Part shown: one piece after another, positions 1 through 64,000 of the stretch | Layout: each line of letters starts with the position of its first letter | Numbering within the stretch: position 1 is the stretch's first letter | Assembly: GCA_964610335.1 (NCBI GenBank) | Contig: CAZSVP010000001.1 | Span: 61,324-125,323, forward strand | Direction: 5' to 3' | Origin: an uncultured Candidatus Saccharibacteria bacterium | GTDB taxonomy: Bacteria > Patescibacteriota > Saccharimonadia > CAILAD01 > BJGX01 | Length of the DNA stretch: 64,000 bases | The notes under the pieces: generated by a model | Told to the model about the DNA's origin: nothing | The model's database searches: none | The model's input: only the letters and a program-made list of their open reading frames with translations | Made by a program: the position numbers and the translations under genes

Positions 1-554
1 TGTAATCCTTTTAGGGCTAGACGAATACGATCTTGAGTATCTAGCTTGGCATCAACATCCTTGAGCGCCTTACGGGCATCGTCGGTAGTAAATCCAAGTT
101 GTTTTAGTGCCAGTACAGCAGGATCGTCGTTGGCACTGACAGGTGCTTCTGCTTCCACAATCTTACCCTTCAACTCCAGAATAATTCTCTGTGCAGTTTT
201 TTTACCAATGCCCGATACATTGCTAAACAGTGTGATGTCTCCCGTGATAGTGGCAGTTTGGACTTCGTCTACCGTATGTTTGCCAAGAATTGCCATGGCA
301 GCCTTTGGCCCCACACCGTTGACCGAGGTGAGTTGATAGTAACAAACCCGCTGATCGAGTGTGGCAAAGCCATATAGAGTGTACTCGTCTTCCTTGATAT
401 TCTCCGCAATGTAAAACGATGCTGGCTGACCAATAGTAAGCTCGCTAAGCTCACTTGCCGAAGGCACAACTTCGTAGCCCACGCCACTGGTAATCTCCAC
501 TATGGCGCTATGAGGCATGAGTTCTATAACTGTTCCGGTTATTTTCGCAATCAC
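1..554 (-). CDS. ruvA: Holliday junction DNA helicase RuvA. The C-terminal few residues run off the window start. GTG start at 552-554.
   Basis: Reverse-strand translation VIAKITGTVIELMPH...LTSVNGVGPKAAMAIL...GIGKKTAQRIILELKG matches the RuvA OB-fold plus tandem helix-hairpin-helix motifs. An in-frame TGA lies just upstream of the GTG. ruvC is immediately upstream. Confidence 0.85.
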   Translation of the reverse strand, partial: MIAKITGTVIELMPHSAIVEITSGVGYEVVPSASELSELTIGQPASFYIAENIKEDEYTLYGFATLDQRVCYYQLTSVNGVGPKAAMAILGKHTVDEVQTATITGDITLFSNVSGIGKKTAQRIILELKGKIVEAEAPVSANDDPAVLALKQLGFTTDDARKALKDVDAKLDTQDRIRLALKGL

Positions 555-578
555 AGATGCATTATAGCATCAAATGCT

Positions 579-743
579 CTATCGGCGACGTCTGAATAGT
601 TTGGCAACCCAATGAAAAATAGCCCCCAGAATTGAGAATATACAAACTATTACTACTATCACTGCCAGCCACACAAGCAACTGAATGATGTCACAGTTCT
701 GTGTGCATGCAAACTGGTAGTTGAAGAGAGGCACTTGAATCAT
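579..743 (-). CDS. Small hydrophobic protein of 54 aa with one TM helix, lying between ruvC and ruvA. Hypothetical.
   Basis: ORF MIQVPLFNYQFACTQNCDIIQLLVWLAVIVVIVCIFSILGAIFHWVAKLFRRRR starts 8 nt after the ruvC stop. AGGAG sits 12 nt upstream. It has a TM segment plus a basic C-terminus. The longer ORF in the track (to 803) overlaps the ruvC 3' end. Confidence 0.25.
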   Translation of the reverse strand: MIQVPLFNYQFACTQNCDIIQLLVWLAVIVVIVCIFSILGAIFHWVAKLFRRRR

Positions 744-750
744 AAGCTTA

Positions 751-1221
751 TTATACTCCTTTATTACTTCCTGCGATTGCAATTGCCAGTGCATCCGCCG
801 CATCGTCCGGCTGAGGTAGCTGATCGAGCTTAAGTAACCGCATCACCATCTCTTGTACTTGTGGTTTCTTGGCTTGACCGTTGCCCGTGACAGCACTCTT
901 GATTTGTAGCGGTGTAAATTCGAGTGGCGTAAGTCCATGACTGGCTATTACATATAAAATCACACCCCGAGCCTGCGACACAGCCATGGCAGTAGTGACA
1001 TTGGTAGCAAAATAAAGCTTTTCAACTGCCACTATGTCTGGGTTGTGAGATTTGATAAGTTGATCTAAGTCATCGGCCAACATTACCAGCCGCTTACCCA
1101 TCTCTACTCCCACCGGCGTACTCACAATGCCATAATCGACCATACTAAGCTTGCCATTTTCCTTGTTAACCACCCCAAAGCCAGTGGTAGCTGTGCCAGG
1201 GTCAATGCCGAGAATGATCAT
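751..1221 (-). CDS. ruvC: Crossover junction endodeoxyribonuclease RuvC
   Basis: MIILGIDPGTATTGFGVV... shows the RNase H-like fold with the catalytic Asp in IDPG. The conserved C-terminal DAADALAIAI motif is present. Length is 156 aa. Confidence 0.9.
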   Translation of the reverse strand: MIILGIDPGTATTGFGVVNKENGKLSMVDYGIVSTPVGVEMGKRLVMLADDLDQLIKSHNPDIVAVEKLYFATNVTTAMAVSQARGVILYVIASHGLTPLEFTPLQIKSAVTGNGQAKKPQVQEMVMRLLKLDQLPQPDDAADALAIAIAGSNKGV

Positions 1222-1742
1222 TAGAATCTTACTCTTACTTTCTCAGCCATTTCTTTAGTGCAGACATATGGAAGTACATCGGAATTGGCAGTTTTTAGCT
1301 CTATCATGTCCCAGCCAGGCCGTTCGTAAATGCTCGCGTCTTCAATACTTCCACTTCGAACTGATTGCTTTAGCTTATTGTATTTCAACTCAGGCAGAAC
1401 GAAGTCTATGTCACCCACTTGTGGACTATCCCCACTAGGTTTACGAATATAAAGCCATTCGTAGGTAGCTGCCGGTACATCATTACTATCAGCTATTACA
1501 ATTGGGTCGATTAATTGAAAGTATTTTTGATTTGGATCATCCGATGGTTTAGTTTGCTCCTTTCGAAACTGTGTAAGTAGTTCATACTCGTCATCAAAGT
1601 GACAAAACACTCCAACGTCCCCGGCAACTGATAAGTACTCTCCAATTATTTGTTTACAAAGTTTGTGGCACTCTGTATGTAGATAGTTAATAGCCTGTTC
1701 TAGTTCTGACTTTGACTTGATTGGGCTAAAACGATAATCCAT
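1221..1742 (-). CDS. Hypothetical protein of 173 aa
   Basis: ORF with start/stop overlap to both neighbours (yebC and ruvC), which implies translational coupling. No recognisable motif. Confidence 0.5.
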   Translation of the reverse strand: MDYRFSPIKSKSELEQAINYLHTECHKLCKQIIGEYLSVAGDVGVFCHFDDEYELLTQFRKEQTKPSDDPNQKYFQLIDPIVIADSNDVPAATYEWLYIRKPSGDSPQVGDIDFVLPELKYNKLKQSVRSGSIEDASIYERPGWDMIELKTANSDVLPYVCTKEMAEKVRVRF

Positions 1743-2479
1743 TATTCCAGCGTACTCATAATTTCGTCGGGGATATCAAAGTTGCTAGTTACTTCTACTA
1801 CATCATCAAGGTCATCGAGTGCTTCCATGAGGTTGAGAATAGTCTTAGCTTTGCCGGCATCATCAACAACCACCGTTTGGTTGGCTTCGAGCTTCACCTC
1901 GGCACTTTCGACATTATCTTCGCCTAGCGCATCGCGGACTTTCTCCAAATCGTTTGGCGATGTGTACACCACGAGTTGGTCGCCACTGTCATCGATGTCT
2001 GTAGCGCCAGCCTCAATCGCAATTAGACTAAGTTCGTCTTTGTCGATGCCCTCTTTGCACACAACAATGCCTTTTTGCTCAAAAAGATAACTCACACTCC
2101 CGGGTGCTCCTAAGTTACCACCATGTTTACTAAACGCAGCCTTAACAGCTGGCGCTGTGCGGTTACGGTTGTCGGTGAGAGCTTTGACAAGCACAGCCAC
2201 TCCGGCTGGTCCATATCCCTCATATGCCAACTCCTCGAGCCTAGCACCGTCCCCGTTGCCAGCACCACGAGCAATGGCACGCTCTATGTTGTTGGCTGGT
2301 ACATTGGCTGCTTTGGCTTTTTGGATAGCAAGGCGTAGTTTGAAGTTCATAGTAGGATCAGCACCACCTTGTGCTGCTACAGCAATTTCTGCAGCCATCT
2401 TGGTAAATACCTTGCCACGCTTAGCGTCAGTAATACCTTTTTTATGTTTTATACTGTGCCACTTTGAATGCCCACTCAT
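1742..2479 (-). CDS. yebC: YebC/PmpR family DNA-binding transcriptional regulator
   Basis: N-terminus MSGHSKWHSIKHKKGITDAKRGKVFTKM is the hallmark of the YebC/TACO1 family. Length is 245 aa. Confidence 0.9.
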   Translation of the reverse strand: MSGHSKWHSIKHKKGITDAKRGKVFTKMAAEIAVAAQGGADPTMNFKLRLAIQKAKAANVPANNIERAIARGAGNGDGARLEELAYEGYGPAGVAVLVKALTDNRNRTAPAVKAAFSKHGGNLGAPGSVSYLFEQKGIVVCKEGIDKDELSLIAIEAGATDIDDSGDQLVVYTSPNDLEKVRDALGEDNVESAEVKLEANQTVVVDDAGKAKTILNLMEALDDLDDVVEVTSNFDIPDEIMSTLE

Positions 2480-2512
2480 GTCGAACTCCTGTCGAGCCTC
2501 TACTTTTGCGAA

Positions 2513-4057
2513 TTACTTAGTTGATTGGCTGCGCTGCGACTTCAGCGTACGAAGTTTGTACGTCTCAGCCGACAGCTTGCCATCGCCTTGAACTTCATCA
2601 AAACTAGCAGGCTCTTTACTGTTAGCTATTGGTGAAATTATAGCATTTTTCAGATCATTTTGGAACAGCTTGAGCCGAGGGTTGCGAGTTGTAAGACCTA
2701 TCCATATAAGTAGTACTGAGTAGTAAGTAGTAATTTGCCAAAGGCTCGGCTGGATGATATTGATTTGAGATATTCGCCAACTGCTGATATAGCGCAACAA
2801 GTCAAACAGCACATTTGTACCATATGCCAACCACGTCCCCATAACAATCGAAGCACCAGGCACCAGCAAGTGTAATACTACCAAGGCCATGCCTACCATC
2901 ATAAGTGGTGGGATGATTGGCATGACTATTAGATTGGCCAATGGCGCTATCAGACTTATTTGCCCAAACTTGTAAGCTACTAATCCTAATGTAGCTATTT
3001 GAGCTGCCAGTGTAACTGCCAGTAACTCCATAAGGAGTTTTGGCCTAGATGGTAGTAGCAATTGCAATCTTGGGGTTAGTACAACTATTCCCACAAGTGA
3101 TAAAAATGACAATTGCCAACTCAAATCACTTAGTAAGTACGATGGGCTAATAGTAACCATAATGGCTGCACAAATACCAAGTGCGGGCAAAACTGCTCGA
3201 TCCTTGCCGTAATATCTAAGTACCAAGAATATTGAGGTCATGATCCCGGCACGCATGATTGAGGCGCCGGCACCTGTGAGTAGCACAAACCCCCATACCA
3301 GCCACAATGAGATCGCCAATCCACCCCAGCGCCAACGGCCGTTGAGCAGTCGATCGAGCATACCAGCTAGGATTGAAAGATTGTAGCCCGACACCGCAAT
3401 CACATGAGACAGACCTAACACTGTTAGCATATCCTGCAAATCCTTCGGTAACGATGATCGCTCGCCAATCAATATCCCGACCATGAAGTCACTGCTGGGC
3501 TTGGGCAAAGTAGCACCGACCTCGTTGATCAACCAATCCTTGGCTCGGATCTCAATCGGCTGGTTGGCGCTAATAACATCTACTTTGGCATAGCGTACAC
3601 CTGCCTCTGTACGCCCGAGGGTTGGCCAGAGCTTACCACTCACCTGGACACGATTACCTTGTTTAGCTATTCCAGTAAGCGATTTAACTCTGATGTTATG
3701 ATCAAACTGTTTGCCATTGATCGAAACACTGCCAATCTCAAATACATATTCTCCTTGTTGATCCCAGCTTGGCCGAGTTGCTACAGTACCAACTGCCACA
3801 ATCTTTTGGCCAAGAAAGTTTGTATATGAATATTGCTGTGCTTGTGAAAAGTAGAGATCCCCTCTCCAAATGCCAAGGCTTAAGCCAATCACCGCAAGTA
3901 GCACATAGGCATATTTAGAGTGGACAGTCGCCAAAGCTAACACACAATAAGCTGTTAACAGCAAGATCAAATTTGGCTGTATCAAAAAATGAGCGCTATA
4001 AACAATACCAACCAGAAAGCCTAATGCGAGTATAATTATTTGGACAGTTCGACGCAT
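2513..4057 (-). CDS. comEC: ComEC/Rec2 family DNA internalisation competence channel. Membrane domain only, no metallo-beta-lactamase domain.
   Basis: 514-aa polytopic membrane protein. An N-terminal OB-like soluble insert (DUF4131-like) is followed by the competence-domain helices (...LGLSHVIAVSGYNLSILAG...). Confidence 0.7.
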   Translation of the reverse strand: MRRTVQIIILALGFLVGIVYSAHFLIQPNLILLLTAYCVLALATVHSKYAYVLLAVIGLSLGIWRGDLYFSQAQQYSYTNFLGQKIVAVGTVATRPSWDQQGEYVFEIGSVSINGKQFDHNIRVKSLTGIAKQGNRVQVSGKLWPTLGRTEAGVRYAKVDVISANQPIEIRAKDWLINEVGATLPKPSSDFMVGILIGERSSLPKDLQDMLTVLGLSHVIAVSGYNLSILAGMLDRLLNGRWRWGGLAISLWLVWGFVLLTGAGASIMRAGIMTSIFLVLRYYGKDRAVLPALGICAAIMVTISPSYLLSDLSWQLSFLSLVGIVVLTPRLQLLLPSRPKLLMELLAVTLAAQIATLGLVAYKFGQISLIAPLANLIVMPIIPPLMMVGMALVVLHLLVPGASIVMGTWLAYGTNVLFDLLRYISSWRISQINIIQPSLWQITTYYSVLLIWIGLTTRNPRLKLFQNDLKNAIISPIANSKEPASFDEVQGDGKLSAETYKLRTLKSQRSQSTK

Positions 4058-4102
4058 ACATCATAGATTAGTACTATGAGCATTTTATAGACAAGCATAA
4101 TA

Positions 4103-4127
4103 AATAAAAAATCCGCACACGGCGGAA
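4103..4127 (-). terminator. Rho-independent terminator following tRNA-Lys
   Basis: Minus-strand read tccgccgtgtgcgga followed by ttttttattt. Confidence 0.5.
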
Positions 4128-4133
4128 ATCTCA

Positions 4134-4210
4134 TGGAGGGCCCGGTGGGACTCGAACCCACGACACCCTGCTTAAAAGGCAGGTGCTCTAACCAACTGAG
4201 CTACGGGCCC
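4134..4210 (-). tRNA. tRNA-Lys (anticodon TTT)
   Basis: Reverse complement gggcccgtagctcagttggttagagcacctgccTTTTAAgcagg...ggttcgagtcccaccgggccctcca. Cloverleaf with a 7-nt anticodon loop cTTTTaa and an encoded CCA. Confidence 0.9.
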
Positions 4211-4283
4211 TTACGGTTTAGTACATGTAAGAGCAATTAATCTACTTTTAACCTGATTATTCTACTGCTTTTGAAGACAAAAA

Positions 4284-5447
4284 TCAATGCTCACGATCTT
4301 GTATGTGAGATTTGTACCGAGCATTGGCATCGCGAGCTGCGTCGCCCATAAGTTCAGCAATGCTACGCCTGTGAACATCGGCTAGTTCTTCGGCACCGTG
4401 TTGTCTGGCAAGAGAGTACTTTGGAGGTACCGGGAACCACATGTTTAGCTCCATAACTCTCCAACGCTGGCCATCCCACGCAGCGTCTACTGCCCCATGC
4501 AAATGGTTTACTTCTGCCCTGGTTAGTATGTCATTGGCTATTGTGGTTGCCATACTTTCCAATTCAGGTGGCAAGTGTTGCTGAATATCAAGCAAAAGCC
4601 AATCGTCGTCTTCAGTATCTCTAGTGCGTACTGTTTGGTCACCCTTGGGCTTAAATAGCCTCGCATAAGGTATGATCAACTTCTTATCACCCCAGTACAG
4701 CATCAGTCGAACTTCCTTGGGGTCATGTTTGTGTGCCTCATAATCTTGCTTGCAGCTTGATATTACTGCATTGGCTATTTCACTAGGGAAGGGTTGTTTT
4801 GTATCAATCAACTCTTGCAACAAGTAGCCGTGTTCGCGATTGAGATTCAAATCAATCTGGCCATCGGCACTCAACAAATGTGTTGTCCCGTCTTGTTGTA
4901 CCTCTACCTTGTACTTGTTGTCGTCCAGCAAATCTTGTTTGGGTACTATAAGCCGACCTCGGCTATCCTCAGACTTAACAGGTTTTAATACCACTGAGTC
5001 AGTACCAATATCTTGCAACTGCTTTTTTAACTTGTCAGGCTCGACGACCAAAGTAAGTGGCTGTAAATCACCTATAAACTCATAAGCCTTGTCTTTCTCG
5101 TCAAGTTCTCTTACCTTAGCTGCATTTACAACACTTGGCCCAAACTGCTCAACCTCTGGTGCAATGTCACGTCCGTAGGTACGAATCGAAGTTGCCCCTA
5201 CCGGCATCTCTTGATCCGCCGGGCTGGTTTTGACATGCAAGCTATCACCATCTCTTTCAATATTGACGGCATACGGCACTACCATCCCTGACTCCATATC
5301 AAACTGTTCGTTGCCACGTACTACAAAGACTTCTACCCCTTGGCCATGAAGTTCCTCAATAACTCTACGATAGCCCTCACCACTCAAAGTCTTGTCGCTA
5401 CCATAACCTTCACGAAAGTACATCAAGGATTTATCATTGGTTTCCAT
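4284..5447 (-). CDS. Divergent ATP-grasp family protein of 387 aa with a roughly 150-aa N-terminal extension
   Basis: ATP-grasp-like motifs: VVLKPVKSEDSRGRLIV (phosphate-binding loop), YLLQELID (hinge), and AVDAAWDGQRWRVMELNMWFP (the Mg-binding E-x-N motif). It is the last gene of the RimK-like operon. Confidence 0.5.
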   Translation of the reverse strand: METNDKSLMYFREGYGSDKTLSGEGYRRVIEELHGQGVEVFVVRGNEQFDMESGMVVPYAVNIERDGDSLHVKTSPADQEMPVGATSIRTYGRDIAPEVEQFGPSVVNAAKVRELDEKDKAYEFIGDLQPLTLVVEPDKLKKQLQDIGTDSVVLKPVKSEDSRGRLIVPKQDLLDDNKYKVEVQQDGTTHLLSADGQIDLNLNREHGYLLQELIDTKQPFPSEIANAVISSCKQDYEAHKHDPKEVRLMLYWGDKKLIIPYARLFKPKGDQTVRTRDTEDDDWLLLDIQQHLPPELESMATTIANDILTRAEVNHLHGAVDAAWDGQRWRVMELNMWFPVPPKYSLARQHGAEELADVHRRSIAELMGDAARDANARYKSHIQDREH

Positions 5448-5490
5448 ACCAACAATTGTAACTTAAATGGCTATAAATTAGTAATGCTTA

Positions 5491-6396
5491 CTAGGCGCCG
5501 ATACGATCTTTACGGCGTTTGCCAAGAGCCTTGTCAACGACATAGTCAATGATCTCACCAGCTATGTCTTCACCCGTTTGCTGTTCAATGCCTTGCAGGC
5601 CAGGGCTGGAGTTTACCTCTAGCACCAGTGGTCCTTTTTGTGAGCGAATAATGTCAACTCCTGCTATGTTAAGCCCTAGCGTTCGAGCTGCCTTGATCGC
5701 CACATTGGCTTCTTTCTTGGTAAGTTCTGCTGGTTGGGCCTTACCACCGCGATGTAGGTTGCTACGAAAATCACCTTCAGCTCCCTTGCGAAGCATAGCA
5801 CCTACAACTCGATCCCCCACAACTATTACTCTCAAATCTGCTCCGTTGGCTTCCTCAATAAATTCTTGGATTAATATGTTGGCACCTAGCCCATAAAATG
5901 CATCGATTACTGACTTGGCAGCTTTCTTTGTTTCGGCCAGAACCACACCAATACCATGAGTACCTTCTAATAGTTTAATAATCACAGGTGTGCCACCAAC
6001 CATATCAAGTAGCTCCTCGGTGTATTCACCTTCACGAGCAAAGACTGTCTTGGGAATATTTACTCCAGAACGAGCAAGTATCTGCATGCTACGTAGCTTG
6101 TCGCGACTGCGTACCAAGGCCAGTGAGCTAACAGAACAATACTTACGCATCATCTCAAACTGCCTGATAACCGCACTACCATAAGAAGTGATGGATTGAC
6201 CAATTCGAGGAATTACTATGTCTACATCGGCTAGTGACTCGCCTTCAAATACGATGTTAGGTTTGTTGGACTCAATGTCCATATAGCATTTTGCATGATT
6301 CACTACCAACGCCTCATGGCCTCGTTTTTCACAAGCTTCTACAAGTCGCATAGTAGTATAGTTTTTGGGGCCTCTTGAGAGGATAGCAATTTTCAT
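5491..6396 (-). CDS. rimK: RimK-family alpha-L-glutamate ligase (ATP-grasp)
   Basis: 301 aa. [21 protein letters not shown]..., [35 protein letters not shown], and [21 protein letters not shown] are canonical RimK/ATP-grasp motifs. Confidence 0.85.
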
Positions 6397-6400
6397 AGTC

Positions 6401-8665
6401 TTATTTTACCAGTAATTTAGCAGTATCTACTAGGAATCGCCCAGCCAAAGCTCGACGACCTAACAAAGCCGGGAATATCATATTTGATCGATTACTCAAT
6501 GTAAAGGGCGTTACGAAGGTCTTGCCATTTACAGCAACCTCCAAATATACGACGTACCTGGTTTCTAACACCCCACTGGTGTTACGCACTCGGACCGTTT
6601 CATAGTCGTAGGATGTTGCTGGCTTTTCGGTTGATGCTGAAGGATGTTTTTCAACCAATGGCCAATACTTGATATAGTTCTTACCTTGCTGATCAACCTC
6701 TTCGACAACATCCTGACAATGTAGTGCACTGTAGTCTGCCCCAGAGTCAACTCGTGCTTCCACACCACTAAGGCCTAGCTGCTGAAAATCAAGCATTGCT
6801 TTGCGACCAATAATGTCAGTTTGGTCAAGTTGCTTGGATGATTTGCGAGTTTTGGGACGTGCTGCAAATGAAGTACTTGCCATCAAAAACAACACATTGC
6901 GGTGTTCGGACTTAAAAATATTGTCTTTAGAGTAGGCATAATGCTCACTTGTCATAGGATCGATTAGATAATTTCCAATGCGCGAGAAGTAACTGCTAGA
7001 ATCCTGCAATATTGGGTCGAACAATCTAGAGTTGTATCCACAAAGTGATGCTGCAACCAAGAACTCGTATTTATTATCAAGGCTAACACTCGCCCAAGAT
7101 TTATATATTGTCCTTTCGGCGACTTTTAGTAGCGCGCTACAGCGTAGGTCATTAACTCCCACATTATAAAACTCAGACAACCCAATAATAATATGTGTTA
7201 CAAAGTATAGCTGCAGTTGATCAGCAGTAGCTTGATCGATGCCTAGCCTACTTTTATTGGCTGCATAGCTATCGGCAATCTCTGTTAGTGCTGGCAATGG
7301 ATCCGGCAGCTGTTTTGATAGCTTCATGTTATGTTTGCTATAGAACCTGGCAAGATACAAGAAGTTTATGGCGTGGGTTGAAAGTATCATGAGTGCGTCT
7401 TTGTCTTCAAGCAAAACATTGTATAACTCGACCATGTACTTTTCATCTACGAACTTCTTGGCTTGTTCTCGCAGATCTTGTTGGTATATAGTCTCACAAA
7501 ACAGAACTTTAAATAGTATTCCGGTATAAGCTGTCAGTTGTGGATATTTAGCAAAGTACGGCGCTCTAGCCTCGGCATTCTTTGTCTTCTTACCACGAGT
7601 CTTTGAGTTTGTTTCAAAGATCTTCTGTAATTTACCAGCTGATTCCTTTGCTGAGAGACCTATGTATTCTTCTCTTAGTTCTAGCAAACGATGATGATAC
7701 TGTATATCCCTACCCCAGAGATACATACGCGAGTAATAATGGAACGCTTTGTTTTGGTTTGTTTTAAACGCCTGATCAAATGTGTCTTTGACAGCAAGGT
7801 AGGTTTCTTTGTGCCGAGTTTGAGAATTTTTTAGGTAGCTACAGATATTGGCAGCAACATCAATGCCAGTAACGTTTTGGAATTCTTGCCAATCAGCGGT
7901 AGTGCCAATTTCCAAAATGTAATACTGCTTAGTACGCTCATCTTGAATAATATCAATACTTGCAAACTCCAGCCCAAAGACTGCAGTTGCTCGTAGCGAC
8001 GTAGCTTTGAGCTGTTCTAATATGGCAGTATTTGACTCTTCTGCAGCCATACCACCTTGGCTAATATTGTTCACGATACTACCTGGTTTTGCACTACGAT
8101 GCATTACTCCAAGTACAGATCCGTTCAACACTAAAACACGCCAGTCACCTTTGTTTGGTATGTAGGTTTGGAATATATAATCCTTGTACTTCTTATCAAA
8201 CTTAGGCAAGTCAGTATTACTTTTAAGCAATACAATATTCTTGCCTTTTGTACCATAATTTGGCTTAGCAATAATAGGGAAGTATACTACACCCTGCTTG
8301 ATAGCATCTTCTAAGTCACTTAAGTTCCTTGGCCGAACTGTCGGGATAGCATACTCAGGCATATTCTCAGCTATCACGCTTTGCTGATAATATTTGTAGC
8401 TTGTATATGGGTTGTTAAGCGATATTCTATTGAGTAAGTGGTTGTCTTGTTCAATCAGCCTAGCAGCTGCGGCTTTTTCGGAACGGATATCCAACGATGA
8501 ACTACGCCATACCACTGCGGAATTATTGAACTTAAGCTGGCTATTTAGGTCCTTTCGAGGATTCAAGTTTACTATCTTAGTACTAAACCCATGTTTTTTG
8601 GCTGACGCTTGTAACTTTTGTACATGATAGTCTTTTGAATCTCGGGAGATTATTACTAGTTTCAT
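6401..8665 (-). CDS. Three-domain fusion: N-terminal RimK-like ATP-grasp ligase (about 290 aa), an unknown alpha-helical middle domain (about 310 aa), and a C-terminal DUF785/retropepsin-like domain (the putative ATP-dependent zinc protease, RimB-like).
   Basis: N-terminus: [49 protein letters not shown]-terminus: [20 protein letters not shown]...[46 protein letters not shown], typical of Zn_protease/DUF785. Confidence 0.7.
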
Positions 8666-8670
8666 ACAAA

Positions 8671-9528
8671 CTATCCAAATCTTTTCTTAAGCTCTACCAC
8701 TACTTCTTCAGCAACATTTACTCCTGTCATAGCTTGGAAACCATTGTCTCCGTCCCACTCTGGTGCAGAGTTAATCTCTAAGAAAAAGAATGCACCTGTC
8801 GACTTGTCTTGTATCACATCAACTCCACACAATTTGTACCCAATATTGTTAGCCATTCGCACCGCTATATTACTAACCTCTCGTACAACCTCAGGGTCTG
8901 TCTCATGCTCTGAACTTCCTCCTTGAGAAATGTTGTTTAGATAGTGTCCTTTGCGAGCAATGCGCTTCATCACACCCAAAGCCCGCCCCTCAAACACAAT
9001 AATGCGCCAATCACCGTCGTTAGGGATAAAGTTTTGGAATACCATGTCTGAAATGATTGGCTTTATTTCCTTTAGTTGAATGGCTGATTTTACTAGCACA
9101 ATACCCTTGCCCTGCGCACCATAATTTGGTTTGGCTATAAACGGATAATGCAGCATATTGGCTTCAATTGCTGCCTTTAATTCTTTAAGTAGATGGAACC
9201 GATAAGTAGCTATATGTGGAACATGTTTGTCGTGTTCTGCCACCATTTGCTGTACAAATTTGTACGCCACAAATGGTCGCTGCAATACTGCGTCATTGAT
9301 AACATACTTGTCTTTGAGAATCTCACCAACCACAGCTCGCTCCGATCTAATATCCAATTTGGATGCACGCCAAAGCACAACATCACCAAATTGCTCAACA
9401 TCCGCTACAATTGTATTTGGATTATGCAGGTGATGCACTTGAGCCTCAACATTGTGTTTCTTACAAGCATCAATTAGCTGTTGAACATGCCAATTACTTA
9501 TTGATTTTGAAACAATAGAAAACTTCAC
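8671..9528 (-). CDS. RimK-like ATP-grasp ligase of 285 aa with a GTG start
   Basis: HYPFIAKPNYGAQGKGIVLVKS, DWRIIVFEGRALGVMKR, and GAFFFLEINSAPEW are ATP-grasp motifs. GGAGG sits 7 nt upstream of the GTG. Confidence 0.8.
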   Translation of the reverse strand: MKFSIVSKSISNWHVQQLIDACKKHNVEAQVHHLHNPNTIVADVEQFGDVVLWRASKLDIRSERAVVGEILKDKYVINDAVLQRPFVAYKFVQQMVAEHDKHVPHIATYRFHLLKELKAAIEANMLHYPFIAKPNYGAQGKGIVLVKSAIQLKEIKPIISDMVFQNFIPNDGDWRIIVFEGRALGVMKRIARKGHYLNNISQGGSSEHETDPEVVREVSNIAVRMANNIGYKLCGVDVIQDKSTGAFFFLEINSAPEWDGDNGFQAMTGVNVAEEVVVELKKRFG

Positions 9529-9563
9529 GGCAATCCTCCGCTTTGGTTAGTAAATTTGCACTT

Positions 9564-9592
9564 ATTATACCACAAACAGATGAGTTTGCCAA
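9564..9592 (-). promoter_or_regulatory. Sigma70-type promoter of the ATP-grasp operon (TTGGCA-N17-TGgTATAAT)
   Basis: Read on the minus strand: ttggca, then aactcatctgtttgtgg, then tataat with a TG extension. It lies in the 68-bp gap upstream of the first RimK-like gene. Confidence 0.5.
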
Positions 9593-9595
9593 TTG

Positions 9596-10099
9596 TTATT
9601 TCTTCTTTCTCCTATGCTTCTTCTCTTCTTTGTTCTTGATAGGAAGCGCTGTAAACACAATCAATATTCCTAACTCAAACAGAATAATATACGCTCTAAG
9701 GTCATAGACCATGGCAGCAAGATTGTAGTTGGTGACAAGTTCCTGACGAGTGCCTACAGGTAAAAGAACCAAAGAGATTGACACACCAAACAGTGCAGTA
9801 GCTATGGCGAAGAAAATCGTTCTTAAACTGCGTTGAGCGTGTCGCTGGCCTATAAACGATGCACATATGAATATTATTGCCACAATCCAGATGATTGCTA
9901 CCTTGCGATCAGCTTTAACGATTGTTTCTGGCAAAATATTGAGTAATGACTCTGGTAGTACTTGAGCTACTACAAACCCGGCGGTCAAACCAAACGCCAT
10001 AGCTCTCACTCGAATCTCACCTAGTAACATACCGAGTGCTATACTGCTTCCGACAACAGTAGCTAATAACAGATTAAATGATGAAACAATTTGTTGCAT
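9596..10099 (-). CDS. Hypothetical polytopic membrane protein of 167 aa with a Lys/Arg-rich C-terminus
   Basis: About four TM helices. C-terminus KNKEEKKHRRKKK. Confidence 0.5.
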   Translation of the reverse strand: MQQIVSSFNLLLATVVGSSIALGMLLGEIRVRAMAFGLTAGFVVAQVLPESLLNILPETIVKADRKVAIIWIVAIIFICASFIGQRHAQRSLRTIFFAIATALFGVSISLVLLPVGTRQELVTNYNLAAMVYDLRAYIILFELGILIVFTALPIKNKEEKKHRRKKK

Positions 10100-10162
10100 G
10101 CTATGCCCAGTATAAGCCTAAGCATAATGCCATAACAAGCCAATCAATAGCTCAAATACAAT

Positions 10163-11083
10163 CTAACCAAAGAATCGACGCTTACCTGATTTTTGGAACT
10201 CTCTTAGTAGTTCTTTTTGCTTGGCACTAAGCTTAGTAGGTATCTCCACTGCTATCTGCACCAAATGGTCACCATGTCGTTCACTTCCTACTACCGGCAT
10301 ACCTTTGCCACTTAGTTTGAGAATCTTACCATTCTGGGTACCCTCAGGTACTTTGATAGTCACATCACCGCTTATAGTCTCCACCTCAAGTTCTCCACCA
10401 ATTGCTGCAGTCACCATGTCTATTGTCGCTTCAGTAATAATATCCGACCCTTGTCTGTGCCACCTACGATCAGGCCGAATTTGAACTCGTACATAAAGAT
10501 CTCCCCGACTACCGTCTTGACCGACTTCACCCTTGTTAGACAACTTCACAGCCTGGCCGTCATCAATACCCGCTGGTATCTTGATCTTAACTTCTTCGTT
10601 CTTGCGCTCACCAGCCTTGTGATCAGCCACACGAAGACTCAGCTCTTTGGTTGTACCATGTATAGCTTCATCAAAATCGATTGTGATGGATATTTCAACA
10701 TCACGGGCTCGCCCACGCCCGCCACTATTGAAAAACATCTCAAATATGTCATTGATACCACCCCCACCAAAATCGAACTGCACACCATCAAATCCTTGGG
10801 CACCACCAAAACCAGCACCGAATGGATTGCCACCCATGCCAGCCCCTTGATCGTTGAAACCAGCATTACCAGCTCCCGCAGCATGCCCAAACTGATCGTA
10901 AGCTTGACGCTTCTTCTCATCGCTGAGCACTTCATAGGCCTCGTTGACTTCTTTGAAGGCCGTTTCATCCCCACCCTTGTCAGGGTGATGTTCTACTGCT
11001 TTGCGGCGAAAAGCTTTTTTTATTTCGTCCTGGGTAGATGATTTTTCAACACCAAGAACTTCGTAGTAATCACGTTGGCTCAT
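10163..11083 (-). CDS. dnaJ: DnaJ-class co-chaperone, type II/CbpA-like: J-domain plus G/F-rich region, with no zinc-finger CxxCxGxG repeats
   Basis: DYYEVLGV...HPDK J-domain. A Gly/Phe-rich linker. A C-terminal substrate-binding domain. No Cys repeats. Location is downstream of dnaK. Confidence 0.8.
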
Positions 11084-11085
11084 GG

Positions 11086-11718
11086 CTACTTATTGGACCT
11101 TTTAAAACTTTCTACAATGTCAGATTTACTAAAAGTGATAGTACTATTTACGTGGGCGACAATGGCTTTGTTCAAATTCTTGTCATATCCCACATAAGTT
11201 ATCTTGTGCCCACGCTCTTTTACAATACGCAGTGCTGGGATTACATCCGAGTCGGAACTTACAATAACAAAATGCAAGTTCTTGTTCTCATAAGCAGCTT
11301 GTACCATGTCAACCGCTATGGTTACATCCACTCCCTTTTCTTGAAAAATCACATTTTCACCACGCTTGCGCGCCTTGAGGTTACCAGCCGTTATAAACTC
11401 AATCTTTTGTTTGGCTAGCCACGATCCCCAAGCACGCTTTTGTTCTACCATCTTAAGAGTCGCCTCGTGAGTTTCTTCGCCCATATCCTCAATAATATGA
11501 AGCTTGGTACCATAGTATCGTACGTTGATCGGCTTGATGTTATCCTTAACTGCATCGATAAAGAGTGAGATCATATCGATCTTGAGTAGTTCGGCACGCT
11601 CGCTTATCAACTTCTCCTTGACCAGCACGTCCACCAACTGATAGAACAAGTTTTCTCCGTCTATATAGATGTTGGCAGGCGTTTTGGTGCCTGGATTGTT
11701 ATCATTCATAGTACTCAT
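11086..11718 (-). CDS. NYN-domain (LabA-like, PIN-fold) protein inserted between dnaK and dnaJ
   Basis: [28 protein letters not shown], and [29 protein letters not shown] match the NYN/DUF88 catalytic Asp constellation. Confidence 0.7.
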
Positions 11719-11752
11719 TATAAACCACCATTAGTAATGTTGGTTTATAACA

Positions 11753-13684
<1,932 letters not shown>

Positions 13685-14209
13685 TTATTCTCCTTTTATT
13701 ACTTTACTAGTATTTTTGGCTTGTCCACTACTTACCTTGACTCGTGCTGGACGCACTACTCGCTCGCCGATTTTGTAGCCTGGAGTAATTACCTCTACCA
13801 CGATGTTCTCTGGTTTGTTCGAGTCTATGTACTCAATCGCTTCATGTTGGTTATGATCAAACTTCTGACCGACTGGATTAAGTTTGGTTATGTTCATCTC
13901 AGTAAGTTGATCGTTGAGCTGTTGGCCTATATAACTTATGCCTTTTGCCCAAGCATTGTCTGTTAGATCGTCTGGCAAATGGTTGGCCGCTAAATTCAGG
14001 TTATCTAGTGCTGGTAAAAGCTCACCCAACACGGCCTCCTTAGCATGGTCCATTAACTCACCACGTTCTGAAGCAACACGTTTTTTGTAGTTTTCAAACT
14101 CAGCTTGAAGCCTTTGCAAATGCACAGTCAACTCTCCAATCTGCTGCTCATACTCAGCCGCAGATTTAGGTTTTGACTTCTTGATAGCTGGCTTCTTTTC
14201 TGGTTTCAT
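13685..14209 (-). CDS. grpE: Nucleotide exchange factor GrpE
   Basis: Coiled-coil N-terminus. ENYKKRVASERGE... matches GrpE. It sits between hrcA and dnaK. Confidence 0.88.
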   Translation of the reverse strand: MKPEKKPAIKKSKPKSAAEYEQQIGELTVHLQRLQAEFENYKKRVASERGELMDHAKEAVLGELLPALDNLNLAANHLPDDLTDNAWAKGISYIGQQLNDQLTEMNITKLNPVGQKFDHNQHEAIEYIDSNKPENIVVEVITPGYKIGERVVRPARVKVSSGQAKNTSKVIKGE

Positions 14210-14214
14210 ACTAT

Positions 14215-14919
14215 TTATACTTCGCTAAATACTTCTTCGAGTGCTTGTGATGTGGTCTCGACTAGGTTCATAACCTTGCCATAGCTTTGTCGGGTGGGAC
14301 CGACTATACCTATATAGCTATGCTGACTATATGGCGATGTGAACCGATTCACGATCATGGTAAGGCCACTGGTTTCTACCACCGGGTTCTCGCGCCCTAT
14401 ATAGACCTGTAAGTTATCAAGTTTGCTTTCAAACAACCAAGCCTGCATAGCATCTAGAAATCGAGCTGCTTGGCTGGCTTCAATCTGAGCAGCAAACTCT
14501 GGTTGGCTAAACAACTGGTTCAGGCCATGAAAGTAAACTGTGTCACTGAGCGTGGCAAAAGCCATATTGCCGGTCAGATCGCTCAAGGTTTCGGCAGCAA
14601 TTTTTATAGCACTGTCAGTCCGATCCTTGAGCGAATCTACCCGCTTGGTTATCGTCTGGAGACTTCGTCCAGACGGGGAAGCTTGTTGTTCGGTTACGTT
14701 ATTTACATAATAGCGATATCCTTTGTCGGTTGGTACGCGTCCAGCTGAAATATGTGGCTGGTGTATGTAGCCGGCTTCTTCTAAATGCGCCATCTCCGCC
14801 CGTATAGTGGCTGAAGAAAGACCAAAGGTTCGGGAAAGCTCCCGTGAGCTAACAGGCTCAGCCGAATCAGCGTAGAGCCGTACTACCTCCAAAAGAATGT
14901 CGCTTTGGCGATCTGTCAT
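14215..14919 (-). CDS. hrcA: Heat-inducible transcription repressor HrcA (short form). Start placed at MTDRQSDILLEVV.
   Basis: N-terminal wHTH MTDRQSDILLEVVRLYADSAEPVSSRELSR matches the HrcA N-terminus. The C-terminus has GPTRQSYGKVMNLV. CIRCE operators lie upstream. The longer ORF-track start at 14961 would overlap the operator and the -10 element. Confidence 0.82.
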   Translation of the reverse strand: MTDRQSDILLEVVRLYADSAEPVSSRELSRTFGLSSATIRAEMAHLEEAGYIHQPHISAGRVPTDKGYRYYVNNVTEQQASPSGRSLQTITKRVDSLKDRTDSAIKIAAETLSDLTGNMAFATLSDTVYFHGLNQLFSQPEFAAQIEASQAARFLDAMQAWLFESKLDNLQVYIGRENPVVETSGLTMIVNRFTSPYSQHSYIGIVGPTRQSYGKVMNLVETTSQALEEVFSEV

Positions 14920-14947
14920 GACAGTATCTATCATATTACTCGAGTGT

Positions 14948-14974
14948 TTAGCAGTCAACACCCATGAGTGCTGA
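14948..14974. promoter_or_regulatory. CIRCE operator 1 (TcAGCACTC-N9-GAcTGCTAA), overlapping a TTGACT-N17-TATGAT promoter at 14930-14958
   Basis: An inverted repeat matching the CIRCE consensus TTAGCACTC-N9-GAGTGCTAA, with one mismatch per arm. It lies immediately upstream of hrcA. Confidence 0.7.
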
Positions 14975-14996
14975 CTACAATACTAGTGTAACTAAA

Positions 14997-15023
14997 TTGG
15001 CACTCTCATGTCAAGAGTGCCAA
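14997..15023. promoter_or_regulatory. CIRCE operator 2 (TTgGCACTC-N9-GAGTGCcAA), overlapping an upstream TTGACA -35 at 15009-15014
   Basis: A perfect 9-9 inverted repeat with a 9-nt spacer. It is one mismatch per arm from the consensus. Confidence 0.7.
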
Positions 15024-15046
15024 TAATAGTTTTATGTAACTTTTTT

Positions 15047-15673
15047 CTATTGTGTTGGGCAGGTTATCTTACTAACCTTCCAGACATTGCCTTCCTTGGT
15101 ATTGTTCAGGCTAATAACCAGGGTAGAAGGTGGTGGCCCAGCGTACACGCCTGAGACTTTCATAGTTCCGGTGGTACCACTAACCGTTGGAGTACTGTAC
15201 TGATAATCGGTGGATTTAGTAAGTGTACTCTGGCTACAAGAGATTAGGTCTACGCTCTTGTTGGCATTGTACTGATCAACTACTGCTTGAGTAATGTAGC
15301 CATTCTTGTATAGGTAGTTGATGTCTTTTTCTTTATTGTCTATCCAGTACTTATACATAGCCTGCACTTGGGCTGAAATGGCTTGCTGGTCAGTAGTAGC
15401 ACTCGTTGATTGAGGTGCAGTCTTGGTAGCATCTAGCTCAGACTGCATTGTAGCAACTTTCTGATTAAGTTCGTTGATAGCGGCAGTATCCTTCTGTTTC
15501 TGCTGATTAATCTGTCGATTCATGTACCACCAGGTGCCTGCTCCTGCTAGTACTGCAACGAGTATGATTATCAGAATAGGCACTAATAGTCCACCACCTC
15601 GTTTTGGTGGCGCATCCATGCTGGCTACTAGTGGGTCAACTGCTGGCGGTTGGTTAACTGGTGTTTGATCCAT
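15047..15673 (-). CDS. Hypothetical type II membrane protein of 208 aa: Pro-rich cytoplasmic N-terminus, one TM, a coiled coil, and a C-terminal domain with two Cys
   Basis: Paralogue of the next gene. Shared motifs: WWYMNRQ/VWYYMNN, a Q-rich coiled coil, and YKYWIDNKEKD/YDLWINGTANNTDKN. Confidence 0.5.
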   Translation of the reverse strand: MDQTPVNQPPAVDPLVASMDAPPKRGGGLLVPILIIILVAVLAGAGTWWYMNRQINQQKQKDTAAINELNQKVATMQSELDATKTAPQSTSATTDQQAISAQVQAMYKYWIDNKEKDINYLYKNGYITQAVVDQYNANKSVDLISCSQSTLTKSTDYQYSTPTVSGTTGTMKVSGVYAGPPPSTLVISLNNTKEGNVWKVSKITCPTQ

Positions 15674-15687
15674 ATATTCTCCTTAGG

Positions 15688-16302
15688 TTACTGTAGTACT
15701 AAACACGAAATATTATTGGCTTTCCAAACATTCTCGGCATTTATTACGTCGACATTGGCGCCTTGCTTATTTGTACCACTAATTACAATGCCTGATACTA
15801 CTTTCTTGTCTGTAGCAGAAGTTATTGTGTATACATAACTTTGTGGCTTGGTAACTGAACAAAGTACATTGGTCTTTCCTGATTTGAGAGCTGCCTCAAG
15901 CTCTGCGGTAACTAAACCTTTGTTAACTGATTCAGTGATAAGAGTATTCTTGTCTGTGTTGTTGGCAGTACCATTTATCCAAAGGTCATAAAGTGATTTG
16001 ATAGTTTTGCCAGCCGCTACACTTGGGTTTTGGTTGGCCTCGTCAAGCTGTTTTTGTAAGTCTGCTATTTGTGCGTTTAATTGATCTATTTGAGCCTGAG
16101 TTTGAGATTTCTCCTGCTTGGCCTTATTGTTCATATAGTACCAAACACCACCGACAGATGCTGTTACCAACACCACTGCTAAAACGACTAACAAGGCAAT
16201 TTTACCCCCGTTACGTTTTGGCAGCTGCATGGTATTAGTTGAGCTTACATCGATCGGCTCTGGTGCGCCACTCGGATTAATTGGTTGTATTGGATCTGGC
16301 AT
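15688..16302 (-). CDS. Hypothetical type II membrane protein of 204 aa, a tandem paralogue of 15047-15673
   Basis: Same architecture and clear sequence similarity to the neighbouring gene. Confidence 0.5.
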   Translation of the reverse strand: MPDPIQPINPSGAPEPIDVSSTNTMQLPKRNGGKIALLVVLAVVLVTASVGGVWYYMNNKAKQEKSQTQAQIDQLNAQIADLQKQLDEANQNPSVAAGKTIKSLYDLWINGTANNTDKNTLITESVNKGLVTAELEAALKSGKTNVLCSVTKPQSYVYTITSATDKKVVSGIVISGTNKQGANVDVINAENVWKANNISCLVLQ

Positions 16303-16319
16303 GTACCCTCCTAGTTTAT

Positions 16320-16568
16320 TTATTGATAATCACTAAAAATATCATCTACATTGGTGTCTTCATACTGCTGCAAACGGCTAACCGCAGCGTCACGACTCTG
16401 TTGCAACTTCTGTACATCCGACTGATAAGCAGCTGCTCGCACAAAGTACAACGACCAGCCGATAATAGCCAGAGCAGCAAGGACGAAGACCAATACCCAC
16501 ATATATCCAAGGTGCTGTTTAGATTGATCGTCTTGTTTTGGTTTGGGCTTGTTTGACTTACTCGGCAT
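16320..16568 (-). CDS. Small membrane coiled-coil protein of 82 aa, FtsL/DivIC-like in architecture
   Basis: Basic N-terminus, one TM (YMWVLVFVLAALAIIGWSLYFV) and a short coiled coil. Directly downstream of lepA. Confidence 0.4.
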   Translation of the reverse strand: MPSKSNKPKPKQDDQSKQHLGYMWVLVFVLAALAIIGWSLYFVRAAAYQSDVQKLQQSRDAAVSRLQQYEDTNVDDIFSDYQ

Positions 16569-16589
16569 TAAGCATATTATACCATTTTG

Positions 16590-18377
16590 CTAGTCATTTT
16601 TCTGCAGTAGTACCATGAACGCTTCGGATGGTATCTCCACCTTACCAATCATCTTCATTTTCTTCTTACCCGCCTTCTGTTTAGCCCAAAGTTTCTTCTT
16701 GCGGCTGATATCGCCACCATAGAGCTTGGCAGTAACATTCTTGCCTAAAGCCTTGATGTCTTCACGAGCAATGAATTTACCACCAATAGCAGCTTGCAAA
16801 CTTACCTCAAACAACTGTCGGGGGATAACTCCAGATAACTTCTCTACTACCTGCCTACCTATCCGAACTGATTCACTCCGATGCACTATCATACTTAAAC
16901 TGTCTACTTTTTCACCAGCAACCAAGAAGTCAACTTTTACGAGATCTTCCTCTTTATACTCCCAAAAATCATAGTTAAAACTGCCATATCCAGAAGTAGC
17001 ACTTTTTAGTTGATCGTAAAAGTCCACCAGCATATTGGCTAGTGGAGCTACAAATTCTATCAACGCCACTTTTTCATCAATATAGCTAAGATTGCGCTGT
17101 TCGCCACGTAATGAATTAACTAGTTGCATAAGTGAGCCTAGATACTGGGTCGGCGTAATAAGCTCACCTTTGATCCAAGGTTCCTTGATAATTTGAATTT
17201 GTGTTGGATCTGGTAGCTCAGCGGCAGACTGAATGTGCACTTCTTCGCCAGCATGATCGACTACTATATAGTCAACACTTGGATTGGTCACAACCAAATC
17301 TAAGTCGTGCTCGCGCTCCAAACGTTCTTTGACAATCTCCATATGAAGCAACCCCAAGAATCCAACTCTAAATCCAAAACCCAACACTGTGGAATTCTCT
17401 TGAGTGTAGTCGAGCGCGGCATCATTGAGACTTAGCTTAGCCAAAGCTTCCTTGAGGCCTGGATAATCAGTGGCACTAACAGGGTATATACCAGCATAGA
17501 CAAATGGTTTGACTCGTTTATAACCAGGCAATGGTTCAATTGCTGTCTGACCTTGGAGAGTAACCGTATCGCCCACACGAGCATCAGCAGTTGTCTTGAG
17601 ATTACTTACAATAAAGCCAATTTGGCCACAGCTAAGCACATCATCTGAGCTCATACTCGGATTGAAGTGCCCAACATCTATCGCAATCGATTGTTTTCCT
17701 GAAGCCATAAAGTGAAGTTGATCATTCTTGTGAAGTGTCCCATCAATGACGCGTACGTAGAGGATTACGCCACGATATTCATCGTAAATTGAATCAAATA
17801 TGAGCGCCCGCGTACTACCCTGTGGATTGCCTTGTGGCGCTGGCACTTCAGCCACAATCCGATCGAGCAGTTCAGATACACCCTGACCTTCCTTGGCAGA
17901 GATTCGCAGTACTTCATCGGCGTCACATCCGATTAGCTTGGCTACTTCAGCAGCAACTCTGTCTGGTTCTGCAGCTGGCAAGTCAATCTTATTAATAACT
18001 GGAATAATATGTAGATTTGCCTCCATTGCAAGATAAACATTGGCAAGCGTTTGGGCCTGAATCCCCTGGCTAGCATCTACCACCAAGACAGCCCCCTCAC
18101 AGGCTTGCAAACTACGGCTTACTTCGTAGCTAAAGTCGACATGGCCGGGGGTGTCGATTAGATTCAGAATATTGTCTTGCCAAGACATGCGCACTGGCTG
18201 AAGTTTGATAGTAATGCCACGCTCACGCTCTATGTCCATTTGATCTAGCAGTTGAGCTTTCATGTCGCGCATCTGTACAGTACCGGTGATCTCCAACATA
18301 CGATCAGCCAAGGTGCTCTTACCATGGTCGATGTGAGCAATGATACAAAAATTTCGAATGTGGGATTGATCGTTCAT
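16590..18377 (-). CDS. lepA: Translation elongation factor 4 (LepA)
   Basis: IRNFCIIAHIDHGKSTLADR, DTPGHVDF, and NKID GTPase motifs. The LepA-specific C-terminal domain is present. Confidence 0.95.
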   Translation of the reverse strand: MNDQSHIRNFCIIAHIDHGKSTLADRMLEITGTVQMRDMKAQLLDQMDIERERGITIKLQPVRMSWQDNILNLIDTPGHVDFSYEVSRSLQACEGAVLVVDASQGIQAQTLANVYLAMEANLHIIPVINKIDLPAAEPDRVAAEVAKLIGCDADEVLRISAKEGQGVSELLDRIVAEVPAPQGNPQGSTRALIFDSIYDEYRGVILYVRVIDGTLHKNDQLHFMASGKQSIAIDVGHFNPSMSSDDVLSCGQIGFIVSNLKTTADARVGDTVTLQGQTAIEPLPGYKRVKPFVYAGIYPVSATDYPGLKEALAKLSLNDAALDYTQENSTVLGFGFRVGFLGLLHMEIVKERLEREHDLDLVVTNPSVDYIVVDHAGEEVHIQSAAELPDPTQIQIIKEPWIKGELITPTQYLGSLMQLVNSLRGEQRNLSYIDEKVALIEFVAPLANMLVDFYDQLKSATSGYGSFNYDFWEYKEEDLVKVDFLVAGEKVDSLSMIVHRSESVRIGRQVVEKLSGVIPRQLFEVSLQAAIGGKFIAREDIKALGKNVTAKLYGGDISRKKKLWAKQKAGKKKMKMIGKVEIPSEAFMVLLQKND

Positions 18378-20020
18378 GTGTTCTTACCGGAATATATGTC
18401 CTTGATTTGACGTAGCGGATGCAGTGCCCTACGTAGAACAATATGTGCTTCGTCGACATGCATAAGAAGTGTTAAACCAAAGAAGATCGCAACACCTGCA
18501 CCACTGATAACTATAAAACTTGGTGCCAACGAAAGAAATCCAGTTGTAGTCTTATATAGCGGAAACACACGACTAATAAGTAAATACATTGCAACAGAAG
18601 ACGCTGCTGTTGCGAGAGTGATTTTGGTGGTCTTGATGAGTAATGCTTTGCCGCCATAATTACCAATCTTATTTCGTAACAAGTACATAAGTAGTAGTGC
18701 TTCGTAGAGTGTAGAGACAGACAGCGCCATTGCCATACCTTCAACTCCAAATCGGGCCGAAAGCGCAAAGCTCAAGCCAATGTTTATAATAATTGAACTC
18801 AAGCTAGTGTAGAGTGGGGTCTTGGTGTCTTCGATGGCATAAAACGCTCGTGCCACCATATAAAAAACACTTTGGGCGACGATTGTACCAGCCAGCCACC
18901 CAAGCGTGTTGGCAGTAGTTTGATCACCAAACCCAAACAGTAGTCGCACTATATAGCCACGCATTACAAACGCAATTGCGGCTGATGGTATCACCAAGAA
19001 AAGTATGATACCCAAATCATGAACAAATAGTTTACCCATACGAGCTTTATTGTTGCCTTTGACAGCTCGAATCAAGCTTGGGAATGCCGCCGTTGAGATT
19101 GCCGCGCCAAACAAAGCCACGGGGACATTCTTGAGATTATTCGCGTAGTAGTAAGAGGCTAGACTACCTACGCTAAGCCGAGATGCAATCGCTGTTTGGA
19201 TGATCCAATTGAGTTGATCGATAGTAAGATCAATTGAGCGCGGAATCATAAGCTTGATAACCTTCCAAACCCCTGGCAAACGAAAACTTAGTATGAAACC
19301 ATAACGAAAGCCTAGGCCACTGACTCCTAGTATCTGCACGACTGCTTGCAAGAATGTGCCTAACACGACACCCCATGCGACACCGTATATAGGATCACTC
19401 GGGAAGAACTTGGCAAAGAATACTATACCTACAATGATTCCAACATTGTAAAATATGCTAGCGAAGGCAAATAGAAAAAAACGATTAAAGGCTTGTTGAA
19501 TAGCCCCAAACACACTGGCAAGTGCGAAAAAGAACGGCGTAACCAGCATAATACGTGTAAGGTTGACGGTCAGGTTGAAGCGTTCTTGGTCAAACCCAGG
19601 TGCAAGAAGCTTGACTAGCGGACCTGCAAACACAAAGGCAATCACTCCAAAGATCATCGTACCAACGCATAAGATGTTGAGTAATGAGTTTGCCAGCTGC
19701 CAAGCAGTGTCTTTCTTATCCTTTTCAAAATATCCTATAAAAACAGGTATAAATGCTACTGCAAACGCACCCGAAACAAGTAGTGTAAACAGTAGATCTG
19801 GGATGCGAAAAGCGGCTGTATAGGCATCAGTACTAGCACTAACACCAAAATTACTAGCCAGTAAGCGATCACGTACCAATCCAAGCACGCGTGACAACAA
19901 GTAACTCAGTGAGATGATGAAAGCCGCGATCGATAGCGAACGCGACTTATTGAGACGAGACAATAAGTTCTTCATTGGTAGCTTATTATAGCAGCTTCGT
20001 AATCTGTTGTGTAGCACCAA
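18374..20020 (-). CDS. murJ: Lipid II flippase MurJ (MviN)
   Basis: 548 aa with about 14 TM. N-terminus LSRVLGLVRDRLLASNFGVSASTDAYTAAFRIPDLLF is typical of MurJ. Confidence 0.85.
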   Translation of the reverse strand: MVLHNRLRSCYNKLPMKNLLSRLNKSRSLSIAAFIISLSYLLSRVLGLVRDRLLASNFGVSASTDAYTAAFRIPDLLFTLLVSGAFAVAFIPVFIGYFEKDKKDTAWQLANSLLNILCVGTMIFGVIAFVFAGPLVKLLAPGFDQERFNLTVNLTRIMLVTPFFFALASVFGAIQQAFNRFFLFAFASIFYNVGIIVGIVFFAKFFPSDPIYGVAWGVVLGTFLQAVVQILGVSGLGFRYGFILSFRLPGVWKVIKLMIPRSIDLTIDQLNWIIQTAIASRLSVGSLASYYYANNLKNVPVALFGAAISTAAFPSLIRAVKGNNKARMGKLFVHDLGIILFLVIPSAAIAFVMRGYIVRLLFGFGDQTTANTLGWLAGTIVAQSVFYMVARAFYAIEDTKTPLYTSLSSIIINIGLSFALSARFGVEGMAMALSVSTLYEALLLMYLLRNKIGNYGGKALLIKTTKITLATAASSVAMYLLISRVFPLYKTTTGFLSLAPSFIVISGAGVAIFFGLTLLMHVDEAHIVLRRALHPLRQIKDIYSGKNT

Positions 20021-20044
20021 ACCAGCTGAAGCTAGCTATCCAAA

Positions 20045-23000
20045 TTATGGCTGAGTCGTGATAGTTTGGCTACTTGTAGTTGGCTCAGGCACTTGTGGTG
20101 ACTGTTGTTTTTTGAGTAGCTCTATTTCGGCTTCAAGCTTTTTAAGTCGATCTTCGTGATCTTCTACAATTCCACTAAGCTTCTTGAGCTCGGTAGAAAT
20201 AGACTCAAGCTGTAATCCTTGGTCTGCTAACAGCTTGTTAACATCGTCAATCTTACCGCCTTGTTCTTGCACGGCCTTGGTAATAAGAGCTGTAACCATA
20301 TCATAGTTAAAGCCCTCAATCTTGCCGTCGCGATAGAATACTAGCCGGTCATCAACCTTTGCTGCTTCTTCCGCCACAAAACCAATTGCTGCCCTATCAT
20401 CTGTATTATAGTTAAAGCTAACCGCTCGGAGCTTCATAAGATCATCCAACCCAAGGCTAAGATCCTCTATGTTATGTTTGTAGCGCTCCGATGAAACATT
20501 ACAAACACCGGCTTGCTTCACTAGTAACCCGCTGGCATCAACACATACGTACTGGCTCGATGCACCACCATTGGTAACATTATTAATATCGACCGTACCA
20601 CCAGCTATGGCCAACGTGTTGTTATTGGTGACAGTATACGGACCTCCTGTACCAAGTCCGATACCAACTGAGCCATCACCATCAACTGTCATGTTTTGGC
20701 CAAAAGCCGTTGATACTGATCCATTTGCAGCATTGGTATATCCAAATGATGTTGAGTCTAAACCCGTTGCAGATGTCGACTGGCCAAAAGCGGTGCCATA
20801 GTTGTCTGCCACTGTCTGGTACCCAAAGGCTGTGGCATAGAGTCCAGCATCTGTTTGAAATCCAAAAGCGGTGCCATAATCTCCACTAGCTGTTGTTTCA
20901 GCCCCAAATGCGGTAGACCCACCACCAAGCGCATTTGTCGTGAGCCCAAAAGCAGTAGAATTGTCGCCCGAGGCAATCGAACCTAACCCAAAAGCTGTAG
21001 AATACTCACCGCTGGCAGTTGTACTTGCTCCAAAGGCTGTAGCGCCTGTGTCTAATGCATTAGTATCAAACCCAAATGCGGTTGAGACTGCACCTGATGC
21101 CACTGAGGAGAACCCAAATGCGGTTGAGTACCCACCACTAGCCAAAGTACCAGATCCAAAGGCAGTGTCAGCCAAGCTTGAGGCAGTTGTAGCATTCCCA
21201 AAAGCTGTAGAAAGCGTACCACTTGCAACCGTGCCAGCACCAAAGGCAGTTGATTGACCACCACTAGCAGTACTGGTGTTACCAAAGGCTGTTGAGTAAA
21301 GACCGCTGGCAGTAGTAATGGTTCCAAAAGCTGTAGCACCCTGGCCAGTGATAGTATTGGTAAACCCAAACACAGTACCATAGACTGCGCCTGCACCAAT
21401 TGTATGCTGATGTCCAAATGCAACTGCACCGGTAGCACCAAGTGGAATCACGTTATTGTCACCAAAGGCAGTAGAACCGATAGCGTTGGCTTGATTGCCT
21501 TGACCAAATGCGATACTTCCTTCTTCACTTGCAGTGTTTAGCGTCCCAAAAGCAACAGCATAAAGGCCAGATGCGGTATTATTGGTGCCAAAGGCAGTCG
21601 AGTAGTTACCGCTTGCAACTGTAGTAGCACCAAATGCCGTAGACCCAAAACCACTTGCCAATGTGTCATCACCAAAAGCGGTTGAGCGGATTCCGCTTGC
21701 CTCAGTATTAATACCAAATGCTGTAGAATCAAAATTAGAAGCAAGCGTATCGTGGCCGAAGGCTGTGGTGTTTGAGCTTGTGGCATCACTACCATTGCCA
21801 AATGCAGTTGAGCCAGTTCCCGATGCAATAGTATTTATACCAAACGCAACAGCACCGTCATTAGTGGCCTGTGTGGTAGCGCCAAATGCCACTGACCCAA
21901 ATCCTGATGCCAGCGTTCCAACCCCAAAAGCGGTTGATTGATTGCCACTAGCGACCGTGCCCAACCCAAAGGCTGTAGCTGTATTACCCGAAGCATCAGT
22001 GCAAGCACCAAAAGCGGTTGCGCTAAATCCTGATGCAGTTGGATTGGGCAATAATGCACTTGCACAGTCTGTAGCTGGCACTAGATAGTAACTACTACCA
22101 AATGATGTAGCAAAGTCACCACTAGCAGTTGTAGTGGCACCAAATGCAGTGCTCTCAAAGCCGCTGGCGATTGTCCCTTGACCAAAGGCAGTTGAGCCAA
22201 AGCCGCTGGCGAGAGATGCAAAACCGAATGCAGTTGATGCTTGACCATCTGCGTGCGCGATAATTCCGAAAGCAGTTGAGTTGCTCCCACTAGCTATGGA
22301 ACCGCTACCAAAAGCAGTACTTTCAAATCCACTCGCTATGGTATTGTCTCCAAAAGCGATTGAATAATCGCCTATTGCCTGTGTGGTTAAACCAAATGCT
22401 GTTGAAAATTCTCCACTAGCTAATGACCCGGATCCAAACGCAGTCGAGCCTGTTCCACTTGCTTCTGTATTGTCGCCAAGAGTTGTAGATAGTAACCCAC
22501 TTGCAATTGTACTAGATCCAAGAGCGGTTGAGTTTGAACCACTAGCAATATTATTACTACCAAGAGCCATAGCATTGTCGCTCGTTGCCTGATTATGAAA
22601 GCCAAGTGCCACAGTGTAGTGATCACTGGCTACATTGGTGTCGCCCATTGCTAATGAGCTAAAACCGCTTGAAGTATTGAAGATCCCAAATGCCATTGCG
22701 TAGGAATTGTTAACAATATTGCCTGCGCCAATCGCAGTGGCAACCACACCAGACACGTTATTGTTGGAGCCGAAAGCAACTGATCCTAAGTTTGAAGTAA
22801 TATTGTCTATTCCGCCTGCAATGCTAGATGTACCGCTGGCAATATTGTCTTGCCCCACTGCTATTGAGTAGTATCCAACATTGGCGTCATCCCACTGAGT
22901 CCCTGTGACAGTACCGGCTCTCAATGCTGCCTTACCTGGGTTCCAAAACATTAGAGACTTACCTGCCCCTGGAGCAGGTAGAATAGGTGCAGCCGTACCG

Positions 23001-23566
23001 AGAGTTCCGGTAGCAATTAGACTACCACCGGCCGTTGCGTCAAATGTCAGATCAAAACCATTTTGCGGCAAGGTAGTATTGTGAAGCAGCGGATTAGTAC
23101 CAAACTCTAGTGTTGCACCACTTAGATATGTACCGTTTTGAGCTGTGGTAACTCCTGGCCCGCCTGCTGGACCGGTTGCACCAGTCGCACCTTGCAAACC
23201 AGTTGCGCCCACAGGGCCGGCCGGACCGGGTATTGGCGAGGTTGTGATTTGTTGAAGAGTTTGCTGAGTATTAGTCACAAACTGTTGCAGTTGAGAAGAT
23301 AGGTTGTTGAAAGTAACTGTTTCACCAGCAATTTTTAATCCAGTCACACTGCCGTCAGCTAAGTCCGTCTTACCAACTAAGCTACTATCAGGCGAGGGAC
23401 ACCAGCGGTCATTGAGCCCAAGCATACGGATATACCATACATCAGTACAGAGGCCACGAAGTATAATCACTATCACTAAAAACAATGCAGCTAAGCCGAC
23501 TAGTAGCCAGATGAGCCAGTGACTATTTGATTGATTCTTATCTTCTGTTGACTGACTTGTCGCCAT
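20045..23566 (-). CDS. Giant membrane-anchored surface fibre protein of 1,173 aa. Order of parts: N-terminal TM anchor, collagen-like G-X-Y triplets, about 50 degenerate 13-14-aa (A/S)SGxxSTAFG repeats (YadA-head/Hep_Hag-like), then a C-terminal peptidase S74 intramolecular chaperone (tail-spike autoprocessing) domain.
   Basis: TM LIWLLVGLAALFLVIVIIL. PGPAGPVGATGLQGATGATGPAGGPG. Repeats such as NTIASGTGSTAFG and DTLASGFGSTAFG. C-terminus SSERYKHNIEDLSLGLDDLMKLRAVSFNYNTDDRAAIGFVAEEAAKV...YDMVTALITKAVQEQ matches the S74 CIMCD, followed by a coiled coil. Confidence 0.8.
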   Translation of the reverse strand: MATSQSTEDKNQSNSHWLIWLLVGLAALFLVIVIILRGLCTDVWYIRMLGLNDRWCPSPDSSLVGKTDLADGSVTGLKIAGETVTFNNLSSQLQQFVTNTQQTLQQITTSPIPGPAGPVGATGLQGATGATGPAGGPGVTTAQNGTYLSGATLEFGTNPLLHNTTLPQNGFDLTFDATAGGSLIATGTLGTAAPILPAPGAGKSLMFWNPGKAALRAGTVTGTQWDDANVGYYSIAVGQDNIASGTSSIAGGIDNITSNLGSVAFGSNNNVSGVVATAIGAGNIVNNSYAMAFGIFNTSSGFSSLAMGDTNVASDHYTVALGFHNQATSDNAMALGSNNIASGSNSTALGSSTIASGLLSTTLGDNTEASGTGSTAFGSGSLASGEFSTAFGLTTQAIGDYSIAFGDNTIASGFESTAFGSGSIASGSNSTAFGIIAHADGQASTAFGFASLASGFGSTAFGQGTIASGFESTAFGATTTASGDFATSFGSSYYLVPATDCASALLPNPTASGFSATAFGACTDASGNTATAFGLGTVASGNQSTAFGVGTLASGFGSVAFGATTQATNDGAVAFGINTIASGTGSTAFGNGSDATSSNTTAFGHDTLASNFDSTAFGINTEASGIRSTAFGDDTLASGFGSTAFGATTVASGNYSTAFGTNNTASGLYAVAFGTLNTASEEGSIAFGQGNQANAIGSTAFGDNNVIPLGATGAVAFGHQHTIGAGAVYGTVFGFTNTITGQGATAFGTITTASGLYSTAFGNTSTASGGQSTAFGAGTVASGTLSTAFGNATTASSLADTAFGSGTLASGGYSTAFGFSSVASGAVSTAFGFDTNALDTGATAFGASTTASGEYSTAFGLGSIASGDNSTAFGLTTNALGGGSTAFGAETTASGDYGTAFGFQTDAGLYATAFGYQTVADNYGTAFGQSTSATGLDSTSFGYTNAANGSVSTAFGQNMTVDGDGSVGIGLGTGGPYTVTNNNTLAIAGGTVDINNVTNGGASSQYVCVDASGLLVKQAGVCNVSSERYKHNIEDLSLGLDDLMKLRAVSFNYNTDDRAAIGFVAEEAAKVDDRLVFYRDGKIEGFNYDMVTALITKAVQEQGGKIDDVNKLLADQGLQLESISTELKKLSGIVEDHEDRLKKLEAEIELLKKQQSPQVPEPTTSSQTITTQP

Positions 23567-23629
23567 AAATTACTCACCACAAAAACCTTATGGTAAAAGT
23601 ATAGCATAAAAATATGGTTATGAAGCCAG

Positions 23630-25477
23630 TTATTTTGCTGGCTTGGCCTTGCGCTCGGCTGTGACTTGTTTGTCTATTGGAGCAAATAGTTTTTCGAACT
23701 CAGGTCCTTCAAGAGTTTCTTTTTCAATCAAGGTGTTGGCAATTAAGTCGAGTTGTTTGCGGTTTTTGACAATCACTTCTTGAGCTTTTTTACTTGCTTC
23801 ATCTATCAGCTTTGCTACTTCGTCATCTATCTTGGCAGCCATCTCTTCAGAGTAACTACGGCCCTCGCCCATACTACGGCCCAAGAATATTGAGCTCTCA
23901 CTATCACCAAAGTAGCGATTATTAAGCTGGGCGCTCATACCGTATTCAGTTACCATACGTCGAGCTAGCCCATTGGCGTGCTTAAGATCACTCTCGGCAC
24001 CAGTAGTAATGCTATCATCTCCAAACACTACTTTTTCAGCCGTGCGTCCACCAAGACTCATAGCTAGGTCATCACGAAAATCAGCAATAGAATGCAGATG
24101 TTTGTCTTCTTCCGGCAAACTCCAAGTTACTCCACCCGCCATGCCACGGCTCACAATCGATACCTTATGAACAGGGTGGCAATGTGGCAACAAGTGGCTT
24201 AGCAAGGCATGTCCAGCCTCATGAAAAGCCGTGATCTTCTTTTCTTCGTCGTTTAGAATATGACTTTTGCGCTCTGGGCCGAGGGCAATTTTTTCAACTG
24301 CCTCATGGAAGTCAGACTGCTGTACCTTCTTGCGGCCCGAACGAGCAGCAAAAATCGCCGCTTCGTTGGCAATGTTGGCTAGGTCAGCACCAGATACACC
24401 AGGTGTTTTGCGAGCAACTTCTTTGAGATTTACTCCTGATTCAAGTGGCTTATTCTTGGTGTGAACTTCGAGTATTTCCTCACGAGCTTTCAGATCTGGT
24501 GCATCAAGAGTGATACGACGATCAAAACGACCTGGCCGCAACAATGCAGGGTCCAGCACATCAGGGCGATTGGTTGCCGCCATCACAATCACGTTGGTAC
24601 CTTGCTCAAACCCATCCATCTCCACCAGTATTTGATTGAGAGTCTGCTCGCGCTCATCATGGCCACCACCCAAACCAGTACCACGTTGGCGACCTACTGC
24701 ATCGATCTCATCAACAAATATAATACATGGCGCGTTCTTCTTGGCCTTGGCAAATAAGTCACGCACCCGGCTTGCACCAACACCAACAAACATTTCTACA
24801 AACTCTGAGCCTGAGATACTAAAGAATGGTACATCGGCTTCACCAGCGACTGCACGTGCCAACAAAGTTTTACCAGTGCCTGGACTACCAAACAACAGTA
24901 CACCTTTTGGAGTTTTAGCGCCCAAAGCCTCAAACTTAGCTGGGTATTTGAGAAATTCTACAATCTCTTCAAGCTCAGTCTTGGCTTCGATGTTGCCAGC
25001 AACATCGGTAAATCTAACCTTTTCTTTTTCCAGCCCAGATACTCGCGCCTTGCTACGGCCAAAGTTCATTGCTTGATTGTTGCTGCCCTGTGCCTGGCGC
25101 ATAATAAAGTAGAAGAATCCTATAATAAGAGCAATTGGCAAGAAGGCTAGTATGATATCAATCCAGCGACCTGAGCCGTCATCTGGGTTCTTTGGTTCTA
25201 CCTTGACCTTGCTATAGTCTATTCCGTAGTCTTTGAGGCTAGTTGCATTTTCCTTATACGATTCTTCCTTGCCACCGTCTTTGAGGGTGACTGTGAGTTT
25301 GTTACCAACTAGCTCAATCTTCTCAACCTGTCCTTGATTGGCTTGTTCCAGCACTTTACTGAGCGATACTTGAGCTGGCTTGGGCTCGTTGTTCATGAAT
25401 ATCAAGTACAACAATACTAGCGCTATAGCAACGCCTGATATATAAAACACGTTTTTGGGAATATTTTTTAGATTCAT
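23630..25477 (-). CDS. ftsH: ATP-dependent zinc metalloprotease FtsH
   Basis: Two N-terminal TMs, AAA module [18 protein letters not shown], and the HEAGHAL zinc motif. Confidence 0.95.
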
Positions 25478-26805
25478 ACTAATTCACAAACTAGTTGAGC
25501 AGTGGCTTGGTCAGCTTGATTGGTAGTGTAGCGACGGTCATTTGCCAGTGTTGGCACCCAAACTACTTGATTGTCGGCGGTTACCACAATCGGCCAGCGA
25601 CGGCGAAGATTGCGTGGGACCTTCTGATCTACAAACACATCTTGCAGCTTCTTACTACCAGTCATGCCATAAGGCTTTACACGATCACCCGGCTGCCAAT
25701 AGCGCACATACAGATCTGACGTGTTGGTGTACGTTTGTGGTGCCATGGTAACTACTGGTTTTATCCGGTGTTTAAGCCGGAACATACCAGACTGATAAAT
25801 TTGACCAGAACGCAACGGCACAATCGTGTCGGAGCCGACCACCTTATCTCTCGGAGCTGTCAACGTGATTATCACACTAGCATAGTCACGTATCAGATGC
25901 AACCCTGTTGACAGATGGGTGGAGACACCCACTTTAGATACATCAAAAAAATGCACGGCTTGTTCAATGTTACTTTGTGACAGTTCTACGCCAGGGCGTA
26001 ATAGTTTAAATATGTATTCCAAAACATATGGCTTGATGGTCTTACTTAGTTGCTGCCATTTTTCTAAGTCAACCTCATATGTGGTGATACCTTGTTTTGT
26101 GCATAGTATATCTACCAACTGATCCAGCTGGGAATTGATACGCGCATTGAGACTATCAAGTGTATCAAGGCTGGTCGCATACTTACTCCTGAAGTTACGG
26201 TAATTCAAGCTGCCTTGTGGCATTAACTCATGACGCACAAAATTGCGTGAAAATCTTAAGTCTGAGTTAGTGCTGTCTTCGCGATAAGGTAAGTTACGTA
26301 GCCCTGCGTAAGTGATGATGCCTGCCTTATCAAATGGCAAAAGTGGGCGCAATACCTTGCCTCTTGCAGGTTGCAAAGCCGTAAGACCTAGCCGGTCAGC
26401 ACCACGAATGGCGTTGAAAATACTCGTCTCGAGCCGATCGTCGGCATGGTGGGCAGTTACGATATAGTCATAATTGCCACCATCACGGATGCTTTCCAAG
26501 AAATTGTAGCGAGCCTTGCGTAGTGCAGCCTCACGGGTTTCGCTGCCACTCAATTGACCTAGATAGAATTTGTATCCTCGCTCATCTGCAAGCTGAGCAA
26601 CCAGACTAGCATCTTCAGTGCTATCACTACGAACCTTATGGTCAAGATGTGCCACGGCGATCTGCCAGTTGTAGTAGTCATTGAGTTGATCTAGCAAATC
26701 AAGTAGTACTACAGAGTCCACTCCACCAGATACAGCCAGAAGTAGTCGGCTGCGTGGTGGCAACAAACTTGTGTTTTGCAAATGATAATGCAGATCTTGA
26801 AGCAT
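25474..26805 (-). CDS. tilS: tRNA(Ile)-lysidine synthetase TilS
   Basis: PP-loop LLLAVSGGVDSVVLLDLL. 443 aa. A 4-nt overlap with the ftsH start gives the conserved tilS-ftsH linkage. Confidence 0.85.
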   Translation of the reverse strand: MLQDLHYHLQNTSLLPPRSRLLLAVSGGVDSVVLLDLLDQLNDYYNWQIAVAHLDHKVRSDSTEDASLVAQLADERGYKFYLGQLSGSETREAALRKARYNFLESIRDGGNYDYIVTAHHADDRLETSIFNAIRGADRLGLTALQPARGKVLRPLLPFDKAGIITYAGLRNLPYREDSTNSDLRFSRNFVRHELMPQGSLNYRNFRSKYATSLDTLDSLNARINSQLDQLVDILCTKQGITTYEVDLEKWQQLSKTIKPYVLEYIFKLLRPGVELSQSNIEQAVHFFDVSKVGVSTHLSTGLHLIRDYASVIITLTAPRDKVVGSDTIVPLRSGQIYQSGMFRLKHRIKPVVTMAPQTYTNTSDLYVRYWQPGDRVKPYGMTGSKKLQDVFVDQKVPRNLRRRWPIVVTADNQVVWVPTLANDRRYTTNQADQATAQLVCELV

Positions 26806-26912
26806 ACCCCTTATTGTACCGTAATATGTACAAGTTGACAGCTAGGCTTATGGTTGTATCAACAAATAAAAAGCACCACAAAAAGAGGCACTTTCAATTA
26901 CTTGTTTTATGT

Positions 26913-27071
26913 CTAACCAATTACGCTTGTATAAGTAGCAGCACTAGCGTAGACAACAAATGCAATTCCAGCTAGAGCGACCAAGACCACCATGATCAAG
27001 AATGAACTATCAAAAAAGTTCTTGTTCTTGCTACTTAAGGGGGTTTTTTTGTTCGATTTCTTGGCAGGCAT
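26913..27071 (-). CDS. Small membrane peptide of 52 aa. Hypothetical.
   Basis: MPAKKSNKKTPLSSKNKNFFDSSFLIMVVLVALAGIAFVVYASAATYTSVIG has a basic N-terminus and one TM. It is below the ORF-track length cutoff. Confidence 0.25.
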   Translation of the reverse strand: MPAKKSNKKTPLSSKNKNFFDSSFLIMVVLVALAGIAFVVYASAATYTSVIG

Positions 27072-27189
27072 GAAAGCTCCTTATTTATTGTTCAAAATAG
27101 TTATTCTTATGGTAGCGGTTATGCTAAGTTTTTGCAAGAGATAGTATTAATACAAAAAGCACCCTTGCGATGGGTGCTTTTAATAATTC

Positions 27190-27264
27190 TGGTAGCGGGG
27201 GTAGGATTCGAACCTACGACCTCCAGGTTATGAGCCTGACGAGCTGCCACTGCTCTACCCCGCG
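27190..27264 (-). tRNA. tRNA-Met (anticodon CAT), initiator-like
   Basis: Reverse complement cgcggggtagagcagtggcagctcgtcaggctCATaacctggaggtcgtaggttcgaatcctacccccgctacca. The 5' CGCGGGG and an unpaired 1:72 position are initiator-like. The anticodon stem has only two G-C pairs. Confidence 0.8.
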
Positions 27265-27304
27265 TTGTGTCGTATATAGTACCAAAAACCAGCTGTTTTT
27301 TCAA

Positions 27305-27381
27305 TGGTGGCTGCGGAAGGGATCGAACCTTCGACCTCAGGCTTATGAGTCCTGCGCTCTAACCGACTGAGCTACGCAGCC
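27305..27381 (-). tRNA. tRNA-Met (anticodon CAT), elongator-like
   Basis: Reverse complement ggctgcgtagctcagtcggttagagcgcaggactCATaagcctgaggtcgaaggttcgatcccttccgcagccacca. A 77-nt cloverleaf with encoded CCA. Confidence 0.8.
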
Positions 27382-27534
27382 GCGTCGAAAGATTACTCAA
27401 GTTTTTATAGAAGAAGTACTTCTACTCCAACTTCCTAAATCTTTCTCCTTTCAGTTTAGCAAACAGCGGCTTGGTTTACTAAACTGGCAAAAACAGAAAG
27501 CTATTTTAACAGATATGGGACAATCCGTAAACGG

Positions 27535-27933
27535 CTATGTACCACGTAAGAAATCCAGCCACTGTTGCCAGTTGGGCTTGTCGCTATCATCTTCCAATTG
27601 ATTCGAGTTAGACTCAGTTGGCAATGGATAAGCTGTAGTTTGTTTGGTTTGTCCATCGCTTGAAATAATAACAACAGTTTCACCTGGTGCTTGTACGCCA
27701 AGTTTCTCGCGCGCTAAACGATCTTGATAACTATCAGTCTTGTAGTAACTTATACGATACCCGAGCTGATTGATCTGGGTTTTTAACTGATCAATCTCAG
27801 TTTGTAGCTCATCAGCCTTGTTGCGCAAACGATAATTTTGACCTGTTTCGGTAGCAACTATCACAAACATATAGAGCACTAACACTAGGCCGACCCAGAA
27901 TATTACTCGGCTATAATGAAAAAACTTTTTCAT
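27535..27933 (-). CDS. ftsB: Septum formation initiator FtsB/DivIC-like protein
   Basis: N-terminal TM, coiled coil (ELQTEIDQLKTQINQL), and DSYQDRLAREKLGVQAPGETVV, which matches the Septum_form/DivIC signature. Confidence 0.6.
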   Translation of the reverse strand: MKKFFHYSRVIFWVGLVLVLYMFVIVATETGQNYRLRNKADELQTEIDQLKTQINQLGYRISYYKTDSYQDRLAREKLGVQAPGETVVIISSDGQTKQTTAYPLPTESNSNQLEDDSDKPNWQQWLDFLRGT

Positions 27934-27966
27934 ACTATCTATTGTATGCGCCTTGGGCTACAAAAA

Positions 27967-29109
27967 TCAAAATACTTGTGTTTCTGTGTCAGATTGCTGC
28001 TTTGGTTTACGCCACAAAAAAAGCTTTTCTAGACGATGCTGATCTATTATCGGCCTGCGAGTTTGCTCGTACCGAACTTCTATGGTCTTGCTCAAATTTA
28101 GCCACAAACAGCTGTTCTGTGAATAATGATTGAATAGTGTTATGCCAAGCCAAGACGCAGCCCTAAGTTGTACAGGATCATTGCAACCAGAATTGGCATA
28201 CCAGCCCGACTTTGTCTTGAGAATCATACCCCTGTGGGTATGTCCTATCACAAGCGCGTTATAGTGTGATTTTGACAGATACTTATCAATTTGCGCTTCA
28301 TCTATATCGCCACCGGATCCAAATAATATCTTTGTTAGCCATGGCGCCAGTACAACCAACAGCCACAGTAGCATCCAACTCACTACAATTATGGCAAGTC
28401 CCCAGTAAACCACATAAATACTCTGTAGCAAGAATGATTCGACTACCATGGCCGCCAAGAAAACTGGCACTATTAGTGGTAAATATATACGGTATGCGAA
28501 TCTCGACAGCCCAAATACTGGCAAGTTTCGTCGATCTACAACATCACTTATGCCATCTGCCAAGTTTGGAAAATGCTTCTTTAGCTTGGGCATAGTAGTT
28601 TGAACTATTCGTTGGCCACGAGTTATATCCCCTGGTTTCATAGGATTTTCAAGTCTATTATATGGGTCAAACTGGTGGCCGTGCTCAACATGGATAACTT
28701 GACCATTTAGCTCAATATCTAAGTTCAAGCATACTTGAGCGCCCCACTTGTTATAGATCACCTCTTGATCTGTGTCGGTATATCCAACGGTGTCATCATG
28801 ATTGCCAACCACAAAATACGTGTTATGCCCAGCTGCTTTGTTGAACTCCACAATAGCCTTAGTCAGTAGTTGGTACTTAGAGATAATCTGTTCTACGCCA
28901 TGTGGACGTGCCCAAAGTTCAAATATATCGCCATTTAGTACCAAGCAGGCGTTCGAACTAGCACTCAACTGCTCAATCTTGCTCGCCAAGTACTCTTCGG
29001 TGCTACTCTGCTTGTTGCCTTCGAGTGACAGATGAACATCACTAAATACAAGACAGGTTGTATCTGGCTTGGGATTATAAACAATTGTTTCCTTGGCTCG
29101 CGAATGCAA
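27967..29109 (-). CDS. Calcineurin-like metallophosphoesterase with three TM helices inserted before the final GHTH motif
   Basis: DVHL, NGDIFELW, GNHDD, and HGH...GHTHR metal-binding motifs. A hydrophobic block at about residues 205-265. Confidence 0.7.
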   Translation of the reverse strand: MHSRAKETIVYNPKPDTTCLVFSDVHLSLEGNKQSSTEEYLASKIEQLSASSNACLVLNGDIFELWARPHGVEQIISKYQLLTKAIVEFNKAAGHNTYFVVGNHDDTVGYTDTDQEVIYNKWGAQVCLNLDIELNGQVIHVEHGHQFDPYNRLENPMKPGDITRGQRIVQTTMPKLKKHFPNLADGISDVVDRRNLPVFGLSRFAYRIYLPLIVPVFLAAMVVESFLLQSIYVVYWGLAIIVVSWMLLWLLVVLAPWLTKILFGSGGDIDEAQIDKYLSKSHYNALVIGHTHRGMILKTKSGWYANSGCNDPVQLRAASWLGITLFNHYSQNSCLWLNLSKTIEVRYEQTRRPIIDQHRLEKLFLWRKPKQQSDTETQVF

Positions 29110-29114
29110 CTAAA

Positions 29115-30245
29115 CTATTCCCATTTAAAGACTCGAATGGCTATGATAAACACCACCACACCCCAAATTATCAGACCTAGTATATCGCCGCGTACCTGCC
29201 AAAGATCTGCACCTTGTGTGGAAACTTGGCGCATAGCGTCGGCCAAATACGTGAGCGGCAAGAACCCAGTAACTTTTTGTAGCCACTCTGGTAGTGTATC
29301 GCGAGGTATGAAAGTGCCTGACAAAAAAAGCATTGGAAAACTAATTAGATTTGCAACGGGGGCCGCTTGATTTTCATCTTTGGCCCATCCTGCAATTGCA
29401 AAGCCAAATGCCAAGAACACTAGAACGCCTAAAAATGCCAGTATGAAAATGTTCAGCATACTGCCAACAATTTGCACTTTGAAAATAACTACACTAAGCC
29501 CGATCAATAGCCCGACCTGTAATACTCCTATTATCATTCGGGCTACAGACTGGCCAAAGATAAATGCTACCGGATGAGTTGGTGTGACAAACAGCCGGCG
29601 AAGAGCACCGGAGCTTTTGAAACTAACGAACGCAAAGGCGATACTGAATATCCCAAGCTGCATAATACTGAGTGCCACTATGCCTGGTACTAGATAGTCT
29701 AAGTAGCTTAGTCCGTTGGTACTAACCCCCTCAGCATTTACCTTAAACAACACTGGGGTTTTAGTAACTTGATTGTTAAAACCACTTATAATTTGACCAG
29801 CTACTAGGCTAGCAGCTTGGCCAGCTTGGGGTTGCCCTTTGTTATAGTAGGTCTGGATTTGTGTGACCTTGAAAGTGTTTGTGGAAGTATCAAGTTGGCC
29901 AAATTCTGCAGGTATCACCAACACTAGATCGGTTTTACCTTTCTCCAACCTATCCTTGGCTACTCCCAGATCAGTTTGTTGGGTACTATTGAATACGTCC
30001 TTATTCTCACCAAGACTTTTGCTGAAGCTGTTACCAAGTTCAGTATTGCTTAGGTTTACAATGTCGAGTTTAAAGCTGCTTTGTTTAGTAGAGTTAAAAG
30101 CTCCAAATATTAATATAAACATCACCGGGATAAACAAAGTAAAAAAGACCGCCGTACGATTGCGAAAATACATCTTGATACTTGCTACTGTCAAAGTCTT
30201 GTAAGCAAGCCACCATTTCTTCTTGTGAGTAGGTTCTTTCATCAC
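29115..30245 (-). CDS. ABC-2 type transporter permease
   Basis: 376 aa. An N-terminal TM, a large extracytoplasmic loop, then five C-terminal TMs. Translationally coupled to the ATPase, with ATGA overlap. Confidence 0.8.
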   Translation of the reverse strand: MMKEPTHKKKWWLAYKTLTVASIKMYFRNRTAVFFTLFIPVMFILIFGAFNSTKQSSFKLDIVNLSNTELGNSFSKSLGENKDVFNSTQQTDLGVAKDRLEKGKTDLVLVIPAEFGQLDTSTNTFKVTQIQTYYNKGQPQAGQAASLVAGQIISGFNNQVTKTPVLFKVNAEGVSTNGLSYLDYLVPGIVALSIMQLGIFSIAFAFVSFKSSGALRRLFVTPTHPVAFIFGQSVARMIIGVLQVGLLIGLSVVIFKVQIVGSMLNIFILAFLGVLVFLAFGFAIAGWAKDENQAAPVANLISFPMLFLSGTFIPRDTLPEWLQKVTGFLPLTYLADAMRQVSTQGADLWQVRGDILGLIIWGVVVFIIAIRVFKWE

Positions 30246-30997
30246 TAGTCCCTGATGTGCTTTCCTGTTAGATCGATGAATACGTCTTCTAAGTTGGCCT
30301 TCTGTACCGGTGCGGCTTTCTTAAACCCACGTTTGAGTAGTTGATCAATCAGGTTCTTGGGTGTATCAAGTGCTATTATTTTGCCAGCATCCATAATCGC
30401 TACGCGATCACAAAGCAACTCGGCTTCATCCATATAGTGAGTTGTAAGAATAATAGTTTTGTCGCGCTTTTTGATCTCTTGTACTAGCTCCCAAACATTT
30501 CGTCGCGCCTGAGGATCTAGCCCAGTGGTGGGCTCGTCGAGGAATAGTACTACTGGATTATTGACTAGCGCTGCCGCAATACTAAATCGTTGTTTTTGAC
30601 CGCCTGATAGATCTTTGACCTTGGACTTAGCCTTGGCAGTAAGATCCACCTCACGCAACAACTCGTGTGGATCACGCCGGGTAGCATACAAGTCGCGAAA
30701 TACGTGCAGTAGCTCTATCAAACTCAGATTGTCAAAAAAAGCTGAGCTTTGGAGTTGTACACCTATTATTTCTTTCACAGCTTGCGGATCGTTTTTCACA
30801 TCTATGCCGTCCACCACAATTGATCCGCTATCAATAGTACGCAATCCTTCCATCATCTCGAGTGTAGTAGTCTTGCCGGCACCATTAGGCCCAAGAATTC
30901 CAAATACTTCACCCTCTTCTATTTCAAAATCAATACCTTTGACGGCGGCAAACTTCTCGTATGATTTCTTTAGTGCTTTGACAGATATGAGAGACAT
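30245..30997 (-). CDS. ABC transporter ATP-binding protein
   Basis: Walker A GPNGAGKTT, signature LSGGQKQR, and Walker B VLFLDEPTTGLD. Confidence 0.92.
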   Translation of the reverse strand: MSLISVKALKKSYEKFAAVKGIDFEIEEGEVFGILGPNGAGKTTTLEMMEGLRTIDSGSIVVDGIDVKNDPQAVKEIIGVQLQSSAFFDNLSLIELLHVFRDLYATRRDPHELLREVDLTAKAKSKVKDLSGGQKQRFSIAAALVNNPVVLFLDEPTTGLDPQARRNVWELVQEIKKRDKTIILTTHYMDEAELLCDRVAIMDAGKIIALDTPKNLIDQLLKRGFKKAAPVQKANLEDVFIDLTGKHIRD

Positions 30998-31041
30998 GGT
31001 ATGGTAAAGTCATTATAGCTGAAAATTTGGTAATAACTAGC

Positions 31042-31299
31042 ATGACCACTACCCAAGACTCCAACAACAACATTATCCGTCGCTTTGTCGACCACTATGG
31101 CGACGAGCCAGCCACCATGCCACTTATCGAAGAAGAAGTAGTTACTCAGCAAGGCACTCACCTCGACCCCTTGAGTCAACCCACTGAACCAAGCGTTATA
31201 TCCAATCAGCCACCTCGTTCTGATCCAAGCCCCGCTATGCTACGGACGTTTAAGCTGCAAGAAGAGATCAATCGCCGACGTAAGAAGCAGGGCAAATAG
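31042..31299 (+). CDS. Hypothetical small protein of about 85 aa, rich in acidic, Thr and Pro residues
   Basis: ORF only, convergent with the next gene. No motif recognised. Confidence 0.3.
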   Translation: MTTTQDSNNNIIRRFVDHYGDEPATMPLIEEEVVTQQGTHLDPLSQPTEPSVISNQPPRSDPSPAMLRTFKLQEEINRRRKKQGK

Positions 31300-32121
31300 T
31301 TACAGCTTGCTGAGTTTGGCGATCAATTGTCGATCCAGCTTCGAACCACACTTGGCCGCCCACTGCCTCTCAACACCCAGTTCAAACGCATACGCAAGAT
31401 ACTTATGATAGTGATCCTGAATGACCTTCAGCTCACTACTGCTTAGGTACTTTTTGAATGCAACAATTTGTGCCAAATCCTGTATACCTTCAGAGCTCAA
31501 GCGATTACTATTGACCAACCACCAGCCCGCGGCAAGACCAGCAATAGCCAACAGTATAATGGCTGAGCCTGGAAACAGATAGTTTAGCCCATAGACCACT
31601 GCCACCACTACACAGATTATTACAAATCCTAGCAGAATAGGCCCTGTTCGTTTTATCCGTGGAGGTTGGTCGTAAATACTCTCATCAATCAACTCGTCAC
31701 GGATAGCATTCTGCAAACTTACAAGTAAATGTTTATATGTATCTTTGCCAATGTTGCTTAGTACTCGTTGCTTAAGCGTTCTTGTAAAGATCTTGGACAG
31801 TAACAGCGATTCAAAATCTCTGATATCTTTGTGATCTGATTGATTGAGAAATGCCGTAAGCCCTGTCTGTGCTAGTTCTAGGTGAATTATGTGTCTAGAT
31901 TGTAAATCAAGTAATGTTGCCACTAGCTCATGCATAGTTAGCTTGCTATTTTGTAACATACCTATCTCAGCTGGAGCCAATCCATTTGGTGGGTGGCTTA
32001 CAACACCGACATTCTGCCTGGTGACTGCATACTTTTGGATTATTAGAACTGCCCAGCGCCAGCACAATCCAAACAGCGCACCAGCCAGTCCAACCATCAA
32101 TCCAATTGTGCGCCAATTCAT
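31300..32121 (-). CDS. Hypothetical membrane protein of 273 aa
   Basis: Two N-terminal TM helices, a soluble middle, and two C-terminal TMs. Confidence 0.5.
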   Translation of the reverse strand: MNWRTIGLMVGLAGALFGLCWRWAVLIIQKYAVTRQNVGVVSHPPNGLAPAEIGMLQNSKLTMHELVATLLDLQSRHIIHLELAQTGLTAFLNQSDHKDIRDFESLLLSKIFTRTLKQRVLSNIGKDTYKHLLVSLQNAIRDELIDESIYDQPPRIKRTGPILLGFVIICVVVAVVYGLNYLFPGSAIILLAIAGLAAGWWLVNSNRLSSEGIQDLAQIVAFKKYLSSSELKVIQDHYHKYLAYAFELGVERQWAAKCGSKLDRQLIAKLSKL

Positions 32122-32162
32122 AGTTCAATCATAACAAAAAAGATCCTCATAAGGATCAAATA

Positions 32163-32238
32163 TGGTGGGCCCGGTTGGATTTGAACCAACGACCAAGCGA
32201 TTATGAGTCGCCTGCTCTGACCACTGAGCTACGGGCCC
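32163..32238 (-). tRNA. tRNA-Ile2 (anticodon CAT, the predicted lysidine LAU tRNA)
   Basis: Reverse complement gggcccgtagctcagtggtcagagcaggcgactCATaatcgcttggtcgttggttcaaatccaaccgggcccacca. The anticodon arm and surrounding region (GAGCAGGCGACTCATAATCGCTTGGTCG) are identical to E. coli tRNA-Ile2 as recalled. Confidence 0.8.
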
Positions 32239-32290
32239 TTATAGTACTTACCACACTATTATAAACGAAAAGTATACCTTATATCACCAC

Positions 32291-32324
32291 ATAAACAAAG
32301 AAGCACCCATCGGGTGCTTCTTTG
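32291..32324 (-). terminator. Rho-independent terminator, hairpin gaagcaccc-atcg-ggtgcttc
   Basis: A 9-bp GC-rich stem followed by a T-run on the minus strand. It is downstream of the small acidic protein gene. Confidence 0.5.
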
Positions 32325-32338
32325 CCATCAATCGGCTA

Positions 32339-32500
32339 TTACATGCCGGCTTGATCGTCAGCTGGCTTAGACATAGCGTCATCGCCACCTTCAGCAGGCA
32401 TAGCTGCTTGGTCACCACCATCTGGAGCAGGTGCTGCGGGAGCAGCAGCTGGATCGTCGGCTGGAGCAGCTGGAGCTGGGTTCATGTTGTCGTCTTGCAT
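32339..32500 (-). CDS. Small acidic Pro/Ala-rich protein of 53 aa
   Basis: MQDDNMNPAPAAPADDPAAAPAAPAPDGGDQAAMPAEGGDDAMSKPADDQAGM. A strong SD, GGAGGG, lies 8 nt upstream. A terminator follows immediately. Not in the ORF track because it is under 60 aa. Confidence 0.45.
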   Translation of the reverse strand: MQDDNMNPAPAAPADDPAAAPAAPAPDGGDQAAMPAEGGDDAMSKPADDQAGM

Positions 32501-32581
32501 AAGTGTACCCTCCGTTATTTTTATGTTGCATCAATAATTATAACTCTTACGCTTAATAATTGAAAAACAACAGGTTAGCTA

Positions 32582-33217
32582 CTACTTCTTGTTGGTATTC
32601 TTGTAGTCTTTGATAGCTTGAGTAACTTTGCCGTCAGGCTTGAGGTTTTCCCAGAACAAGATCTCGCTCTTGTTGATATACATAGTGTCTTCAGGGCCGT
32701 GTAGCTCACCACCTAGCTTGGTCAAACTAAGTTGTGGCTGAGCCGCAGTAGTTTGCTGGGTCTGCCCAGTAGCTGTTTGGCCTTGCTGGTTTTGGACTTG
32801 TAGGTAGTAAATGTCACTAATCTTCACATAATCACCATCTACCTGGCTCAGGTGACCAAAGTAAACCATGTTGTTACTAAGAAACACTGCCTGATAGTTG
32901 TTGGTACCAGACTTCACATTGAACTCGTTGTATCGGCCAGTCATGACCTTCCAAACAAACATCACTACAGCTGCGGCAACTAACAGGGCTACAACAATTG
33001 CAATCCACTTACCTATGCCACGACGTGGCTTGGGAGGTTGAGGTTGTGGTGAAGTGTGCTGCGGCCTTGCTGGTGGCAGCGGCGGAGGAGGTGTGGTGCT
33101 TTGGTGATGCGGGCGAGGCGCATGAGAATTGGGTCGTGGTGCATGCTGAGGGCTAGGTGCTGGTCGGCGCATCGATGGCGGTATGCCCGCTGGTCTTGAT
33201 GATCGGTTTTGGTCCAT
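32582..33217 (-). CDS. Hypothetical type II membrane protein with a Pro-rich cytoplasmic N-terminus
   Basis: About 70 aa of P/Q/H-rich low complexity, one TM (IAIVVALLVAAAVVMFVW), then a roughly 115-aa extracytoplasmic domain. Confidence 0.5.
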   Translation of the reverse strand: MDQNRSSRPAGIPPSMRRPAPSPQHAPRPNSHAPRPHHQSTTPPPPLPPARPQHTSPQPQPPKPRRGIGKWIAIVVALLVAAAVVMFVWKVMTGRYNEFNVKSGTNNYQAVFLSNNMVYFGHLSQVDGDYVKISDIYYLQVQNQQGQTATGQTQQTTAAQPQLSLTKLGGELHGPEDTMYINKSEILFWENLKPDGKVTQAIKDYKNTNKK

Positions 33218-33393
33218 TTAAGTCTCTCCTATTAGCTCTATGCATAGTATTGTAACGGTTGTGCTTGCTATCTGTAAATGGGTATCAGCAGAAAATCTGT
33301 CAGATAAAAACTTCGGCGAACCTATTGACAGTGATAGCCAGGTTGCGTAATCTTAAGTTCATAAGCATAAATTAATTGTGAGGAGGAAATGCA

Positions 33394-33600
33394 ATGGCAT
33401 TTACACACGTCAATTCAAAAGGACAAACTTATTACCTACACCGCCGCGAGGTTACACTCAAGGGTGGTCGTTTACAAACTATCTACTTCTTCGCCCGTGA
33501 AGAAAAAGATGGTGTTATCGATGAAATGCCAGAAGGTATGGAAGTTGTAGAAAACACCAAGACCGGTCTACCAATCTTGAAGAAATCCAACAAAGAATAA
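33394..33600 (+). CDS. Hypothetical small protein of 68 aa
   Basis: GAGGAGG SD sits 7 nt upstream of the ATG. A TTGACA-N17-TAATCT promoter-like element is at about 33324-33352. A terminator follows. Confidence 0.5.
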   Translation: MAFTHVNSKGQTYYLHRREVTLKGGRLQTIYFFAREEKDGVIDEMPEGMEVVENTKTGLPILKKSNKE

Positions 33601-33620
33601 TACTAAAACAGTATTCACAA

Positions 33621-33651
33621 AAAATACCCCTTAAAAACAGGGGTATTTTTT
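33621..33651. terminator. Bidirectional rho-independent terminator (atacccc-ttaaaaac-aggggtat, flanked by A- and T-runs)
   Basis: A perfect hairpin with T-runs on both strands. It lies between convergent genes. Confidence 0.55.
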
Positions 33652-33665
33652 AGTTAAATGGTTAT

Positions 33666-34823
33666 CTAAGCTTTAGCAGGAAGCTGTTTGGCACGAATAG
33701 CCGCTATTCGCTCTCGACTACGCCCCACAATGGCCCCTATGCCCGCTATGGCAGCTACAAACCCTACTAAGCTGCCCAGAAACGGTATTAGGCCTACCGC
33801 TGCTAGCAAACCAGCCCCCAACAACAACTCTAGAGTCAGTGTACCGAAGCTGTAGGTTTTGCGCTTGAGTAGCCATTTGCCGATACAGTATGCTGTCATA
33901 AGCCCGCCCAACATCAGTACTGCCACATAGATAAGTAGACCAAAGATAGCCAGCTCAAACCCCACCATGGTAATTGCTACAAGGATAAGCGCCATAGGTG
34001 TTAAGAAGGCAAAGCCTACACCGTATAGAATTGATTTACCCAAGTATGATTGTTCCCAAGTTGCTGTAGCTCGAGCGCTACCAGGCAATACGCTAAATGT
34101 CACCAAACCTAATGCCAGTGAAGCCACCAGTAAGAACAAGGCACCAAGAACCATCGCAACTACTGATGTACCTGCAGTTGGCTTAGGGGTATCCACTATC
34201 TTGGTAATTGAGCCGGTGATGTTTTTGTCATTGGATATATTCACCTTGGCATCACTGACGTAAGCTAAGTTTCCGTCGATCTGAGCATTCTTACCAAGTG
34301 TAATCTCACTAGCATAGATCTTGGTATTGCTGCCAATGGTACCATCAACAGTTACTTGTGACCCAAAAAGGTATGCTTGTGTTCCTACATTGCCCTGCTG
34401 GTTGTAAATAGAGCCAAATGCCACCATGGAGCCAGCGACTTTAGCATCTTTTCCTACGGTGATATCACTACCAGCTAGGTAGCTACTACCCCCTACTCGG
34501 CCTTCAATAGTCACCTTGCTACCAGCAGCCATTACATTACCCCTTACGGTGCCTTTGACAGTCACTTCGCTTGCTGCAGCATAGAGAGAGCCTTCGATGT
34601 CGCCATTGATCACTACTGTACTACCAGCCAGCCAAGCATCACCAGTGACCTTGCCATCAATCGTTACACTTTCACCAGACTTAGCAAGCAAACCATTGTG
34701 TATATCTGAAGCAGACAATACCACACTGGCCGGCTGATCGTTATTTGACGCCATAGCTACGCCTGCCACACTAGTGAGCGCAAACAATGCAAGCATCACT
34801 ATTATCACTATTTTCTTTATCAT
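33666..34823 (-). CDS. Membrane protein with an N-terminal signal peptide, bactofilin-like (DUF583) beta-helical repeats, and a C-terminal polytopic TM domain
   Basis: Repeats VTIDGKVTGDAWLAGSTVVINGDIEGSLYAAASEVTVKGTVRGNVMAAGSKVTIEGRVGGSSYLAGSDITVG, followed by about six TMs. Confidence 0.5.
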   Translation of the reverse strand: MIKKIVIIVMLALFALTSVAGVAMASNNDQPASVVLSASDIHNGLLAKSGESVTIDGKVTGDAWLAGSTVVINGDIEGSLYAAASEVTVKGTVRGNVMAAGSKVTIEGRVGGSSYLAGSDITVGKDAKVAGSMVAFGSIYNQQGNVGTQAYLFGSQVTVDGTIGSNTKIYASEITLGKNAQIDGNLAYVSDAKVNISNDKNITGSITKIVDTPKPTAGTSVVAMVLGALFLLVASLALGLVTFSVLPGSARATATWEQSYLGKSILYGVGFAFLTPMALILVAITMVGFELAIFGLLIYVAVLMLGGLMTAYCIGKWLLKRKTYSFGTLTLELLLGAGLLAAVGLIPFLGSLVGFVAAIAGIGAIVGRSRERIAAIRAKQLPAKA

Positions 34824-34892
34824 AGAGTATCTCCTTATGTAATTCTTAACATCAGTGTAATACGTTTATCAAAACTTATGCAATAAAATCAC

Positions 34893-34922
34893 TTGACTCG
34901 TTCGTAGTATGTTCGTTATACT
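34893..34922 (+). promoter_or_regulatory. lexA promoter (TTGACT-N18-TATACT) with an embedded GTTC-N7-GTTC direct-repeat putative LexA operator at 34900-34914
   Basis: acTTGACTcGTTCgtagtatGTTCgtTATACT. The operator sits in the spacer between -35 and -10. The GTTC-N7-GTTC form is the SOS box described for Alphaproteobacteria. Confidence 0.5.
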
Positions 34923-34956
34923 ATTATTCAATAGCATAAGTAATTATTGGAGGGAT

Positions 34957-35586
34957 ATGGCTACTAAACAACCACTTACTAAAAAGCAACGTAAGACGCT
35001 CGACTTTGTTACTACGTTTATTGAACAACGTGGTTACTCACCTAGTTACCGCGAGATTGCGGCTGGGCTAAATCTGCATTCAGTTGCCACAGTAGCTCAA
35101 CATGTTGATACTTTGGTCAAGAAGGGGCTACTCATCAAGGGCAACAACTCCGCTCGATCCCTGATACCTGTAGAAGATATTGAAGAACAGGTCAACTCTA
35201 TGGGTGTGCAGCTACCTATTATGGGTATGATTGCTGCTGGTCAGCCAATTGAAACTCTCGAAGGCCATACTGAGACCCTCGAAGTTCCACCATTTATGGT
35301 CGGCACCAAGAAGTCTTATGTGCTGCAGGTGAAGGGTCAAAGTATGATCGAAGATGGTATCAACGATGGCGACTTTGTAGTTATTCAGGAAAAAGAAGTT
35401 CCTAGCAAGGGAGACGTGGTGGTAGCTCTAGTAAACAACTCCGAGGCAACACTCAAGCGTTACTACAAGGAAGGCAATCGTGTGCGTCTGCAGCCCGCCA
35501 ACTCCACTATGGAGCCTATATACGTCGAGGCTGGTACCCCACTTCAGATCCAAGGTGTTGTGATTGGCTTAATTCGCAAATACTAA
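34957..35586 (+). CDS. lexA: LexA repressor (wHTH plus S24 peptidase)
   Basis: GGAGGG SD. N-terminal HTH YREIAAGLNLHSVATVAQHVDTLVKKGLL. Cleavage-site region AAG. Ser/Lys dyad region VKGQSMIEDGI...ALVNNSEATLKRY. Confidence 0.85.
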   Translation: MATKQPLTKKQRKTLDFVTTFIEQRGYSPSYREIAAGLNLHSVATVAQHVDTLVKKGLLIKGNNSARSLIPVEDIEEQVNSMGVQLPIMGMIAAGQPIETLEGHTETLEVPPFMVGTKKSYVLQVKGQSMIEDGINDGDFVVIQEKEVPSKGDVVVALVNNSEATLKRYYKEGNRVRLQPANSTMEPIYVEAGTPLQIQGVVIGLIRKY

Positions 35587-35587
35587 A

Positions 35588-36010
35588 TTGATTGAGAAAA
35601 ATCAAAAACTATTTGACGAGCTAAGATCTCTCAACTTACCTATTGGCGAATACGCAGTTACAGCTAGTGGGCCGCTAGGAATAAGAGGTATTCGCGAGAT
35701 TAGCGATATAGATTTGGTGGTAAGCAATAAGCTATGGCAACAGCTCAAAGAAGAGTATCCAGTTGATAAGTCTGGTATCAAAAAGATTATTATTAGTGAC
35801 AAGATTGAAGCTTTTTGTGAACAATCGTTTGCCCATATACGTGAGCCAAACGATCCCGATGTAACTACACAAATCAAAACTGCCGAAATTATCGAAGGAC
35901 TTCCTTTTGTTTCGCTCGATGTCACTAAACACTACAAGAAAAAGATGTCCCGTCCAAAGGATTTAAAAGATATTGAGCTGATAGATACTTGGATTCTAGA
36001 AAACAGCTAG
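35588..36010 (+). CDS. Nucleotidyltransferase-fold (minimal NTase) domain protein of 140 aa, probably co-transcribed with lexA
   Basis: GPLGIRGIREISDIDLVV shows the G-x(n)-[DS]-h-[DE]-h NTase signature. There is a 1-nt gap after the lexA stop. Confidence 0.5.
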   Translation: MIEKNQKLFDELRSLNLPIGEYAVTASGPLGIRGIREISDIDLVVSNKLWQQLKEEYPVDKSGIKKIIISDKIEAFCEQSFAHIREPNDPDVTTQIKTAEIIEGLPFVSLDVTKHYKKKMSRPKDLKDIELIDTWILENS

Positions 36011-36598
36011 CTATTCGAGCACCCAGATCCAGTCGATGCAGACTTTGAATAGGTAGAGATTCACAAACGATCCTACCAAAGCGATTACAAGTTTTAGAAG
36101 AGCATCGAGTGGCTGTGAGCCTATGGTAAGCACAAATTGTCCAAAGCTTTCTAACCAATACGGATATGTTATGTTGAGCGACACTATTCCTAGTAATACT
36201 ACGGCAGCTACCAATCCTACTTGCATCAACACAGGTCGCAAGCGCTCTTGCTTGGTACCACGATTAACATATTCTCCTTCTAGCACTACCTCACTGCGTG
36301 CCTCTGAATAGAAGGAGTAAATAGAGTAGATCACTACATAAGCCACTATTCCCACTCCTGTCCAGAAGATTACCAGTGAGGCAAGATTGAGATACTGTCC
36401 CTTGCCAAATTGTTGAATTTGCTCAGCAAAACTGGCTTGCACGGCTGGCTCAGCTAGCACAGTACCGTTGGTAAGACGAAGCAATATTAGGTTGAAATTG
36501 AGTAGTATTGGTATACCAATTGTTAGTATCACCAATATATACCACTCCCTCACAGAAGGTATTAATATGCGCTCAAGCTGTTCGCGAGTTGGTTTCAA
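36011..36598 (-). CDS. Hypothetical polytopic membrane protein of 195 aa
   Basis: Four or five TM helices. No motif. Confidence 0.45.
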   Translation of the reverse strand: MKPTREQLERILIPSVREWYILVILTIGIPILLNFNLILLRLTNGTVLAEPAVQASFAEQIQQFGKGQYLNLASLVIFWTGVGIVAYVVIYSIYSFYSEARSEVVLEGEYVNRGTKQERLRPVLMQVGLVAAVVLLGIVSLNITYPYWLESFGQFVLTIGSQPLDALLKLVIALVGSFVNLYLFKVCIDWIWVLE

Positions 36599-36607
36599 CT
36601 ACAATTC

Positions 36608-37357
36608 CTACTGTTCTTGAGTAGCAACAGTCAGACTTACCATAGTTTTCTCATCGCTACTATATTGGGTCTTGTCACCATAAATCACGTATACAAGTTG
36701 TTGGTTACCTTTTGTAAATGATTGGGTCTTGCCGACGCCTAAGTCGATGCTGCTGCTATTCGCACTACTCCAACCTTGCTTACTAAGTTCACTTTCGTAC
36801 CATTGGTTAATAGACTCAGGGCTATCCTTGCTGGTAAATGTCACATTGTAAGCATTATCTTTGGATTTTACAGCCAGGCGGATTGTGGATGGTTTGTATA
36901 TAGGTACGTCACTTGGAAATCCACTTGGCAAGCTTACACTATTACCAAAACTTCCGGTATTGCCTTCTTTGTCAGTCACTGAGACAGTACCCTTACCAGC
37001 GTCGTAGTTTACACCGCTTTGCTTGGCCAAGTTACCAACTGCAAGAAACGATATAAACACTGCTAACACCGTCATCACCATCATGACTATCGAGATTATT
37101 ATTGAAGCTATAGCCAGGCCCTTGCCTCCCTCATTGCTCTTCTTGATTTGAGTGAGAGCCACTATACCAAGAATCAAACCTACAATAGGTATCAAAAAGG
37201 CCAATATGATAGCCGCAATCGCCAGACCATTGGTTTTTGGTTTGCCACTCGTGGTTGCAGTGGTAGCTGTAGTGGTCGTGGTAGCTTCTGGAGTTGTTTT
37301 GGTTTGTTTGACAGTCTCGGTTACTTTGGTGGGTTCGGTTGGTTTGTCGTCGGGCAT
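36608..37357 (-). CDS. Hypothetical membrane-anchored protein: Thr-rich N-terminus, two TMs, and an extracytoplasmic domain
   Basis: N-terminus TTTTTATTATTSGKPKTNG, TMs, and a C-terminal roughly 140-aa soluble domain. Confidence 0.5.
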   Translation of the reverse strand: MPDDKPTEPTKVTETVKQTKTTPEATTTTTATTATTSGKPKTNGLAIAAIILAFLIPIVGLILGIVALTQIKKSNEGGKGLAIASIIISIVMMVMTVLAVFISFLAVGNLAKQSGVNYDAGKGTVSVTDKEGNTGSFGNSVSLPSGFPSDVPIYKPSTIRLAVKSKDNAYNVTFTSKDSPESINQWYESELSKQGWSSANSSSIDLGVGKTQSFTKGNQQLVYVIYGDKTQYSSDEKTMVSLTVATQEQ

Positions 37358-37361
37358 GATT

Positions 37362-38273
37362 TTATTCCTTGTTATTAATATCTCTTAAGTTTATTGTAGG
37401 CTGGTTCGGATCTGTGGGCAAGAGTGGCTGCTCACTTACGAAGTTAGCAAATATCTGAGCACCATGCTTGGCAGAATCAATAGCTATTACATTATCTGCT
37501 GGATTGGTACCTGGAGTACGGAAGTTGTGCTCCACATTAGGATATGACAGAGACGCAATATCTGCCTTACTTCTAGCTTTGATATTCATAACTTGGTTAT
37601 ATCTGTCTTGAATAGGCTGGCTAATTGGTCTGTCATACTGCACCCAAGATAGCAACACGCGTCCAGAATAATTCTGTAGTGATTCAAATGATTTTGAGCT
37701 GTTCGCAGAAAAGTTCCGAGCCGCCTGCCCCCAAGTTGGACCAAAATGAGCTTGTTCAGTTTGTTTGGAGTAGGCTGCTGGCGAAACCAATACCAAATTC
37801 TTGATATCTACACCATCGCCCTTCAGTCGTTCGGCTACTTGCAGCGCTATGTGTCCGCCCATACTGTTTCCCAGCAATGTTATGTTTTGGGGGTCAAAAC
37901 GATCATCTTGGGCAAGTGATTTAACGGCGTTATACCAAGCATCTATTCGGTCGGCAATACTGGTGTCAAATGTGTCCCCTTCTGACCTGCCCATTCCGAC
38001 CGGGGCCATTACAAAACTAGCCTCACCGCTTGCCGCAAAAGCCTTGGCGTATTCGGAAAACACAGGAGTGAGCGGATCGTAGAGAGAGCTGTTCTCGGCA
38101 TTGCGAGGTATACCTCCGATCATGCATACCAACGGCAGCTTTTGCGCAGGCAAGCGCTTCTCTGGTAATACTAGTTTGGTCTCTAGACTCAATCCATCCC
38201 ACTCAAATGTACCTTGTTCTACCTCGTAATTCTGCTGTAGTTCGGGAGTTGATGACTGTTCTGGTGTACCCAT
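37362..38273 (-). CDS. Alpha/beta hydrolase (esterase/lipase-like)
   Basis: Nucleophile elbow GNSMGGHIAL (G-x-S-x-G). 303 aa. Confidence 0.65.
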   Translation of the reverse strand: MGTPEQSSTPELQQNYEVEQGTFEWDGLSLETKLVLPEKRLPAQKLPLVCMIGGIPRNAENSSLYDPLTPVFSEYAKAFAASGEASFVMAPVGMGRSEGDTFDTSIADRIDAWYNAVKSLAQDDRFDPQNITLLGNSMGGHIALQVAERLKGDGVDIKNLVLVSPAAYSKQTEQAHFGPTWGQAARNFSANSSKSFESLQNYSGRVLLSWVQYDRPISQPIQDRYNQVMNIKARSKADIASLSYPNVEHNFRTPGTNPADNVIAIDSAKHGAQIFANFVSEQPLLPTDPNQPTINLRDINNKE

Positions 38274-38278
38274 TATTC

Positions 38279-39424
38279 TTAGTCCTCAAATACGGCTGCT
38301 ATCGCGTCTACTACTTTCTTATCAAACACAGATGGGATGATGTGCTCTGCATTGGGTTGTTGAACAACTGCTGCCAAGGCTTGTGCGGCGCTAAGCTTGT
38401 GCTCAATAGTTACTTCTCGTACATTGTTGGCGATGGCCCCTCTAAACATTCCTGGAAACACCAACACATTGTTGATTTGATTGGGAAAATCACTACGGCC
38501 AGTTGCAACAACCGATGCACCCGCAGAGTGAGCCTCGTCCGGCATTATTTCGGGTGTGGGATTGGCTAGTGCAAATACAATTGGGTCGCTGTTCATAGAT
38601 TGAACCATTTGAGTGTTCACTAACCCGGCCGACGATAGCCCAATTAGTACATCTATACCTTTTAGTGCTTCTGTAAGGTCGCCATCTATGTTATTTCTGT
38701 TGGTGATATTGGCTAGCTCTAATTTGTCCTTATCTAAATAGGTTCGATTAGGAGAGATAATACCTTTGCTATCTACAACTATTACGTCAGCAACACCCCA
38801 TGCCACAAGTAGCTTACATACTGCGTTGCCGGCCGCACCAGCACCAATGACTGTTACTTTCAGCTTTTGTTGACTCTTGCCGGTTACTTTAATTGCATTG
38901 ATCAACCCTGCAAGTACCACAATGGCTGTAGCGTGTTGGTCATCGTGAATTACTGGTATATCTAAGTCCTGTTGCAATCGTCTCTCAATATCGAAGCATT
39001 TGGGCGCTGCAATATCTTCAAGATTGATACCACCGAATACAGGCGCGATGTGCTTGATGGTGGCAACTATCTCATCGGGGTCTTGAGTATCGAGCACAAT
39101 TGGCCAAGCGTTAAGACCAGCCAGCTGTGAGAACAGCATGGCCTTGCCTTCCATCACTGGCAAGGCGCCACCAGCGCCAATATTGCCAAGCCCCAGCACA
39201 GCCGAGCCGTCCGAAATTACTGCCACACTATTACCTGCAACAGTAACGTCACGCAACACTACACTGCCGTCAGCGACAGCTTGCGATACAGCACCAACAC
39301 CTGGGGTATACACTTCAGCTAGCACTTGATCATCTTGAACCGCAACTGCCGGCACTACCTGTATCTTGCCTCGTAGTTTCTTATGTAACTCCAGAGATTT
39401 TTGTTTTATATTTTCATCAGCCAT
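38279..39424 (-). CDS. maeB: NAD(P)-dependent malic enzyme, short form
   Basis: VYTPGVG, GLGNIGAGGALPVMEGKAMLF, and the Rossmann motif VIGAGAAGNAVCKLL. Confidence 0.9.
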   Translation of the reverse strand: MADENIKQKSLELHKKLRGKIQVVPAVAVQDDQVLAEVYTPGVGAVSQAVADGSVVLRDVTVAGNSVAVISDGSAVLGLGNIGAGGALPVMEGKAMLFSQLAGLNAWPIVLDTQDPDEIVATIKHIAPVFGGINLEDIAAPKCFDIERRLQQDLDIPVIHDDQHATAIVVLAGLINAIKVTGKSQQKLKVTVIGAGAAGNAVCKLLVAWGVADVIVVDSKGIISPNRTYLDKDKLELANITNRNNIDGDLTEALKGIDVLIGLSSAGLVNTQMVQSMNSDPIVFALANPTPEIMPDEAHSAGASVVATGRSDFPNQINNVLVFPGMFRGAIANNVREVTIEHKLSAAQALAAVVQQPNAEHIIPSVFDKKVVDAIAAVFED

Positions 39425-39431
39425 TTGTGCT

Positions 39432-39755
39432 CTATGTGGTTTCTAACTCTATTTGTACGCCACCAACGCGCTTAGCAACCACGTTGTAAATAGCTGCAGT
39501 TATAAGCCCTGCCAAGAATCCAATTCCTGCATACATAAGCACAATCAACGCGCCAATAAGAATACCGCCAAACAACCCACCTATCAAGCCCAAAGCAAGA
39601 TTGTTGGAAGCCGCACCGGCTGCAGCACCAATTATCACAATAATAAATAGATAGATTACAGCAATAATCAAAGCAATTACACCATATATTACTGCCAATA
39701 CTTTACCCAAGCTCATTGGGTCGACGCGTTTTACTGTCGATTTACTTAATGCCAT
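39432..39755 (-). CDS. Hypothetical small membrane protein of 107 aa
   Basis: Three TM helices rich in Gly/Ala/Ile. Confidence 0.45.
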   Translation of the reverse strand: MALSKSTVKRVDPMSLGKVLAVIYGVIALIIAVIYLFIIVIIGAAAGAASNNLALGLIGGLFGGILIGALIVLMYAGIGFLAGLITAAIYNVVAKRVGGVQIELETT

Positions 39756-39815
39756 TATATAACTCCTTGTTAGTATGTATTTATCATACTACAGCAGAGC
39801 TGATCTGTAACTATT

Positions 39816-42800
39816 CTAGTAGGCTTGCCAGTTGAACTCGACGTCGCTAGATTGAGCTTTGTTGAGCTCAATAGTAAAGCTGTCTTTGTCGATGGCTGTG
39901 GTACGATACGGCCCATCTACAAAATCTTGGGGGCTAACTACTACGTTTGGAACTGAAACGAAGCTCGACGCAAAAGGAACCTTGAGTTTGGTATCACCAG
40001 CGACTACCTTGGCTTTGCCTTTGTTGTCAGAGCTAAATTCTACTCGACCATTCACTACCAGGTTTCCATTTATTGTAATTGCTTTGGCCTTGGCAAGTTC
40101 TGTCAATACGTCAACCGAAACAGTAGTTTGGGAATCAAGTTGAGACTTCAGATCGTTGATCTGCGACTGTTGTTGTTTGATAGCTTGTACAAGATATGGC
40201 GTAAGCCCGGCGTAACTAACTGACTTCATACCATTTTTGTCTGTAAGTACTAAGTCTGGCATGATCGCTTCCAGCTCCTGAGCCAAGAAACCAACATGAA
40301 CAGGGTCGTCGTCTTTCTCGGCTGTGAGGTTGTAGCTATACACTTTGATAGCACCAATCTTCTCAAGCGAGTCGGTAATCTCACTGATGTTTTTCTTAAC
40401 TCTAATGTCTGAGGTACAAGTAACTGCTCCAACTACGTTTGGCGTAACATCACAAGTACCACCGGCGTTTTCAAAGCGTGCCACCGTAGTGCCACTAACA
40501 AGGCTTCCGTCGCCAACATGTAGGTTAAATCCTGGTGCAGAATTGTGTACACCTACATATCCAGCTGTCTGATTAAGGAGTATATTCCCATCTGTAGTAC
40601 CCGTACCAGATGCAATCACCACATCACCGCCTGCAGCACCATTACCATTGGCTCCTAGGATAGACAATGCGGCGCCAGCCGTAGCAGCAGATGTTGAATC
40701 ATTGATCTTTATAGTATGAGCTAACTCTTGATCAAAAAATACATCACCACCTAGTTGCGTGTTGGCAGCAAAGTTTACATCATCTAGCGCACTAACGCTT
40801 CCTCGAAATGACGAGTTACCATAAACTTGAAGTGCACCAATTATATTGGTGTTACCGGCAGTAAGCGTGGTAGCCCCACCACCATCTGTTAATGAGGTTG
40901 AAGATTCTGAATTGAAAGTAAGATCGAGTGCACCAGATACGCCTACTCTACGTGTGCTGCTCATCTGTACAGTGTCTACTGTGTTTGAGCCATCGGTAGA
41001 ACCGCCAATCAAGAACACGTAGCCGTTCGTGACAACAGCTGCTTGCTGTTCAATACCAGTTGCCATATCACTCTCATGCTCCTTCCAGGTTCCTAAATCA
41101 CCATCAGGCTGCAATGGGGCAGTCGAGGTAATAACTTGTGGCACTCCGACAAGATCACCACCAACCCTATAGAGATTGCCGCTATTTACAAACGCCGTAT
41201 GATTGAATGTGCCATAAACAGGACCATTGCTAGCTGTACTCCAGGCGTTGTTTGAACCATCGGGATTCAATGAAGCATATTTTACGGAATCACCTCCTAA
41301 ATCTAAGTAGTACAAGAACCCGTTGGCCACTACCGCATCTGCTGCCTTCCAAGAGCTTGGCAGCGGCGTGGCGCTAGTTGTCCAACTAGCGATAGTTCCA
41401 TCTGAATTTGGCTTGGCATAGTAGACCGAACTGAAGTTACTGAAGTTGTCAGTACCAGCTACTACGTACATATAACCATTGTTTTGAGCCCCACCATAGA
41501 AGGCCCTTAAACCAGGTAAGCTAGTAGTGCTGCGCCAAGTACCAACACTGCCGTCGGCATTGATTCGAGCATAGTATACTGTCGAGACTGCAAATGGGCC
41601 GACTCCGTCTTCACCACCTACTACGTATATGTAACCGTTTTGGATGAATGTCTTATGCCCAGAACGAGGTACTGGTAATGGAGTGGTAGAAGACCAACTC
41701 AATGTTCCTTCAGCTCCAACCTTGGAGTAATAGACACTAGTGGTCGCCGAGCTTACGCCATCATCACCACCCGTCAGATATATATACCCATTAGCATAAC
41801 CATACCCCATATTCTTGAGTGGTGTTGGAAGAGTATTGGCCGGACTACTCACCCAGCGTCCGGTTGGATTATACGGCGAGGCAATATTTGCTGTAAGGGC
41901 AGCACTATTCTCACTATTTAAGAATGTAGAACTACTGAGTGCATTGGCCGCTGCACCAGTAGTTAAAATATTGAATGCTGTGGTTGGGTATGGTCCAGAC
42001 AGGGTATTGGTACCGGCCTGATCAATTATGGCAATTCCGGCCACGTTGGCAACAATTCCCCCACCATTGTTTACTGGACTTAAAACTTGAACACCTGATA
42101 GATTGGTAATTGTGCCAGTACCAGTATTACCGTATCCTACAAACAGCCCACCACCATTGGTGATGGTACCATCGGAAGTATTGAACATATATGAGCCAAG
42201 TCCGTATCCAGTAGTTATGGTGCCCGACCCCACATTGACCAATGTACCATTGACTCCCGCGCCAGCCGTGACTGTACCAGAGCCTTGATTGTAAAACGCG
42301 CCGAACTCGCCTGCACCGAGAGTAATATTCCCTGTTCCACTATGAACCGCAAGTGAAGAAGCCCCACTTAAACCAGTGTAATCAAAACCATTTTCAACCT
42401 CAACTTGGGCAGATGAGTAACTACCTGTGAAACCAGATGCTCCAGCATCAGTATCGCCTTTGATATAAATTTCACTACCTGTACCAGAGTAAACAGTCGG
42501 TGTTACTGCAAATGGTAAGCCGCTAAATTCTTCTTGAACAGCCAAAACCCTAGTAGTAGGAATGGGTGTCATGGGTATTACAGGTATATTCATCGGCCCT
42601 AAAGCAATTGGCCCTATGATGCTGCCTGTACCAAAAGTAGAATCTGCACCGATTGCAGCATGATTGTGGATCCAGCCATTGCCGTACACATCAAGTGACT
42701 GTTGTGGTGATGCTGTATTTATACCCAGACTACCCGCGGCATTGAATGTTGACATCACACTGCCTGAGCTGTTCTCCAAGGCAAACATATCTGCCAACTG

Positions 42801-43292
42801 GCCACTGGCACCACGAATTATACCTCCTGCAAAGTAGGGATTAGCTGACTGAATAGCAAAGTTCTTACTTGGCTCCACTGCATAGGAATTACATATTACA
42901 CTCTGAACACAGCCGACAGTCGGATTGTTTGTCACAAACAGTGATGTATTGTTTGAACTGTTCGCGTTTGTGACTGACAGGTTTTGTTGGTTTTGGTTAA
43001 TAGCTGACTGTAAGTACGCAGCAATACCCGGTGTAAGTTGGTCAAACCCAATCGATCCATCGGCTATTTCAGCGCTCGCGGCCGGTAATCGTCCACCACT
43101 GCCTTGTTGACTATTGCGAACATTACCCAAATCCCACCATAACAGAAGTATTAGTATTAACAACAGTATCACAGCCACAATTATCACATCGGACAATATA
43201 CGTAACCATTGTACGCGCTTGGCTGTTACTTCACTTTCATGTACTAGATCGATTTGGTCGACTTGACCAGTTTGATCGTAAGGCTCTTCCAC
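39816..43292 (-). CDS. Giant membrane-anchored surface protein of 1,158 aa. Order of parts: N-terminal TM, a beta-rich Gly/Thr/Ser region, Kelch-type beta-propeller repeats, a peptidase S74 intramolecular chaperone domain, then a roughly 100-aa C-terminal tail.
   Basis: TM VIIVAVILLLILILLLWW. Kelch-like repeats (NGYIYVVGGEDG..., NGYMYVVAGTDN..., NGFLYYLDLGGD..., NGYVFLIGGSTDG). S74 motif TSDIRVKKNISEITDSLEKIGAIKVYSYNL...VHVGFLAQELEAIMPDLV...SYAGLTPYLVQAIKQQQSQINDLKSQL. Confidence 0.8.
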   Translation of the reverse strand: MEEPYDQTGQVDQIDLVHESEVTAKRVQWLRILSDVIIVAVILLLILILLLWWDLGNVRNSQQGSGGRLPAASAEIADGSIGFDQLTPGIAAYLQSAINQNQQNLSVTNANSSNNTSLFVTNNPTVGCVQSVICNSYAVEPSKNFAIQSANPYFAGGIIRGASGQLADMFALENSSGSVMSTFNAAGSLGINTASPQQSLDVYGNGWIHNHAAIGADSTFGTGSIIGPIALGPMNIPVIPMTPIPTTRVLAVQEEFSGLPFAVTPTVYSGTGSEIYIKGDTDAGASGFTGSYSSAQVEVENGFDYTGLSGASSLAVHSGTGNITLGAGEFGAFYNQGSGTVTAGAGVNGTLVNVGSGTITTGYGLGSYMFNTSDGTITNGGGLFVGYGNTGTGTITNLSGVQVLSPVNNGGGIVANVAGIAIIDQAGTNTLSGPYPTTAFNILTTGAAANALSSSTFLNSENSAALTANIASPYNPTGRWVSSPANTLPTPLKNMGYGYANGYIYLTGGDDGVSSATTSVYYSKVGAEGTLSWSSTTPLPVPRSGHKTFIQNGYIYVVGGEDGVGPFAVSTVYYARINADGSVGTWRSTTSLPGLRAFYGGAQNNGYMYVVAGTDNFSNFSSVYYAKPNSDGTIASWTTSATPLPSSWKAADAVVANGFLYYLDLGGDSVKYASLNPDGSNNAWSTASNGPVYGTFNHTAFVNSGNLYRVGGDLVGVPQVITSTAPLQPDGDLGTWKEHESDMATGIEQQAAVVTNGYVFLIGGSTDGSNTVDTVQMSSTRRVGVSGALDLTFNSESSTSLTDGGGATTLTAGNTNIIGALQVYGNSSFRGSVSALDDVNFAANTQLGGDVFFDQELAHTIKINDSTSAATAGAALSILGANGNGAAGGDVVIASGTGTTDGNILLNQTAGYVGVHNSAPGFNLHVGDGSLVSGTTVARFENAGGTCDVTPNVVGAVTCTSDIRVKKNISEITDSLEKIGAIKVYSYNLTAEKDDDPVHVGFLAQELEAIMPDLVLTDKNGMKSVSYAGLTPYLVQAIKQQQSQINDLKSQLDSQTTVSVDVLTELAKAKAITINGNLVVNGRVEFSSDNKGKAKVVAGDTKLKVPFASSFVSVPNVVVSPQDFVDGPYRTTAIDKDSFTIELNKAQSSDVEFNWQAY

Positions 43293-43349
43293 AAGCTCTC
43301 CAACTGTTACGCTTATGATTATACGTAAGCATTACCTATTTGGTCAACT

Positions 43350-43377
43350 AAAAAAGGCCCAAGAGTGGGCCTTTTTT
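43350..43377. terminator. Bidirectional rho-independent terminator (aaaaaaggccc-aagagt-gggcctttttt)
   Basis: Perfect GC hairpin with an A-run and a T-run. Downstream of the 43396-43839 gene. Confidence 0.55.
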
Positions 43378-43395
43378 AGTCTTAAGATTAACTAA

Positions 43396-43839
43396 TTAAG
43401 ATTTCTTCAAAGCTGCTGGACCAACGTATTTGGCATCGCCGAAGCCTAGGATCAAGTAACCAACAATAGAGAACAGCCATAGTGCGATTATCCCGAAGGC
43501 AGGACTCTTACCAAACGATTTGGCAAGATCAAGCGCAATCACAATGTAAACTACCATAAACGCAATTGGACCTACAAAAGGAACAATTGGTAGCAGCAAT
43601 AGCACTAGCCACCAAGAAGGGCGACCAATCACTTGTAGCAAAACGTAGAAGTTATAGATTGGAATGATTGCAGCCCAACCAGGTTGACCTGCTTTTACAA
43701 ATGTTTTCCAAAGTCCAATTATCCCCACAATTGCTACTGCCAACAATACGAACATATAGATCGCAAAGAAAGCACCAAAAAAACCACCTAAGGCAGCACC
43801 GTCGCCTGTGGTAGTGTACGAGTAACTATAATCTGTCAT
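43396..43839 (-). CDS. Hypothetical membrane protein of 147 aa
   Basis: Four TM helices. No motif. Confidence 0.5.
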   Translation of the reverse strand: MTDYSYSYTTTGDGAALGGFFGAFFAIYMFVLLAVAIVGIIGLWKTFVKAGQPGWAAIIPIYNFYVLLQVIGRPSWWLVLLLLPIVPFVGPIAFMVVYIVIALDLAKSFGKSPAFGIIALWLFSIVGYLILGFGDAKYVGPAALKKS

Positions 43840-43914
43840 GTAACTATCTCCTTATTTACTAATTTTTTTAATTCTTAACAATATCTTGCACTATCAAGAA
43901 ATATTTTGCAAGCC

Positions 43915-44334
43915 TTAAGCGCTATAATCTGTGGCCTTAAATCCTTCGACAATCACCTCTTTTAATGCCTTCAAATCCACGTCCTCTAGCTTCTTAAACC
44001 TAATACAGCTCCGTCCAATGCTGGCCTTAGAGAATTTGTCTCGGTATTGTTCAGCTATATAACCATGGGTATTTACCGCACACACATACACAGAAATATA
44101 GTTTTTTTGGCTAGCCAAACCAATTTTCATCCAATCGCCCTCTCTACCGCTTTTTGATTTATAGTGATAGCTGTCATAGCCGATAATACTTCCCCAAAGC
44201 TTGCGCTCACTACCCTTGGGCGCAAGTGAGCTTATAAGCTTATCAAGCTCTGTTATGTCAGAGCGCCTTGGCTCATCTATAGCATCAATATACTCCTCGA
44301 CTGTCTTAGCGCTGGTTGGTTTGAACATATTCAT
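43915..44334 (-). CDS. DUF1801 (YdhG-like) domain protein
   Basis: EEYIDAIDEPRRSDITELDKLI...KIGLASQKNYISVYV...RFKKLEDVDLKALKEVI matches the DUF1801 pattern. Confidence 0.6.
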   Translation of the reverse strand: MNMFKPTSAKTVEEYIDAIDEPRRSDITELDKLISSLAPKGSERKLWGSIIGYDSYHYKSKSGREGDWMKIGLASQKNYISVYVCAVNTHGYIAEQYRDKFSKASIGRSCIRFKKLEDVDLKALKEVIVEGFKATDYSA

Positions 44335-44352
44335 AGTTTTGCTTCGTTAACT

Positions 44353-46023
44353 CTAATGCCTAGCTGTTGGTGTTTTCTTAGGCTTCGAGAAGAACTCGAG
44401 CCCTTTGGCACTAGCCAACACTTGCTTTAGGGCTTTTTGATGAGTCAGCATATAGAACATACTGCTCAATCGTCTTGGCAAGGATGCGCCCTTGCGTTGC
44501 AGAATATTCTGTAGCTTCGTGTTCTCACCAAATCCGGCCAACTTATACATATTGTCAGTAGTGTCTGCATACTGTACCGCTTCGGCAAACCCACGACCTA
44601 TGTCATTGCCATCTCTATCATGTAGGTAAACGGCACCTTCGTTGTACTGGCTAGCATTGGCAAAGAAGTTGGTTTGAGCCTCTGGCACGATTTGAGTCAT
44701 AGTAAACTCGCGAATATCTTTGGGCATTGTGTCGTCAAAACTAAAATGCCAACGGTTAGGATGCCAAGTGTGTGTCGCCGGATATAACTCAGGATTTGGC
44801 GTGCCATTGCTACGAATCCACTCATCGATTACAAGCGTCCCCCAGGTATTATGCAGCTGTTTGTTCTCATCCATATACTTACCAGCCACGTCGATCTTCA
44901 TAACATCGGGCTTTTGCTCACCAGTTTGGAAGTAGTACTTCTGGTACGCCTTGCCATGCGGAGCAAACATAGTGATTTGACGATCACCTACAAACTGCGC
45001 CATGTACCAATCCCAGCCAGCTGGGCCAGGGATGCTAATATTGTTGGCTGCTCGCAATACATCTGAGCTGGGGTTGCCGCTCAAGAATCCCCACTGGTGG
45101 TCAAACCAGAAGGTGCCTTTCTTGAGTTTGATCTGTTTGCCACCATAGTTGATCGTGCTGCCAGACTTAAGCACTACATTGGGAATAGAGTAATATAGCG
45201 TCCCCATGCCGGCTACGCAGGGCATACAACCATCGTCACCTTGAAAGAGTGTTTCTTTGCCCTCTGTAAACTCGAGCTCAATCCCTAGCTCAAATGGTTT
45301 GTCGCCACCACGATCAACACCATGTCCGCTCAACTGCAACGGCAAGAACTTGTCCTTTGTCAACGATTTGATTTGGTTTTTGCCCACCTTATAGACATAA
45401 GGTTTTGATTGAAAATCAATTAACCCAGTTGTGCCAGCTATTAGTACAGGATCGGCCTGGTGATGTTCTTCTCCAGCCTTGCTTATACCTAACTGTAGCT
45501 CCACTGATTGATTTTCAATGTCACTCAAGCCTAGTCGTGCAGCTAACTCAGGGGGCAATAGTGGTACGCGGAAGAACATCATCTCTATGCCCCACTCTTG
45601 GCCTGATTCATCCCAAGCGCTACCTACAAAGAAATGCCAGCCAACCTGCGAACGAAGTTTGGGCTCGTGATCGCGCGGGAACTCTAAGTTTGCCGAATCA
45701 GGCATTATGTCAAAGCCCAATACTGCATTATTACCCAAGAATTTAGTGACTATTACATAGGCTTGGTGTGGTGAGAGTTCTGTGATTGCCTCGCGCAGTG
45801 CGCTATAACGCTCGTTATAGTCAGGGTTATGTGATTGCTGGTTTTGTTCTAGCCATAGCAGATATTGGCGCATGCGTTCACCGAAGCTGTGATTGGAATT
45901 CATGTCGTCTCGTAACTTATCAGTAGTGGACTTTGGTATTTTGGTAGCATCATATCGCTCTAGCCATAAGGCATCGGCAATGTGCTGCATAGTGTTTTCG
46001 TCTAGTGTGGTTGAATCATTCAT
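44353..46023 (-). CDS. AttH/CrtC-like (lipocalin-type hydroxyneurosporene synthase family) domain protein of 556 aa
   Basis: The WFDHQWG motif and surrounding beta-rich region resemble the AttH/CrtC family. The N-terminal 120 aa is helical. Confidence 0.45.
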   Translation of the reverse strand: MNDSTTLDENTMQHIADALWLERYDATKIPKSTTDKLRDDMNSNHSFGERMRQYLLWLEQNQQSHNPDYNERYSALREAITELSPHQAYVIVTKFLGNNAVLGFDIMPDSANLEFPRDHEPKLRSQVGWHFFVGSAWDESGQEWGIEMMFFRVPLLPPELAARLGLSDIENQSVELQLGISKAGEEHHQADPVLIAGTTGLIDFQSKPYVYKVGKNQIKSLTKDKFLPLQLSGHGVDRGGDKPFELGIELEFTEGKETLFQGDDGCMPCVAGMGTLYYSIPNVVLKSGSTINYGGKQIKLKKGTFWFDHQWGFLSGNPSSDVLRAANNISIPGPAGWDWYMAQFVGDRQITMFAPHGKAYQKYYFQTGEQKPDVMKIDVAGKYMDENKQLHNTWGTLVIDEWIRSNGTPNPELYPATHTWHPNRWHFSFDDTMPKDIREFTMTQIVPEAQTNFFANASQYNEGAVYLHDRDGNDIGRGFAEAVQYADTTDNMYKLAGFGENTKLQNILQRKGASLPRRLSSMFYMLTHQKALKQVLASAKGLEFFSKPKKTPTARH

Positions 46024-46129
46024 AAGTATTATTGTACACCCATCTAGCCCGTGGATTAACTCTACAAATACGGCAAACGCGCCTCAAGCAGTAGCTTGGG
46101 GCGCGATATGCCAATCGTTACTTCTTCAC

Positions 46130-47317
46130 TCAGTTGCGCACTCGACGCTTGACACGGTTGCATGCTCTGTTGAACAATGCACCATCGTCAGCTACCAGCG
46201 CCGATTGCATGTCGGCTACGTCTTGCTGCAGACCCACCACCAGATCGAGATAGAAATCGTCTTGCACTCTTGGCAGCCCTGCCACTGCCTCGGCCAACAA
46301 CCAGACTGTGTCTGGACCACGAAGAGCCGGATTGTTCTGAAGCAGTGAACGAGCGTCGTCGATCTGCCACACTACACGCTCGATCTGGCAGATGTCGGCC
46401 ATCTCGACCATGTTGGGTTCGCCATGATTCTTGTAGTAGTACTGTCGTACCCAAAAACCAGGCTTGATCAACAGATCTTCAAGGATTGGATCACCAATCT
46501 TCTTGGCCAGCCGAGGTCGGCCAGATCGGTACAAACACTCCAGCTGCCACAGATCATCGAGTAGCTTCTCGGCCAGCACATTGCCGACCAACCTGTGACC
46601 ACTCATGGACCCAATCGTGTTGATGTCCCACTCAGCTTGGCCTGCGAGAAATGGCTTGGCACGAGTCAGCTTGGCTGCAGTTGCTCCGGGATTGTAGCGA
46701 CCGAGCGAATCAGTCACATCGAGCGCGCTTAGCAAGCTCGCGAAAGCCTCCACTCGCCGACGTGTCTCGGCACGCTCCAGGCCGGCTGCCTCGGCGCTCA
46801 ACACCACACAGACATAGCGCAGGCGCATCGGATCGTCGCGCAATTCCCTGCCATGATGCGCTAGCTCGGGCACAATCTCCTCGAGCTTGGACACACTGTC
46901 GAGCAACTTGATGCGGCGCATCAGAGCGTTCTCCAAACCAAGATTGCCCGTTCGCACCAGCGACGGCACAGTCCAGAATGGAAACGTGGTGCGGCGCGCA
47001 TCCTCGGTGCGAGATACAGCGATGATCTCCCCCTCACGACGAGGGTCGCTTGGGTTTTCCAGCACCAAGTGATACTTGGGTGAAGCTCCTGACACCATGA
47101 TCTGTCGCACCTGTGCAGTCCGTCGTACTTTCTTGCGCTTCACCCACTTGAAATATGGGTAGTCGATCAGGGGGCCAAGTTCGTAGGTAGGCTTCATGAG
47201 GCCCTCCATTTCATAGTCGATCTGTCGAAGAACTTTTGGCGGCAGTATTGTACCACCTAAGCACCTTGACTTCAACAGATATAAATGGGTATAATCGGCG
47301 GGTACTGCAGCACACAT
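46130..47317 (-). CDS. Hypothetical protein of 395 aa encoded in a high-GC (about 60%) island
   Basis: Long ORF with GC far above the window background. No recognisable motif. Divergent from tRNA-Asn. Confidence 0.55.
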   Translation of the reverse strand: MCAAVPADYTHLYLLKSRCLGGTILPPKVLRQIDYEMEGLMKPTYELGPLIDYPYFKWVKRKKVRRTAQVRQIMVSGASPKYHLVLENPSDPRREGEIIAVSRTEDARRTTFPFWTVPSLVRTGNLGLENALMRRIKLLDSVSKLEEIVPELAHHGRELRDDPMRLRYVCVVLSAEAAGLERAETRRRVEAFASLLSALDVTDSLGRYNPGATAAKLTRAKPFLAGQAEWDINTIGSMSGHRLVGNVLAEKLLDDLWQLECLYRSGRPRLAKKIGDPILEDLLIKPGFWVRQYYYKNHGEPNMVEMADICQIERVVWQIDDARSLLQNNPALRGPDTVWLLAEAVAGLPRVQDDFYLDLVVGLQQDVADMQSALVADDGALFNRACNRVKRRVRN

Positions 47318-47363
47318 ATTCCGGATCTCACTCTAGTGGACTCGGAGTAAATGCAAAACACCT

Positions 47364-47438
47364 TCCGGAGTAGCTCAGCGGTAGAGCAATTCGCTGTTAA
47401 CGAAAAGGTCGCCGGTTCGAATCCGGCCTCCGGAGCCA
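47364..47438 (+). tRNA. tRNA-Asn (anticodon GTT)
   Basis: tccggagtagctcagcggtagagcaattcgctGTTaacgaaaaggtcgccggttcgaatccggcctccggagcca. Cloverleaf with encoded CCA. Confidence 0.9.
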
Positions 47439-47452
47439 TAGTACTTATGCTT

Positions 47453-47476
47453 AAAAGACCCATTGGGGTCTTTTTT
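47453..47476 (+). terminator. Rho-independent terminator (agaccc-attg-gggtct plus T6)
   Basis: Hairpin followed by tttttt immediately after tRNA-Asn. Confidence 0.55.
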
Positions 47477-47490
47477 GATACAATCTAAAT

Positions 47491-47751
47491 ATGAGATTTG
47501 AAAAGAAGATATTTCCCGAATATTTTGAATTAGTAAGAACAGGCAAGAAAACATACGATTTTCGCTTGGCTGATTTTGCAATCAACCCTGGCGATACTTT
47601 AGTTCTTAAAGAATGGGACAAGCAGAAAAAAGAGTTTACTGGTCGTGAATTGGAAAAAGAGGTTACATATGTGGGGAAAACTAAGGGTGACACTACCTGG
47701 TCACAAGAGGAAATTGATAAATTTGGCTATCAAATAATCTCGTTTAAGTAG
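47491..47751 (+). CDS. DUF3850/ASCH-like domain protein of 86 aa
   Basis: KIFPEYFELVRTGKKTYDFRLADFAINPGDTLVLKEWD matches DUF3850 (ASCH-fold). Confidence 0.55.
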   Translation: MRFEKKIFPEYFELVRTGKKTYDFRLADFAINPGDTLVLKEWDKQKKEFTGRELEKEVTYVGKTKGDTTWSQEEIDKFGYQIISFK

Positions 47752-47766
47752 TGACTAAGATATTTC

Positions 47767-47792
47767 TAACTTCCATCACTACCCGGAGCCAG
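47767..47792 (+). repeat. Copy A of a 26-nt direct repeat, TAACTTCCATCACTACCCGGAGCCAG
   Basis: 24/26 identical to copy B at 49345-49370. Its 3' part CCGGAGCCA equals the 3' acceptor end of tRNA-Asn (47430-47438). Confidence 0.6.
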
Positions 47793-47841
47793 CAATAATT
47801 TCAGATAGAACACCAACTACCCCAAAGTGGACGTTCGAACT

Positions 47842-47865
47842 AAAGAGGCCCGAAAGGGTCTCTTT
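47842..47865. terminator. Terminator hairpin (agaggccc-gaaa-gggtctct)
   Basis: Same GACCC/GGGTC stem family as the terminators at 47453 and 49384. Lies between convergent genes. Confidence 0.45.
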
Positions 47866-47874
47866 AGTTATTTA

Positions 47875-48717
47875 CTAGATGGATTCAATTATCACTTTTG
47901 AATAGCCAGAGCTTTGAAGCTTTTTCCTTAACCCAGCCGAGGTTTCCTGTATTTGATCAAATGATGAGCCCTTTGGAACTATTGCGCAGCAAAGAATATA
48001 TTCACTGCTTGAAACCGCCCAAACATACAGATTCTTGACTTCTTTAACTCCAGGATCAGAGTAAATTGTATTTCGGACTTTCTCTAGGTCTACATCTGAT
48101 GGCACTCCTTCGAGGAAAATATTAGTAGCTTGTCGCAATATCCCAACGGCCGCGTACAGTAGCCCAAAGCCAACACCTATACTTATTACTGGGTCTATCC
48201 AGCTCTCGCCAGTAAACAATATAAGAATACCTGCAAACATACTCGCAATTGAAAAAATCATATCAAAAGCCATGTTTGTGTACGCGGCCTTTACGTTGAT
48301 GTCTGACTTATACTTCCTAAATAATAATGCCACTGTACCATTGGCAAAAATACCAATTAATGCCACCACTGCAATTATGCCACCCCTCACCTCTACCGGG
48401 TGAATTAATCGTTGGTAGGCTTCATAGAAGATAAATAATGATATAGCAACAAGGATAGTACTGTTTACAAATGCAGTTAGTACTTCAACACGGCCATGCC
48501 CAAGTGTGTGACTGGCATCGGCAGGCTTCTTACCAATTCGATTCCCCAACCACGAGATTACTAATGTTATCGAATCAGTTAAGTTATGTGTGGCATCGGC
48601 CAATAATACTAAGCTACCTGTAAGTAACCCAATCGTAAACTCAAATAGCATAAATGCAGTGTTAATAAAGAAGCCAAGTTTGAATCGATTGTTGATTGAC
48701 AGATCTTTTGCATGCAT
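47875..48717 (-). CDS. Cation diffusion facilitator (CDF) family metal efflux transporter
   Basis: Six TMs with HxxxD-type motifs (ADATHNLTDS, HTLGHGRVEVL) and a C-terminal cytoplasmic domain. Confidence 0.85.
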   Translation of the reverse strand: MHAKDLSINNRFKLGFFINTAFMLFEFTIGLLTGSLVLLADATHNLTDSITLVISWLGNRIGKKPADASHTLGHGRVEVLTAFVNSTILVAISLFIFYEAYQRLIHPVEVRGGIIAVVALIGIFANGTVALLFRKYKSDINVKAAYTNMAFDMIFSIASMFAGILILFTGESWIDPVISIGVGFGLLYAAVGILRQATNIFLEGVPSDVDLEKVRNTIYSDPGVKEVKNLYVWAVSSSEYILCCAIVPKGSSFDQIQETSAGLRKKLQSSGYSKVIIESI

Positions 48718-48873
48718 ACATATAGGATATCAGAGATTTAACATACGAACACTTACGCGACTGTTATTGTCTAAAGAGGACATCTCAAAGGTATGCCAGC
48801 AAAAGCAGGTACGTCTCGACTAAAATAATTCTCTCACAAGACCAGTTGAGCAATTCTTGATACTATTAAGACT

Positions 48874-49347
48874 ATGACTAAACTACTAATACTAGGTACA
48901 CAACTTGCAGGTAAAACTACCTTAGTTAAATATTTGAAGCAAAATACAGACTTGCCAGTAACCGAAATTGATAAAGAGATATTAATTCGGAATAACAATA
49001 CTTGGCCAAAAGACCGACATTATATAGAAAGCGTATTGTTTCCAGAGATAATCAGTCAGTTACTACAAAAAGAAGATATTATTGTTTTCGCGAGTTACTT
49101 GTCAAAAGACTATATTCACTTGTTGCGACAAAATGATTTTAAGTTATTCATACTCGAGATTAGTCGCGACGAAATTGCAAAAAGGAATCTAAAACGTGTC
49201 CAGGAAATAGAAAAAGATAATACATCCCAGTGGATAGTCGGCGAAATTGAATTACAGCAAGACATAGAGCGAGAAGGTATAGTCGATGGCTATCTAGATG
49301 CAGAGCAACCTACAATAACTATTGCTGAGAAAATATTAAAGTTATAA
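48874..49347 (+). CDS. P-loop NTPase, small kinase-like, 157 aa
   Basis: Walker A LILGTQLAGKTTL. Confidence 0.5.
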   Translation: MTKLLILGTQLAGKTTLVKYLKQNTDLPVTEIDKEILIRNNNTWPKDRHYIESVLFPEIISQLLQKEDIIVFASYLSKDYIHLLRQNDFKLFILEISRDEIAKRNLKRVQEIEKDNTSQWIVGEIELQQDIEREGIVDGYLDAEQPTITIAEKILKL

Positions 49348-49370
49348 CTTCCATTACCACCCGGAGCCAG
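49345..49370 (+). repeat. Copy B of the 26-nt direct repeat, TAACTTCCATTACCACCCGGAGCCAG. It overlaps the TAA stop of the P-loop gene.
   Basis: See copy A. It is followed 13 nt later by a terminator of the agaccc/gggtct family. Confidence 0.6.
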
Positions 49371-49383
49371 GGTAGTTATAATT

Positions 49384-49406
49384 AAAAGACCCAAAGGGGT
49401 CTTTTT
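49384..49406 (+). terminator. Rho-independent terminator (agaccc-aaag-gggtct plus T5)
   Basis: Hairpin plus T-run. Its T-run runs into the TGgTATAAT -10 box of the next gene. Confidence 0.55.
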
Positions 49407-49420
49407 GGTATAATACGCCT

Positions 49421-49630
49421 ATGCAAAGAACAGCTACAAAAGTATTTATCATTGCCTCGATTGCATTTGGTATTATTGGCATTTTAGTGGTTCTGACAGG
49501 ATCTGGTCCGGATAAACCGGATTCTATCTTGAGCGGAATACTTATAAAATTATTACTTGCAACCGTCTTTGTAATTCTGCCATCATTTGCCCTAAGTGTT
49601 GCGGGTAAATACCTGAACGGTAAAAAGTAG
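49421..49630 (+). CDS. Small membrane protein of 69 aa, probably expressed from a leaderless or near-leaderless mRNA
   Basis: Two TM helices. The TGGTATAAT extended -10 at 49406-49414 ends 6 nt before the ATG. Confidence 0.4.
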   Translation: MQRTATKVFIIASIAFGIIGILVVLTGSGPDKPDSILSGILIKLLLATVFVILPSFALSVAGKYLNGKK

Positions 49631-49685
49631 TTATTGTTTGCGTTAATTAGAAGAAAAAATACCTTACTAGTTTAATAAGGTAAGA

Positions 49686-50003
49686 TTATCGTGGTTTGGA
49701 CTGCCCACTTAGTATCCCTTGTATTGATGGGCTGATTGCTTTGTCGGTACGGTGGATGCAGCCTATCCAGCAGCAAGGTCGGCGTTTCCCCTCTTTCAGC
49801 TCAGCAACTGTACGCTTGATGTGGTCTTTTCTTGTAGCGTCTTGTTTAACGGAAATATTCCAGCAAATCCACTCGTTGCGTGCGAGCGGGGTAAGCCCTT
49901 GCCACTTCCCTAAAGCTGCTTTGTCAGACACCAAGGCTTTGCGTAGATCGGCAGGCATCTCATGCACAGTGCCGCCAAGTATTTCTTCGTTAGTCATAAA
50001 CAT
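49686..50003 (-). CDS. YdeI/OmpD-associated family protein
   Basis: LTPLARNEWICWNISVKQDATRKDHIKRTV matches the YdeI family. The start is placed at an internal Met to avoid overlapping the divergent gene. Confidence 0.5.
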   Translation of the reverse strand: MFMTNEEILGGTVHEMPADLRKALVSDKAALGKWQGLTPLARNEWICWNISVKQDATRKDHIKRTVAELKEGKRRPCCWIGCIHRTDKAISPSIQGILSGQSKPR

Positions 50004-50066
50004 ATCATATCCTAATTGGTACCAATTGGGAATTTGGTATGATGTAGTAAAGAAAGGATACAAATA

Positions 50067-50525
50067 ATGCAAAAAATCATCCCTAATCTATGGTTTAACC
50101 ACAATGCCCAAGAGGCAGTAGACTACTATCTATCAGTTTTTCCAGATGGCAAGGCACTATCTACAGAGTACTATCCAAAAAGTGAGGCAGAGGGCTTGGC
50201 TGACTTTCAAAAAGACCTGGCAGGACAGCCACTAGCAATTGAGTTTGAGCTCCACGGTATGCATTTTATTGCTATAAACGCTGGTCCAGAGTTTAAGTTC
50301 ACTGAAGCTGTTTCGTTTGCTGTCTACTGCAAGGATCAAGAAGAGATTGATTACTATTGGGGTAAGCTCTCGGCAGATCCTAAGTTTGAACAATGCGGTT
50401 GGTGCAAAGACAAGTTTGGTCTTAGCTGGCAGATAGTTCCCGACAATATAGAAGAGCTAATGAAAAAGCCTGGAGCTTACGCCAATATGATGCAAATGCA
50501 TAAGCTCGAAATAGATAAGTTCTAG
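50067..50525 (+). CDS. VOC-family (PhnB-like, glyoxalase-fold) protein
   Basis: IIPNLWFNHNAQEAVDYYLSVFPDG...FELHGMHFIAINAGPEFKFTEAVSF...KDKFGLSWQIV matches PhnB-like 3-demethylubiquinone-methyltransferase-like family members. Confidence 0.7.
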   Translation: MQKIIPNLWFNHNAQEAVDYYLSVFPDGKALSTEYYPKSEAEGLADFQKDLAGQPLAIEFELHGMHFIAINAGPEFKFTEAVSFAVYCKDQEEIDYYWGKLSADPKFEQCGWCKDKFGLSWQIVPDNIEELMKKPGAYANMMQMHKLEIDKF

Positions 50526-50544
50526 AGCTATTACTTATAGTAAT

Positions 50545-50934
50545 TTACTTCAGTCGAACCAATTCACCGCGACGCTTGACGATGTTCTGATAATCCCACT
50601 GGATTTGTCTAGACTTTTCAAGCCAGCGCTGAAGATCCGCTACGTTTACTTCATCGACACTTGTATAGCGTGCCTCGGCGGCCTTAAAACTACCCTCTGG
50701 TTTCAAGACATCTTCATCAAACGATTGACCACTCCAAAACAGCAACCTAACACAATCTTTGAGTACGTCATATCCAACTATTGGGTTGCCAGCCAAAAAC
50801 CAGACCGGCGCACCATGCCAGATCTTACTCTCCGCTCCATCTAAACCTTTGCTAATTTCACGAGCCAGCAATTCACATATTTCCTGCTCGTTTACTGTCT
50901 TACTGTCATTGTATGTTTGGATGTCTTTGTTCAT
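50545..50934 (-). CDS. DUF1801 domain protein (second copy)
   Basis: KIWHGAPVWFLAGNPIVGYDVLKDCVRLLFWSGQSF...VDEVNVADLQRWLEKSRQIQWDY matches the DUF1801 pattern. Confidence 0.55.
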   Translation of the reverse strand: MNKDIQTYNDSKTVNEQEICELLAREISKGLDGAESKIWHGAPVWFLAGNPIVGYDVLKDCVRLLFWSGQSFDEDVLKPEGSFKAAEARYTSVDEVNVADLQRWLEKSRQIQWDYQNIVKRRGELVRLK

Positions 50935-50966
50935 ATTGTTGGATATTATACTAAATATCACCAAGT

Positions 50967-51593
50967 TCATGTTGTTATAACAATCACTTCTCCATCGCTA
51001 ACAGCTTTGTACTTGATATTATGTTCGACGCAGTACTCTATACCTTTATCAATAGCATCAGACTCTGGATGGTTCGACTTATAGTGTGGCATAAAAGCAA
51101 AATCAACCAAGCCCAAACCCTCCCATATAACTTCATCCAACTCTGCATAAGGAGTTTTGGTAGCGTCACCTACAACTTGATAAGGCTTGAGTGATGGCGC
51201 AAGCACACAACCGGCCGCGCTATATCCCGAGTACAAAAAGTTGGCACGTGACTCATGCAAGTCCACAAGGATGTCATCTAGCCCACTAAGCTTCATTGCT
51301 TGTCGCAACACGAATACGTTTCCTCCCATCACAAAAACCGCGCCATATTCTAGTATCCTTGACTTAAGTAGTTCTTGGTTGCCAAAGTACTGTTTCAAAT
51401 CCAAGTTTTCCGCGTTCAAACCTATTTCTTTCAATCTCATCTTTTTATTTTCTATACTTTTTACAGTCATTTCATCATTGTCGACCCTAAAATCTAAAGC
51501 ATTTGGAATTATCCAAATATTATCAGTCGGGGCCATTTGTTTGATTTGAGCTTTCTTGTCACCAAACTTGAACGAGGATAAGTAAAACTTCAT
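50967..51593 (-). CDS. Peptidase S51 family protein (dipeptidase E/cyanophycinase-like, class I glutamine amidotransferase fold)
   Basis: VFVMGGNVFVLRQAMKLSGLDDIL and HESRANFLYSGYSAAGCV match the S51 catalytic-region pattern. Confidence 0.6.
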   Translation of the reverse strand: MKFYLSSFKFGDKKAQIKQMAPTDNIWIIPNALDFRVDNDEMTVKSIENKKMRLKEIGLNAENLDLKQYFGNQELLKSRILEYGAVFVMGGNVFVLRQAMKLSGLDDILVDLHESRANFLYSGYSAAGCVLAPSLKPYQVVGDATKTPYAELDEVIWEGLGLVDFAFMPHYKSNHPESDAIDKGIEYCVEHNIKYKAVSDGEVIVITT

Positions 51594-51661
51594 ATAGTTA
51601 TTCTAAACTGTAATCTTATTAACGGCATACATAGTTAGTAACATTTTGGTATGATACAGAT

Positions 51662-52012
51662 ATGTTAGACATAAGTTCGTACTATTCTAACTTGAATAGC
51701 CCCCAACAAGCCGAACTTGAACGAATCCGTAAGATTGCTACAAGCTTGGTTCCAGATACTGAAGAAGTAGTTAGCTACGGCATACCCACACTCAAGTACC
51801 TAGGCAAACCACTCATATACTATGCTGCGTTCAAGGACCATGTCAGTATCTTCCCGGCTTCTGACCCCATGGTAGAGGCTATCGGTGATAAACTCGGTAA
51901 GTATCGTACATCCAAGGGAACTTTTCAGTTTCCCTACGATCAGCCTATCTCAGAGGATTTATTGAAAGCAATTGTTAACTATCGCAAAAACGAGATCGAT
52001 TCTAAAAAATAG
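51662..52012 (+). CDS. DUF1801 domain protein (third copy)
   Basis: VSYGIPTLKYLGKPLIYYAAFKDHVSIFPAS matches the DUF1801/YdhG core. Confidence 0.6.
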   Translation: MLDISSYYSNLNSPQQAELERIRKIATSLVPDTEEVVSYGIPTLKYLGKPLIYYAAFKDHVSIFPASDPMVEAIGDKLGKYRTSKGTFQFPYDQPISEDLLKAIVNYRKNEIDSKK

Positions 52013-52058
52013 CTAACAAAACTATCATTTTCCGCCCAACAGTAGTAATGTGTAAGCA

Positions 52059-52490
52059 ATGACTCTTCACAAACTAGTACTCTCCAAATCAATAGGTTGC
52101 CTCAATACTTGCGACAACAATTGCAATCCTTCTGGTGCCTCGGTGTTCTACGCCACACACCATGACAAGCTTTATATACTAACCCACGAGGACAGTCTAA
52201 AGGTAAAACATATTAAGTCAAACCCCAATGTGTGCATGGTGATTGTAGATGACACTTACTACAAGCAGATGCAGTTATACGCTACAGCTAAGATAGCCAA
52301 CGACACAGGGAAGTACTTGCCACTAATCAAACAAGTAATGGCCGAGCACTCCGAGAAGTCTGACTCCGCTATCCCCTACACTGAGATTACCACTGAAGGA
52401 ACAGCACCCGTAATAATAGAGCTCACGCCCAAGCACGGCAAATATTTCGAGTCTGGTCAAGGTATAGTAGAAGAATCTTACACCAACTAA
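52059..52490 (+). CDS. Pyridoxamine 5'-phosphate oxidase-like (FMN-binding split barrel) family protein
   Basis: The architecture and the VFYATHHDKLYILTHEDSLKVKHIKSNPNVCMVIVDD segment fit the PNPOx-like/general stress protein 26 family. Confidence 0.45.
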   Translation: MTLHKLVLSKSIGCLNTCDNNCNPSGASVFYATHHDKLYILTHEDSLKVKHIKSNPNVCMVIVDDTYYKQMQLYATAKIANDTGKYLPLIKQVMAEHSEKSDSAIPYTEITTEGTAPVIIELTPKHGKYFESGQGIVEESYTN

Positions 52491-52494
52491 AACT

Positions 52495-52653
52495 ATGGCA
52501 ATTCAACCGATTTGTGATAAATGCCACCAAAAGCTCCAGGAGTTTGGAGCCTTGTTATTCAGCCCACCTGACGACAGTAGCAACGTCAAGAAGTTCCATC
52601 TCTGCAAAAATTGCTATCAAGAATTACATTCTGAAATTGATTCCGATAAATAG
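52495..52653 (+). CDS. Small zinc-ribbon protein of 52 aa (CxxC...CxxC)
   Basis: MAIQPICDKCHQKLQEFGALLFSPPDDSSNVKKFHLCKNCYQELHSEIDSDK. Two Cys pairs spaced 26 aa apart. Below the ORF-track cutoff. Confidence 0.3.
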   Translation: MAIQPICDKCHQKLQEFGALLFSPPDDSSNVKKFHLCKNCYQELHSEIDSDK

Positions 52654-52701
52654 TTTTTGACACTGGTCCCAAACTGAAACTGATTCTGATATAATCCAGA
52701 T

Positions 52702-53169
52702 ATGAAGAAACCAGTTATTATTACTTTTGCGGTTATAGTGATTGCTCTAATAGTCGCTGTCATTTGGTTTTTTGCGCCTAAGACGAGCCAGTACTCTCCA
52801 CAGAGCAGTACATCTGAATCTACCACAACATCACAGGCAACCTCTACTTCATCAAGCACACAGCCAGGTAAATATGTTGATTACACAGAAGACATTATTG
52901 CCTCTACAAAAGGCACCAAGATTCTGTTCTTTCATGCTCCGTGGTGCCCACAGTGTAAGGCCCTCGACTCAAGCATCAGGTCTGGCAATATTCCAGATGG
53001 TGTTACTATCATCAAAGTCGACTATGACAGCAGCCAAAAGCTTAAGCAAAAGTACGGCGTAACTGTTCAAACCACATTGGTTAGTGTAGATGACGCCGGC
53101 AATCTTATAAAGAAATATGTTGCTTATTCAACCCCTAGTCTGGAAGCTCTAATCAAGAATATTCTCTAG
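52702..53169 (+). CDS. Membrane-anchored thioredoxin-like protein (thiol-disulfide oxidoreductase)
   Basis: N-terminal TM. Active-site motif FHAPWCPQCKAL. 155 aa. Confidence 0.75.
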   Translation: MKKPVIITFAVIVIALIVAVIWFFAPKTSQYSPQSSTSESTTTSQATSTSSSTQPGKYVDYTEDIIASTKGTKILFFHAPWCPQCKALDSSIRSGNIPDGVTIIKVDYDSSQKLKQKYGVTVQTTLVSVDDAGNLIKKYVAYSTPSLEALIKNIL

Positions 53170-53172
53170 TCA

Positions 53173-53892
53173 ATGCCACTAATACTAATAGCATTTCTGG
53201 CAGGCATACTCACAGCTCTTGCGCCATGCGTATTACCCATAATTCCTGCAGTAGTGGGTGGATCTGTGGGCGGCAAGCAGGATCGCAAAAAACCATATAT
53301 CGTAGTGATCTCCCTGTTTATTTCGATTGTACTATTCACGCTTCTACTGAAGGGTAGTACTTTGCTAATCCGGATACCCGATAGTTTTTGGGTGTATCTA
53401 TCTGGATTAATAATAGTCTTCTTTGGTCTCACGCTTGTATTCCCTCAACTTTGGGACAAACTAACTGCTCGATTCAATATATACGGGCGTTCGCAAAAGG
53501 CGCTAGGAAGCGCTTACCAGCACAAGGGTTTCTGGGGAGCTGTCCTAATAGGTGCAGCCCTTGGGCCTGTGTTCTCTAGTTGTAGCCCTGTTTACTTATT
53601 TATACTCTCTACTGTACTTCCGGGAAATTTCATATCTGGGCTAATACACATCATGGCCTATGCACTTGGTCTATGTTTGGTGCTACTACTAGTAGGTATA
53701 TTTGGCCAGAAGTTAATTAACAAGTTCAAGTGGGCGAGCAACCCATACGGATGGTTTAAGCGCAGTCTAGGTATATTACTAGTTATCGCGGGACTACTAA
53801 TAATTACAAGGCTTGATCGGCAAATTCAACAATTTGTGATAGATAGAGGCATACTCGACATCACCCAAGTCGAACAAAAACTTCTCAAATAA
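53173..53892 (+). CDS. ccdA: Cytochrome c biogenesis CcdA/DsbD-type transmembrane electron transporter
   Basis: Six TMs, with the conserved Cys in TM1 LAPCVLPIIPAVVG and in TM4 FSSCSPV. Confidence 0.8.
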   Translation: MPLILIAFLAGILTALAPCVLPIIPAVVGGSVGGKQDRKKPYIVVISLFISIVLFTLLLKGSTLLIRIPDSFWVYLSGLIIVFFGLTLVFPQLWDKLTARFNIYGRSQKALGSAYQHKGFWGAVLIGAALGPVFSSCSPVYLFILSTVLPGNFISGLIHIMAYALGLCLVLLLVGIFGQKLINKFKWASNPYGWFKRSLGILLVIAGLLIITRLDRQIQQFVIDRGILDITQVEQKLLK

Positions 53893-53932
53893 GTTACAAT
53901 ATTGGTCAAAAGTTGCTATAGTACTACCAATT

Positions 53933-54886
53933 ATGCATCATGTAGTGTCAGTCAAACAGTTCCTCAACACCAATTTGCTAGATGATCTATTTGCCAGTGC
54001 CGATCGGTTTCGCGATATCAAAGACGACCAATATCCAGATATTCTCCGTAATAAGATTATTGCTCATCTGTTCTACGAGCCCTCCACCAGGACTCGTTTT
54101 TCGTTTGAAGCAGCTACATTGCGACTGGGTGGCAAAGTGATCTCGACCGAGAATGGCTCGGAGTTTAGTAGTGCTAGCAAGGGAGAAACGCTCGAAGATA
54201 CCATCCGCACCGTTAACTGCTACGCCGATGGCATAGTCATGCGGCATCCTCAGGTTGGATCTGCCAAAGCTGCAGCCCTGGTGTCTGATGTGCCGGTTAT
54301 CAATGCCGGTGATGGTGGTGGCGAGCACCCCACCCAAGCGCTACTCGACATGTATACTATCAGCAGAGCCAAGAAATCGCTCGACGGTTTAAACATTGGT
54401 CTAGTCGGTGACTTACGTTACGGGCGCACTGTGCATTCATTGATATATCTACTGGCAGAGTATGGAGCGTCTATTACATTTATTGCACCAGAAGATTTGC
54501 AAGTACCTGTCGCCTACACCAAATACCTCGATACCAAAGACGTTAAGTATCAACTCGTGAGCAACTGGGATAAGTCGATTGGCGATCTCGATGTAATATA
54601 TATGACTCGCATCCAAAAAGAGCGCTTTGAGCATGCTGCCGAGTATGAAAGACTCAAACATAGCTTTGAGCTCAATAAGAGCGTTATGGGGAGAGTTAAG
54701 AAAGATGCTGTCGTAATGCATCCTCTGCCTCGCGTCACGGAGATAGCACCAGAGATCGATGATGACCCTCGCGCTATCTACTTCCAACAAGCCAAAAACG
54801 GTCTATTTGTACGCATGGCTTTGCTCGAGATGCTGCTCACTCCTGCGATCGATAAGCTGCCACTTGGTGATTTGCAGGCAGTGTAG
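53933..54886 (+). CDS. pyrB: Aspartate carbamoyltransferase catalytic subunit
   Basis: STRTRFSFEAA carbamoyl-phosphate binding motif and HPTQALLD. 317 aa. Confidence 0.9.
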   Translation: MHHVVSVKQFLNTNLLDDLFASADRFRDIKDDQYPDILRNKIIAHLFYEPSTRTRFSFEAATLRLGGKVISTENGSEFSSASKGETLEDTIRTVNCYADGIVMRHPQVGSAKAAALVSDVPVINAGDGGGEHPTQALLDMYTISRAKKSLDGLNIGLVGDLRYGRTVHSLIYLLAEYGASITFIAPEDLQVPVAYTKYLDTKDVKYQLVSNWDKSIGDLDVIYMTRIQKERFEHAAEYERLKHSFELNKSVMGRVKKDAVVMHPLPRVTEIAPEIDDDPRAIYFQQAKNGLFVRMALLEMLLTPAIDKLPLGDLQAV

Positions 54887-54887
54887 A

Positions 54888-56339
54888 CTACTTGGCTTGG
54901 TTGGCTGCTAAGAAGTTTTTAACTGAGTCACACATCGCTTGATCGATCATCCCCTCACGAAGCAAGGTGTCTAGCACGACATCAAATGTCAGCACGGCGT
55001 GTAGCTTATACCCTTTCTTGGAAAGAATCTTACTAGCTCCTTGTTGTCGATCGAGTAGTACCACTACGTCCTTTACTTTTAGACCCTCTTTTTCAAATGG
55101 AGCGATTACCTCGAGTTTGCTGGCACCATTGGTGGTCATATCATCAACCACTACAATTGTTTCGCCTGAGCTATACTCTCCCTCAATCATCTTCTTGGTG
55201 CCATAGTCTTTGGCTTCTTTGCGAGTATAAATCCATGGTTGGTTGTTCTCTGATGACGTAGCCGCTACAAGCGGTAGCGCTGCGTATGGCACTGCCGCCA
55301 TGCGATCATAACTAACCGATCGTAGTAGACCGGAATAGGCTTTGGCAACCTGTTTCAACTCATCTGGATAGGATACCAATATGCGTAGGTCTAGATAAAT
55401 TGGCGATATGATGCCGCTTTTGAGTGTAAATTCGCCAAATTTAATGGCGCCAATTCTATGTAGAGCTAGCACCAACTCTGTATGACGGTATTTGTTGATC
55501 TCACCACGCAGCTTTTCAGTTTCAACTCGAGCAGCTTCGGCAAAGTCATCACCATCACTGGCAAAAATGATACTACGGCTGGAATTGATGATCATACCGT
55601 CACCGTAATTATTCACTCCAGCTCGTACAGTAGCTTCAATATCTCCACCCTGAGCGCCCACACCAGGAACAAGAAATGTCATGTCGTCGCCCACCATCTC
55701 ACGAATCTCCTTCATCTCTTTGGGATAAGTTGCCCCCACCACCAGTAGACAATTATTATTCACATTCCATTTATCGTGTACATTTTGAGCAACTGTTTGA
55801 TACAATCTCTGACCGTTGGCTTCAAGATCCTGAAACTCAGCAGCACCAGAATTGGAAGTACGACAAAGTACTATGATGCCTCGATCCTTATACTCTAAGA
55901 ACGGCTCGATTGCCTCACGGCCCAAATATGGATGGACTGTAACGGCATCGACATCGAGATACTCAAAGATAAATTTGGTATAGCCAGTGTTGGTATTACC
56001 TATATCAGCTCGCTTAGCATCTAATATCACTGGGATTCCAGGATACTTGTCGTGGATATAGGCTACAGTCTTCTGAAGCTGCTCGATGCCGCTTGGCCCC
56101 TCGGCTTCATAAAATGCCGAGTTGGCCTTGTAGGCACAGACTAAGTTTGCCGTGGCGTCGATGATTGCACAGTTAAACTCATACATTGGCTCTTTGGAGC
56201 TCTTAAACTTGCTTGGTAATTTCGATAGTTCACTATCCAAACCGACACAAACTAGCGAGTTATTCTGTGCTACACTGGTTGCAAGACGAGTTTTGAAATC
56301 CATACATTCAAGCATATAGATCGCATAACTAGGAGGCAA
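54888..56339 (-). CDS. pyrFE: Bifunctional orotidine 5'-phosphate decarboxylase (N-terminal, type 2) and orotate phosphoribosyltransferase (C-terminal): a PyrF-PyrE fusion
   Basis: N-terminus LVCVGLDSELSK...DAKRADIGNT is the type-2 OMPdecase. C-terminus GEFTLKSGIISPIYLDLR...VVVDDMTTNGASKL is the PRPP-binding site of OPRTase. 483 aa. Confidence 0.8.
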   Translation of the reverse strand: MPPSYAIYMLECMDFKTRLATSVAQNNSLVCVGLDSELSKLPSKFKSSKEPMYEFNCAIIDATANLVCAYKANSAFYEAEGPSGIEQLQKTVAYIHDKYPGIPVILDAKRADIGNTNTGYTKFIFEYLDVDAVTVHPYLGREAIEPFLEYKDRGIIVLCRTSNSGAAEFQDLEANGQRLYQTVAQNVHDKWNVNNNCLLVVGATYPKEMKEIREMVGDDMTFLVPGVGAQGGDIEATVRAGVNNYGDGMIINSSRSIIFASDGDDFAEAARVETEKLRGEINKYRHTELVLALHRIGAIKFGEFTLKSGIISPIYLDLRILVSYPDELKQVAKAYSGLLRSVSYDRMAAVPYAALPLVAATSSENNQPWIYTRKEAKDYGTKKMIEGEYSSGETIVVVDDMTTNGASKLEVIAPFEKEGLKVKDVVVLLDRQQGASKILSKKGYKLHAVLTFDVVLDTLLREGMIDQAMCDSVKNFLAANQAK

Positions 56340-56350
56340 GCATTAGCACA

Positions 56351-57436
56351 ATGAAAGTACAAAAATCATTCTACGACCCATCAATTGATTATGATAGCAA
56401 CTTCGACAATGGTCCAGTAAAAGTTTATGACGATACCAAACCATATGAGAATAAGGGTGAGCCGAAATATGAAGTACTTGGTAAGAAAGTCTACTCGCCT
56501 TTTGGTATTCCAGCCGGGCCACTTCTCAATAGTAGCTATATCAAGTATGCCTTTGAGCACGGCTTTGATGTACTGTGTTACAAAACTCAGCGCAGCATTG
56601 TTACCAAATCAAATCAGTTCCCACAAGTACTTTATGTAGACGTCGATGGGGACCTCACACTTGAGAAGGCTGCCGAACCATTGATTGGGCTGACTGAGAC
56701 TAGTAAATCCCCAACTGACCTCTCTATTACTAATTCGTTTGGTAACCCTAGCCGTGGCCCAGAATTCTGGGTGGAGGATCTCAAGAAGGCTAAGTCATAC
56801 CAAAGCGACGGCCAGCTACTCATTATGAGTGTAGTAGGTAGTATTCAGGAAGGATTTAGCGAAGTAGATTACTGGGATGACTTTGCTGCCACTGCCAAGC
56901 TTGCTGCCGACGCAGGAGTGGAAGCAATCGAGCTAAATCTAAGCTGCCCCAATGTAGCTACCGAGGGTGTACTTTGCTATACCCACGACGCCGTTGTAGA
57001 GATATGTAAGCGAGTCAAAGAGAAGATTGGTAATACCCCGGTAGTGGCTAAGTTTGGCTACTTTAGCACCGATCAACAAGAGCTTCTTGAAAAGATTGTG
57101 ACCGATGCCAGTCCATTCTTGAGTGCTATTTCGGCCATCAACACCATTTCTGCACCAGTGGTAGATGAAGCCGGCGAACAAGCTCTACCAGGACCCAATC
57201 GACTCAAAAGTGGGGTTTGTGGCGCAAGTATTAAGTGGGCTGGGCTCGACATGGTCGCACGGCTCAAAGCAATTCGTGAAAAGTTAAGCTTAGAATACGA
57301 AATCTTTGGTGTCGGTGGTGTTATGACGCCTAAAGACTTCCAGGCTTATCGCAAGGCCGGTGCCGACTGTGTGCAGTCCGCTACAGGTGCTATGTGGAAC
57401 CCCCACTTGGCTCAAGAAATCAAAGAAACCCTTTAA
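56351..57436 (+). CDS. pyrD: Dihydroorotate dehydrogenase
   Basis: IELNLSCPN motif, TIM-barrel FMN enzyme, and GVGGVMTPKDFQAYRKAGADCVQ. 361 aa. Confidence 0.8.
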   Translation: MKVQKSFYDPSIDYDSNFDNGPVKVYDDTKPYENKGEPKYEVLGKKVYSPFGIPAGPLLNSSYIKYAFEHGFDVLCYKTQRSIVTKSNQFPQVLYVDVDGDLTLEKAAEPLIGLTETSKSPTDLSITNSFGNPSRGPEFWVEDLKKAKSYQSDGQLLIMSVVGSIQEGFSEVDYWDDFAATAKLAADAGVEAIELNLSCPNVATEGVLCYTHDAVVEICKRVKEKIGNTPVVAKFGYFSTDQQELLEKIVTDASPFLSAISAINTISAPVVDEAGEQALPGPNRLKSGVCGASIKWAGLDMVARLKAIREKLSLEYEIFGVGGVMTPKDFQAYRKAGADCVQSATGAMWNPHLAQEIKETL

Positions 57437-57440
57437 CATT

Positions 57441-57821
57441 ATGGCTTACAAACGATCAAGTAACTATGCCTTTGATTTTGATGGTGTGATAGCTCAATAC
57501 AGTGGCTATAAGGGCAAAGATCATGCCGGCCCACCCGTTACAGAAGTTGTGGAAGCCATTCGTGAACTCAAAGCACGTGGTCACAAGATAATTGTTTACG
57601 GCAGCACGCGTGATAATGATTTTCTGAAGGAATATTGCGAGAAACACGATATCCCAATCGATTACTACAATGAAAACCCTGAAGTTGCACCAGGAAACGG
57701 ACGAAAGCCAGTCGCGCGCGTATATATAGATGATCGAGCTGTTACCTACAAGGGACAGAGTTCCAAACAACTTGTCGATGAGATCGAGAGCTTTGAACCG
57801 TATTGGAAGAAATCTAACTAA
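57441..57821 (+). CDS. HAD-superfamily phosphatase (NT5C-like nucleotidase candidate) of 127 aa
   Basis: HAD motif I DFDGVI. Start placed at the internal Met after the pyrD stop. The ORF-track start overlaps pyrD. Confidence 0.55.
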   Translation: MAYKRSSNYAFDFDGVIAQYSGYKGKDHAGPPVTEVVEAIRELKARGHKIIVYGSTRDNDFLKEYCEKHDIPIDYYNENPEVAPGNGRKPVARVYIDDRAVTYKGQSSKQLVDEIESFEPYWKKSN

Positions 57822-58866
57822 TAATCTTACCGCTGCCAGGCTTGGCTAAGACTTTGCCCTTGTCATAAACTACTTCGCCGCGCAGTGTTACCTTTTCAAC
57901 CTTGCCTGGCACTTTGCGGCCCGCAAATGGTGTCCAACCACACTTGGTCTTGAGATTTTCATTGCGTAGCTCAAACTCCCCCATTGCTACTTCAACCTTG
58001 GTATCTTCGCTGGTCTGAACATTAAATATCTTCTTGGGATTCTCATAAAGTTTTTGGTGAAGCTGATCCTTAGTAATCTTGCCCTCTTTTTCAGCTTGCA
58101 ACATGAGAGGTAGCGTTGTTTCCAACCCAGGCACCCCAAATGGTGGTGGATCACCATCTTTTTCTTCACGGGTATGGGGAGCGTGGTCGCTCTCAATCAC
58201 GTCTATGTAATCCATGTGGTCCCATAAATACTTCTTATCGGCCTCAGTCTTGAGACATGGCTTCATACAGCAATAAGCACCATGCTTGTGCTCATCTTCC
58301 ACACTGAGCAACAAATGATGTGGAGTAACGCCCGAATAGACCGGTAAGCCCTCGTCTTTCATTCGTACTACAAAGCTCAGCTCTGTCTCACTACTTACAT
58401 GGCACACATAGGTAGTCTTGCGGGTTTGGCGTACGGCGTCTTCTACCAGGTACAGCACATCGTCTTCGGCATGCAATAATATTGGCTTGTCGCTTGGCCA
58501 AGCTTTGTAAATCTCTATCAACTTATCTTTGTCGACTATGAAGTTACCTGTAGTAACATTCATATAGATCTTGAGGCCACAGACCTTGTCGATAACTTTG
58601 CGAAATTCGTCAAAGTTGTCTCCCAGAGTGCCAAAGTGAAAGCCCACATCACAGACAATCTGTTTACTAGCACTCTCCATTTTCTCTTCCAAACGCTCAA
58701 GCGTAGTAATCGGCTCAGCATTGTTGGGCATATCCATGATGGTGGTATAGCCACCCGCCAGAGCGGCACATGTACCTGTAAAAAAATCTTCTTTGTGGGT
58801 TTGGCCGGGATCACGCAAATGCACGTGTGGATCGATCAGGCCTGGTAAAATAATTGGTTTACTCAT
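57814..58866 (-). CDS. pyrC: Dihydroorotase
   Basis: LPGLIDPHVHLRDPG metal-binding motif. Amidohydrolase fold. 350 aa. Confidence 0.85.
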   Translation of the reverse strand: MSKPIILPGLIDPHVHLRDPGQTHKEDFFTGTCAALAGGYTTIMDMPNNAEPITTLERLEEKMESASKQIVCDVGFHFGTLGDNFDEFRKVIDKVCGLKIYMNVTTGNFIVDKDKLIEIYKAWPSDKPILLHAEDDVLYLVEDAVRQTRKTTYVCHVSSETELSFVVRMKDEGLPVYSGVTPHHLLLSVEDEHKHGAYCCMKPCLKTEADKKYLWDHMDYIDVIESDHAPHTREEKDGDPPPFGVPGLETTLPLMLQAEKEGKITKDQLHQKLYENPKKIFNVQTSEDTKVEVAMGEFELRNENLKTKCGWTPFAGRKVPGKVEKVTLRGEVVYDKGKVLAKPGSGKIIS

Positions 58867-58899
58867 CGGTAGTCTCCTTTGAAATACTATACCATACCA

Positions 58900-58929
58900 A
58901 AAAGCACCACATTACTGCGGTGCTTTTTT
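58900..58929. terminator. Bidirectional rho-independent terminator (gcaccac-attact-gcggtgc, flanked by A- and T-runs)
   Basis: Hairpin with a T-run on the plus strand and an A-run (a T-run on the minus strand). Downstream of the HdeD-like gene. Confidence 0.5.
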
Positions 58930-58943
58930 GATGAATTGTCTAT

Positions 58944-59510
58944 CTATGAGTTTTTGTAGCCAGACTTGAGCGCTGAGCTAGCTGCCATCATGACAATTCC
59001 TGTCATAATGAAGTTGATACCAAGTAGTAGACCAATCAACCAAAGGGCAGTTTCTGGGAATGCACTCCACAGTATGATTGCCAGGATTAGGTCAATCACA
59101 CCCTTTACTGCCAAGAACCCACGGTTTGGCATATTCTTGTTTGCCAACGACTCTACAACATCGAAGATACCAGCTACAAAGAAGTAAGCGATGATAAACA
59201 ATGTCGCAGTTGTTATGAACGCAAACGGATTACGTAGTACGAATGCACCAAGTGCAAAGAATATTAATCCCCCTATCAATCTTCCCCAGAACCCAGATTC
59301 ACGCCGCACGATGGCATTGAAAATTGATATTACACCCGCAAAGATAATCAACCAGCCAAATACAGCAGTCGACAAGTATGTGCTATAGACTGGGAAGAAC
59401 AACATACCTATACCTACTAATAATATTAAGCCACCAAACAAGGTAGTACTGCGCAGGCCCACCATGATTGGATCTTCATTCTTTTGTGTTTTTGCAACTG
59501 ACTTAGCCAT
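58944..59510 (-). CDS. HdeD/DUF308 family membrane protein
   Basis: Six short TM helices in a repeated pattern typical of DUF308. 188 aa. Confidence 0.55.
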   Translation of the reverse strand: MAKSVAKTQKNEDPIMVGLRSTTLFGGLILLVGIGMLFFPVYSTYLSTAVFGWLIIFAGVISIFNAIVRRESGFWGRLIGGLIFFALGAFVLRNPFAFITTATLFIIAYFFVAGIFDVVESLANKNMPNRGFLAVKGVIDLILAIILWSAFPETALWLIGLLLGINFIMTGIVMMAASSALKSGYKNS

Positions 59511-59560
59511 ATCTATTCTCCTGTTATTTATGTGTAATTAATGCTATTATACCAAACCAA

Positions 59561-60577
59561 GTGAAAAAGCAGAAAATTGTCATTATTATTGTTGCGGTAT
59601 TGGGGTTTGTATTGCTTAGCAACGCCTTATTACTACTACGTTTTCATAATATCACCTCCAAACAACCTGAAAAGATTGGCGTTAGTTTTAGCCAGGTACA
59701 AGCCGAGCGCTATGGTAGTGATTGGCGCCGAAACTACACTGCAATATTAGACGAGTTAGGTACAAAAAATGTTCGTGTGGCCACCTACTGGGATAGGATT
59801 GAGCACAATCCTGGAGGGTACGACTTTAGTGAACTTGACTGGATGATCGAACAAGCTAAACAGCACAATGCAAAACTAACTGTAGTAGTCGGTCAAAAAG
59901 TACTACGCGTACCAGAGTGTTACTACCCTGCTTGGCTCGATCGCAACGATACTACCAAAGTCGCCAACAGTACCAATAAGTTGATAGCCACCATCGCAGA
60001 ACGATACAAGGGGGAATCAACCATTGAAAAGTGGCAGCTTGAAAATGAGTTCTTGCTAAAGGACTTTGGTGACTGCCCCGCTGCTAATCTTACCAATGGT
60101 GCATTGTTTCGCGAGTTACAAACTCTACAGCAGCACGACAGCGACAAGCGTCCCATAGTACTTACTCAATCAGACCAAAAAGGCTTTCCTGTGGTTGGAC
60201 CATTTAGCTCGGATTATGGCTTTTCTATGTATCGCACGGTGTGGTGTGGAATATGTAAGAATTATTTTGTCTACCCACAAGGTGGCTGGTTCAATTGGTG
60301 GAAGGCAGCCATAATCAATTTCTACACTGGTTCACGTATCAAGATTCACGAGCTTCAAGCTGAGGCATGGGGTCCAGTCGGTAACGAGTACCTCAGCTGG
60401 GAAGAAGCTCAAAAAAGCATGAATCCATCGAAGCTAGCTGATAACATCACCTATGCCCGAGCCACTCACATCCGTGATTTCGATCTATGGGGTTCGGAAT
60501 GGTGGTATTGGCTTCGCGAACATGGCCATCCAGAGATGTGGCAAGCAGTTCAAGATATTATGAAGTCCAACAATTAG
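59561..60577 (+). CDS. Signal-anchored glycoside hydrolase-like TIM-barrel protein (clan GH-A-like)
   Basis: N-terminal TM. WQLENEF resembles the N-E-P/F acid-base motif of GH5/GH113-type enzymes. 338 aa. Confidence 0.4.
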   Translation: MKKQKIVIIIVAVLGFVLLSNALLLLRFHNITSKQPEKIGVSFSQVQAERYGSDWRRNYTAILDELGTKNVRVATYWDRIEHNPGGYDFSELDWMIEQAKQHNAKLTVVVGQKVLRVPECYYPAWLDRNDTTKVANSTNKLIATIAERYKGESTIEKWQLENEFLLKDFGDCPAANLTNGALFRELQTLQQHDSDKRPIVLTQSDQKGFPVVGPFSSDYGFSMYRTVWCGICKNYFVYPQGGWFNWWKAAIINFYTGSRIKIHELQAEAWGPVGNEYLSWEEAQKSMNPSKLADNITYARATHIRDFDLWGSEWWYWLREHGHPEMWQAVQDIMKSNN

Positions 60578-60584
60578 TTCAAGC

Positions 60585-61724
60585 TCAGCGTAAACCCAAG
60601 GCTTTCTTGTACACAGCCAAGGTTTGCTTGGCGGTTTTGGCCCAAGTATATTTCTTAACTTGAGTATAACCTTTCTTCGCCAAGGCCTTACGAATATCAT
60701 CATCTGATAGAACCTTGGCTATTACCTTGGCCATCTGATTCACATTGGTAGGGTCAAAATATTCAGCTGCGTCACCCAGTACTTCTGGCAAACACGAGGC
60801 ATTGGAACTCACTACGGGCACACCATGGCTCATGGCTTCAAGCGCGGGCAAGCCAAAGCCTTCAGACATGGATGGAAACACGTACAGTGCTGCCTTGTTA
60901 TAAAAGCCTGCTAACTCATTGTCGCTGACAAAATCCGTGAAGATAATGCGGTTTTGTAGCTTGGCCTCAGCAACATCTTTTTCTAACTCTTTGTGAAACG
61001 AGTCTTTCTTGCCTACTATTACAAGTTGGTAGTCGAGCATATATTCTGTCACCAGTTTGCCAAAAGCGATTATTAGCCGTTCGAGATTCTTGTGGGGGTA
61101 GGCATTGCCAGCATACATAAGATACGGCTTCAACACACCATAACTCTCTAAGTTTACACGTGGCGTAGCCAAGTCTTGACTGGCGGCTTGGTATGTAACA
61201 AATATCTTATTGCGACGCACCCCAAACTGCTTGGCTATGCCTTCTTTGACGTATTCGGTCGGCACTATTATCGCCTTGGATCGTTTGGCGCCAGTACGTA
61301 GAGTTACTCGCATGGCCATTTCTTTGACGGCATAAACGTAGCGATGTCCAAACTTCTTGCGAATATTGCGAAACTGCAAAAGCGTGAGATCGTGAATGGT
61401 CACTACAAACTTTCCCTTATAGCCAATAGGAAAATTGAAGTTAGTGAAGTGTACCAAGTCTGGCTTGAGCTCAGTGATCTTCTTGAGTAACAATGTTTGT
61501 TCTTTGGTGGTGTACCAACCAATATTGACTGGCACAATTGTAAGATTGTCTGCTTTGAGATCAATCTTGGGTATATCTTCATCACGCGTCAACATAAGGT
61601 ATTGATTGTGTTTGTCTAGTAACAGCAACTCTCGCACGGTGTTTTCGATATAGCGACCAATGCCGGTGGCCTTGATCCAACGACCATCAATAACTATTCG
61701 CTTACCTGGTTCGGTTTTGTTCAT
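60585..61724 (-). CDS. Glycosyltransferase family 4 (GT-B fold)
   Basis: C-terminal FPSMSEGFGLPALEAMSHGVPVVSS E-x7-E region. 379 aa. Confidence 0.85.
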   Translation of the reverse strand: MNKTEPGKRIVIDGRWIKATGIGRYIENTVRELLLLDKHNQYLMLTRDEDIPKIDLKADNLTIVPVNIGWYTTKEQTLLLKKITELKPDLVHFTNFNFPIGYKGKFVVTIHDLTLLQFRNIRKKFGHRYVYAVKEMAMRVTLRTGAKRSKAIIVPTEYVKEGIAKQFGVRRNKIFVTYQAASQDLATPRVNLESYGVLKPYLMYAGNAYPHKNLERLIIAFGKLVTEYMLDYQLVIVGKKDSFHKELEKDVAEAKLQNRIIFTDFVSDNELAGFYNKAALYVFPSMSEGFGLPALEAMSHGVPVVSSNASCLPEVLGDAAEYFDPTNVNQMAKVIAKVLSDDDIRKALAKKGYTQVKKYTWAKTAKQTLAVYKKALGLR

Positions 61725-61845
61725 AGGACATATTATACCCTACCTAGCAAGCTTCAAGCGTGTTGAATCTGCTCCATGCTTGCATCGCTATTTTGATTGC
61801 ATTAATTTCATTTGTAATACCTGTCCCACGAGCATACTAGGAGGA

Positions 61846-62952
61846 ATGATGGGTATCGCACGGAGGGTGTTGCGCCAATGGCGCGCACCCCTTTTTTGTT
61901 TGACAATGGTAGGTCTCGCAGCCTGCCAGCCGGTGCCTGGGCCGCTGCCAGTACCGGTACCCACCACCACAGCGCCAACCACTACTACCACAACAGCCGC
62001 ACCACTGAGCGTCGGCACGGGTAGCTCCGACCCAGCAGCCTTCGTTGATGCCTACAACCGCAAGGGCGGTGAGTACGCTGTTGGCAACCCCACCAATGCC
62101 GTTCACAGCTGGGGTTGGGGTTGCAGCCAAGACCTGAGTGGTGGTGTCTACCAGCGCTCAGCCTTGATGCAGCGCAACTGCGCAGGACCGGCTTATCCAG
62201 TTGTGGGAGCCCAGTGGGCCTACATCGAGAGTCACTTCGGTAGCAATGCGCCGGCTGTGATCGGCTATCCCTACAACGATCCACACCGATGGGGCAATGG
62301 TTGGGCGCAGGACTTCGATGGTGGCAGCCTTGGCTGGACCATCCTGGTGCGCGGCGACAGCGTCGGTGCTGTCTACAAGGTCCATACTGGCTTTCGCGGC
62401 GCCTGGATCAACTACCAAGGAGTCTATGGCTATCTCGGATTCCCCACCTCCGATGAGTACGGCTGGGGCACTGGTAGCAAACAAGACTTCCAGGGTGGTT
62501 CGCTGATCTGGGACGCCGTCAATGGTGTGCGTCAGTACAACGGTCAGCCACCACCTACCAACTCACGTGAGCAGAAAGCCGCCGACTGGGCACTGGCTGA
62601 GCTGAATTCGCCAGACCCCAGCTGGAGCGACGAGTTCAATCGAGCCTGGTCCGGCTACTGCGAGGGATTCGCGGAAGTGGCCTACGGCACACGGTCCAAG
62701 TTCGCCAGCTCCAACGATCACTACAGCTGGCAAGCAGCCAACGGCCGAATCCATACCGATGCAAGCCCACCGCGTGGTGCGGTGGTGTTCTACAGCGGCC
62801 ACATCGGCATCTCGATGGGAGACGGCACTACCATCTCCACTCAGGGCTACGACGGTCAGCGTCTCAAAGTATGGCGCCATGCCACCACTGGGTTCCTGTA
62901 CAACGCTTACTGGGGCTGGTCGTATGCCCCAGACAGCTGGCCAGGTCGCTAG
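61846..62952 (+). CDS. Lipoprotein with LGFP repeats and a C-terminal NlpC/P60-type (CHAP-like) cysteine peptidase domain, encoded in a high-GC (about 62%) island
   Basis: AGGAGG SD. Lipobox LAAC. A Pro/Thr linker. Three LGFP-type repeats (GYLGFPTSDEYGWG...QDFQGGS). A Cys in WSGYCEGFAEVAYG and a His in FYSGHIGISMG. Confidence 0.65.
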   Translation: MMGIARRVLRQWRAPLFCLTMVGLAACQPVPGPLPVPVPTTTAPTTTTTTAAPLSVGTGSSDPAAFVDAYNRKGGEYAVGNPTNAVHSWGWGCSQDLSGGVYQRSALMQRNCAGPAYPVVGAQWAYIESHFGSNAPAVIGYPYNDPHRWGNGWAQDFDGGSLGWTILVRGDSVGAVYKVHTGFRGAWINYQGVYGYLGFPTSDEYGWGTGSKQDFQGGSLIWDAVNGVRQYNGQPPPTNSREQKAADWALAELNSPDPSWSDEFNRAWSGYCEGFAEVAYGTRSKFASSNDHYSWQAANGRIHTDASPPRGAVVFYSGHIGISMGDGTTISTQGYDGQRLKVWRHATTGFLYNAYWGWSYAPDSWPGR

Positions 62953-63036
62953 TCGCGACGGGCTGCTTGGCATTGGGGCGACGGTTCAACACTGTCGCCC
63001 CGCCCAAGAAATTATAAAATCATTTACAATGAACTG

Positions 63037-64000
63037 ATGAACAAATCCGATAACCCTAGAATATGGCAGGACAAGTACCTTTGGATACTGGTGGGCACCA
63101 GCCTGGTAGTAATCCTTTTTCGACTTGGTGCGCACACACTGTATAGCTGGGACGAGGCCATCTATGGCCAAATCGCACGCGAGATGCTTACCAACCATCA
63201 CTGGCTAATACCACATTGGCAAAACGTGCCATGGTTTGAAAAGCCACCTCTGGCAATATGGTTTATGGTAGCGAGTTTTAAACTGTTTGGGATTGGTGAA
63301 TTTGCCGCACGTTTGCCTTCAGCACTAGCGGGTCTTGGTAGTATTGCTATAACCTACATACTATCTAGACGTTTTATACCAAAGTTAGCTAGTTTTGCAA
63401 TTGGCATAGTACTGCTTACAAGTTTTCTATTCCTACACTTGGCTCGCTTTGCCACTACAGACTCACTACTAGTCTTCTTTGCTTTGTTCGCTGTATTAGG
63501 ACTCGCTAAACTTTTTGAGACCAAGCAACCTATGTGGTGGCTTGGCGTAATACTACCGCTCAGTCTTGGTTTTATGGTCAAGAACGTCGCAATACTGCCG
63601 GCAGTTGTGGCTATTGTGGTAGTGTTGTTGGTTTTTTGGAAGCGGTCGTTGCCACTACTCCGCTCTAAATGGTTATTGATATCTATTGGCCTAGGCCTAT
63701 TGGTTGTTGTGCCATGGCACATAATCATGAACACCAACTTTGGTAGTGGGTTCTGGCAACAATACCTAGGCTATCACGTCCTGTCACGGACTACTGGTCT
63801 TGAGAACAACACCAGTAGTATATTGGCACCATTCTATGCCAAAGCATTGCTTGCGAAGTACTGGTACCCTTGGTCCTATTTGGCCGTACCAGCGACATTG
63901 CTATGGCTATTTGCAATTAAACGCTTTGCCAAACAACAGCCACTTGCTTTGCTATTACTTCTATTTACTGTTGCAACCGCCCTAACCTATCAGCTATCGA
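63037..64000 (+). CDS. ArnT/PMT-family (GT-C fold, GT39/GT83-like) membrane glycosyltransferase. The C-terminus runs off the window.
   Basis: YSWDEAIYGQIAREM (the DE motif in loop 1) and FEKPPLAIW, with multiple TMs. The open frame continues to position 64000. Confidence 0.7.
   Translation, partial: MNKSDNPRIWQDKYLWILVGTSLVVILFRLGAHTLYSWDEAIYGQIAREMLTNHHWLIPHWQNVPWFEKPPLAIWFMVASFKLFGIGEFAARLPSALAGLGSIAITYILSRRFIPKLASFAIGIVLLTSFLFLHLARFATTDSLLVFFALFAVLGLAKLFETKQPMWWLGVILPLSLGFMVKNVAILPAVVAIVVVLLVFWKRSLPLLRSKWLLISIGLGLLVVVPWHIIMNTNFGSGFWQQYLGYHVLSRTTGLENNTSSILAPFYAKALLAKYWYPWSYLAVPATLLWLFAIKRFAKQQPLALLLLLFTVATALTYQLS

Follow-up and report, generated by a model that had tools for sequence, protein, structure and literature searches.

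Post-translational reprogramming of the ribosome is known from few bacterial systems. One of them is the S6 polyglutamylation module of Pseudomonas, RimK/RimB or RimABK (PMC4741518, PMC7343187, PMC11957791), which makes poly-alpha-glutamate too. The biochemistry of RimK and RimB has been described (PMC11957791, PMC7343187, PMC10092738), and the retropepsin RimB takes glutamates off polyglutamylated S6 and also stimulates the synthesis of poly-alpha-glutamate (PMC11957791, PMC7343187). Furthermore, RimB-RimK hybrid proteins have been characterised, such as DP2392 of Desulfotalea psychrophila (PMC11957791), and when a RimBK hybrid was assayed in the literature, Pseudomonas S6 was not glutamylated; RimK/RimB pairs themselves may thus act on other targets. 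The RloABC system of Pseudomonas aeruginosa affects osmotic tolerance and cell shape (PMC12239564). A comparable logic is found in eukaryotes, where ATP-grasp enzymes of the tubulin tyrosine ligase/TTLL type extend acidic C-termini and peptidases (MATCAP/CCP) remove the additions. Cyanophycin synthetase CphA1 consists of an ATP-grasp G domain and a Mur-ligase-like M domain, and gene neighbourhoods combining predicted alpha-L-glutamate ligase-like proteins with a 7TM inactive transglutaminase and a peptidase were reportedly described by Iyer et al. in 2009 (Mol Biosyst 5:1636).

The locus studied here lies in a window of 64,000 nt, the whole stretch of DNA that was analysed, from an uncultured Candidatus Saccharibacteria bacterium. 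Its features are the following.

9596 to 10099, minus strand: g0, a 167-aa membrane protein (some four hydrophobic segments, basic tail)
9564 to 9592, minus strand: sigma-70-type promoter, TTGGCA (9592-9587), 17 nt, TATAAT (9569-9564)
8671 to 9528, minus strand: g1, a stand-alone ATP-grasp ligase of 285 aa, with a GTG start and a GGAGG Shine-Dalgarno sequence
6401 to 8665, minus strand: g2, 754 aa, domain order ATP-grasp, toroid, peptidase
7811 to 8665, minus strand: N-domain of g2 (residues 1-285), ATP-grasp, paralogue of g1
6830 to 7819, minus strand: middle domain of g2 (residues 283-612), predicted all-alpha (alpha/alpha)6 toroid
6401 to 6835, minus strand: C-domain of g2 (residues 611-754), RimB/RloA-type retropepsin-like aspartic peptidase
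5491 to 6396, minus strand: g3, orthodox RimK (S6 / poly-alpha-L-glutamate ligase; NF007764), 301 aa
4284 to 5447, minus strand: g4, a highly divergent ATP-grasp ligase of 387 aa from an unannotated family
4134 to 4210, minus strand: tRNA-Lys(UUU), downstream of g4
4112 to 4126, minus strand: hairpin (TCCGCCGTGTGCGGA) and T-run resembling an intrinsic terminator, closing the unit

A preliminary description of this DNA had proposed four co-directional genes 4-44 bp apart, preceded by a near-consensus promoter and closed by a tRNA-Lys and a terminator. This layout is borne out: the four minus-strand genes are separated by spacers of 5, 4 and 43 nt, the promoter can be read in the sequence as TTGGCA-N17-TATAAT with a TG at the extended -10 position, and the tRNA-Lys(UUU) is followed by the hairpin and T-run at 4126-4112. 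The promoter, which leaves a leader of about 35 nt up to the g1 start codon, is the best site and the sole 11-of-12 match in a scan of positions 3900-10300, where promoter-like sites overall are not enriched (22 found versus 14.2 +/- 4.2 expected). Furthermore, a TTGnnn-N17-TATAAT element occurs at the same position 5' of the first ATP-grasp gene in related loci (L001/L007, L004/L005, L008 and L009). The co-transcription of g1-g4 is thus supported by short spacers and by one strong promoter whose position is conserved. The GC content of the cluster is that of its surroundings, which argues against a recent import.

With 380.9 bits against NF007764 (equivalog cutoff 331), 259.6 bits against TIGR00768 (cutoff 143.4) and 229 and 129 bits against the Pfam RimK and Rimk_N domains, g3 is, judged by its scores, a bona fide RimK and the sole strict one among g1-g4. 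It matches the RimK of Pseudomonas (7qyr) with 358 bits and that of E. coli (4iwx) with 339 bits, aligns gap-free to the former over residues 1-287 and has intact ATP/Mg motifs (IIKLLEG, IQEFI, DLRVIV, AGVDII and LEVNS). Three RimK paralogues had initially been recognised in the operon, an assignment that stands for g3 only: g1 (100.1 bits) and g2 (103.8 bits) fall under the TIGR00768 cutoff of 143.4 and are thus RimK-like rather than RimK, their scores against the Pfam RimK domain being 77 and 69 bits, respectively.

Indeed, g1 and the N-domain of g2, which share 36% identity, form part of a separate, Patescibacteria-wide ATP-grasp-DUF3541 clade, a family of at least 223 proteins in Patescibacteria. 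The g1 protein is 46-49% identical to the N-domains of the fusion proteins of three-gene loci, and its catalytic motifs AKP, GAQGKG, CGVD and LEINS are all intact. In the g2 N-domain, GKG is changed to GKN (N143), CGVD to ASID and E-x-N to E-I-G (G254), with the loss of one conserved Gly and of the Mg-binding Asn that g1 both retains. Outgroup N-domains are nearer to g1 than to the g2 N-domain; the changes in the latter are specific to its lineage, with g1 as the conservative copy. The two motif substitutions suggest that the g2 N-domain is probably catalytically impaired, in which case the operon may encode three active ligases and not four.

The middle domain of g2 is confidently modelled (pLDDT 94.8) as an (alpha/alpha)6 toroid of about 320 residues, among which Y487, T490, H491, F499, Y500, D530, K532, E534, E587 and H588 are invariant and H309, R313 and R367 nearly so. 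It is probably a distant relative of DUF3541 (PF12060). Taken alone, it gives nothing against PF12060 even at E<=1 (gathering score 28.2); two of its homologues exceed the gathering score (P0012, 31.7; P0016, 33.3), and a profile built on it retrieves many proteins already annotated as PF12060, including stand-alone ones of about 305 aa. This domain had been overlooked in the preliminary description.

The protease fusion that had been suspected in the operon is confirmed by a PF05618 match over residues 619-750 of g2 (57.3 bits, cutoff 27), with an intact catalytic D640-S641-G642 motif and a C-terminal LLGRRAL motif. Sequence matches in the PDB are 2pma (4e-5) and the PF05618-family chains 9g58/9g59, with whose DTG the DSG of g2 aligns. 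The domain scores below the NCBIfam RimB equivalog cutoff (NF052261, 57 bits versus 200) and almost equally well against RloA3 (55.7 bits); these scores make it a member of the family that is not assignable to RimB proper.

As for g4, introduced as a fourth, divergent ATP-grasp enzyme, it is a member of the ATP-grasp superfamily according to its predicted fold (a moderate model, pLDDT 61.8) and to profile comparisons. A shallow profile of 8 sequences found no ATP-grasp match, whereas one of 48 sequences matches LysX/RimK 3vpd (1.5e-9), RimK 4iwx (6e-7), GshB, Ddl and CphA, and hhalign against the local RimK alignment gives 97.8% with an E value of 1.1e-12 over 237 columns. The conserved motif residues are K155, Q211-E212, R247, D321, E333 and N335; the family retains every ATP/Mg motif residue, K155, R247, D321, E333 and N335 being invariant or nearly so. 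An ATP-grasp domain was hence found in all four proteins, g1-g4, the point on which the original reading of the operon had been staked.

Like RimK/RimB, the operon joins an orthodox RimK to a cytoplasmic, co-transcribed PF05618 peptidase domain in which D-S/T-G is kept, and this points to the same ligase-plus-trimmer logic. Unlike Pseudomonas RimABK, it has no RimA (EAL) gene; RimB is a free protein of 150 aa, whereas the peptidase is here the C-terminus of a 754-aa ATP-grasp-toroid protein, and two ATP-grasp ligases, g1 and g4, are added. The RimBK hybrid (PMC11957791) shares with g2 the presence of a retropepsin and an ATP-grasp domain in one polypeptide, and some RimBK genomes, as the window operon, have an additional separate rimK. 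In RimBK, however, the peptidase is N-terminal and joined straight to a true RimK in a protein of about 460 aa (one such gene is present in L017), while the g2 peptidase is C-terminal and the ATP-grasp domain of g2 is no orthologue of RimK and looks degenerate. RloABC likewise pairs an ATP-grasp ligase with a retropepsin from this Pfam family, but the operon has neither a 7TM-transglutaminase nor a secreted peptidase, and the partner ligase is RimK, not of the ATPgrasp_ST/RloC type. No RloB-type PF14402 protein was found in positions 1-14300; it is present only in other Patescibacteria loci, where the orthologue of the g2 ATP-grasp-DUF3541 part lies inside a set of the RloABC/Iyer type. With CphA1, the operon would share ATP-dependent, non-ribosomal poly-amino-acid synthesis through an ATP-grasp domain; its multi-gene layout is different, and an identity as cyanophycin synthetase was rejected on the best TIGR02068 score in the window (g3, 66.7 bits against a cutoff of 850, at most 8%) and the absence of a Mur-type ligase from the window.

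Because RimK/RimB pairs and RimBK hybrids are already characterised (PMC11957791, PMC7343187), the claim that such a system had not been described was overstated. Novelty lies in the order of the domains, in the toroid, in the g4 family and in the linkage to dnaJ. To our knowledge, two protein families of the operon, ATP-grasp-DUF3541 and g4, have been studied by nobody.

The whole arrangement was found again in independent assemblies (L001, L004, L005, L007 and L008), and its upstream portion in L020 and L021, where the contig ends at the fusion gene; such repetition makes it neither a chance nor an assembly artefact. The cluster sits immediately behind hrcA-grpE-dnaK-(NYN)-dnaJ. The meaning of this adjacency had been left open at first; the position is conserved and recurs in distant lineages (L009, L017, L018 and L019), which suggests use in proteotoxic or stress conditions, though the proximity of dnaJ could be inherited synteny instead of a functional link. 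In L009, the ATP-grasp-DUF3541 protein, a 169-aa RimB-like protein (4-nt overlap) and RimK are encoded by separate, contiguous genes beside dnaJ, and the fusion of the first two in g2 links the ATP-grasp-DUF3541 protein to RimB. A MATCAP-family gene adjoins this L009 cluster.

Outside Saccharibacteria, all seven sampled ATP-grasp/DUF3541 loci (L009-L014 and L022, with a stand-alone DUF3541 in L011) have a PF05618 retropepsin and further ATP-grasp genes at most three genes away. Distant relatives of g4 are found in arrays of dnaJ, g4-like, Mur-ligase-like and RimB-RimK genes (L016, L017) or, in L018 and L019, immediately downstream of dnaJ at the end of the contig, and L006 holds a g4 homologue without RimK neighbours. 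The ATP-grasp-DUF3541 and g4 families each adjoin retropepsin/RimK genes in unrelated lineages. As stated in the preliminary description, no precursor or substrate gene is visible within the operon, where intergenic gaps of 4-66 nt leave no room for a small ORF; no precursor peptide was seen in the related loci either, and rpsF, rpsR and ssb were found neither in the window nor in any related locus fetched.

We lean, with modest confidence, towards reading this self-promoted chromosomal operon as an expanded Rim-type module of amino-acid ligases and a trimming peptidase. It would most likely use ATP to build an acidic peptide tail or polymer on a putative target and trim this product by proteolysis; given the RimK identity of g3, the ATP-grasp domains and the RimB-like retropepsin, ribosome-independent peptide tailing or polymer synthesis coupled to trimming, as proposed from the outset, is the likely function. 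In such a scheme, g3 would add L-glutamates stepwise, driven by ATP, onto a carboxylate acceptor, and g1 and g4 would be active ligases with differing substrate loops and would add other residues; alternatively, they may act at other positions of the same acidic peptide, by priming, capping or side-chain branching. The toroid of g2 may hold or recognise the substrate, and its degenerate ATP-grasp domain would most likely serve as a scaffold for docking g1 or RimK. The RimB domain would trim the tail or polymer, presumably as a dimer held together by oligomerisation of the ATP-grasp part, and, like RimB towards RimK, may have a stimulating effect on the ligases.

The presence of RimK/RimB in reduced Saccharibacteria genomes suggests an important chemistry, more elaborate than that of Pseudomonas or E. 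coli, with two or three more ligases, a toroid domain, a fused protease and a conserved heat-shock-operon neighbour. A fold and a likely role are assigned to two uncharacterised families (g4 ATP-grasp and ATP-grasp-DUF3541), and the enzymes are candidates for new non-ribosomal peptide-tailing reactions, the operon giving a handle on the stress physiology of organisms very difficult to study. In a bolder version, which we regard as rather unlikely, RimK, the g4-family ATP-grasp, an ATP-grasp-toroid or CphA-M-like ligase and the retropepsin would form a hitherto unrecognised multi-ligase machine with a mixed, possibly branched product. Conserved in Saccharibacteria/Patescibacteria and genomically coupled to the DnaK/DnaJ operon, it would make and edit a peptide tail or polymer of mixed composition instead of plain poly-Glu, acting on the ribosome or other cytoplasmic proteins under stress. 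If true, this would give bacteria an equivalent of the tubulin code or of cyanophycin logic.

The neighbourhoods of most other Patescibacteria point towards the envelope instead of the ribosome: the orthologous ATP-grasp-DUF3541 gene of L010-L014 and L022 has a 7TM-transglutaminase and an ATPgrasp_ST-retropepsin fusion (Rlo-like) as its neighbours, with a class A PBP behind it in L011-L013, and L011 additionally carries a glycosyltransferase, a FemAB and a Mur ligase. The ligases might accordingly make or alter a glycan- or wall-attached peptide, or else a storage or capsule polymer that is acidic and akin to poly-Glu or cyanophycin, an explanation that we hold unlikely, and equally so its extension to a sugar-binding toroid and a polymer-remodelling retropepsin in parallel to Pseudomonas RloABC. 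The Rlo phenotype (PMC12239564) fits it, as does L017, where the g4-like gene and RimBK are separated by a Mur ligase resembling the CphA M domain (175 bits, TIGR02068 positions 475-860), a separate gene of this kind being present in the L017-type relatives only. The best structural neighbours of the toroid include glycoside hydrolases (GH105/GH88/GH15) and sugar epimerases, but peptide-acting LanC-like enzymes share this fold and the invariant residues fit no glycosidase family. Moreover, genes for a 7TM-transglutaminase, PBP, glycosyltransferase, Mur-type ligase or exporter are absent from the window cluster, as are signal peptides; the four proteins appear cytoplasmic, and g3 scores as an equivalog-level RimK.

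This same equivalog status, with g3 about as close to Pseudomonas RimK as E. coli RimK is, would suit an ordinary RimK/RimB pair for S6 glutamylation beside which g1, the g2 ATP-grasp-toroid and g4 are independent and only co-located; such pairs are widespread, and extra rimK copies beside hybrids are on record. This is rather improbable, for the partner to which the peptidase is covalently joined is the ATP-grasp-toroid protein and not RimK, the genes are 4-43 nt apart behind one promoter, and the g4 and ATP-grasp-DUF3541 families adjoin retropepsin/RimK genes in distant lineages whose gene content is otherwise different.

MptN and CofF glutamylate tetrahydromethanopterin and F420, and LysX/ArgX act on a carrier protein. 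A comparable role for the operon, in extending a cofactor or metabolite with glutamates or in carrier-bound chemistry, is very improbable: MptN is the best NCBIfam match of g1 (102.8 bits), the LysX and CofF models match g1 and g2, and cofactor roles of RimK homologues are noted in the literature, but the MptN, LysX and CofF scores are far under the equivalog cutoffs (350, 275.6 and 300), cofactor-pathway and LysW-type carrier genes are absent from the operon and nearby, and a fused endopeptidase of the polyglutamate-specific type makes little sense for a cofactor tail. Graspetide-like RiPP maturation, with ATP-grasp macrocyclases and a leader peptidase acting on a ribosomal precursor, is hardly credible, since the MvdC/MvdD/GRASP models give 20-40 bits where their cutoffs lie at 350-475, precursors are lacking as noted above, and the nearest families are amide ligases of the RimK/LysX/GshB type.

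Two further elements flank the operon. The membrane protein g0, without a family match in Pfam and NCBIfam profile searches, lies between dnaJ and the cluster in every Saccharibacteria case and is missing from L009 and L017-type loci; it may or may not belong to the ligase system. None of g0-g4 matched the PADLOC anti-phage defence models. The tRNA-Lys(UUU), whose synteny is kept in all Saccharibacteria loci, is probably without functional tie to the ligases; a weak promoter-like site of its own lies at 4287-4259.

The coordinates that the preliminary description had assigned to an operon of four ATP-grasp ligase genes (g1 to g4 in transcription order) are correct: all four open reading frames lie head to tail on the minus strand, with intergenic spacers of 5, 4, and 43 nt (g1/g2, g2/g3, and g3/g4, respectively).

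Features of the cluster and its flanks (window coordinates)
9596-10099, minus strand: g0, a 167-aa membrane protein with about four hydrophobic segments and a Lys/Arg-rich C-terminus
9592-9564, minus strand: cluster promoter, TTGGCA-N17-TATAAT with a TG extended -10, 5' of g1
8671-9528, minus strand: g1, 285 aa
6401-8665, minus strand: g2, 754 aa
5491-6396, minus strand: g3, 301 aa
4284-5447, minus strand: g4, 387 aa
4134-4210, minus strand: tRNA-Lys(UUU), downstream of g4
4126-4112, minus strand: hairpin and T-run, downstream of tRNA-Lys

The first gene starts with a GTG codon preceded by GGAGG, and its promoter is the sole 11-of-12 match in a promoter scan of 3900-10300. Since promoter-like sites in general show no enrichment in this region (22 seen vs 14.2 +/- 4.2 expected), this match is weak evidence when taken alone. 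However, TTGnnn-N17-TATAAT occurs at the same position before the leading ATP-grasp gene in each of six related loci, which come from different assemblies. At the other end, no terminator was found between g4 and tRNA-Lys. This tRNA was considered as a functional partner of the ligases and rejected: its position is conserved, but the whole neighborhood is equally so, which we treat as synteny, and tRNA plays no part in ATP-grasp chemistry. The tRNA gene could be driven separately from the operon by a weak promoter-like site (TTGATT-17-TAGAAT, 4259-4287, minus strand) that overlaps the stop codon of g4.

The third gene encodes a textbook RimK, with Pfam RimK and Rimk_N domains, a score of 380.9 bits against the NCBIfam equivalog NF007764 (cutoff 331), and 358 and 339 bits against the RimK structures of Pseudomonas and E. 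coli, respectively. RimK attaches L-Glu at the S6 C-terminus and also produces poly-alpha-Glu; RimB, a homodimeric retropepsin for which five contiguous Glu abutting a folded protein are enough for recognition, strips glutamates from polyglutamylated RpsF, binds RimK, and tunes both the ATPase and the poly-Glu output of that enzyme; RimB-RimK hybrids that have RimB as their N-terminal part are known, and some RimK or RimBK proteins may act on targets other than S6 (PMC11957791, PMC7343187, PMC10092738). Pairing a ligase with a retropepsin is a known principle, RimK and the hybrid proteins are known as well, and the core system is characterized. No rpsF was found in the window or in any of the 22 related loci fetched for comparison (L001-L022), and tblastn with approximate E. 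coli and B. subtilis queries for S6, S18, and SSB gave no match in any of them. When the window was screened for candidate substrates, taken as ORFs with acidic C-termini or E-runs, the DnaK tail alone came up, which is uninformative. Family-model scores did not place the proteins in RiPP, cofactor-tail, or cyanophycin families.

The preliminary description had seen one of the ligases as fused to a putative protease, which holds for g2, and had overlooked a separate domain at residues 283-612 of this protein. This middle domain is an (alpha/alpha)6 toroid distantly related to DUF3541 (PF12060), the threshold of which is passed by g2 homologs and not by the window copy alone. Its profile retrieves 223 proteins from Moranbacteria, Minisyncoccota, Dojkabacteria, and other Patescibacteria, most of them 590-aa two-domain ATP-grasp-DUF3541 proteins and some 305-aa stand-alone DUF3541 proteins. 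Ten polar or aromatic residues, including H491, D530, K532, E534, E587, and H588, are invariant across 125 sequences, and several of them appear to sit at helix starts, the placement seen in this fold's funnel-shaped active sites. The fold leaves the chemistry open, being compatible with peptide as well as sugar binding. The last 140 residues form a retropepsin-like peptidase of PF05618 (57 bits vs 27) that scores equally weakly against the NCBI RimB and RloA3 models and matches the solved family members 2pma and 9g58/9g59, D640-S641-G642 aligning with the catalytic DTG. The ATP-grasp, toroid, retropepsin architecture is new, and so is the identification of DUF3541 with an (alpha/alpha)6 toroid that, across Patescibacteria, is tied to ATP-grasp and retropepsin systems.

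The N-terminal ATP-grasp domain of g2 (residues 1-285, g2N) is 36% identical to g1, and each is about 26% identical to g3; both match the Pfam RimK domain, yet score under the RimK-family cutoff. In every genome with four genes (the window, L001, L007, and the homologous proteins P0009 and P0010), g2N carries three motif substitutions, with GKN replacing GKG in the Gly-rich loop (N143 in the window), ASID replacing CGVD, and E-[IV]-G replacing the Mg-binding E-x-N (G254 in the window). The consensus motifs are kept in g1, in the fusion proteins of three-gene loci, and in all outgroup ATP-grasp-DUF3541 proteins. Outgroup N-domains are nearer to g1 than to g2N: 46-49% vs 38% in L004, L005, and L008, 44% vs 36% in L009, and 33-38% vs 25-35% in L010 and L012-L014. 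A neighbor-joining tree likewise groups g1 with the Saccharibacteria fusion N-domains and leaves g2N on a long branch. We read these sequence relationships as a duplication of the ATP-grasp domain within one Saccharibacteria lineage, after which the free copy g1 would have retained activity and the fused copy would have relaxed and probably turned into a scaffold. Such a degenerate/active pair of ATP-grasp paralogs is new.

The product of g4, with no match in Pfam, NCBIfam, or PDB sequences, had been called a fourth, divergent ATP-grasp enzyme. Its homologs form only seven clusters among 5.8 billion proteins, and their alignment displays the VLKP, LLQE-I, EVRLM, G-A-x-D, and MELN motifs in the expected order, with every ATP/Mg residue retained in g4. 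A comparison with a shallow profile failed to show an ATP-grasp link. An exhaustive HMM search of 1.84 billion representatives added 47 distant relatives, none of them Pfam-annotated, and the resulting 48-sequence profile matched LysX/RimK, GshB, Ddl, and cyanophycin synthetase in the PDB (best 1.5e-9) and aligned to a local RimK alignment from the pre-ATP-grasp domain through the E-x-N motif (97.8% probability, E 1e-12). Because both comparisons are positive, the original assignment is right. New, too, is the role of the g4 ATP-grasp family as a partner conserved with RimK/RimB.

The closest genome records to the window are uncultured Candidatus Saccharibacteria MAGs. The block dnaJ-g0-[g1]-g2-g3-g4-tRNA-Lys-comEC is kept in L001, L004, L005, L007, and L008, and L020/L021 match its upstream part up to the fusion gene, at which the contig ends. 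The GC content of the cluster genes is that of their surroundings. The cluster is stable chromosomal content and not a mobile island; recent horizontal transfer or a mobile element is ruled out by GC content and deep synteny, and a defense system by the lack of PADLOC matches.

Outside Saccharibacteria, L009 comes from a different lineage (its dnaJ is 46% identical) and carries, adjoining dnaJ, an ATP-grasp-DUF3541 gene, a separate gene for a 169-aa RimB-like protein (4-nt overlap), and RimK, so that in g2 of Saccharibacteria the first two members of an already existing gene trio are fused. Between dnaJ and this trio, on the opposite strand to it, L009 encodes a MATCAP/QEGLA-motif (PF08014, TIGR02421) metallocarboxypeptidase homolog (4467-5804, minus strand), an arrangement resembling the eukaryotic tubulin ligase/carboxypeptidase cycle. 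The distant g4 relatives from metagenomes in L016 and L017 show the order (NYN-)dnaJ, g4-like gene, Mur-ligase-like gene, RimB-RimK, the last gene of L017 being a true RimBK hybrid with RimB N-terminal; L018 and L019 have a g4-like gene directly after dnaJ, at the contig end, and L006 has a g4 homolog without RimK nearby. Two independent families, ATP-grasp-DUF3541 and g4, thus each show a link to retropepsin and RimK genes. The stand-alone Mur-ligase-like protein (L017 7005-8306, L016 624-1904), encoded between the g4-like ATP-grasp and RimB/RimK, is nearest the M domain of cyanophycin synthetase (175 bits, TIGR02068 positions 475-860), suggesting side-chain branching chemistry in this version of the system.

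L012, L014, and L022 share another set, comprising YebC and/or RuvC, a 7TM inactive transglutaminase, an ATPgrasp_ST-retropepsin fusion, a 310-aa ATP-grasp, and ATP-grasp-DUF3541, followed in L012 by one more ATP-grasp and a class A PBP; L010, L011, and L013 are variants of it, the genes of L013 being called in fragments. Many Patescibacteria carry this kind of block, which is an Rlo-like operon (PMC12239564) with an additional two or three ligases. Three or four ATP-grasp genes in tandem, together with a fused retropepsin, thus recur as a theme in Patescibacteria. The YebC and RuvC genes of Saccharibacteria are situated immediately past comEC, at the cluster's other side.

Taken as a whole, we lean slightly toward the cluster being an expanded Rim module. 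The analysis establishes the identities of the domains, the state of their motifs, the structure of the operon, and the co-occurrence of the genes; the substrate, the amino-acid specificities, the scaffold role, and a coupling to stress are inferred. In the proposed mechanism, g3 would polymerize Glu onto a carboxylate acceptor, and g1 and g4, as intact ligases with different substrate loops, would lengthen, prime, cap, or branch that acidic peptide. Substrate binding would fall to the toroid of g2, the retropepsin of g2 would trim the peptide, and its degenerate ATP-grasp domain would provide oligomerization and docking. The main rival, a role in the envelope or in polymer synthesis, is unlikely on balance; it draws on the Rlo-like and PBP contexts of orthologous ATP-grasp-DUF3541 genes, on the glycosidase-like fold of the toroid, and on the CphA-M-like ligase of L017. 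A plain RimK/RimB pair with unrelated neighbors seems to us rather less probable still and fits more poorly than an expanded module; cofactor glutamylation, which is quite improbable, and RiPP maturation, the most doubtful of all, also fit more poorly. The literature searched yielded no relevant work on DUF3541, on Saccharibacteria and RimK, or on Patescibacteria and ATP-grasp. The cluster brings to light two enzyme families that lack prior study, and it offers an extension of bacterial protein-tail chemistry that can be tested.

Upstream of the cluster lies a classical heat-shock operon, hrcA-grpE-dnaK-NYN-dnaJ, followed by g0. The conserved linkage of the cluster to the dnaK operon is new, and the position behind dnaJ is found again in lineages in which DnaJ shares only 40-46% identity with the DnaJ of the window; the cluster may be coupled to stress. 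Two CIRCE-like inverted repeats (14948-15023; TTAGCAGTC-N9-GAGTGCTGA and TTGGCACTC-N9-GAGTGCCAA) lie at or just upstream of the hrcA start, with 2 mismatches each and 0.01 expected by chance, and the heat-shock operon is therefore probably under HrcA control. Both repeats are upstream of hrcA only, and no CIRCE operator precedes the ATP-grasp cluster. The NYN-domain gene (a predicted RNase; 11086-11718, minus strand) is inserted between dnaK and dnaJ, a position kept in L001 and L020/L021, and it also precedes dnaJ in the distant L017; an inorganic pyrophosphatase gene takes its place in L004/L005. The g0 protein, which has no family match, is in Saccharibacteria always encoded between dnaJ and the ATP-grasp cluster (29-66% identity), and in the window the cluster promoter's -35 box directly adjoins the g0 stop codon.

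Elsewhere in the window, two giant proteins of 1173 and 1158 aa (20045-23566 and 39816-43292, minus strand) both carry a Peptidase_S74 intramolecular-chaperone domain near the C-terminus, with many YadA-head repeats in one and Kelch repeats in the other. They are probably self-cleaving surface fibers or adhesins, and as such bear on the epibiotic lifestyle. Finally, three tRNA-Met(CAT) genes occur within 5 kb (27190-27381 and 32163-32238, minus strand) just downstream of tilS (25474-26805), and the tRNA-Ile2 (lysidine) substrate may be one of the three.

Follow-up and report, generated by a model that had tools for sequence, protein, structure and literature searches.

What is the product of a chromosomal gene in a Saccharibacteria (TM7) bacterium that joins elements of collagens, bacterial adhesins and phage tail-fibres, and does it serve the cell or a virus? 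The gene is located in a window of 64,000 nucleotides, the whole stretch of DNA analysed here. Its minus-strand reading frame starts with ATG, 7 nt downstream of the SD-like sequence GGTGAG, and yields a protein of 1,173 residues with a predicted full-length mass of 116 kDa. Judged from its sequence, the protein carries a membrane anchor, followed by a short stalk resembling collagen, a shaft built from adhesin-type repeats and a folding domain of the phage type that is predicted to cleave itself (Table 1). The gene is a cellular one, and the original prediction for this locus was essentially right.

Table 1. Features of the fibre gene, its product and a second fibre gene in the window
Feature	Residues	Position in window	Strand	Basis
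Whole fibre CDS including stop codon		20045..23566	minus	ORF list
N-terminal tail, presumably cytoplasmic	1-16	23519..23566	minus	precedes sole hydrophobic segment
Predicted TM helix / uncleaved signal-anchor (WLIWLLVGLAALFLVIVIILR)	17-37	23456..23518	minus	Kyte-Doolittle
Juxtamembrane Cys-loop (GLCTDVWYIRMLGLNDRWCPSPD), Cys40 and Cys56	38-60	23387..23455	minus	family alignment
Proximal stalk, DGSVTGxKIAxETVxxxNLS motif and Q/T-rich segment	61-113	23228..23386	minus	family alignment
Collagen-like segment	114-140	23147..23227	minus	regex on sequence
Linker and head N-terminal cap (...GAGKSLMFWNPGKAALRAGTVTGTQWDDANVG...)	141-238	22853..23146	minus	alignment, AF2
YadA-head-type left-handed beta-roll shaft, ~50 turns of 14 residues	239-968	20663..22852	minus	Pfam, AF2, Foldseek
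Cys-flanked loop insertion in shaft, Cys501 and Cys522	491-522	22001..22096	minus	register break
Pre-cleavage distal tip, Cys1008 and Cys1022	969-1024	20495..20662	minus	conservation
Peptidase_S74 intramolecular chaperone	1025-1173	20048..20494	minus	Pfam, profile search, AF2, Foldseek
Catalytic motif S1025-S-E-R-Y-K1030 (predicted Ser/Lys dyad)	1025-1030	20477..20494	minus	homolog alignment
Second paralogous TM-anchored S74 fibre, 1,158 aa		39816..43292	minus	Pfam, translation, comparison with P0127

Repeat shaft, distal tip and chaperone domain

The largest part of the protein is a repeat array, which Pfam YadA_head (PF05658, Hep_Hag) matches in 25 two-copy stretches (E=4e-88), as had been anticipated. 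The array comprises ~52 Gly-terminated units (residues ~225-968), 37 of them canonical 14-mers with the consensus xxTxASGxxSTAFG, in good agreement with the ~50 tandem repeats of 13-14 residues originally predicted. At the protein level, self-identity reaches 0.43 at lag 14, compared to 0.05-0.08 at lags 13 and 15. The size of the array had been overestimated (2.23 kb instead of ~2.7 kb). Its presumed visibility at the DNA level holds insofar as the in-frame identity at lag 42 exceeds background (0.489 versus 0.291 ± 0.039), but the signal is weak, and TRF picks up two ~95-nt pieces only.

AF2 models were calculated for parts of the fibre as monomers. The head model (pLDDT ~98) has a strand periodicity of strictly 14 residues, and its top Foldseek matches are all heads of trimeric autotransporter adhesins (TAAs), namely BpaC (2.4e-11, TM 0.66), BoaA, UspA1, CbpF, EibD, AtaA and YadA, which supports the YadA-head reading of the repeats. 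Model confidence is low in the preceding linker and rises to high in the head cap, where the motif residues P70, R76, G78 and W85 (numbering of alignment A4) are invariant across phyla. Within the shaft, a Cys-flanked loop breaks the 14-residue register and is modelled with low confidence; equivalent insertions are found in three other proteins (P0002, P0008 and P0009).

The C-terminal domain scores 32.8 bits (cutoff 22, E=8e-8) against Pfam Peptidase_S74 (PF13884), and both motifs noticed earlier are present, S1025-S-E-R-Y-K1030-H-N-I as well as AIGFVAEE. A profile of this region matches the solved chaperones of phage S16 gp37 (6f45, 3.5e-23) and MyRF ICA (7dc3, 6e-22), followed by 8jov (1e-19), T5 pb1 (8hqz, 8e-9) and phi29 gp12 (3gud, 4e-6). 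The AF2 model consists of a mixed alpha/beta core and a coiled-coil helix, and its top Foldseek matches are 7dc3 (MyRF) and 3gw6 (endoNF), at a modest E-value of 2.8e-3. The helix is long (residues 1088-1155, ~68 residues), carries hydrophobic residues at 14 of 20 a/d positions in the best heptad register, and is followed by a S/T/P-rich tail ending in Pro.

Ser1025 and Lys1030 are invariant among 30 diverse homologs. By homology to T5 pb1, where cleavage involves Ser1264/Lys1269 (PMC4690869), the scissile bond is predicted to be Val1024|Ser1025, and cleavage would release a fragment of 16.7 kDa. The fibre motif SSERYK deviates from the SDxxxK consensus in that Ser replaces the near-invariant Asp after the catalytic Ser, a residue which has no part in the proposed catalytic mechanism (PMC4690869). 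The segment preceding the bond is predicted to form the C-terminus of the mature fibre. This distal tip is among the best-conserved parts between orthologs (79-93% identity), and a Cys pair shortly ahead of the cleavage Ser recurs across the fibre family.

N-terminal module, fibre family and proposed role

The N-terminal module sets the fibre apart. The Cys-loop motif is found in 23 of 25 family members, with L39, C40, W44, Y45 and C56 invariant in the family alignment. The six Cys residues of the fibre form three local pairs (40/56, 501/522 and 1008/1022), and 24 of the 25 members contain an even number of Cys, a pattern expected for disulfides and an extracytoplasmic location. In the proximal stalk, G76, A80, N88, L89 and S90 are invariant, and its DGSVTGxKIAxETVxxxNLS motif also occurs as an internal multi-copy repeat of other proteins. 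The roughly nine collagen triplets proposed earlier are exactly nine, an uninterrupted G-X-Y run (GPAGPVGATGLQGATGATGPAGGPGVT), and 22 of the 25 family members have a run of 8-14 triplets at the equivalent site. Owing to its shortness, the run stays below the cutoff of Pfam Collagen (E=0.11; 12.7 versus 27.2 bits), and nine is a small number of triplets for a collagen helix that is to form on its own.

A profile of the N-terminal ~112 residues including the Cys-loop has ~35 N-terminal matches among 1.84 billion representatives. The module of TM helix, Cys-loop and collagen-like segment defines a rare, small and previously undescribed fibre family, which appears to be restricted to Saccharibacteria. 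The bare YadA_head plus S74 architecture, in contrast, is common and not unique to the fibre, with 2,381 database matches, many of which are named “tail fiber domain-containing protein”. Family members differ in their shafts and C-termini: the same N-module is fused to YadA-head, other beta-helix or Kelch shafts, all with an S74 end, and several paralogs occur per genome (P0074 and P0076 probably reside on one 420,536-bp contig). The window itself harbours a second fibre gene, the product of which combines an N-terminal TM helix, an ADGSIGFDQL motif, a beta-helix, a Kelch propeller, S74 (Pfam E=1.9e-16) and a C-terminal domain ending in ...FNWQAY. Along its entire length, this protein shares 47% identity with P0127, a carrier of the Cys-loop N-module.

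We consider it reasonably probable that the fibre is an anchored, S74-folded and self-cleaved adhesin or recognition fibre. The signal-anchor would insert uncleaved into the cytoplasmic membrane in N-in/C-out orientation, such that ~1,135 residues are exported. By homology, the S74 chaperone and its coiled-coil helix may then align three chains outside the cell, and folding would proceed from the C- to the N-terminus, i.e., from the tip through the shaft to the collagen-like segment. Upon correct trimerisation, the Ser1025/Lys1030 dyad would cut and free the chaperone, leaving a mature fibre of ~100 kDa per chain and roughly 35-40 nm with an N-terminal anchor and a newly exposed distal tip. 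Finally, lifestyle and analogy suggest that the fibre recognizes the surface of the epibiont's host cell, and its specificity may reside in shaft, loop insertion and tip. The combination of one N-module with varied shafts and C-termini follows the logic of phage receptor-binding proteins and Bdellovibrio MAT fibres, and such swappable fibres probably help epibiotic Saccharibacteria to attach to their hosts. The papers found on how Saccharibacteria attach to hosts point to type IV pili and to other adhesins instead of this fibre family.

The same architecture and maturation might also yield a structural envelope component, such as a surface coat, a spacer fibre, a layer that shields the cell or a decoy for phages, without a role in host recognition. 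The gene lies among the envelope and housekeeping genes ftsH and murJ, with which it probably shares a transcript, given that 24 nt separate it from murJ and that no terminator above chance was found near the gene. Moreover, YadA-head arrays may be largely structural, and the orthologs conserve tip and chaperone most, whereas many receptor-binding proteins have a hypervariable tip. Yet, the solved structures with this head fold among the top Foldseek matches are all adhesin heads, and the analogous fibres of Bdellovibrio have a part in handling prey. The shaft also diverges much faster than the flanking genes: in a relative with a 91% identical FtsH, the shaft is only 34-66% identical (contigs L004 and L005), while tip and S74 domain retain 86-93% identity (L005). 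Together with the mosaicism and the several paralogs per genome, this pattern is typical for interaction proteins, and a purely structural role appears unlikely.

Alternatively, the N-terminal hydrophobic segment might be removed as a signal peptide; secretion would then leave the fibre without a membrane anchor, either free or bound to the wall by non-covalent contacts. YadA_head plus S74 proteins from other phyla (P0003 and P0007) indeed begin with ordinary signal peptides, and the charges on either side of the segment are only a loose guide to its topology: K/R immediately ahead of the TM helix is usual in the family, but the fibre has one such residue before and two after the segment, so that the positive-inside rule is not decisive. 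In line with the N-terminal TM predicted earlier, residues 17-37 form the single hydrophobic segment (Kyte-Doolittle 19-residue mean 3.28; at most 1.6 in the rest of the protein). Its hydrophobic core of ~20 residues is longer than expected of a Sec signal peptide, a small-x-small cleavage motif is missing downstream, and the protein has no LPXTG or other wall-anchoring signal as a substitute anchor. The residues W17, W20, L36 and R37 at the segment are invariant, and the conservation of L36 and R37, continuing through the Cys-loop residues listed above, is unexpected for a discarded leader and argues for an anchor retained in the mature protein. We regard a cleaved leader as improbable.

Genomic locus and integrity of the gene

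The fibre gene is located between ftsH and murJ, and its neighbours are housekeeping genes. The locus is syntenic in three other Saccharibacteria genomes: the order TilS-FtsH-fibre-MurJ-LepA is also found in L001, and the FtsH-fibre junction in L004 and L006. The original notion of a “domesticated tail fibre” was correct with regard to a cellular gene and the absence of adjacent phage genes, which the annotation of the neighbourhood confirms, but it overstated the link to phages. S74 chaperones are classically domains of phage tail-fibres and tail-spikes, weak C-terminal matches to PHROG tail-fibre families exist, and YadA-like repeats and S74 occur together in a few phages, e.g., Methylophilales phage Venkman (28% identity over 49% of the query). 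Nevertheless, all GenBank phage matches are partial and below 60% identity, and IMG/VR contains neither a relative of the N-module nor a close relative of the C-terminal 211 residues. Considering also the N-terminal membrane anchor and the chromosomal position kept in at least three other genomes, it is very improbable that the protein operates as a tail-fibre of a phage, prophage or tailocin on a virus-like particle rather than as a cellular appendage.

Finally, repeat arrays are prone to assembly errors, a concern already raised with the original prediction. Contigs of a 98%-identical strain stop 138-260 nt into the gene in three other samples, and the protein collection holds no identical entry. 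Yet, an artefact or a pseudogene is hardly conceivable. The frame is intact across 1,173 codons, and the units (mean DNA identity only 51%, longest exact repeat 18 nt, no recurring 20-mer) are too degenerate for misassembly. An independent Logan assembly (L011) matches 12,222 bp at 100% identity and covers the complete gene. In addition, P0001, an ortholog of comparable length (1,135 aa), resides at the syntenic locus, and a separate contig of a related MAG (L005) carries an ORF of 1,201 codons or more.

Comparison with known systems

Bacterial collagen-like surface proteins, such as Streptococcus Scl1/Scl2 or Bacillus BclA, place a G-X-Y stalk of tens to hundreds of triplets between a cell anchor and a distal domain that is globular or rich in beta-structure, nucleate the trimer through a separate domain and are attached via LPXTG or the exosporium. 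The fibre is predicted to share this layout, including the separate nucleating domain, but has only nine triplets (8-14 across the family), an N-terminal TM helix as anchor and S74 as the predicted trimerisation domain.

With the type Vc TAAs (YadA, BpaC, BoaA, UspA1 and AtaA), the heads of which are adhesive and obligate trimers, the fibre shares the 14-residue YadA-head repeat and, by prediction, the left-handed parallel beta-roll. In contrast to TAAs, there is no outer membrane for insertion, and a Pfam search of the fibre found neither a YadA_anchor beta-barrel nor a YadA_stalk. Furthermore, the polarity of the anchor is reversed (N-terminal instead of C-terminal), trimerisation is presumably nucleated by the S74 chaperone rather than by a C-terminal barrel, and the head array has ~50 turns compared to 9 in YadA.

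The folding domain belongs to the family of the phage S74 domains (K1F endosialidase 3GW6, T5 pb1 4UW8/8HQZ, S16 gp37 6F45 and phi29 gp12 3GUD) and MyRF ICA (7DC3). Common features are the invariant Ser-x4-Lys dyad, the mixed alpha/beta core followed by a coiled-coil helix, and the position at the C-terminal end of a beta-rich fibre, the trimeric state of which is predicted here. The carrier, however, is a membrane-anchored cellular protein and not a virion component, the motif reads S-S-E-R-Y-K instead of S-D-x-x-x-K, the long helix and the Pro-terminated tail are distinct, and the predicted folding client is a YadA-type roll.

The core architecture recurs in the “tail fiber domain-containing protein” class of Bacteroidota, Kapabacteria, Wallbacteria and others, which shares the head N-cap motif GTRMxWxPxKxAFRAG...WD..N[IV]G. 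Members of this class carry ordinary signal peptides and often several head modules, but lack the N-module of TM helix, Cys-loop and collagen-like segment; no experimental characterisation of the class was found in the literature searched.

The best-studied analogue is the “mosaic adhesive trimeric” (MAT) fibre family of Bdellovibrio bacteriovorus (Caulton et al. 2024, PMC10769870). MAT fibres have been studied experimentally: 13 of the 21 members end in an S74 chaperone, self-cleavage was demonstrated for Bd3182 (S782), and a role as surface adhesins was established for these cellular fibres (PMC10769870). The C-terminal profile weakly matches the MAT structures 8ojn, 8ond and 8ol4, and no homology was detected outside the S74 region. 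MAT proteins harbour a cleaved signal peptide and a ~130-residue beta-rich N-domain that binds a surface element of the diderm cell (PMC10769870). In the family described here, which comes from a lineage regarded as monoderm, TM helix, Cys-loop and collagen-like segment take their place, and the shaft of the present fibre is a YadA-head beta-roll instead of the intertwined beta-helix of MAT fibres. Both families are encoded by cellular rather than phage genes, comprise multiple paralogs that combine an invariant N-terminal, surface-proximal module with variable beta-rich shafts and tips (trimeric by prediction in the present case), and are carried by bacteria that live by attachment to other bacteria.

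Architecture of the fibre protein

The minus-strand gene under study encodes a protein, termed here fibre 1, which combines an N-terminal transmembrane (TM) segment, a collagen-like run, a shaft of YadA-head repeats and a C-terminal Peptidase_S74 (S74) intramolecular chaperone domain. The intact ORF and the hydrophobic N-terminal anchor segment claimed in the original prediction are both present. A hydropathy scan places the only hydrophobic segment of the protein at aa 17-37 (Kyte-Doolittle mean of 3.28 over 19 residues). Judging from the sequence, this segment would serve as an N-in/C-out signal-anchor, and thus the mature fibre would be tethered by its N-terminus; the charges on either side of the segment are not decisive for the topology. 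A lipobox at “LRGLC” was dropped upon our own reading of the sequence, as the consensus is not compatible with Leu at -1 and Arg at -3. Sortase anchoring was rejected, since the anchoring signal LPXTG is missing.

The TM helix is part of an N-terminal module (N-module), which further comprises a Cys-loop with the invariant pattern L-R-G-L-C...W-Y...C, a stalk element and the G-X-Y run. The stalk element (DGSVTGxKIAxETVxxxNLS) is present as a single copy in fibre 1; in many other large proteins, including the profile-search matches P0144, P0147, P0155, P0166 and P0183, it forms an internal repeat of 5-23 copies. The element is apparently a fibre repeat of wide distribution that has no name. The collagen-like segment (aa 114-140) consists of exactly nine uninterrupted G-X-Y triplets with 4 Pro, where roughly nine had been predicted. 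Nine triplets are few for collagen, and a run of this length does not reach the cutoff of the Pfam Collagen model (PF01391; E=0.11, 12.7 bits vs. 27.2). Even relatives with longer runs, which reach E~1e-4, stay under the cutoff. A run of 8-14 triplets is found at the same position in 22 of the 25 family members.

The shaft (aa ~225-968) is composed of ~52 Gly-terminated units, 37 of which are exact 14-mers with the consensus xxTxASGxxSTAFG. The predicted number of about 50 units stands, and the length of the array is corrected from 2.7 kb to 2.23 kb. Self-identity of the protein amounts to 0.43 at lag 14, compared to 0.05-0.08 at lags 13 and 15. The Pfam model YadA_head (PF05658) matches with E=4e-88 in 25 two-copy stretches, and PHROGs assign two families of unknown function to the repeats, as well as weak tail-fibre families to the C-terminus. 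In an AF2 monomer model of aa 141-560 the repeats attain a pLDDT of ~98 and adopt a strict 14-residue strand periodicity. The best Foldseek matches of this model are exclusively heads of trimeric autotransporter adhesins (TAAs), with BpaC (7o23) ranking first (E=2.4e-11, TM 0.66, 31% identity), followed by CbpF, BoaA, UspA1, EibD, AtaA and YadA. The array had also been described as visible in the DNA. Lag-42 identity is indeed raised (0.489 vs. an in-frame background of 0.291 +/- 0.039), but TRF recovers two ~95-nt fragments and no more. The array is therefore a protein-level repeat with a weak 42-nt periodicity, and its reading as a DNA tandem repeat is rejected.

Cys-flanked insertions like the one in the fibre 1 array (Table) occur in P0002, P0008 and the P0009 group of relatives, and the loop at aa 491-522 is a candidate ligand-binding loop. 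The six cysteines of fibre 1 form three local pairs (40/56, 501/522 and 1008/1022), and 24 of the 25 family members have an even number of cysteines. Paired, even cysteines fit disulfide-bonded loops outside the cytoplasm.

Fibre 1 is a bona fide S74-domain protein. The predicted C-terminal motifs S1025-S-E-R-Y-K1030-H-N-I and AIGFVAEE are in place, and Peptidase_S74 (PF13884) matches at aa 1025-1076 (E=8.4e-8, 32.8 bits vs. a cutoff of 22), such that both proposed Pfam assignments hold. The domain is located after the beta-roll shaft and a tip. Ser1025 and Lys1030, spaced five residues apart (consensus S-D-x-x-x-K), are invariant across 30 aligned C-terminal domains from diverse homologs. The residue following the catalytic Ser is Ser (SSERYK) in place of a near-invariant Asp, a feature found also in a sub-clade; the mechanism proposed for S74 does not involve this Asp (PMC4690869). 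When the C-terminal sequence alone was searched against the PDB, matches at E~0.4 were all that resulted, and the profile of 30 sequences was decisive. It matches phage S16 gp37 (6f45, 3.5e-23), the MyRF ICA domain (7dc3, 6e-22), 8jov (1e-19), T5 pb1 (8hqz, 8e-9) and phi29 gp12 (3gud, 4e-6), and, more weakly, three Bdellovibrio fibre structures.

The AF2 monomer model of aa 965-1173 (mean pLDDT 78, core >90) reveals a small mixed alpha/beta core and a subsequent helix (aa 1088-1155), whose best heptad register places hydrophobic residues at 14 of 20 a/d positions. All seven top Foldseek matches are chaperones, namely 7dc3 (prob 1.0, TMt 0.58, E=2.8e-3) and six weak 3gw6 chains; the scores are modest, because a monomer model was compared with intertwined trimers. 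Almost all family members of the coiled-coil type end, like fibre 1, in a short tail rich in S/T/P/Q with a terminal Pro (...TTQP, ...VTSQP, ...TITP, ...SPTP or ...EQTP). Such a tail may act as a signal for glycosylation or sorting of the chaperone fragment, once freed by the predicted cleavage.

Locus and integrity of the fibre gene

Fibre 1 is a stable cellular gene. An SD-like GGTGAG is positioned 7 nt 5' of the start codon, ftsH lies upstream across a gap of 63 nt, and 24 nt separate the fibre 1 stop codon from murJ. The gene order on the minus strand is tilS, ftsH, fibre 1, murJ, lepA, two genes for small membrane proteins, hrcA, grpE and dnaK. These neighbours are housekeeping genes, in keeping with the original prediction that phage genes are not found next to the fibre. 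A promoter/terminator scan gave no signal above chance, and an Rfam scan identified five tRNAs and nothing else. The gene order is the same (TilS-FtsH-fibre-MurJ-LepA-HrcA-GrpE-DnaK) on the 337-kb contig encoding P0001, the closest homolog of fibre 1 (47% identity across 55% of the query). A fibre N-terminus directly after ftsH is also found in two contigs from Saccharibacteria MAGs, L004 (FtsH 91% identical) and L006.

A phage origin of fibre 1 was rejected: in IMG/VR (2.9 million contigs) the N-module is absent and the C-terminal 211 aa have no close relatives, and tblastn against GenBank phages produced distant, partial matches only.

An artefact of assembly, considered for the repeat array from the outset, was rejected as well. 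The 42-nt units of the array are degenerate (mean nucleotide identity 51%), the longest exact internal repeat measures 18 nt, and no 20-mer occurs twice. Moreover, an independent Logan assembly (contig L011, run SRR14932608) matches the window with 100% identity across 12,222 bp, a stretch that contains the full 3,522 bp of fibre 1. The gene called for fibre 1 in this contig has no Pfam matches on record. In a 98%-identical strain from three other runs (L012, L013 and L014) the contigs stop 138-260 nt into fibre 1, just past the region coding for the TM helix and the Cys-loop. These breaks may reflect strain variation in the rest of the gene, or N-module DNA shared by paralogs that disrupts short-read assembly. 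The exact fibre 1 protein is absent from a collection of 15 billion proteins, which does contain the neighbour proteins, and the homolog search gave no near-identical match; this absence is probably a processing quirk of the database for a repetitive protein.

Further genes of the window are compiled in the Table. The ComEC-type competence channel fits the natural competence reported for Saccharibacteria. The three tRNAs with a CAT anticodon presumably represent the initiator, elongator and tRNA-Ile2 precursor types, and tilS is encoded in the window.

Table. Position of the fibre genes, their parts and other features in the window
Feature	Position	Strand	Description
ComEC-type competence channel	2513..4057	minus	
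RimK-like fusion protein	6401..8665	minus	754 aa; RimK-like ATP-grasp (aa ~100-277) and C-terminal putative ATP-dependent zinc protease domain (PF05618, aa 619-750)
Fibre 1 ORF	20045..23566	minus	ATG start, intact, 1,173 aa
Fibre 1 tail	20048..20110	minus	aa ~1153-1173; S/T/P/Q-rich, last residue Pro
Cys-flanked loop insertion of fibre 1 (SSYYLVPATDC...AFGAC)	22001..22096	minus	aa 491-522; Cys501/Cys522; low model confidence; sole break in array
tilS	25474..26805	minus	
tRNA-Met (CAT anticodon)	27190..27381 and 32163..32238	minus	three genes, two in tandem
Bactofilin-domain protein	33666..34823	minus	385 aa
Second fibre	39816..43292	minus	1,158 aa; TM helix, ADGSIGFDQL, beta-helix, Kelch propeller (aa ~500-712), Cys pair, S74 (E=1.9e-16), ...FNWQAY end
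LGFP-repeat (cell-wall-binding type) protein	61660..62952	plus	430 aa

A mosaic family of fibres in Saccharibacteria

A homolog search for the combination of YadA_head and S74 yielded 2,381 matches at E<1e-5, many of which are named “tail fiber domain-containing protein”. The matches stem from Bacteroidota, Kapabacteria, Wallbacteria and Saccharibacteria, and most begin with ordinary signal peptides. Fibre 1 belongs to a family defined by a TM helix, the pattern L-R-x-[LI]-C...W-[YI]...C, a G-X-Y run, a variable shaft, a Cys pair and S74. Word-index searches with the N-module, either as a single sequence or as an alignment, returned only 3-7 short proteins. In an exhaustive HMMER search of 1.84 billion cluster representatives the N-module profile matched 111 proteins at E<1e-3, in ~35 cases at the N-terminus; the remaining proteins harbour the DGSVTG element as an internal repeat only. 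A scan of the genome collection for the N-module, run with closer sequences, gave seven matches, and the five among them with a taxon label are all “Candidatus Saccharibacteria bacterium” MAGs. One MAG contains at least three N-module loci.

The N-module is joined to YadA-head shafts (fibre 1, P0001, P0008), to other beta-helices (P0074, P0076, P0124) or to Kelch propellers (P0127). The full-length members examined end in S74 after a Cys pair, and several sequences are fragments with no visible C-terminus. Downstream of S74 the members feature either a coiled coil and an S/T/P-rich tail, or a beta domain ending in “...WQAF”. The second fibre of the window, whose real start codon may differ from the listed GTG, has only the S74 domain in common with fibre 1 and is 47% identical to P0127 over its full length. 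A tblastn search of the window with the N-module detected no paralog; it missed the second fibre, which has a divergent N-terminus and was later found via Pfam. P0074 and P0076 possess an N-module 76% identical to that of fibre 1, different shafts and the “...WQAF” C-terminal domain. The contig that encodes them has the same size (420,536 bp) as the one on which FtsH and the Kelch fibre of the window are recorded. The genome of the window therefore probably encodes at least four such fibres, two in the window plus P0074 and P0076.

Among close relatives the fibre diverges much faster than the neighbour genes. In a relative with 91%-identical FtsH (contigs L004 and L005) the shafts are 34-66% identical to fibre 1, and the tip and S74 domain of L005 are 86-93% identical; the copy in L004 is cut off ahead of the tip. 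For P0001 the respective values are 31-47% (shaft) and 79-82% (tip and S74). The YadA_head and S74 architecture can be recognised, and databases name part of it. No description appears to exist of the Saccharibacteria family with its TM/Cys-loop/collagen module, or of the mosaic build and multiple paralogs of this family. No paper that connects Saccharibacteria or Patescibacteria with S74, endosialidase-chaperone or tail-fibre proteins came up in the literature search.

Proposed maturation and host recognition, and known fibre systems

Starting from the established domain content, folds, invariant catalytic dyad, cellular locus and mosaic family, the maturation of fibre 1 may be modelled on S74 cleavage in T5 pb1 and the K1F endosialidase (PMC4690869) and in Bdellovibrio Bd3182 (PMC10769870). 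By homology to these proteins, the C-terminal S74 domain would trimerise via its coiled coil and template the folding of the fibre. Upon formation of the correct trimer, the Ser1025/Lys1030 dyad would cut between Val1024 and Ser1025, a predicted cleavage that would free a 16.7-kDa fragment and leave a mature chain of 99.6 kDa. The Cys1008-Cys1022 loop, exposed by the cleavage, would form the distal end of the mature fibre. A beta-roll extends by ~0.48 nm per turn and collagen by 0.29 nm per residue. From this general knowledge of the folds we estimate a fibre length of ~35-40 nm, to which 52 turns contribute ~25 nm and 27 collagen residues ~8 nm, in addition to the stalk and tip.

Given the epibiotic lifestyle and the analogous systems, the product probably functions as an adhesin or recognition fibre for the host of the epibiont. 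Published work implicates type IV pili, as well as a small number of glycan-binding proteins, in the host attachment of Patescibacteria (PMC10633639, PMC12206443), and the adhesin candidates listed in the Southlakia Tn-seq study are other proteins, not this family. Tentatively, and stopping short of calling it probable, we propose that private, fast-diversifying fibres, which are N-terminally membrane-anchored, collagen-stalked and S74-matured, set which host bacteria each Saccharibacteria epibiont recognises and colonises. If so, an exchange of shafts or tips should re-target the host range. The locus represents a testable candidate class for host recognition, comprising mosaic, long and predicted trimeric fibres, several of which are encoded per ~0.4-0.8-Mb genome. 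The invariant N-module provides a sequence handle to catalogue these fibres in metagenomes and to correlate variants with hosts.

Fibre 1 and TAAs have in common YadA-like head repeats, which are modelled as a left-handed parallel beta-roll. NCBIfam TAA models match head segments only, with scores far under the cutoffs; YadA_anchor (PF03895), the 12-stranded C-terminal barrel, is not detected in fibre 1 at E<=1, and YadA_stalk/neck (PF05662) gives no match. The head of fibre 1 is thus of the TAA type, but without the anchor and stalk the protein does not qualify as a TAA. In TAAs the C-terminal barrel is both anchor and trimer nucleus, whereas in fibre 1 an N-terminal helix would provide the anchor and a disposable chaperone the nucleus. 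This inverted layout makes sense, since the Saccharibacteria lineage is regarded as devoid of an outer membrane. It also indicates how an adhesin head usual to the outer-membrane type Vc pathway can be deployed in such a cell, with reversed polarity and a self-cleaving chaperone predicted to nucleate the fibre. If the fibres determine the host, trimers would be nucleated there by S74, in the role that the outer-membrane barrel plays in autotransporters.

Under the same premise, the fibres would be a cellular counterpart of phage receptor-binding proteins, arisen independently of, or parallel to, the mosaic adhesive trimeric (MAT) fibres of Bdellovibrio. Design principles are common to the fibres, phage receptor-binding proteins and Bdellovibrio prey-recognition fibres. 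Both the MAT family and the Saccharibacteria fibres comprise several mosaic paralogs per genome, which share an N-module and mostly end in S74. The ~130-aa beta-rich N-domain that follows the signal peptide of MAT proteins differs, by description, from the TM, Cys-loop and collagen module (PMC10769870). Fibre 1 may be likened to the MAT fibres in its working, but the anchoring module, the shaft and the lineage are all different.

Follow-up and report, generated by a model that had tools for sequence, protein, structure and literature searches.

The GTTC-N7-GTTC direct repeat is the LexA box of the Alphaproteobacteria (PMC8565304). For the Patescibacteria, a study of the SOS response (Sanchez-Osuna, Barbe & Erill 2017, Environ Microbiol 19:3465) is cited in a passage of PMC7739468 among the cases in which LexA has evolved a direct-repeat motif, and the same study is also cited in a passage of PMC8565304. 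Our literature search found no further paper describing the motif of that study. The locus described here lies in a 64-kb stretch of DNA, which we refer to as the window, and carries a lexA gene followed by a small gene, ORF2. The preliminary description of this DNA had presented a direct-repeat operator as a surprise for the lineage. That surprise falls away, since the source is a Saccharibacterium and the passage of PMC7739468 already counts the Patescibacteria among the lineages whose LexA has a direct-repeat motif, so that the lexA operator of this locus is a further case of a known type. The reading we prefer, with a probability of roughly 0.7, is that of an ordinary self-repressed Saccharibacterium lexA with ORF2 as a strain-specific passenger.

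lexA and its promoter

The lexA gene (34957..35586, forward strand) encodes a protein of 209 amino acids, with a winged helix-turn-helix DNA-binding domain and an S24 self-cleaving peptidase domain. Its product matches PF01726 (LexA_DNA_bind; E 1.5e-16, 60 bits against a cutoff of 23.7), PF00717 (Peptidase_S24; E 1.3e-30, 106 bits against a cutoff of 23.3) and TIGR00498 (185 bits against a cutoff of 111). Ala94-Gly95, Ser129 and Lys167 are kept, and align with Ala84-Gly85, Ser119 and Lys156 of the E. coli protein. The matches and the retained residues bear out the identity first given to the gene, which encodes a bona fide LexA with its cleavage site and Ser/Lys dyad. The loci with the best LexA matches (64-91% identity) come nearly all from Saccharibacteria or Saccharimonadia metagenome-assembled genomes, with a few under other candidate-phylum or generic labels. 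The first in-frame ATG, at 34909, was rejected as the start because this codon lies inside the promoter; the ATG at 34957 stands behind a Shine-Dalgarno sequence, GGAGGG (34949..34954, forward strand), and GGAGG is kept 5-12 nt before the start in most Saccharibacteria relatives.

Upstream, on the same strand, the -35 hexamer TTGACT (34893..34898) and the -10 hexamer TATACT (34917..34922) form a TTGACT-N18-TATACT promoter (34893-34922), with 10 of 12 consensus matches and an 18-nt spacer, which was the top promoter-like site of the region in a consensus scan. Relatives carry TTGAC(A/T) at the equivalent place and TATAAT or TATACT directly after the second half-site. Within the spacer, GTTCGtagtatGTTCG occupies 34900-34915 and contains two copies of GTTC, at 34900-34903 and 34911-34914. 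The promoter with GTTC-N7-GTTC in its spacer is therefore present as originally reported, and the two direct GTTC units with an 11-bp period, overlapping the lexA promoter, are the features of a direct-repeat LexA box. The conserved repeat unit is GTTCG and not GTTC, giving a putative LexA operator of the form GTTCG-N6-GTTCG (GTTCGTAGTATGTTCG, 34900..34915, forward strand), with the same 11-bp period and with its second copy abutting the -10 hexamer.

Comparison with related species-level Saccharibacteria genomes revealed that both GTTCG half-sites are kept in 17 distinct lexA promoters while the 6-nt spacer varies. At loci L001-L015, L023 and L026, GTTCG-N6-GTTCG lies between TTGACA and TATAAT in every one. 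The information content is 1.3-1.9 bits at the half-site positions as against 0.2-0.7 bits in the spacer. Among remoter Saccharibacteria the first half is degenerate (nTTCG) and the second half intact, and the lexA promoters of other Patescibacteria carry the related direct repeats GTTCT-N6-GTTCT and GTTCGG-N5-GTTCGG. Conserved half-sites around a variable spacer are a clear footprint of an operator, with LexA as its putative ligand.

A 19-nt scoring matrix built from the 17 distinct promoters gave 24.6 bits for the lexA operator site and 11.7 bits for the next best site in the 64-kb window. Shuffled sequence does better than this runner-up, its best scores averaging 13.6 bits, and the lexA site alone stands above background. 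One of 50 shuffles produced a chance site of 23.1 bits, and for this reason the single-site statistic is weak and the case for the operator rests on conservation. The same shuffle is in keeping with the view that the repeat arose by chance in an AT-rich promoter spacer and does not serve as a LexA operator, as are the pattern counts in the window: GTTC-N7-GTTC is not enriched (2 found, 1.54 expected), and GTTCGT-N5-GTTCGT, when at most 2 mismatches are allowed, occurs at chance level (3 against 2.8). We consider this view highly improbable. Against it, every Saccharibacteria lexA promoter in the comparison has its half-sites at the same position, with differing bases between them, related repeats recur in the lexA promoters of other Patescibacteria, and strong extra copies stand before other genes in three relatives. 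The significance of the repeat comes from its position and conservation and not from a count of the bare pattern. What stands of the operator first proposed is a repeat conserved as an operator would be; what does not is GTTC-N7-GTTC as its form, the unit being GTTCG and the bare pattern occurring no more often than chance.

The matrix scan found no second strong operator site in the 64-kb window, and lexA is the sole DNA-repair gene there; recA, uvr and ruv genes are all absent from it. The strong extra sites in the three relatives lie before a secreted NlpC/P60-like gene (L019 and L022) and an HNH gene (L024). These are not classic repair genes.

ORF2, a nucleotidyltransferase-fold gene

ORF2 (35588..36010, forward strand) encodes a stand-alone nucleotidyltransferase-fold protein of 140 amino acids from an unnamed family. 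It starts at a TTG, 1 nt past the TAA of lexA and in the +1 frame relative to it, and an assembly made independently from a different sequencing run has the same junction and gene call. The conserved N-terminal residues Asn5, Phe9, Leu17 and Pro18 need the TTG start, and the dN/dS ratio is 0.14 at a dS of 0.77. ORF2 is a real gene under purifying selection. A LexA-ORF2 fusion made by read-through or frameshifting was considered and rejected, ORF2 lying in the +1 frame behind the TAA with a conserved N-terminus of its own. Between lexA and ORF2 the forward strand carries no terminator-like site, and the internal promoter-like sites are no commoner than in shuffled sequence, giving no sign of a separate ORF2 promoter. 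Since ORF2 also has no Shine-Dalgarno sequence and begins with TTG, it may be poorly expressed.

The predicted structure of ORF2 (pLDDT 96.6) has an alpha-beta-alpha-beta-alpha-beta core with three catalytic carboxylates, which places it in the pol-beta-like nucleotidyltransferase-fold superfamily. The nucleotidyltransferase signature noted in the preliminary description is intact, reads Ala26-Ser27-Gly28-x11-Asp40-Ile-Asp42-Leu and fits hG[GS]-x9-13-D-h-[DE]-h. Ser27, Asp40 and Asp42 are each kept in at least 90% of 112 family members, and Glu74 is conserved too, so that the proposal of a nucleotidyltransferase fold with conserved catalytic residues holds for the predicted fold. Lys117 and the block Arg122-x-Lys124-Asp125-x-x-Asp128 are nearly invariant; this C-terminal K...RxKDxxD block resembles what we take to be the C-terminal motif of the AbiEii/MenT toxins. 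The nearest structures are TM1012, MenT1, LnuA and ANT(2''), with the toxin MenT1 as second-best neighbour and a further toxin, MenT3 (TglT), lower in the list.

The family is large, with about 2,800 clusters at 50% identity and members of about 140 amino acids, and has neither a Pfam model nor a solved structure. ORF2 matched nothing in Pfam, NCBIfam (including its resistance models) or PADLOC, and in PHROGs only phrog_12854, an entry of unknown function. Family profiles built from 19 and 111 members found no match among PDB sequences, the larger one at E <= 10. Searches of plasmids and GenBank phages gave no match to ORF2 either, which does not fit a mobile antibiotic-resistance gene. Members of the family are fused to APH, GNAT (Acetyltransf_8), GrpB, PNP_UDP_1, alpha/beta-hydrolase and PLD domains, and neighbouring genes include UbiD/UbiA, UbiE-type methyltransferase, HAD, NUDIX and SecA genes.

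ORF2 is not a classic MNT, CD-NTase or pol-beta enzyme. Its signature does not define an MNT because it is common to the whole nucleotidyltransferase superfamily. NTP_transf_2 of Pfam did not match ORF2, and only one of 19 relatives matched it weakly (E 4e-4). No HEPN partner was found, the neighbours of ORF2 being lexA and a membrane protein gene, and none occurs among the 25 families listed around 80 family loci. The structural and sequence similarity and nearby effector genes that mark CD-NTases were not found for ORF2. PF08843 (AbiEii/DUF1814) had no match at E <= 1 among the 19 relatives, and PADLOC had none. By analogy with LnuA and ANT(2''), structural neighbours that work in this way, we tentatively favour a reaction in which a small molecule or metabolite receives a nucleotidyl group (or a phosphoryl group derived from a CDP-alcohol), an assignment that falls just short of an even chance. 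The domain fusions and gene neighbours of the family lean the same way, as does the lack of a recurrent small partner gene at its 80 loci. A toxin acting on RNA or protein is less likely.

Variable gene content behind lexA

The stop codon of ORF2 touches that of a convergent gene for a 195-aa membrane protein (36011..36598, reverse strand), which lies outside the operon and forms the conserved right-hand border of a slot behind lexA. In 13 relatives (L002-L006 and L010-L017) the homologue of this gene ends 2-73 nt past the lexA stop and the slot is empty. Judged from gene order, the convergent membrane gene originally came straight after lexA. The slot holds an NTP_transf_6 gene (E 1e-55 for this family) in both L001 and L008, joined in L001 by a 129-aa gene, and a 124-aa gene of unknown function in L007. 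No ORF2 homologue adjoins lexA in 80 related lexA loci, and no lexA lies near the ORF2-family gene in 80 metagenomic family loci. Elsewhere, a lexA-linked ORF2 occurs only in one sister lineage (L081-L083), where a 137-aa gene stands between lexA and ORF2 and overlaps ORF2 by 8 nt. The LexA of the window is 100% identical to that of L081, despite a dS of 0.91.

The 137-aa protein had no significant match in Pfam, NCBIfam, PADLOC, PHROGs or PDB sequences. Its model reached a pLDDT of only 68, and the only Foldseek match, to HisE (1y6x), was weak and partial (probability 0.85 over 55 columns, E 0.6). YxKLVRDxI proteins of this kind may be MazG-like NTP pyrophosphohydrolases (COG4997). The gene is absent from the window, and the protein is also found alone, far from any nucleotidyltransferase. 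A similar gene precedes the ORF2 homologue in L163 and L164, and a small gene upstream of another homologue, P0009, overlaps it.

These arrangements raised the question of whether ORF2 could be a MenT/AbiEii-like nucleotidyltransferase toxin under the lexA promoter, which upon damage would arrest growth by blocking tRNA charging, with the 137-aa protein as its antitoxin. SOS-induced toxins of E. coli follow a comparable logic. The ranking of MenT1 and MenT3 (TglT) among the structural neighbours, the nearly invariant Lys117 and C-terminal block, the 8-nt overlap in L081-L083, of a kind frequent in toxin-antitoxin pairs, and the small genes ahead of ORF2 homologues in L163, L164 and P0009 all speak for such a toxin. 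We nevertheless regard it as unlikely. ORF2 of the window is without the 137-aa gene and yet remains intact at its low dN/dS, where an unguarded toxin would be expected to be lost or inactivated; the 137-aa protein, for its part, also occurs away from any nucleotidyltransferase. The 80 ORF2-family loci have no recurrent small partner gene (their neighbours are SecA, HAD, methyltransferase, NUDIX and other genes), neither PADLOC nor Pfam AbiEii/DUF1814 gave a match, and a toxin would not be expected to occur fused to domains of the APH, GNAT and nucleoside phosphorylase types.

The filled slots also bear on whether ORF2 belongs to the SOS regulon by design and as a conserved part of it, with a role in template-independent polymerisation, in second-messenger synthesis or, as a nucleotidyltransferase, in repair. 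It is packed 1 nt behind lexA with its catalytic residues conserved, and the NTP_transf_6 genes of L001 and L008 mean that nucleotidyltransferase-fold genes recur behind lexA. Set against this, the adjacency is confined to the window lineage and the one sister lineage with an identical LexA, the slot is empty in thirteen relatives, and ORF2-family genes elsewhere have no LexA box before them because none lies near lexA. A conserved SOS role is accordingly very unlikely, and the SOS-induced nucleotidyltransferase first put forward is not a conserved design, the adjacency being absent from both sets of 80 loci.

Four of the five filled lexA slots hold a nucleotidyltransferase-fold gene, a larger share than would be expected of a neutral hot spot. 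It is conceivable, though quite unlikely, that in this Saccharibacteria clade the 3' end of lexA is a dedicated slot that repeatedly captures small nucleotide-handling genes under SOS control, forming an undescribed damage-induced accessory module. If so, the module might act on nucleotides, RNA or a host-derived compound. The genes in question are those of the ORF2 family and of NTP_transf_6, nucleotidyltransferase families unrelated to each other, and of a helical protein of 129-137 amino acids, perhaps MazG/PRA-PH-like. No repeats that would mark a cassette were seen at the slot junctions. An ancestral cassette of NTP_transf_6, the 137-aa gene and ORF2 with differential loss was also considered and set aside; the gene orders are compatible with it, but simple vertical descent is doubtful because the 137-aa protein is 49% identical between L001 and L081 as against 89% for the flanking membrane gene.

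Proposed regulation and comparison with known systems

Returning to our preferred reading of a self-repressed lexA with a passenger gene, a LexA dimer would sit between the -35 and -10 hexamers on the two direct GTTCG half-sites, one helical turn (11 bp) apart, and block RNA polymerase. After DNA damage, as is usual in the family, RecA on single-stranded DNA would stimulate LexA self-cleavage at Ala94-Gly95 through Ser129 and Lys167, and the promoter would open. In the window strain the transcript would run on into ORF2, given the 1-nt gap and the absence of a terminator or a separate promoter. Translation of ORF2 would probably be coupled to that of lexA, since ORF2 has a TTG start and no Shine-Dalgarno sequence. 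Its level would then rise with SOS induction as a by-product of the place of insertion, the space between lexA and the convergent membrane gene acting as a variable slot that is mostly empty in relatives and taken by other small genes in a few. Within the ORF2 protein, the metal ions would be coordinated by Asp40, Asp42 and Glu74, and the NTP bound by Ser27-Gly28 together with Lys117, Arg122 and Lys124.

The SOS link of ORF2 is probably incidental, and our understanding of the SOS response is thus unchanged by it. The ORF2 family now has a model of high confidence and a well-defined catalytic signature. GTTCG-N6-GTTCG, overlapping the -10 region, represents a conservation-backed putative LexA operator for the Saccharibacteria, and its matrix could help to delineate the SOS regulon in these bacteria, which are reduced and host-dependent.

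Among described nucleotidyltransferases, TM1012 (PDB 2ewr), a putative nucleotidyltransferase of Thermotoga maritima that is itself uncharacterised, shares 18% identity with ORF2 and shows no relation at the sequence level. The small antibiotic nucleotidyltransferases LnuA and ANT(2'')-Ia resemble ORF2 in fold but do not share its sequence family. Compared with MenT1, MenT3 (TglT) and AbiEii, ORF2 is smaller (140 against 195-290 amino acids), stands alone in the window and has no conserved antitoxin neighbour, DUF1814 match or PADLOC match. The lexA operator has closer counterparts. Like the alphaproteobacterial SOS box it is a GTTC direct repeat with a 7-nt gap in an autoregulated lexA promoter, whereas its conserved unit is one base longer (GTTCG) and it belongs to another lineage, the nearest LexA relatives retrieved here being Patescibacteria and not Alphaproteobacteria. 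With the LexA/SOS system of the Patescibacteria, as that system appears in the citing passages, it has in common the superphylum, a direct-repeat instead of a palindromic motif and a position in the promoter of lexA itself, the form GTTCG-N6-GTTCG being derived here from lexA promoters only.

The lexA gene and its putative operator

The window encodes a 209-residue protein (34957-35586, forward strand) with LexA_DNA_bind and Peptidase_S24 domains, which scores 185 bits against TIGR00498 (cutoff 111). Aligned to the E. coli protein, Ala94-Gly95 corresponds to the cleavage site and Ser129 and Lys167 to the catalytic dyad, and by sequence the product is unambiguously LexA. The ORF list begins the gene at ATG 34909, a codon that falls within the promoter; the starts used by relatives match a downstream position, so we place the start at ATG 34957, behind a Shine-Dalgarno sequence, GGAGGG (34949-34954, +). 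Both features on which the preliminary description was built are present. The core promoter, TTGACT cGTTCGtagtatGTTCGt TATACT (34893-34922, +), carries GTTC-N7-GTTC in its spacer and is the best sigma-70-like site in the region (10 of 12 matches, 18-nt spacer). The second feature, a 140-residue nucleotidyltransferase (NTase)-fold ORF termed ORF2, lies 1 nt behind lexA at 35588-36010 (+), in agreement with a second assembly. The entire core promoter is enclosed by a 16-nt inverted repeat with 81% complementarity (arms 34874-34889 and 34926-34941). The right arm, (G)CATAAGT, falls in the predicted 5' UTR of lexA and recurs downstream of the -10 element in several relatives (L001, L004, L005, L019, L022, L081).

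Among GTDB contigs sampled at one genome per species, the LexA loci most similar to that of the window (64-91% identity) come nearly all from Candidatus Saccharibacteria/Saccharimonadia MAGs, a few bearing other candidate-phylum or generic labels, and those of a second tier, at roughly 50% identity, from other Patescibacteria. In lexA loci L001-L015, L023 and L026 we observed GTTCG-N6-GTTCG between TTGACA and TATAAT; its second copy directly borders the -10 element, and the 6-nt spacers vary (TAGTTT, TATGCT, TATACT, CTATCT, GTCACT, TATTAT, CTTTAT). More distant Saccharibacteria (L016-L025) keep one GTTCG half intact beside a degenerate partner (nTTCG, TAGCG or TTACG). A 19-nt matrix built from 17 distinct lexA promoters holds 1.3-1.9 bits per half-site position versus 0.2-0.7 bits in the spacer. 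It is this comparative evidence, half-sites kept and spacer varied, rather than a bare pattern count that leads us to read GTTCG-N6-GTTCG in the window as a putative LexA operator, and it looks as expected of one; GTTC-N7-GTTC itself is not enriched in the 64-kb window (2 found, 1.5 expected). LexA bound to a repeat in the promoter spacer would occlude RNA polymerase. The lexA promoter is the only strong matrix site in the window, at 24.6 bits. The next-best match, at 11.7 bits, lies below the mean best score of shuffled sequence (13.6 bits; one shuffle reached 23.1).

Other Patescibacteria have related direct repeats in their lexA promoters, GTTCT-N6-GTTCT and GTTCGG-N5-GTTCGG; the GTTCGG type is often accompanied by another copy on the opposite strand, immediately past the -10 element. 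Two such boxes on opposite strands flank the -10 element in L031, L035, L044, L045, L051, L052, L070, L073 and L080, where GTTCGG-N5-GTTCGG is followed by GAACA-N6-CGAAC about 60 nt upstream of lexA, and most of these promoters carry the DnaA-box-like TTATCCACA upstream. Several of these MAGs are labelled Gammaproteobacteria. Their promoter type equals that of the Patescibacteria-labelled L043 and L051 and the Uhrbacteria L052 and L080, pointing to wrongly labelled bins.

The relatives' approximately 8-kb lexA loci have three more strong sites (20-23 bits) outside lexA promoters. Two are upstream of a secreted NlpC/P60-like 265-residue protein (L019 3089-3107, -; L022 5493-5511, -), whose gene in L022 adjoins a 545-residue large serine recombinase, and one is upstream of a 103-residue HNH protein (L024 6143-6161, +). 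No classic SOS gene stands behind any of the three, and these sites may point to LexA control of genes belonging to mobile elements or the cell wall.

Besides lexA, the 64-kb window contains no DNA-repair genes. The Patescibacteria SOS regulon described by Sanchez-Osuna, Barbe and Erill in 2017 is reportedly small and devoid of error-prone polymerases. The remaining content (ComEC, DnaK/DnaJ, FtsH, TilS, MurJ, LepA, pyrimidine genes and large surface proteins) is in keeping with the small genome of a host-dependent bacterium. A Peptidase_S74 (endosialidase chaperone) domain forms the C-terminus of two proteins, each about 1,160 residues long (20045-23566 and 39816-43292, both -), of which one has YadA-head repeats and the other Kelch repeats; these tail-fibre-like surface proteins of an epibiont genome may be host-attachment adhesins. 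At 5491-9528 (-) three RimK-like ATP-grasp genes lie in a row, one fused to a putative zinc-protease domain.

A variable slot behind lexA

The TAA stop of lexA is followed by one nucleotide and then the TTG of ORF2 in the +1 frame, a junction and gene call identical in the independent assembly, which stems from another run. The TTG start is required by conserved N-terminal residues. No Shine-Dalgarno sequence precedes it, so translation of ORF2 is probably coupled to lexA, and we infer SOS co-expression from the position behind lexA. The ORF2 stop codon touches that of a convergent gene for a 195-residue membrane protein.

In 13 relatives (L002-L006, L010-L017) the membrane-protein gene ends 2-73 nt past lexA with nothing between, so the empty layout is common and probably ancestral. 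The few lineages with genes in this slot always have them in lexA orientation. ORF2 occupies it in the window. In the sister lineage L081-L083, whose LexA is 100% identical, a 137-residue gene, X, overlaps an ORF2 homologue by 8 nt (L081 3475-4303). L001 has NTP_transf_6 (PF06042, E 1e-55) with a 129-residue X homologue (4648-5622), L008 NTP_transf_6 (PF06042) alone (738-1316), and L007 a 124-residue ORF without known family (2160-2534). Judged by this gene order, the content of the gap varies across this Saccharibacteria clade, making it a variable slot.

Comparison with L081 indicates unusually strong constraint on LexA and its promoter: LexA (L081 2805-3434) has no amino acid change at dS 0.91, and the promoter and upstream region (about 70 nt) are nearly unchanged. 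ORF2 is 81% identical to its L081 homologue with dN/dS 0.14 (dS 0.77), and is thus under purifying selection, yet evolves far faster than its neighbours (membrane protein dN/dS 0.008), as accessory genes do. No ORF2 homologue lies within 4 kb of lexA in 80 lexA loci, nor is lexA beside ORF2-family genes in 80 metagenomic loci or seven further contexts. The family's neighbours are heterogeneous (HAD hydrolases, methyltransferases, NUDIX, UbiD/UbiA, a restriction-modification island and a few more), with SecA upstream in ten CPR loci, and the 80 metagenomic loci hold no recurrent small partner gene. On this distribution ORF2 is a passenger in the slot; the sole point this leaves unexplained is the recurrence of NTase-fold genes, found in four of five filled slots, which would suit an unlikely alternative in which the slot gathers such genes under SOS control. 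ORF2 is a real NTase-fold gene, and its SOS link is local and probably incidental.

Only in L081-L083 and the ORF2-family loci L163/L164 do X-like genes (L081 3475-3888, L001 5233-5622, L163 2570-2872, L091 4001-4417) stand ahead of ORF2 homologues, and X also occurs alone. Behind lexA, X-like genes are neighbours of two distinct NTase families, and behind secA of an ORF2 homologue. Their helical products (100-138 residues; N-terminal YxKLVRDxI, C-terminal GSF/GGF...NPDRYxEI) match nothing in Pfam, NCBIfam or PDB sequences. They are reminiscent of MazG-like NTP pyrophosphohydrolases (COG4997), a likeness backed solely by a weak match to HisE (1y6x) in Foldseek. The L163 homologue of ORF2, which follows secA and the X-like gene, is annotated with only 90 residues (2983-3255), although its tblastn match reaches 3375, and has probably been frameshifted or is in decay.

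The ORF2 family and its possible activity

ORF2 matches no Pfam, NCBIfam or PADLOC model. A word-indexed search recovered 19 relatives. A profile run against 1.84 billion cluster representatives matched 2,808 of them at E <= 1e-3, of which 1,325 reached E <= 1e-10, and so revealed a large, unnamed family; most of the best 150 of the 2,808 are 125-165 residues long. Among 112 stand-alone members the proposed catalytic residues are conserved, as the preliminary description had anticipated, with D40 in 111 and D42 in 110. Also conserved are S27 (102), G28 (98), E74 (94 Glu, 10 Asp), K117 (110), R122 (106) and K124, D125 and D128 (109 each), and the window protein has them all. The ORF2-type domain occurs three times in one 3,540-residue protein (P0023), and fusion or repeat proteins also include P0029, P0043, P0051, P0061, P0078 and P0109. 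Fusion partners comprise GrpB, APH, GNAT (Acetyltransf_8), PLD, alpha/beta-hydrolase and the nucleoside phosphorylase PNP_UDP_1, and could guide substrate prediction.

An AlphaFold2 model from the 19-sequence alignment (pLDDT 96.6, pTM 0.90) has TM1012 as closest structural neighbour (score 11.6), followed by MenT1 (10.2), LnuA (9.3), ANT(2'')-Ia and MenT3/TglT (8.7 each), JHP933 (8.5) and FKRP (7.0), and Foldseek agrees. We favour, with a probability of roughly 45%, a nucleotidyltransferase acting on a small molecule or metabolite, since the modelled fold has LnuA and ANT(2'') as neighbours and ORF2 is without an antitoxin-like partner. A MenT-like toxin role, which draws on fold-level likeness to MenT/AbiEii toxins, we consider unlikely. 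No copies were found at BLAST level on plasmids or in GenBank phages; phrog_12854, whose function is not annotated, matches at 1e-8. Of the MNT, Abi, CD-NTase and pol-beta assignments put forward earlier, none was borne out beyond the toxin likeness: no classic MNT is among the top 60 neighbours, and CD-NTases and Family X polymerases score about 4 versus 11.6 for TM1012. The original observation is confirmed and its interpretation supported in part only.

A direct-repeat box had been thought unexpected in this lineage; however, PMC7739468 cites the work of Sanchez-Osuna, Barbe and Erill (2017) on SOS in Patescibacteria as an instance of LexA having acquired a direct-repeat motif. Going by that citation, the putative window operator, a good and usable motif, belongs to a type for which the Patescibacteria superphylum has precedent. 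The alphaproteobacterial LexA box is GTTC-N7-GTTC (PMC8565304), and the window lexA spacer carries the same pattern, which takes the form GTTCG-N6-GTTCG in its Saccharibacteria relatives.
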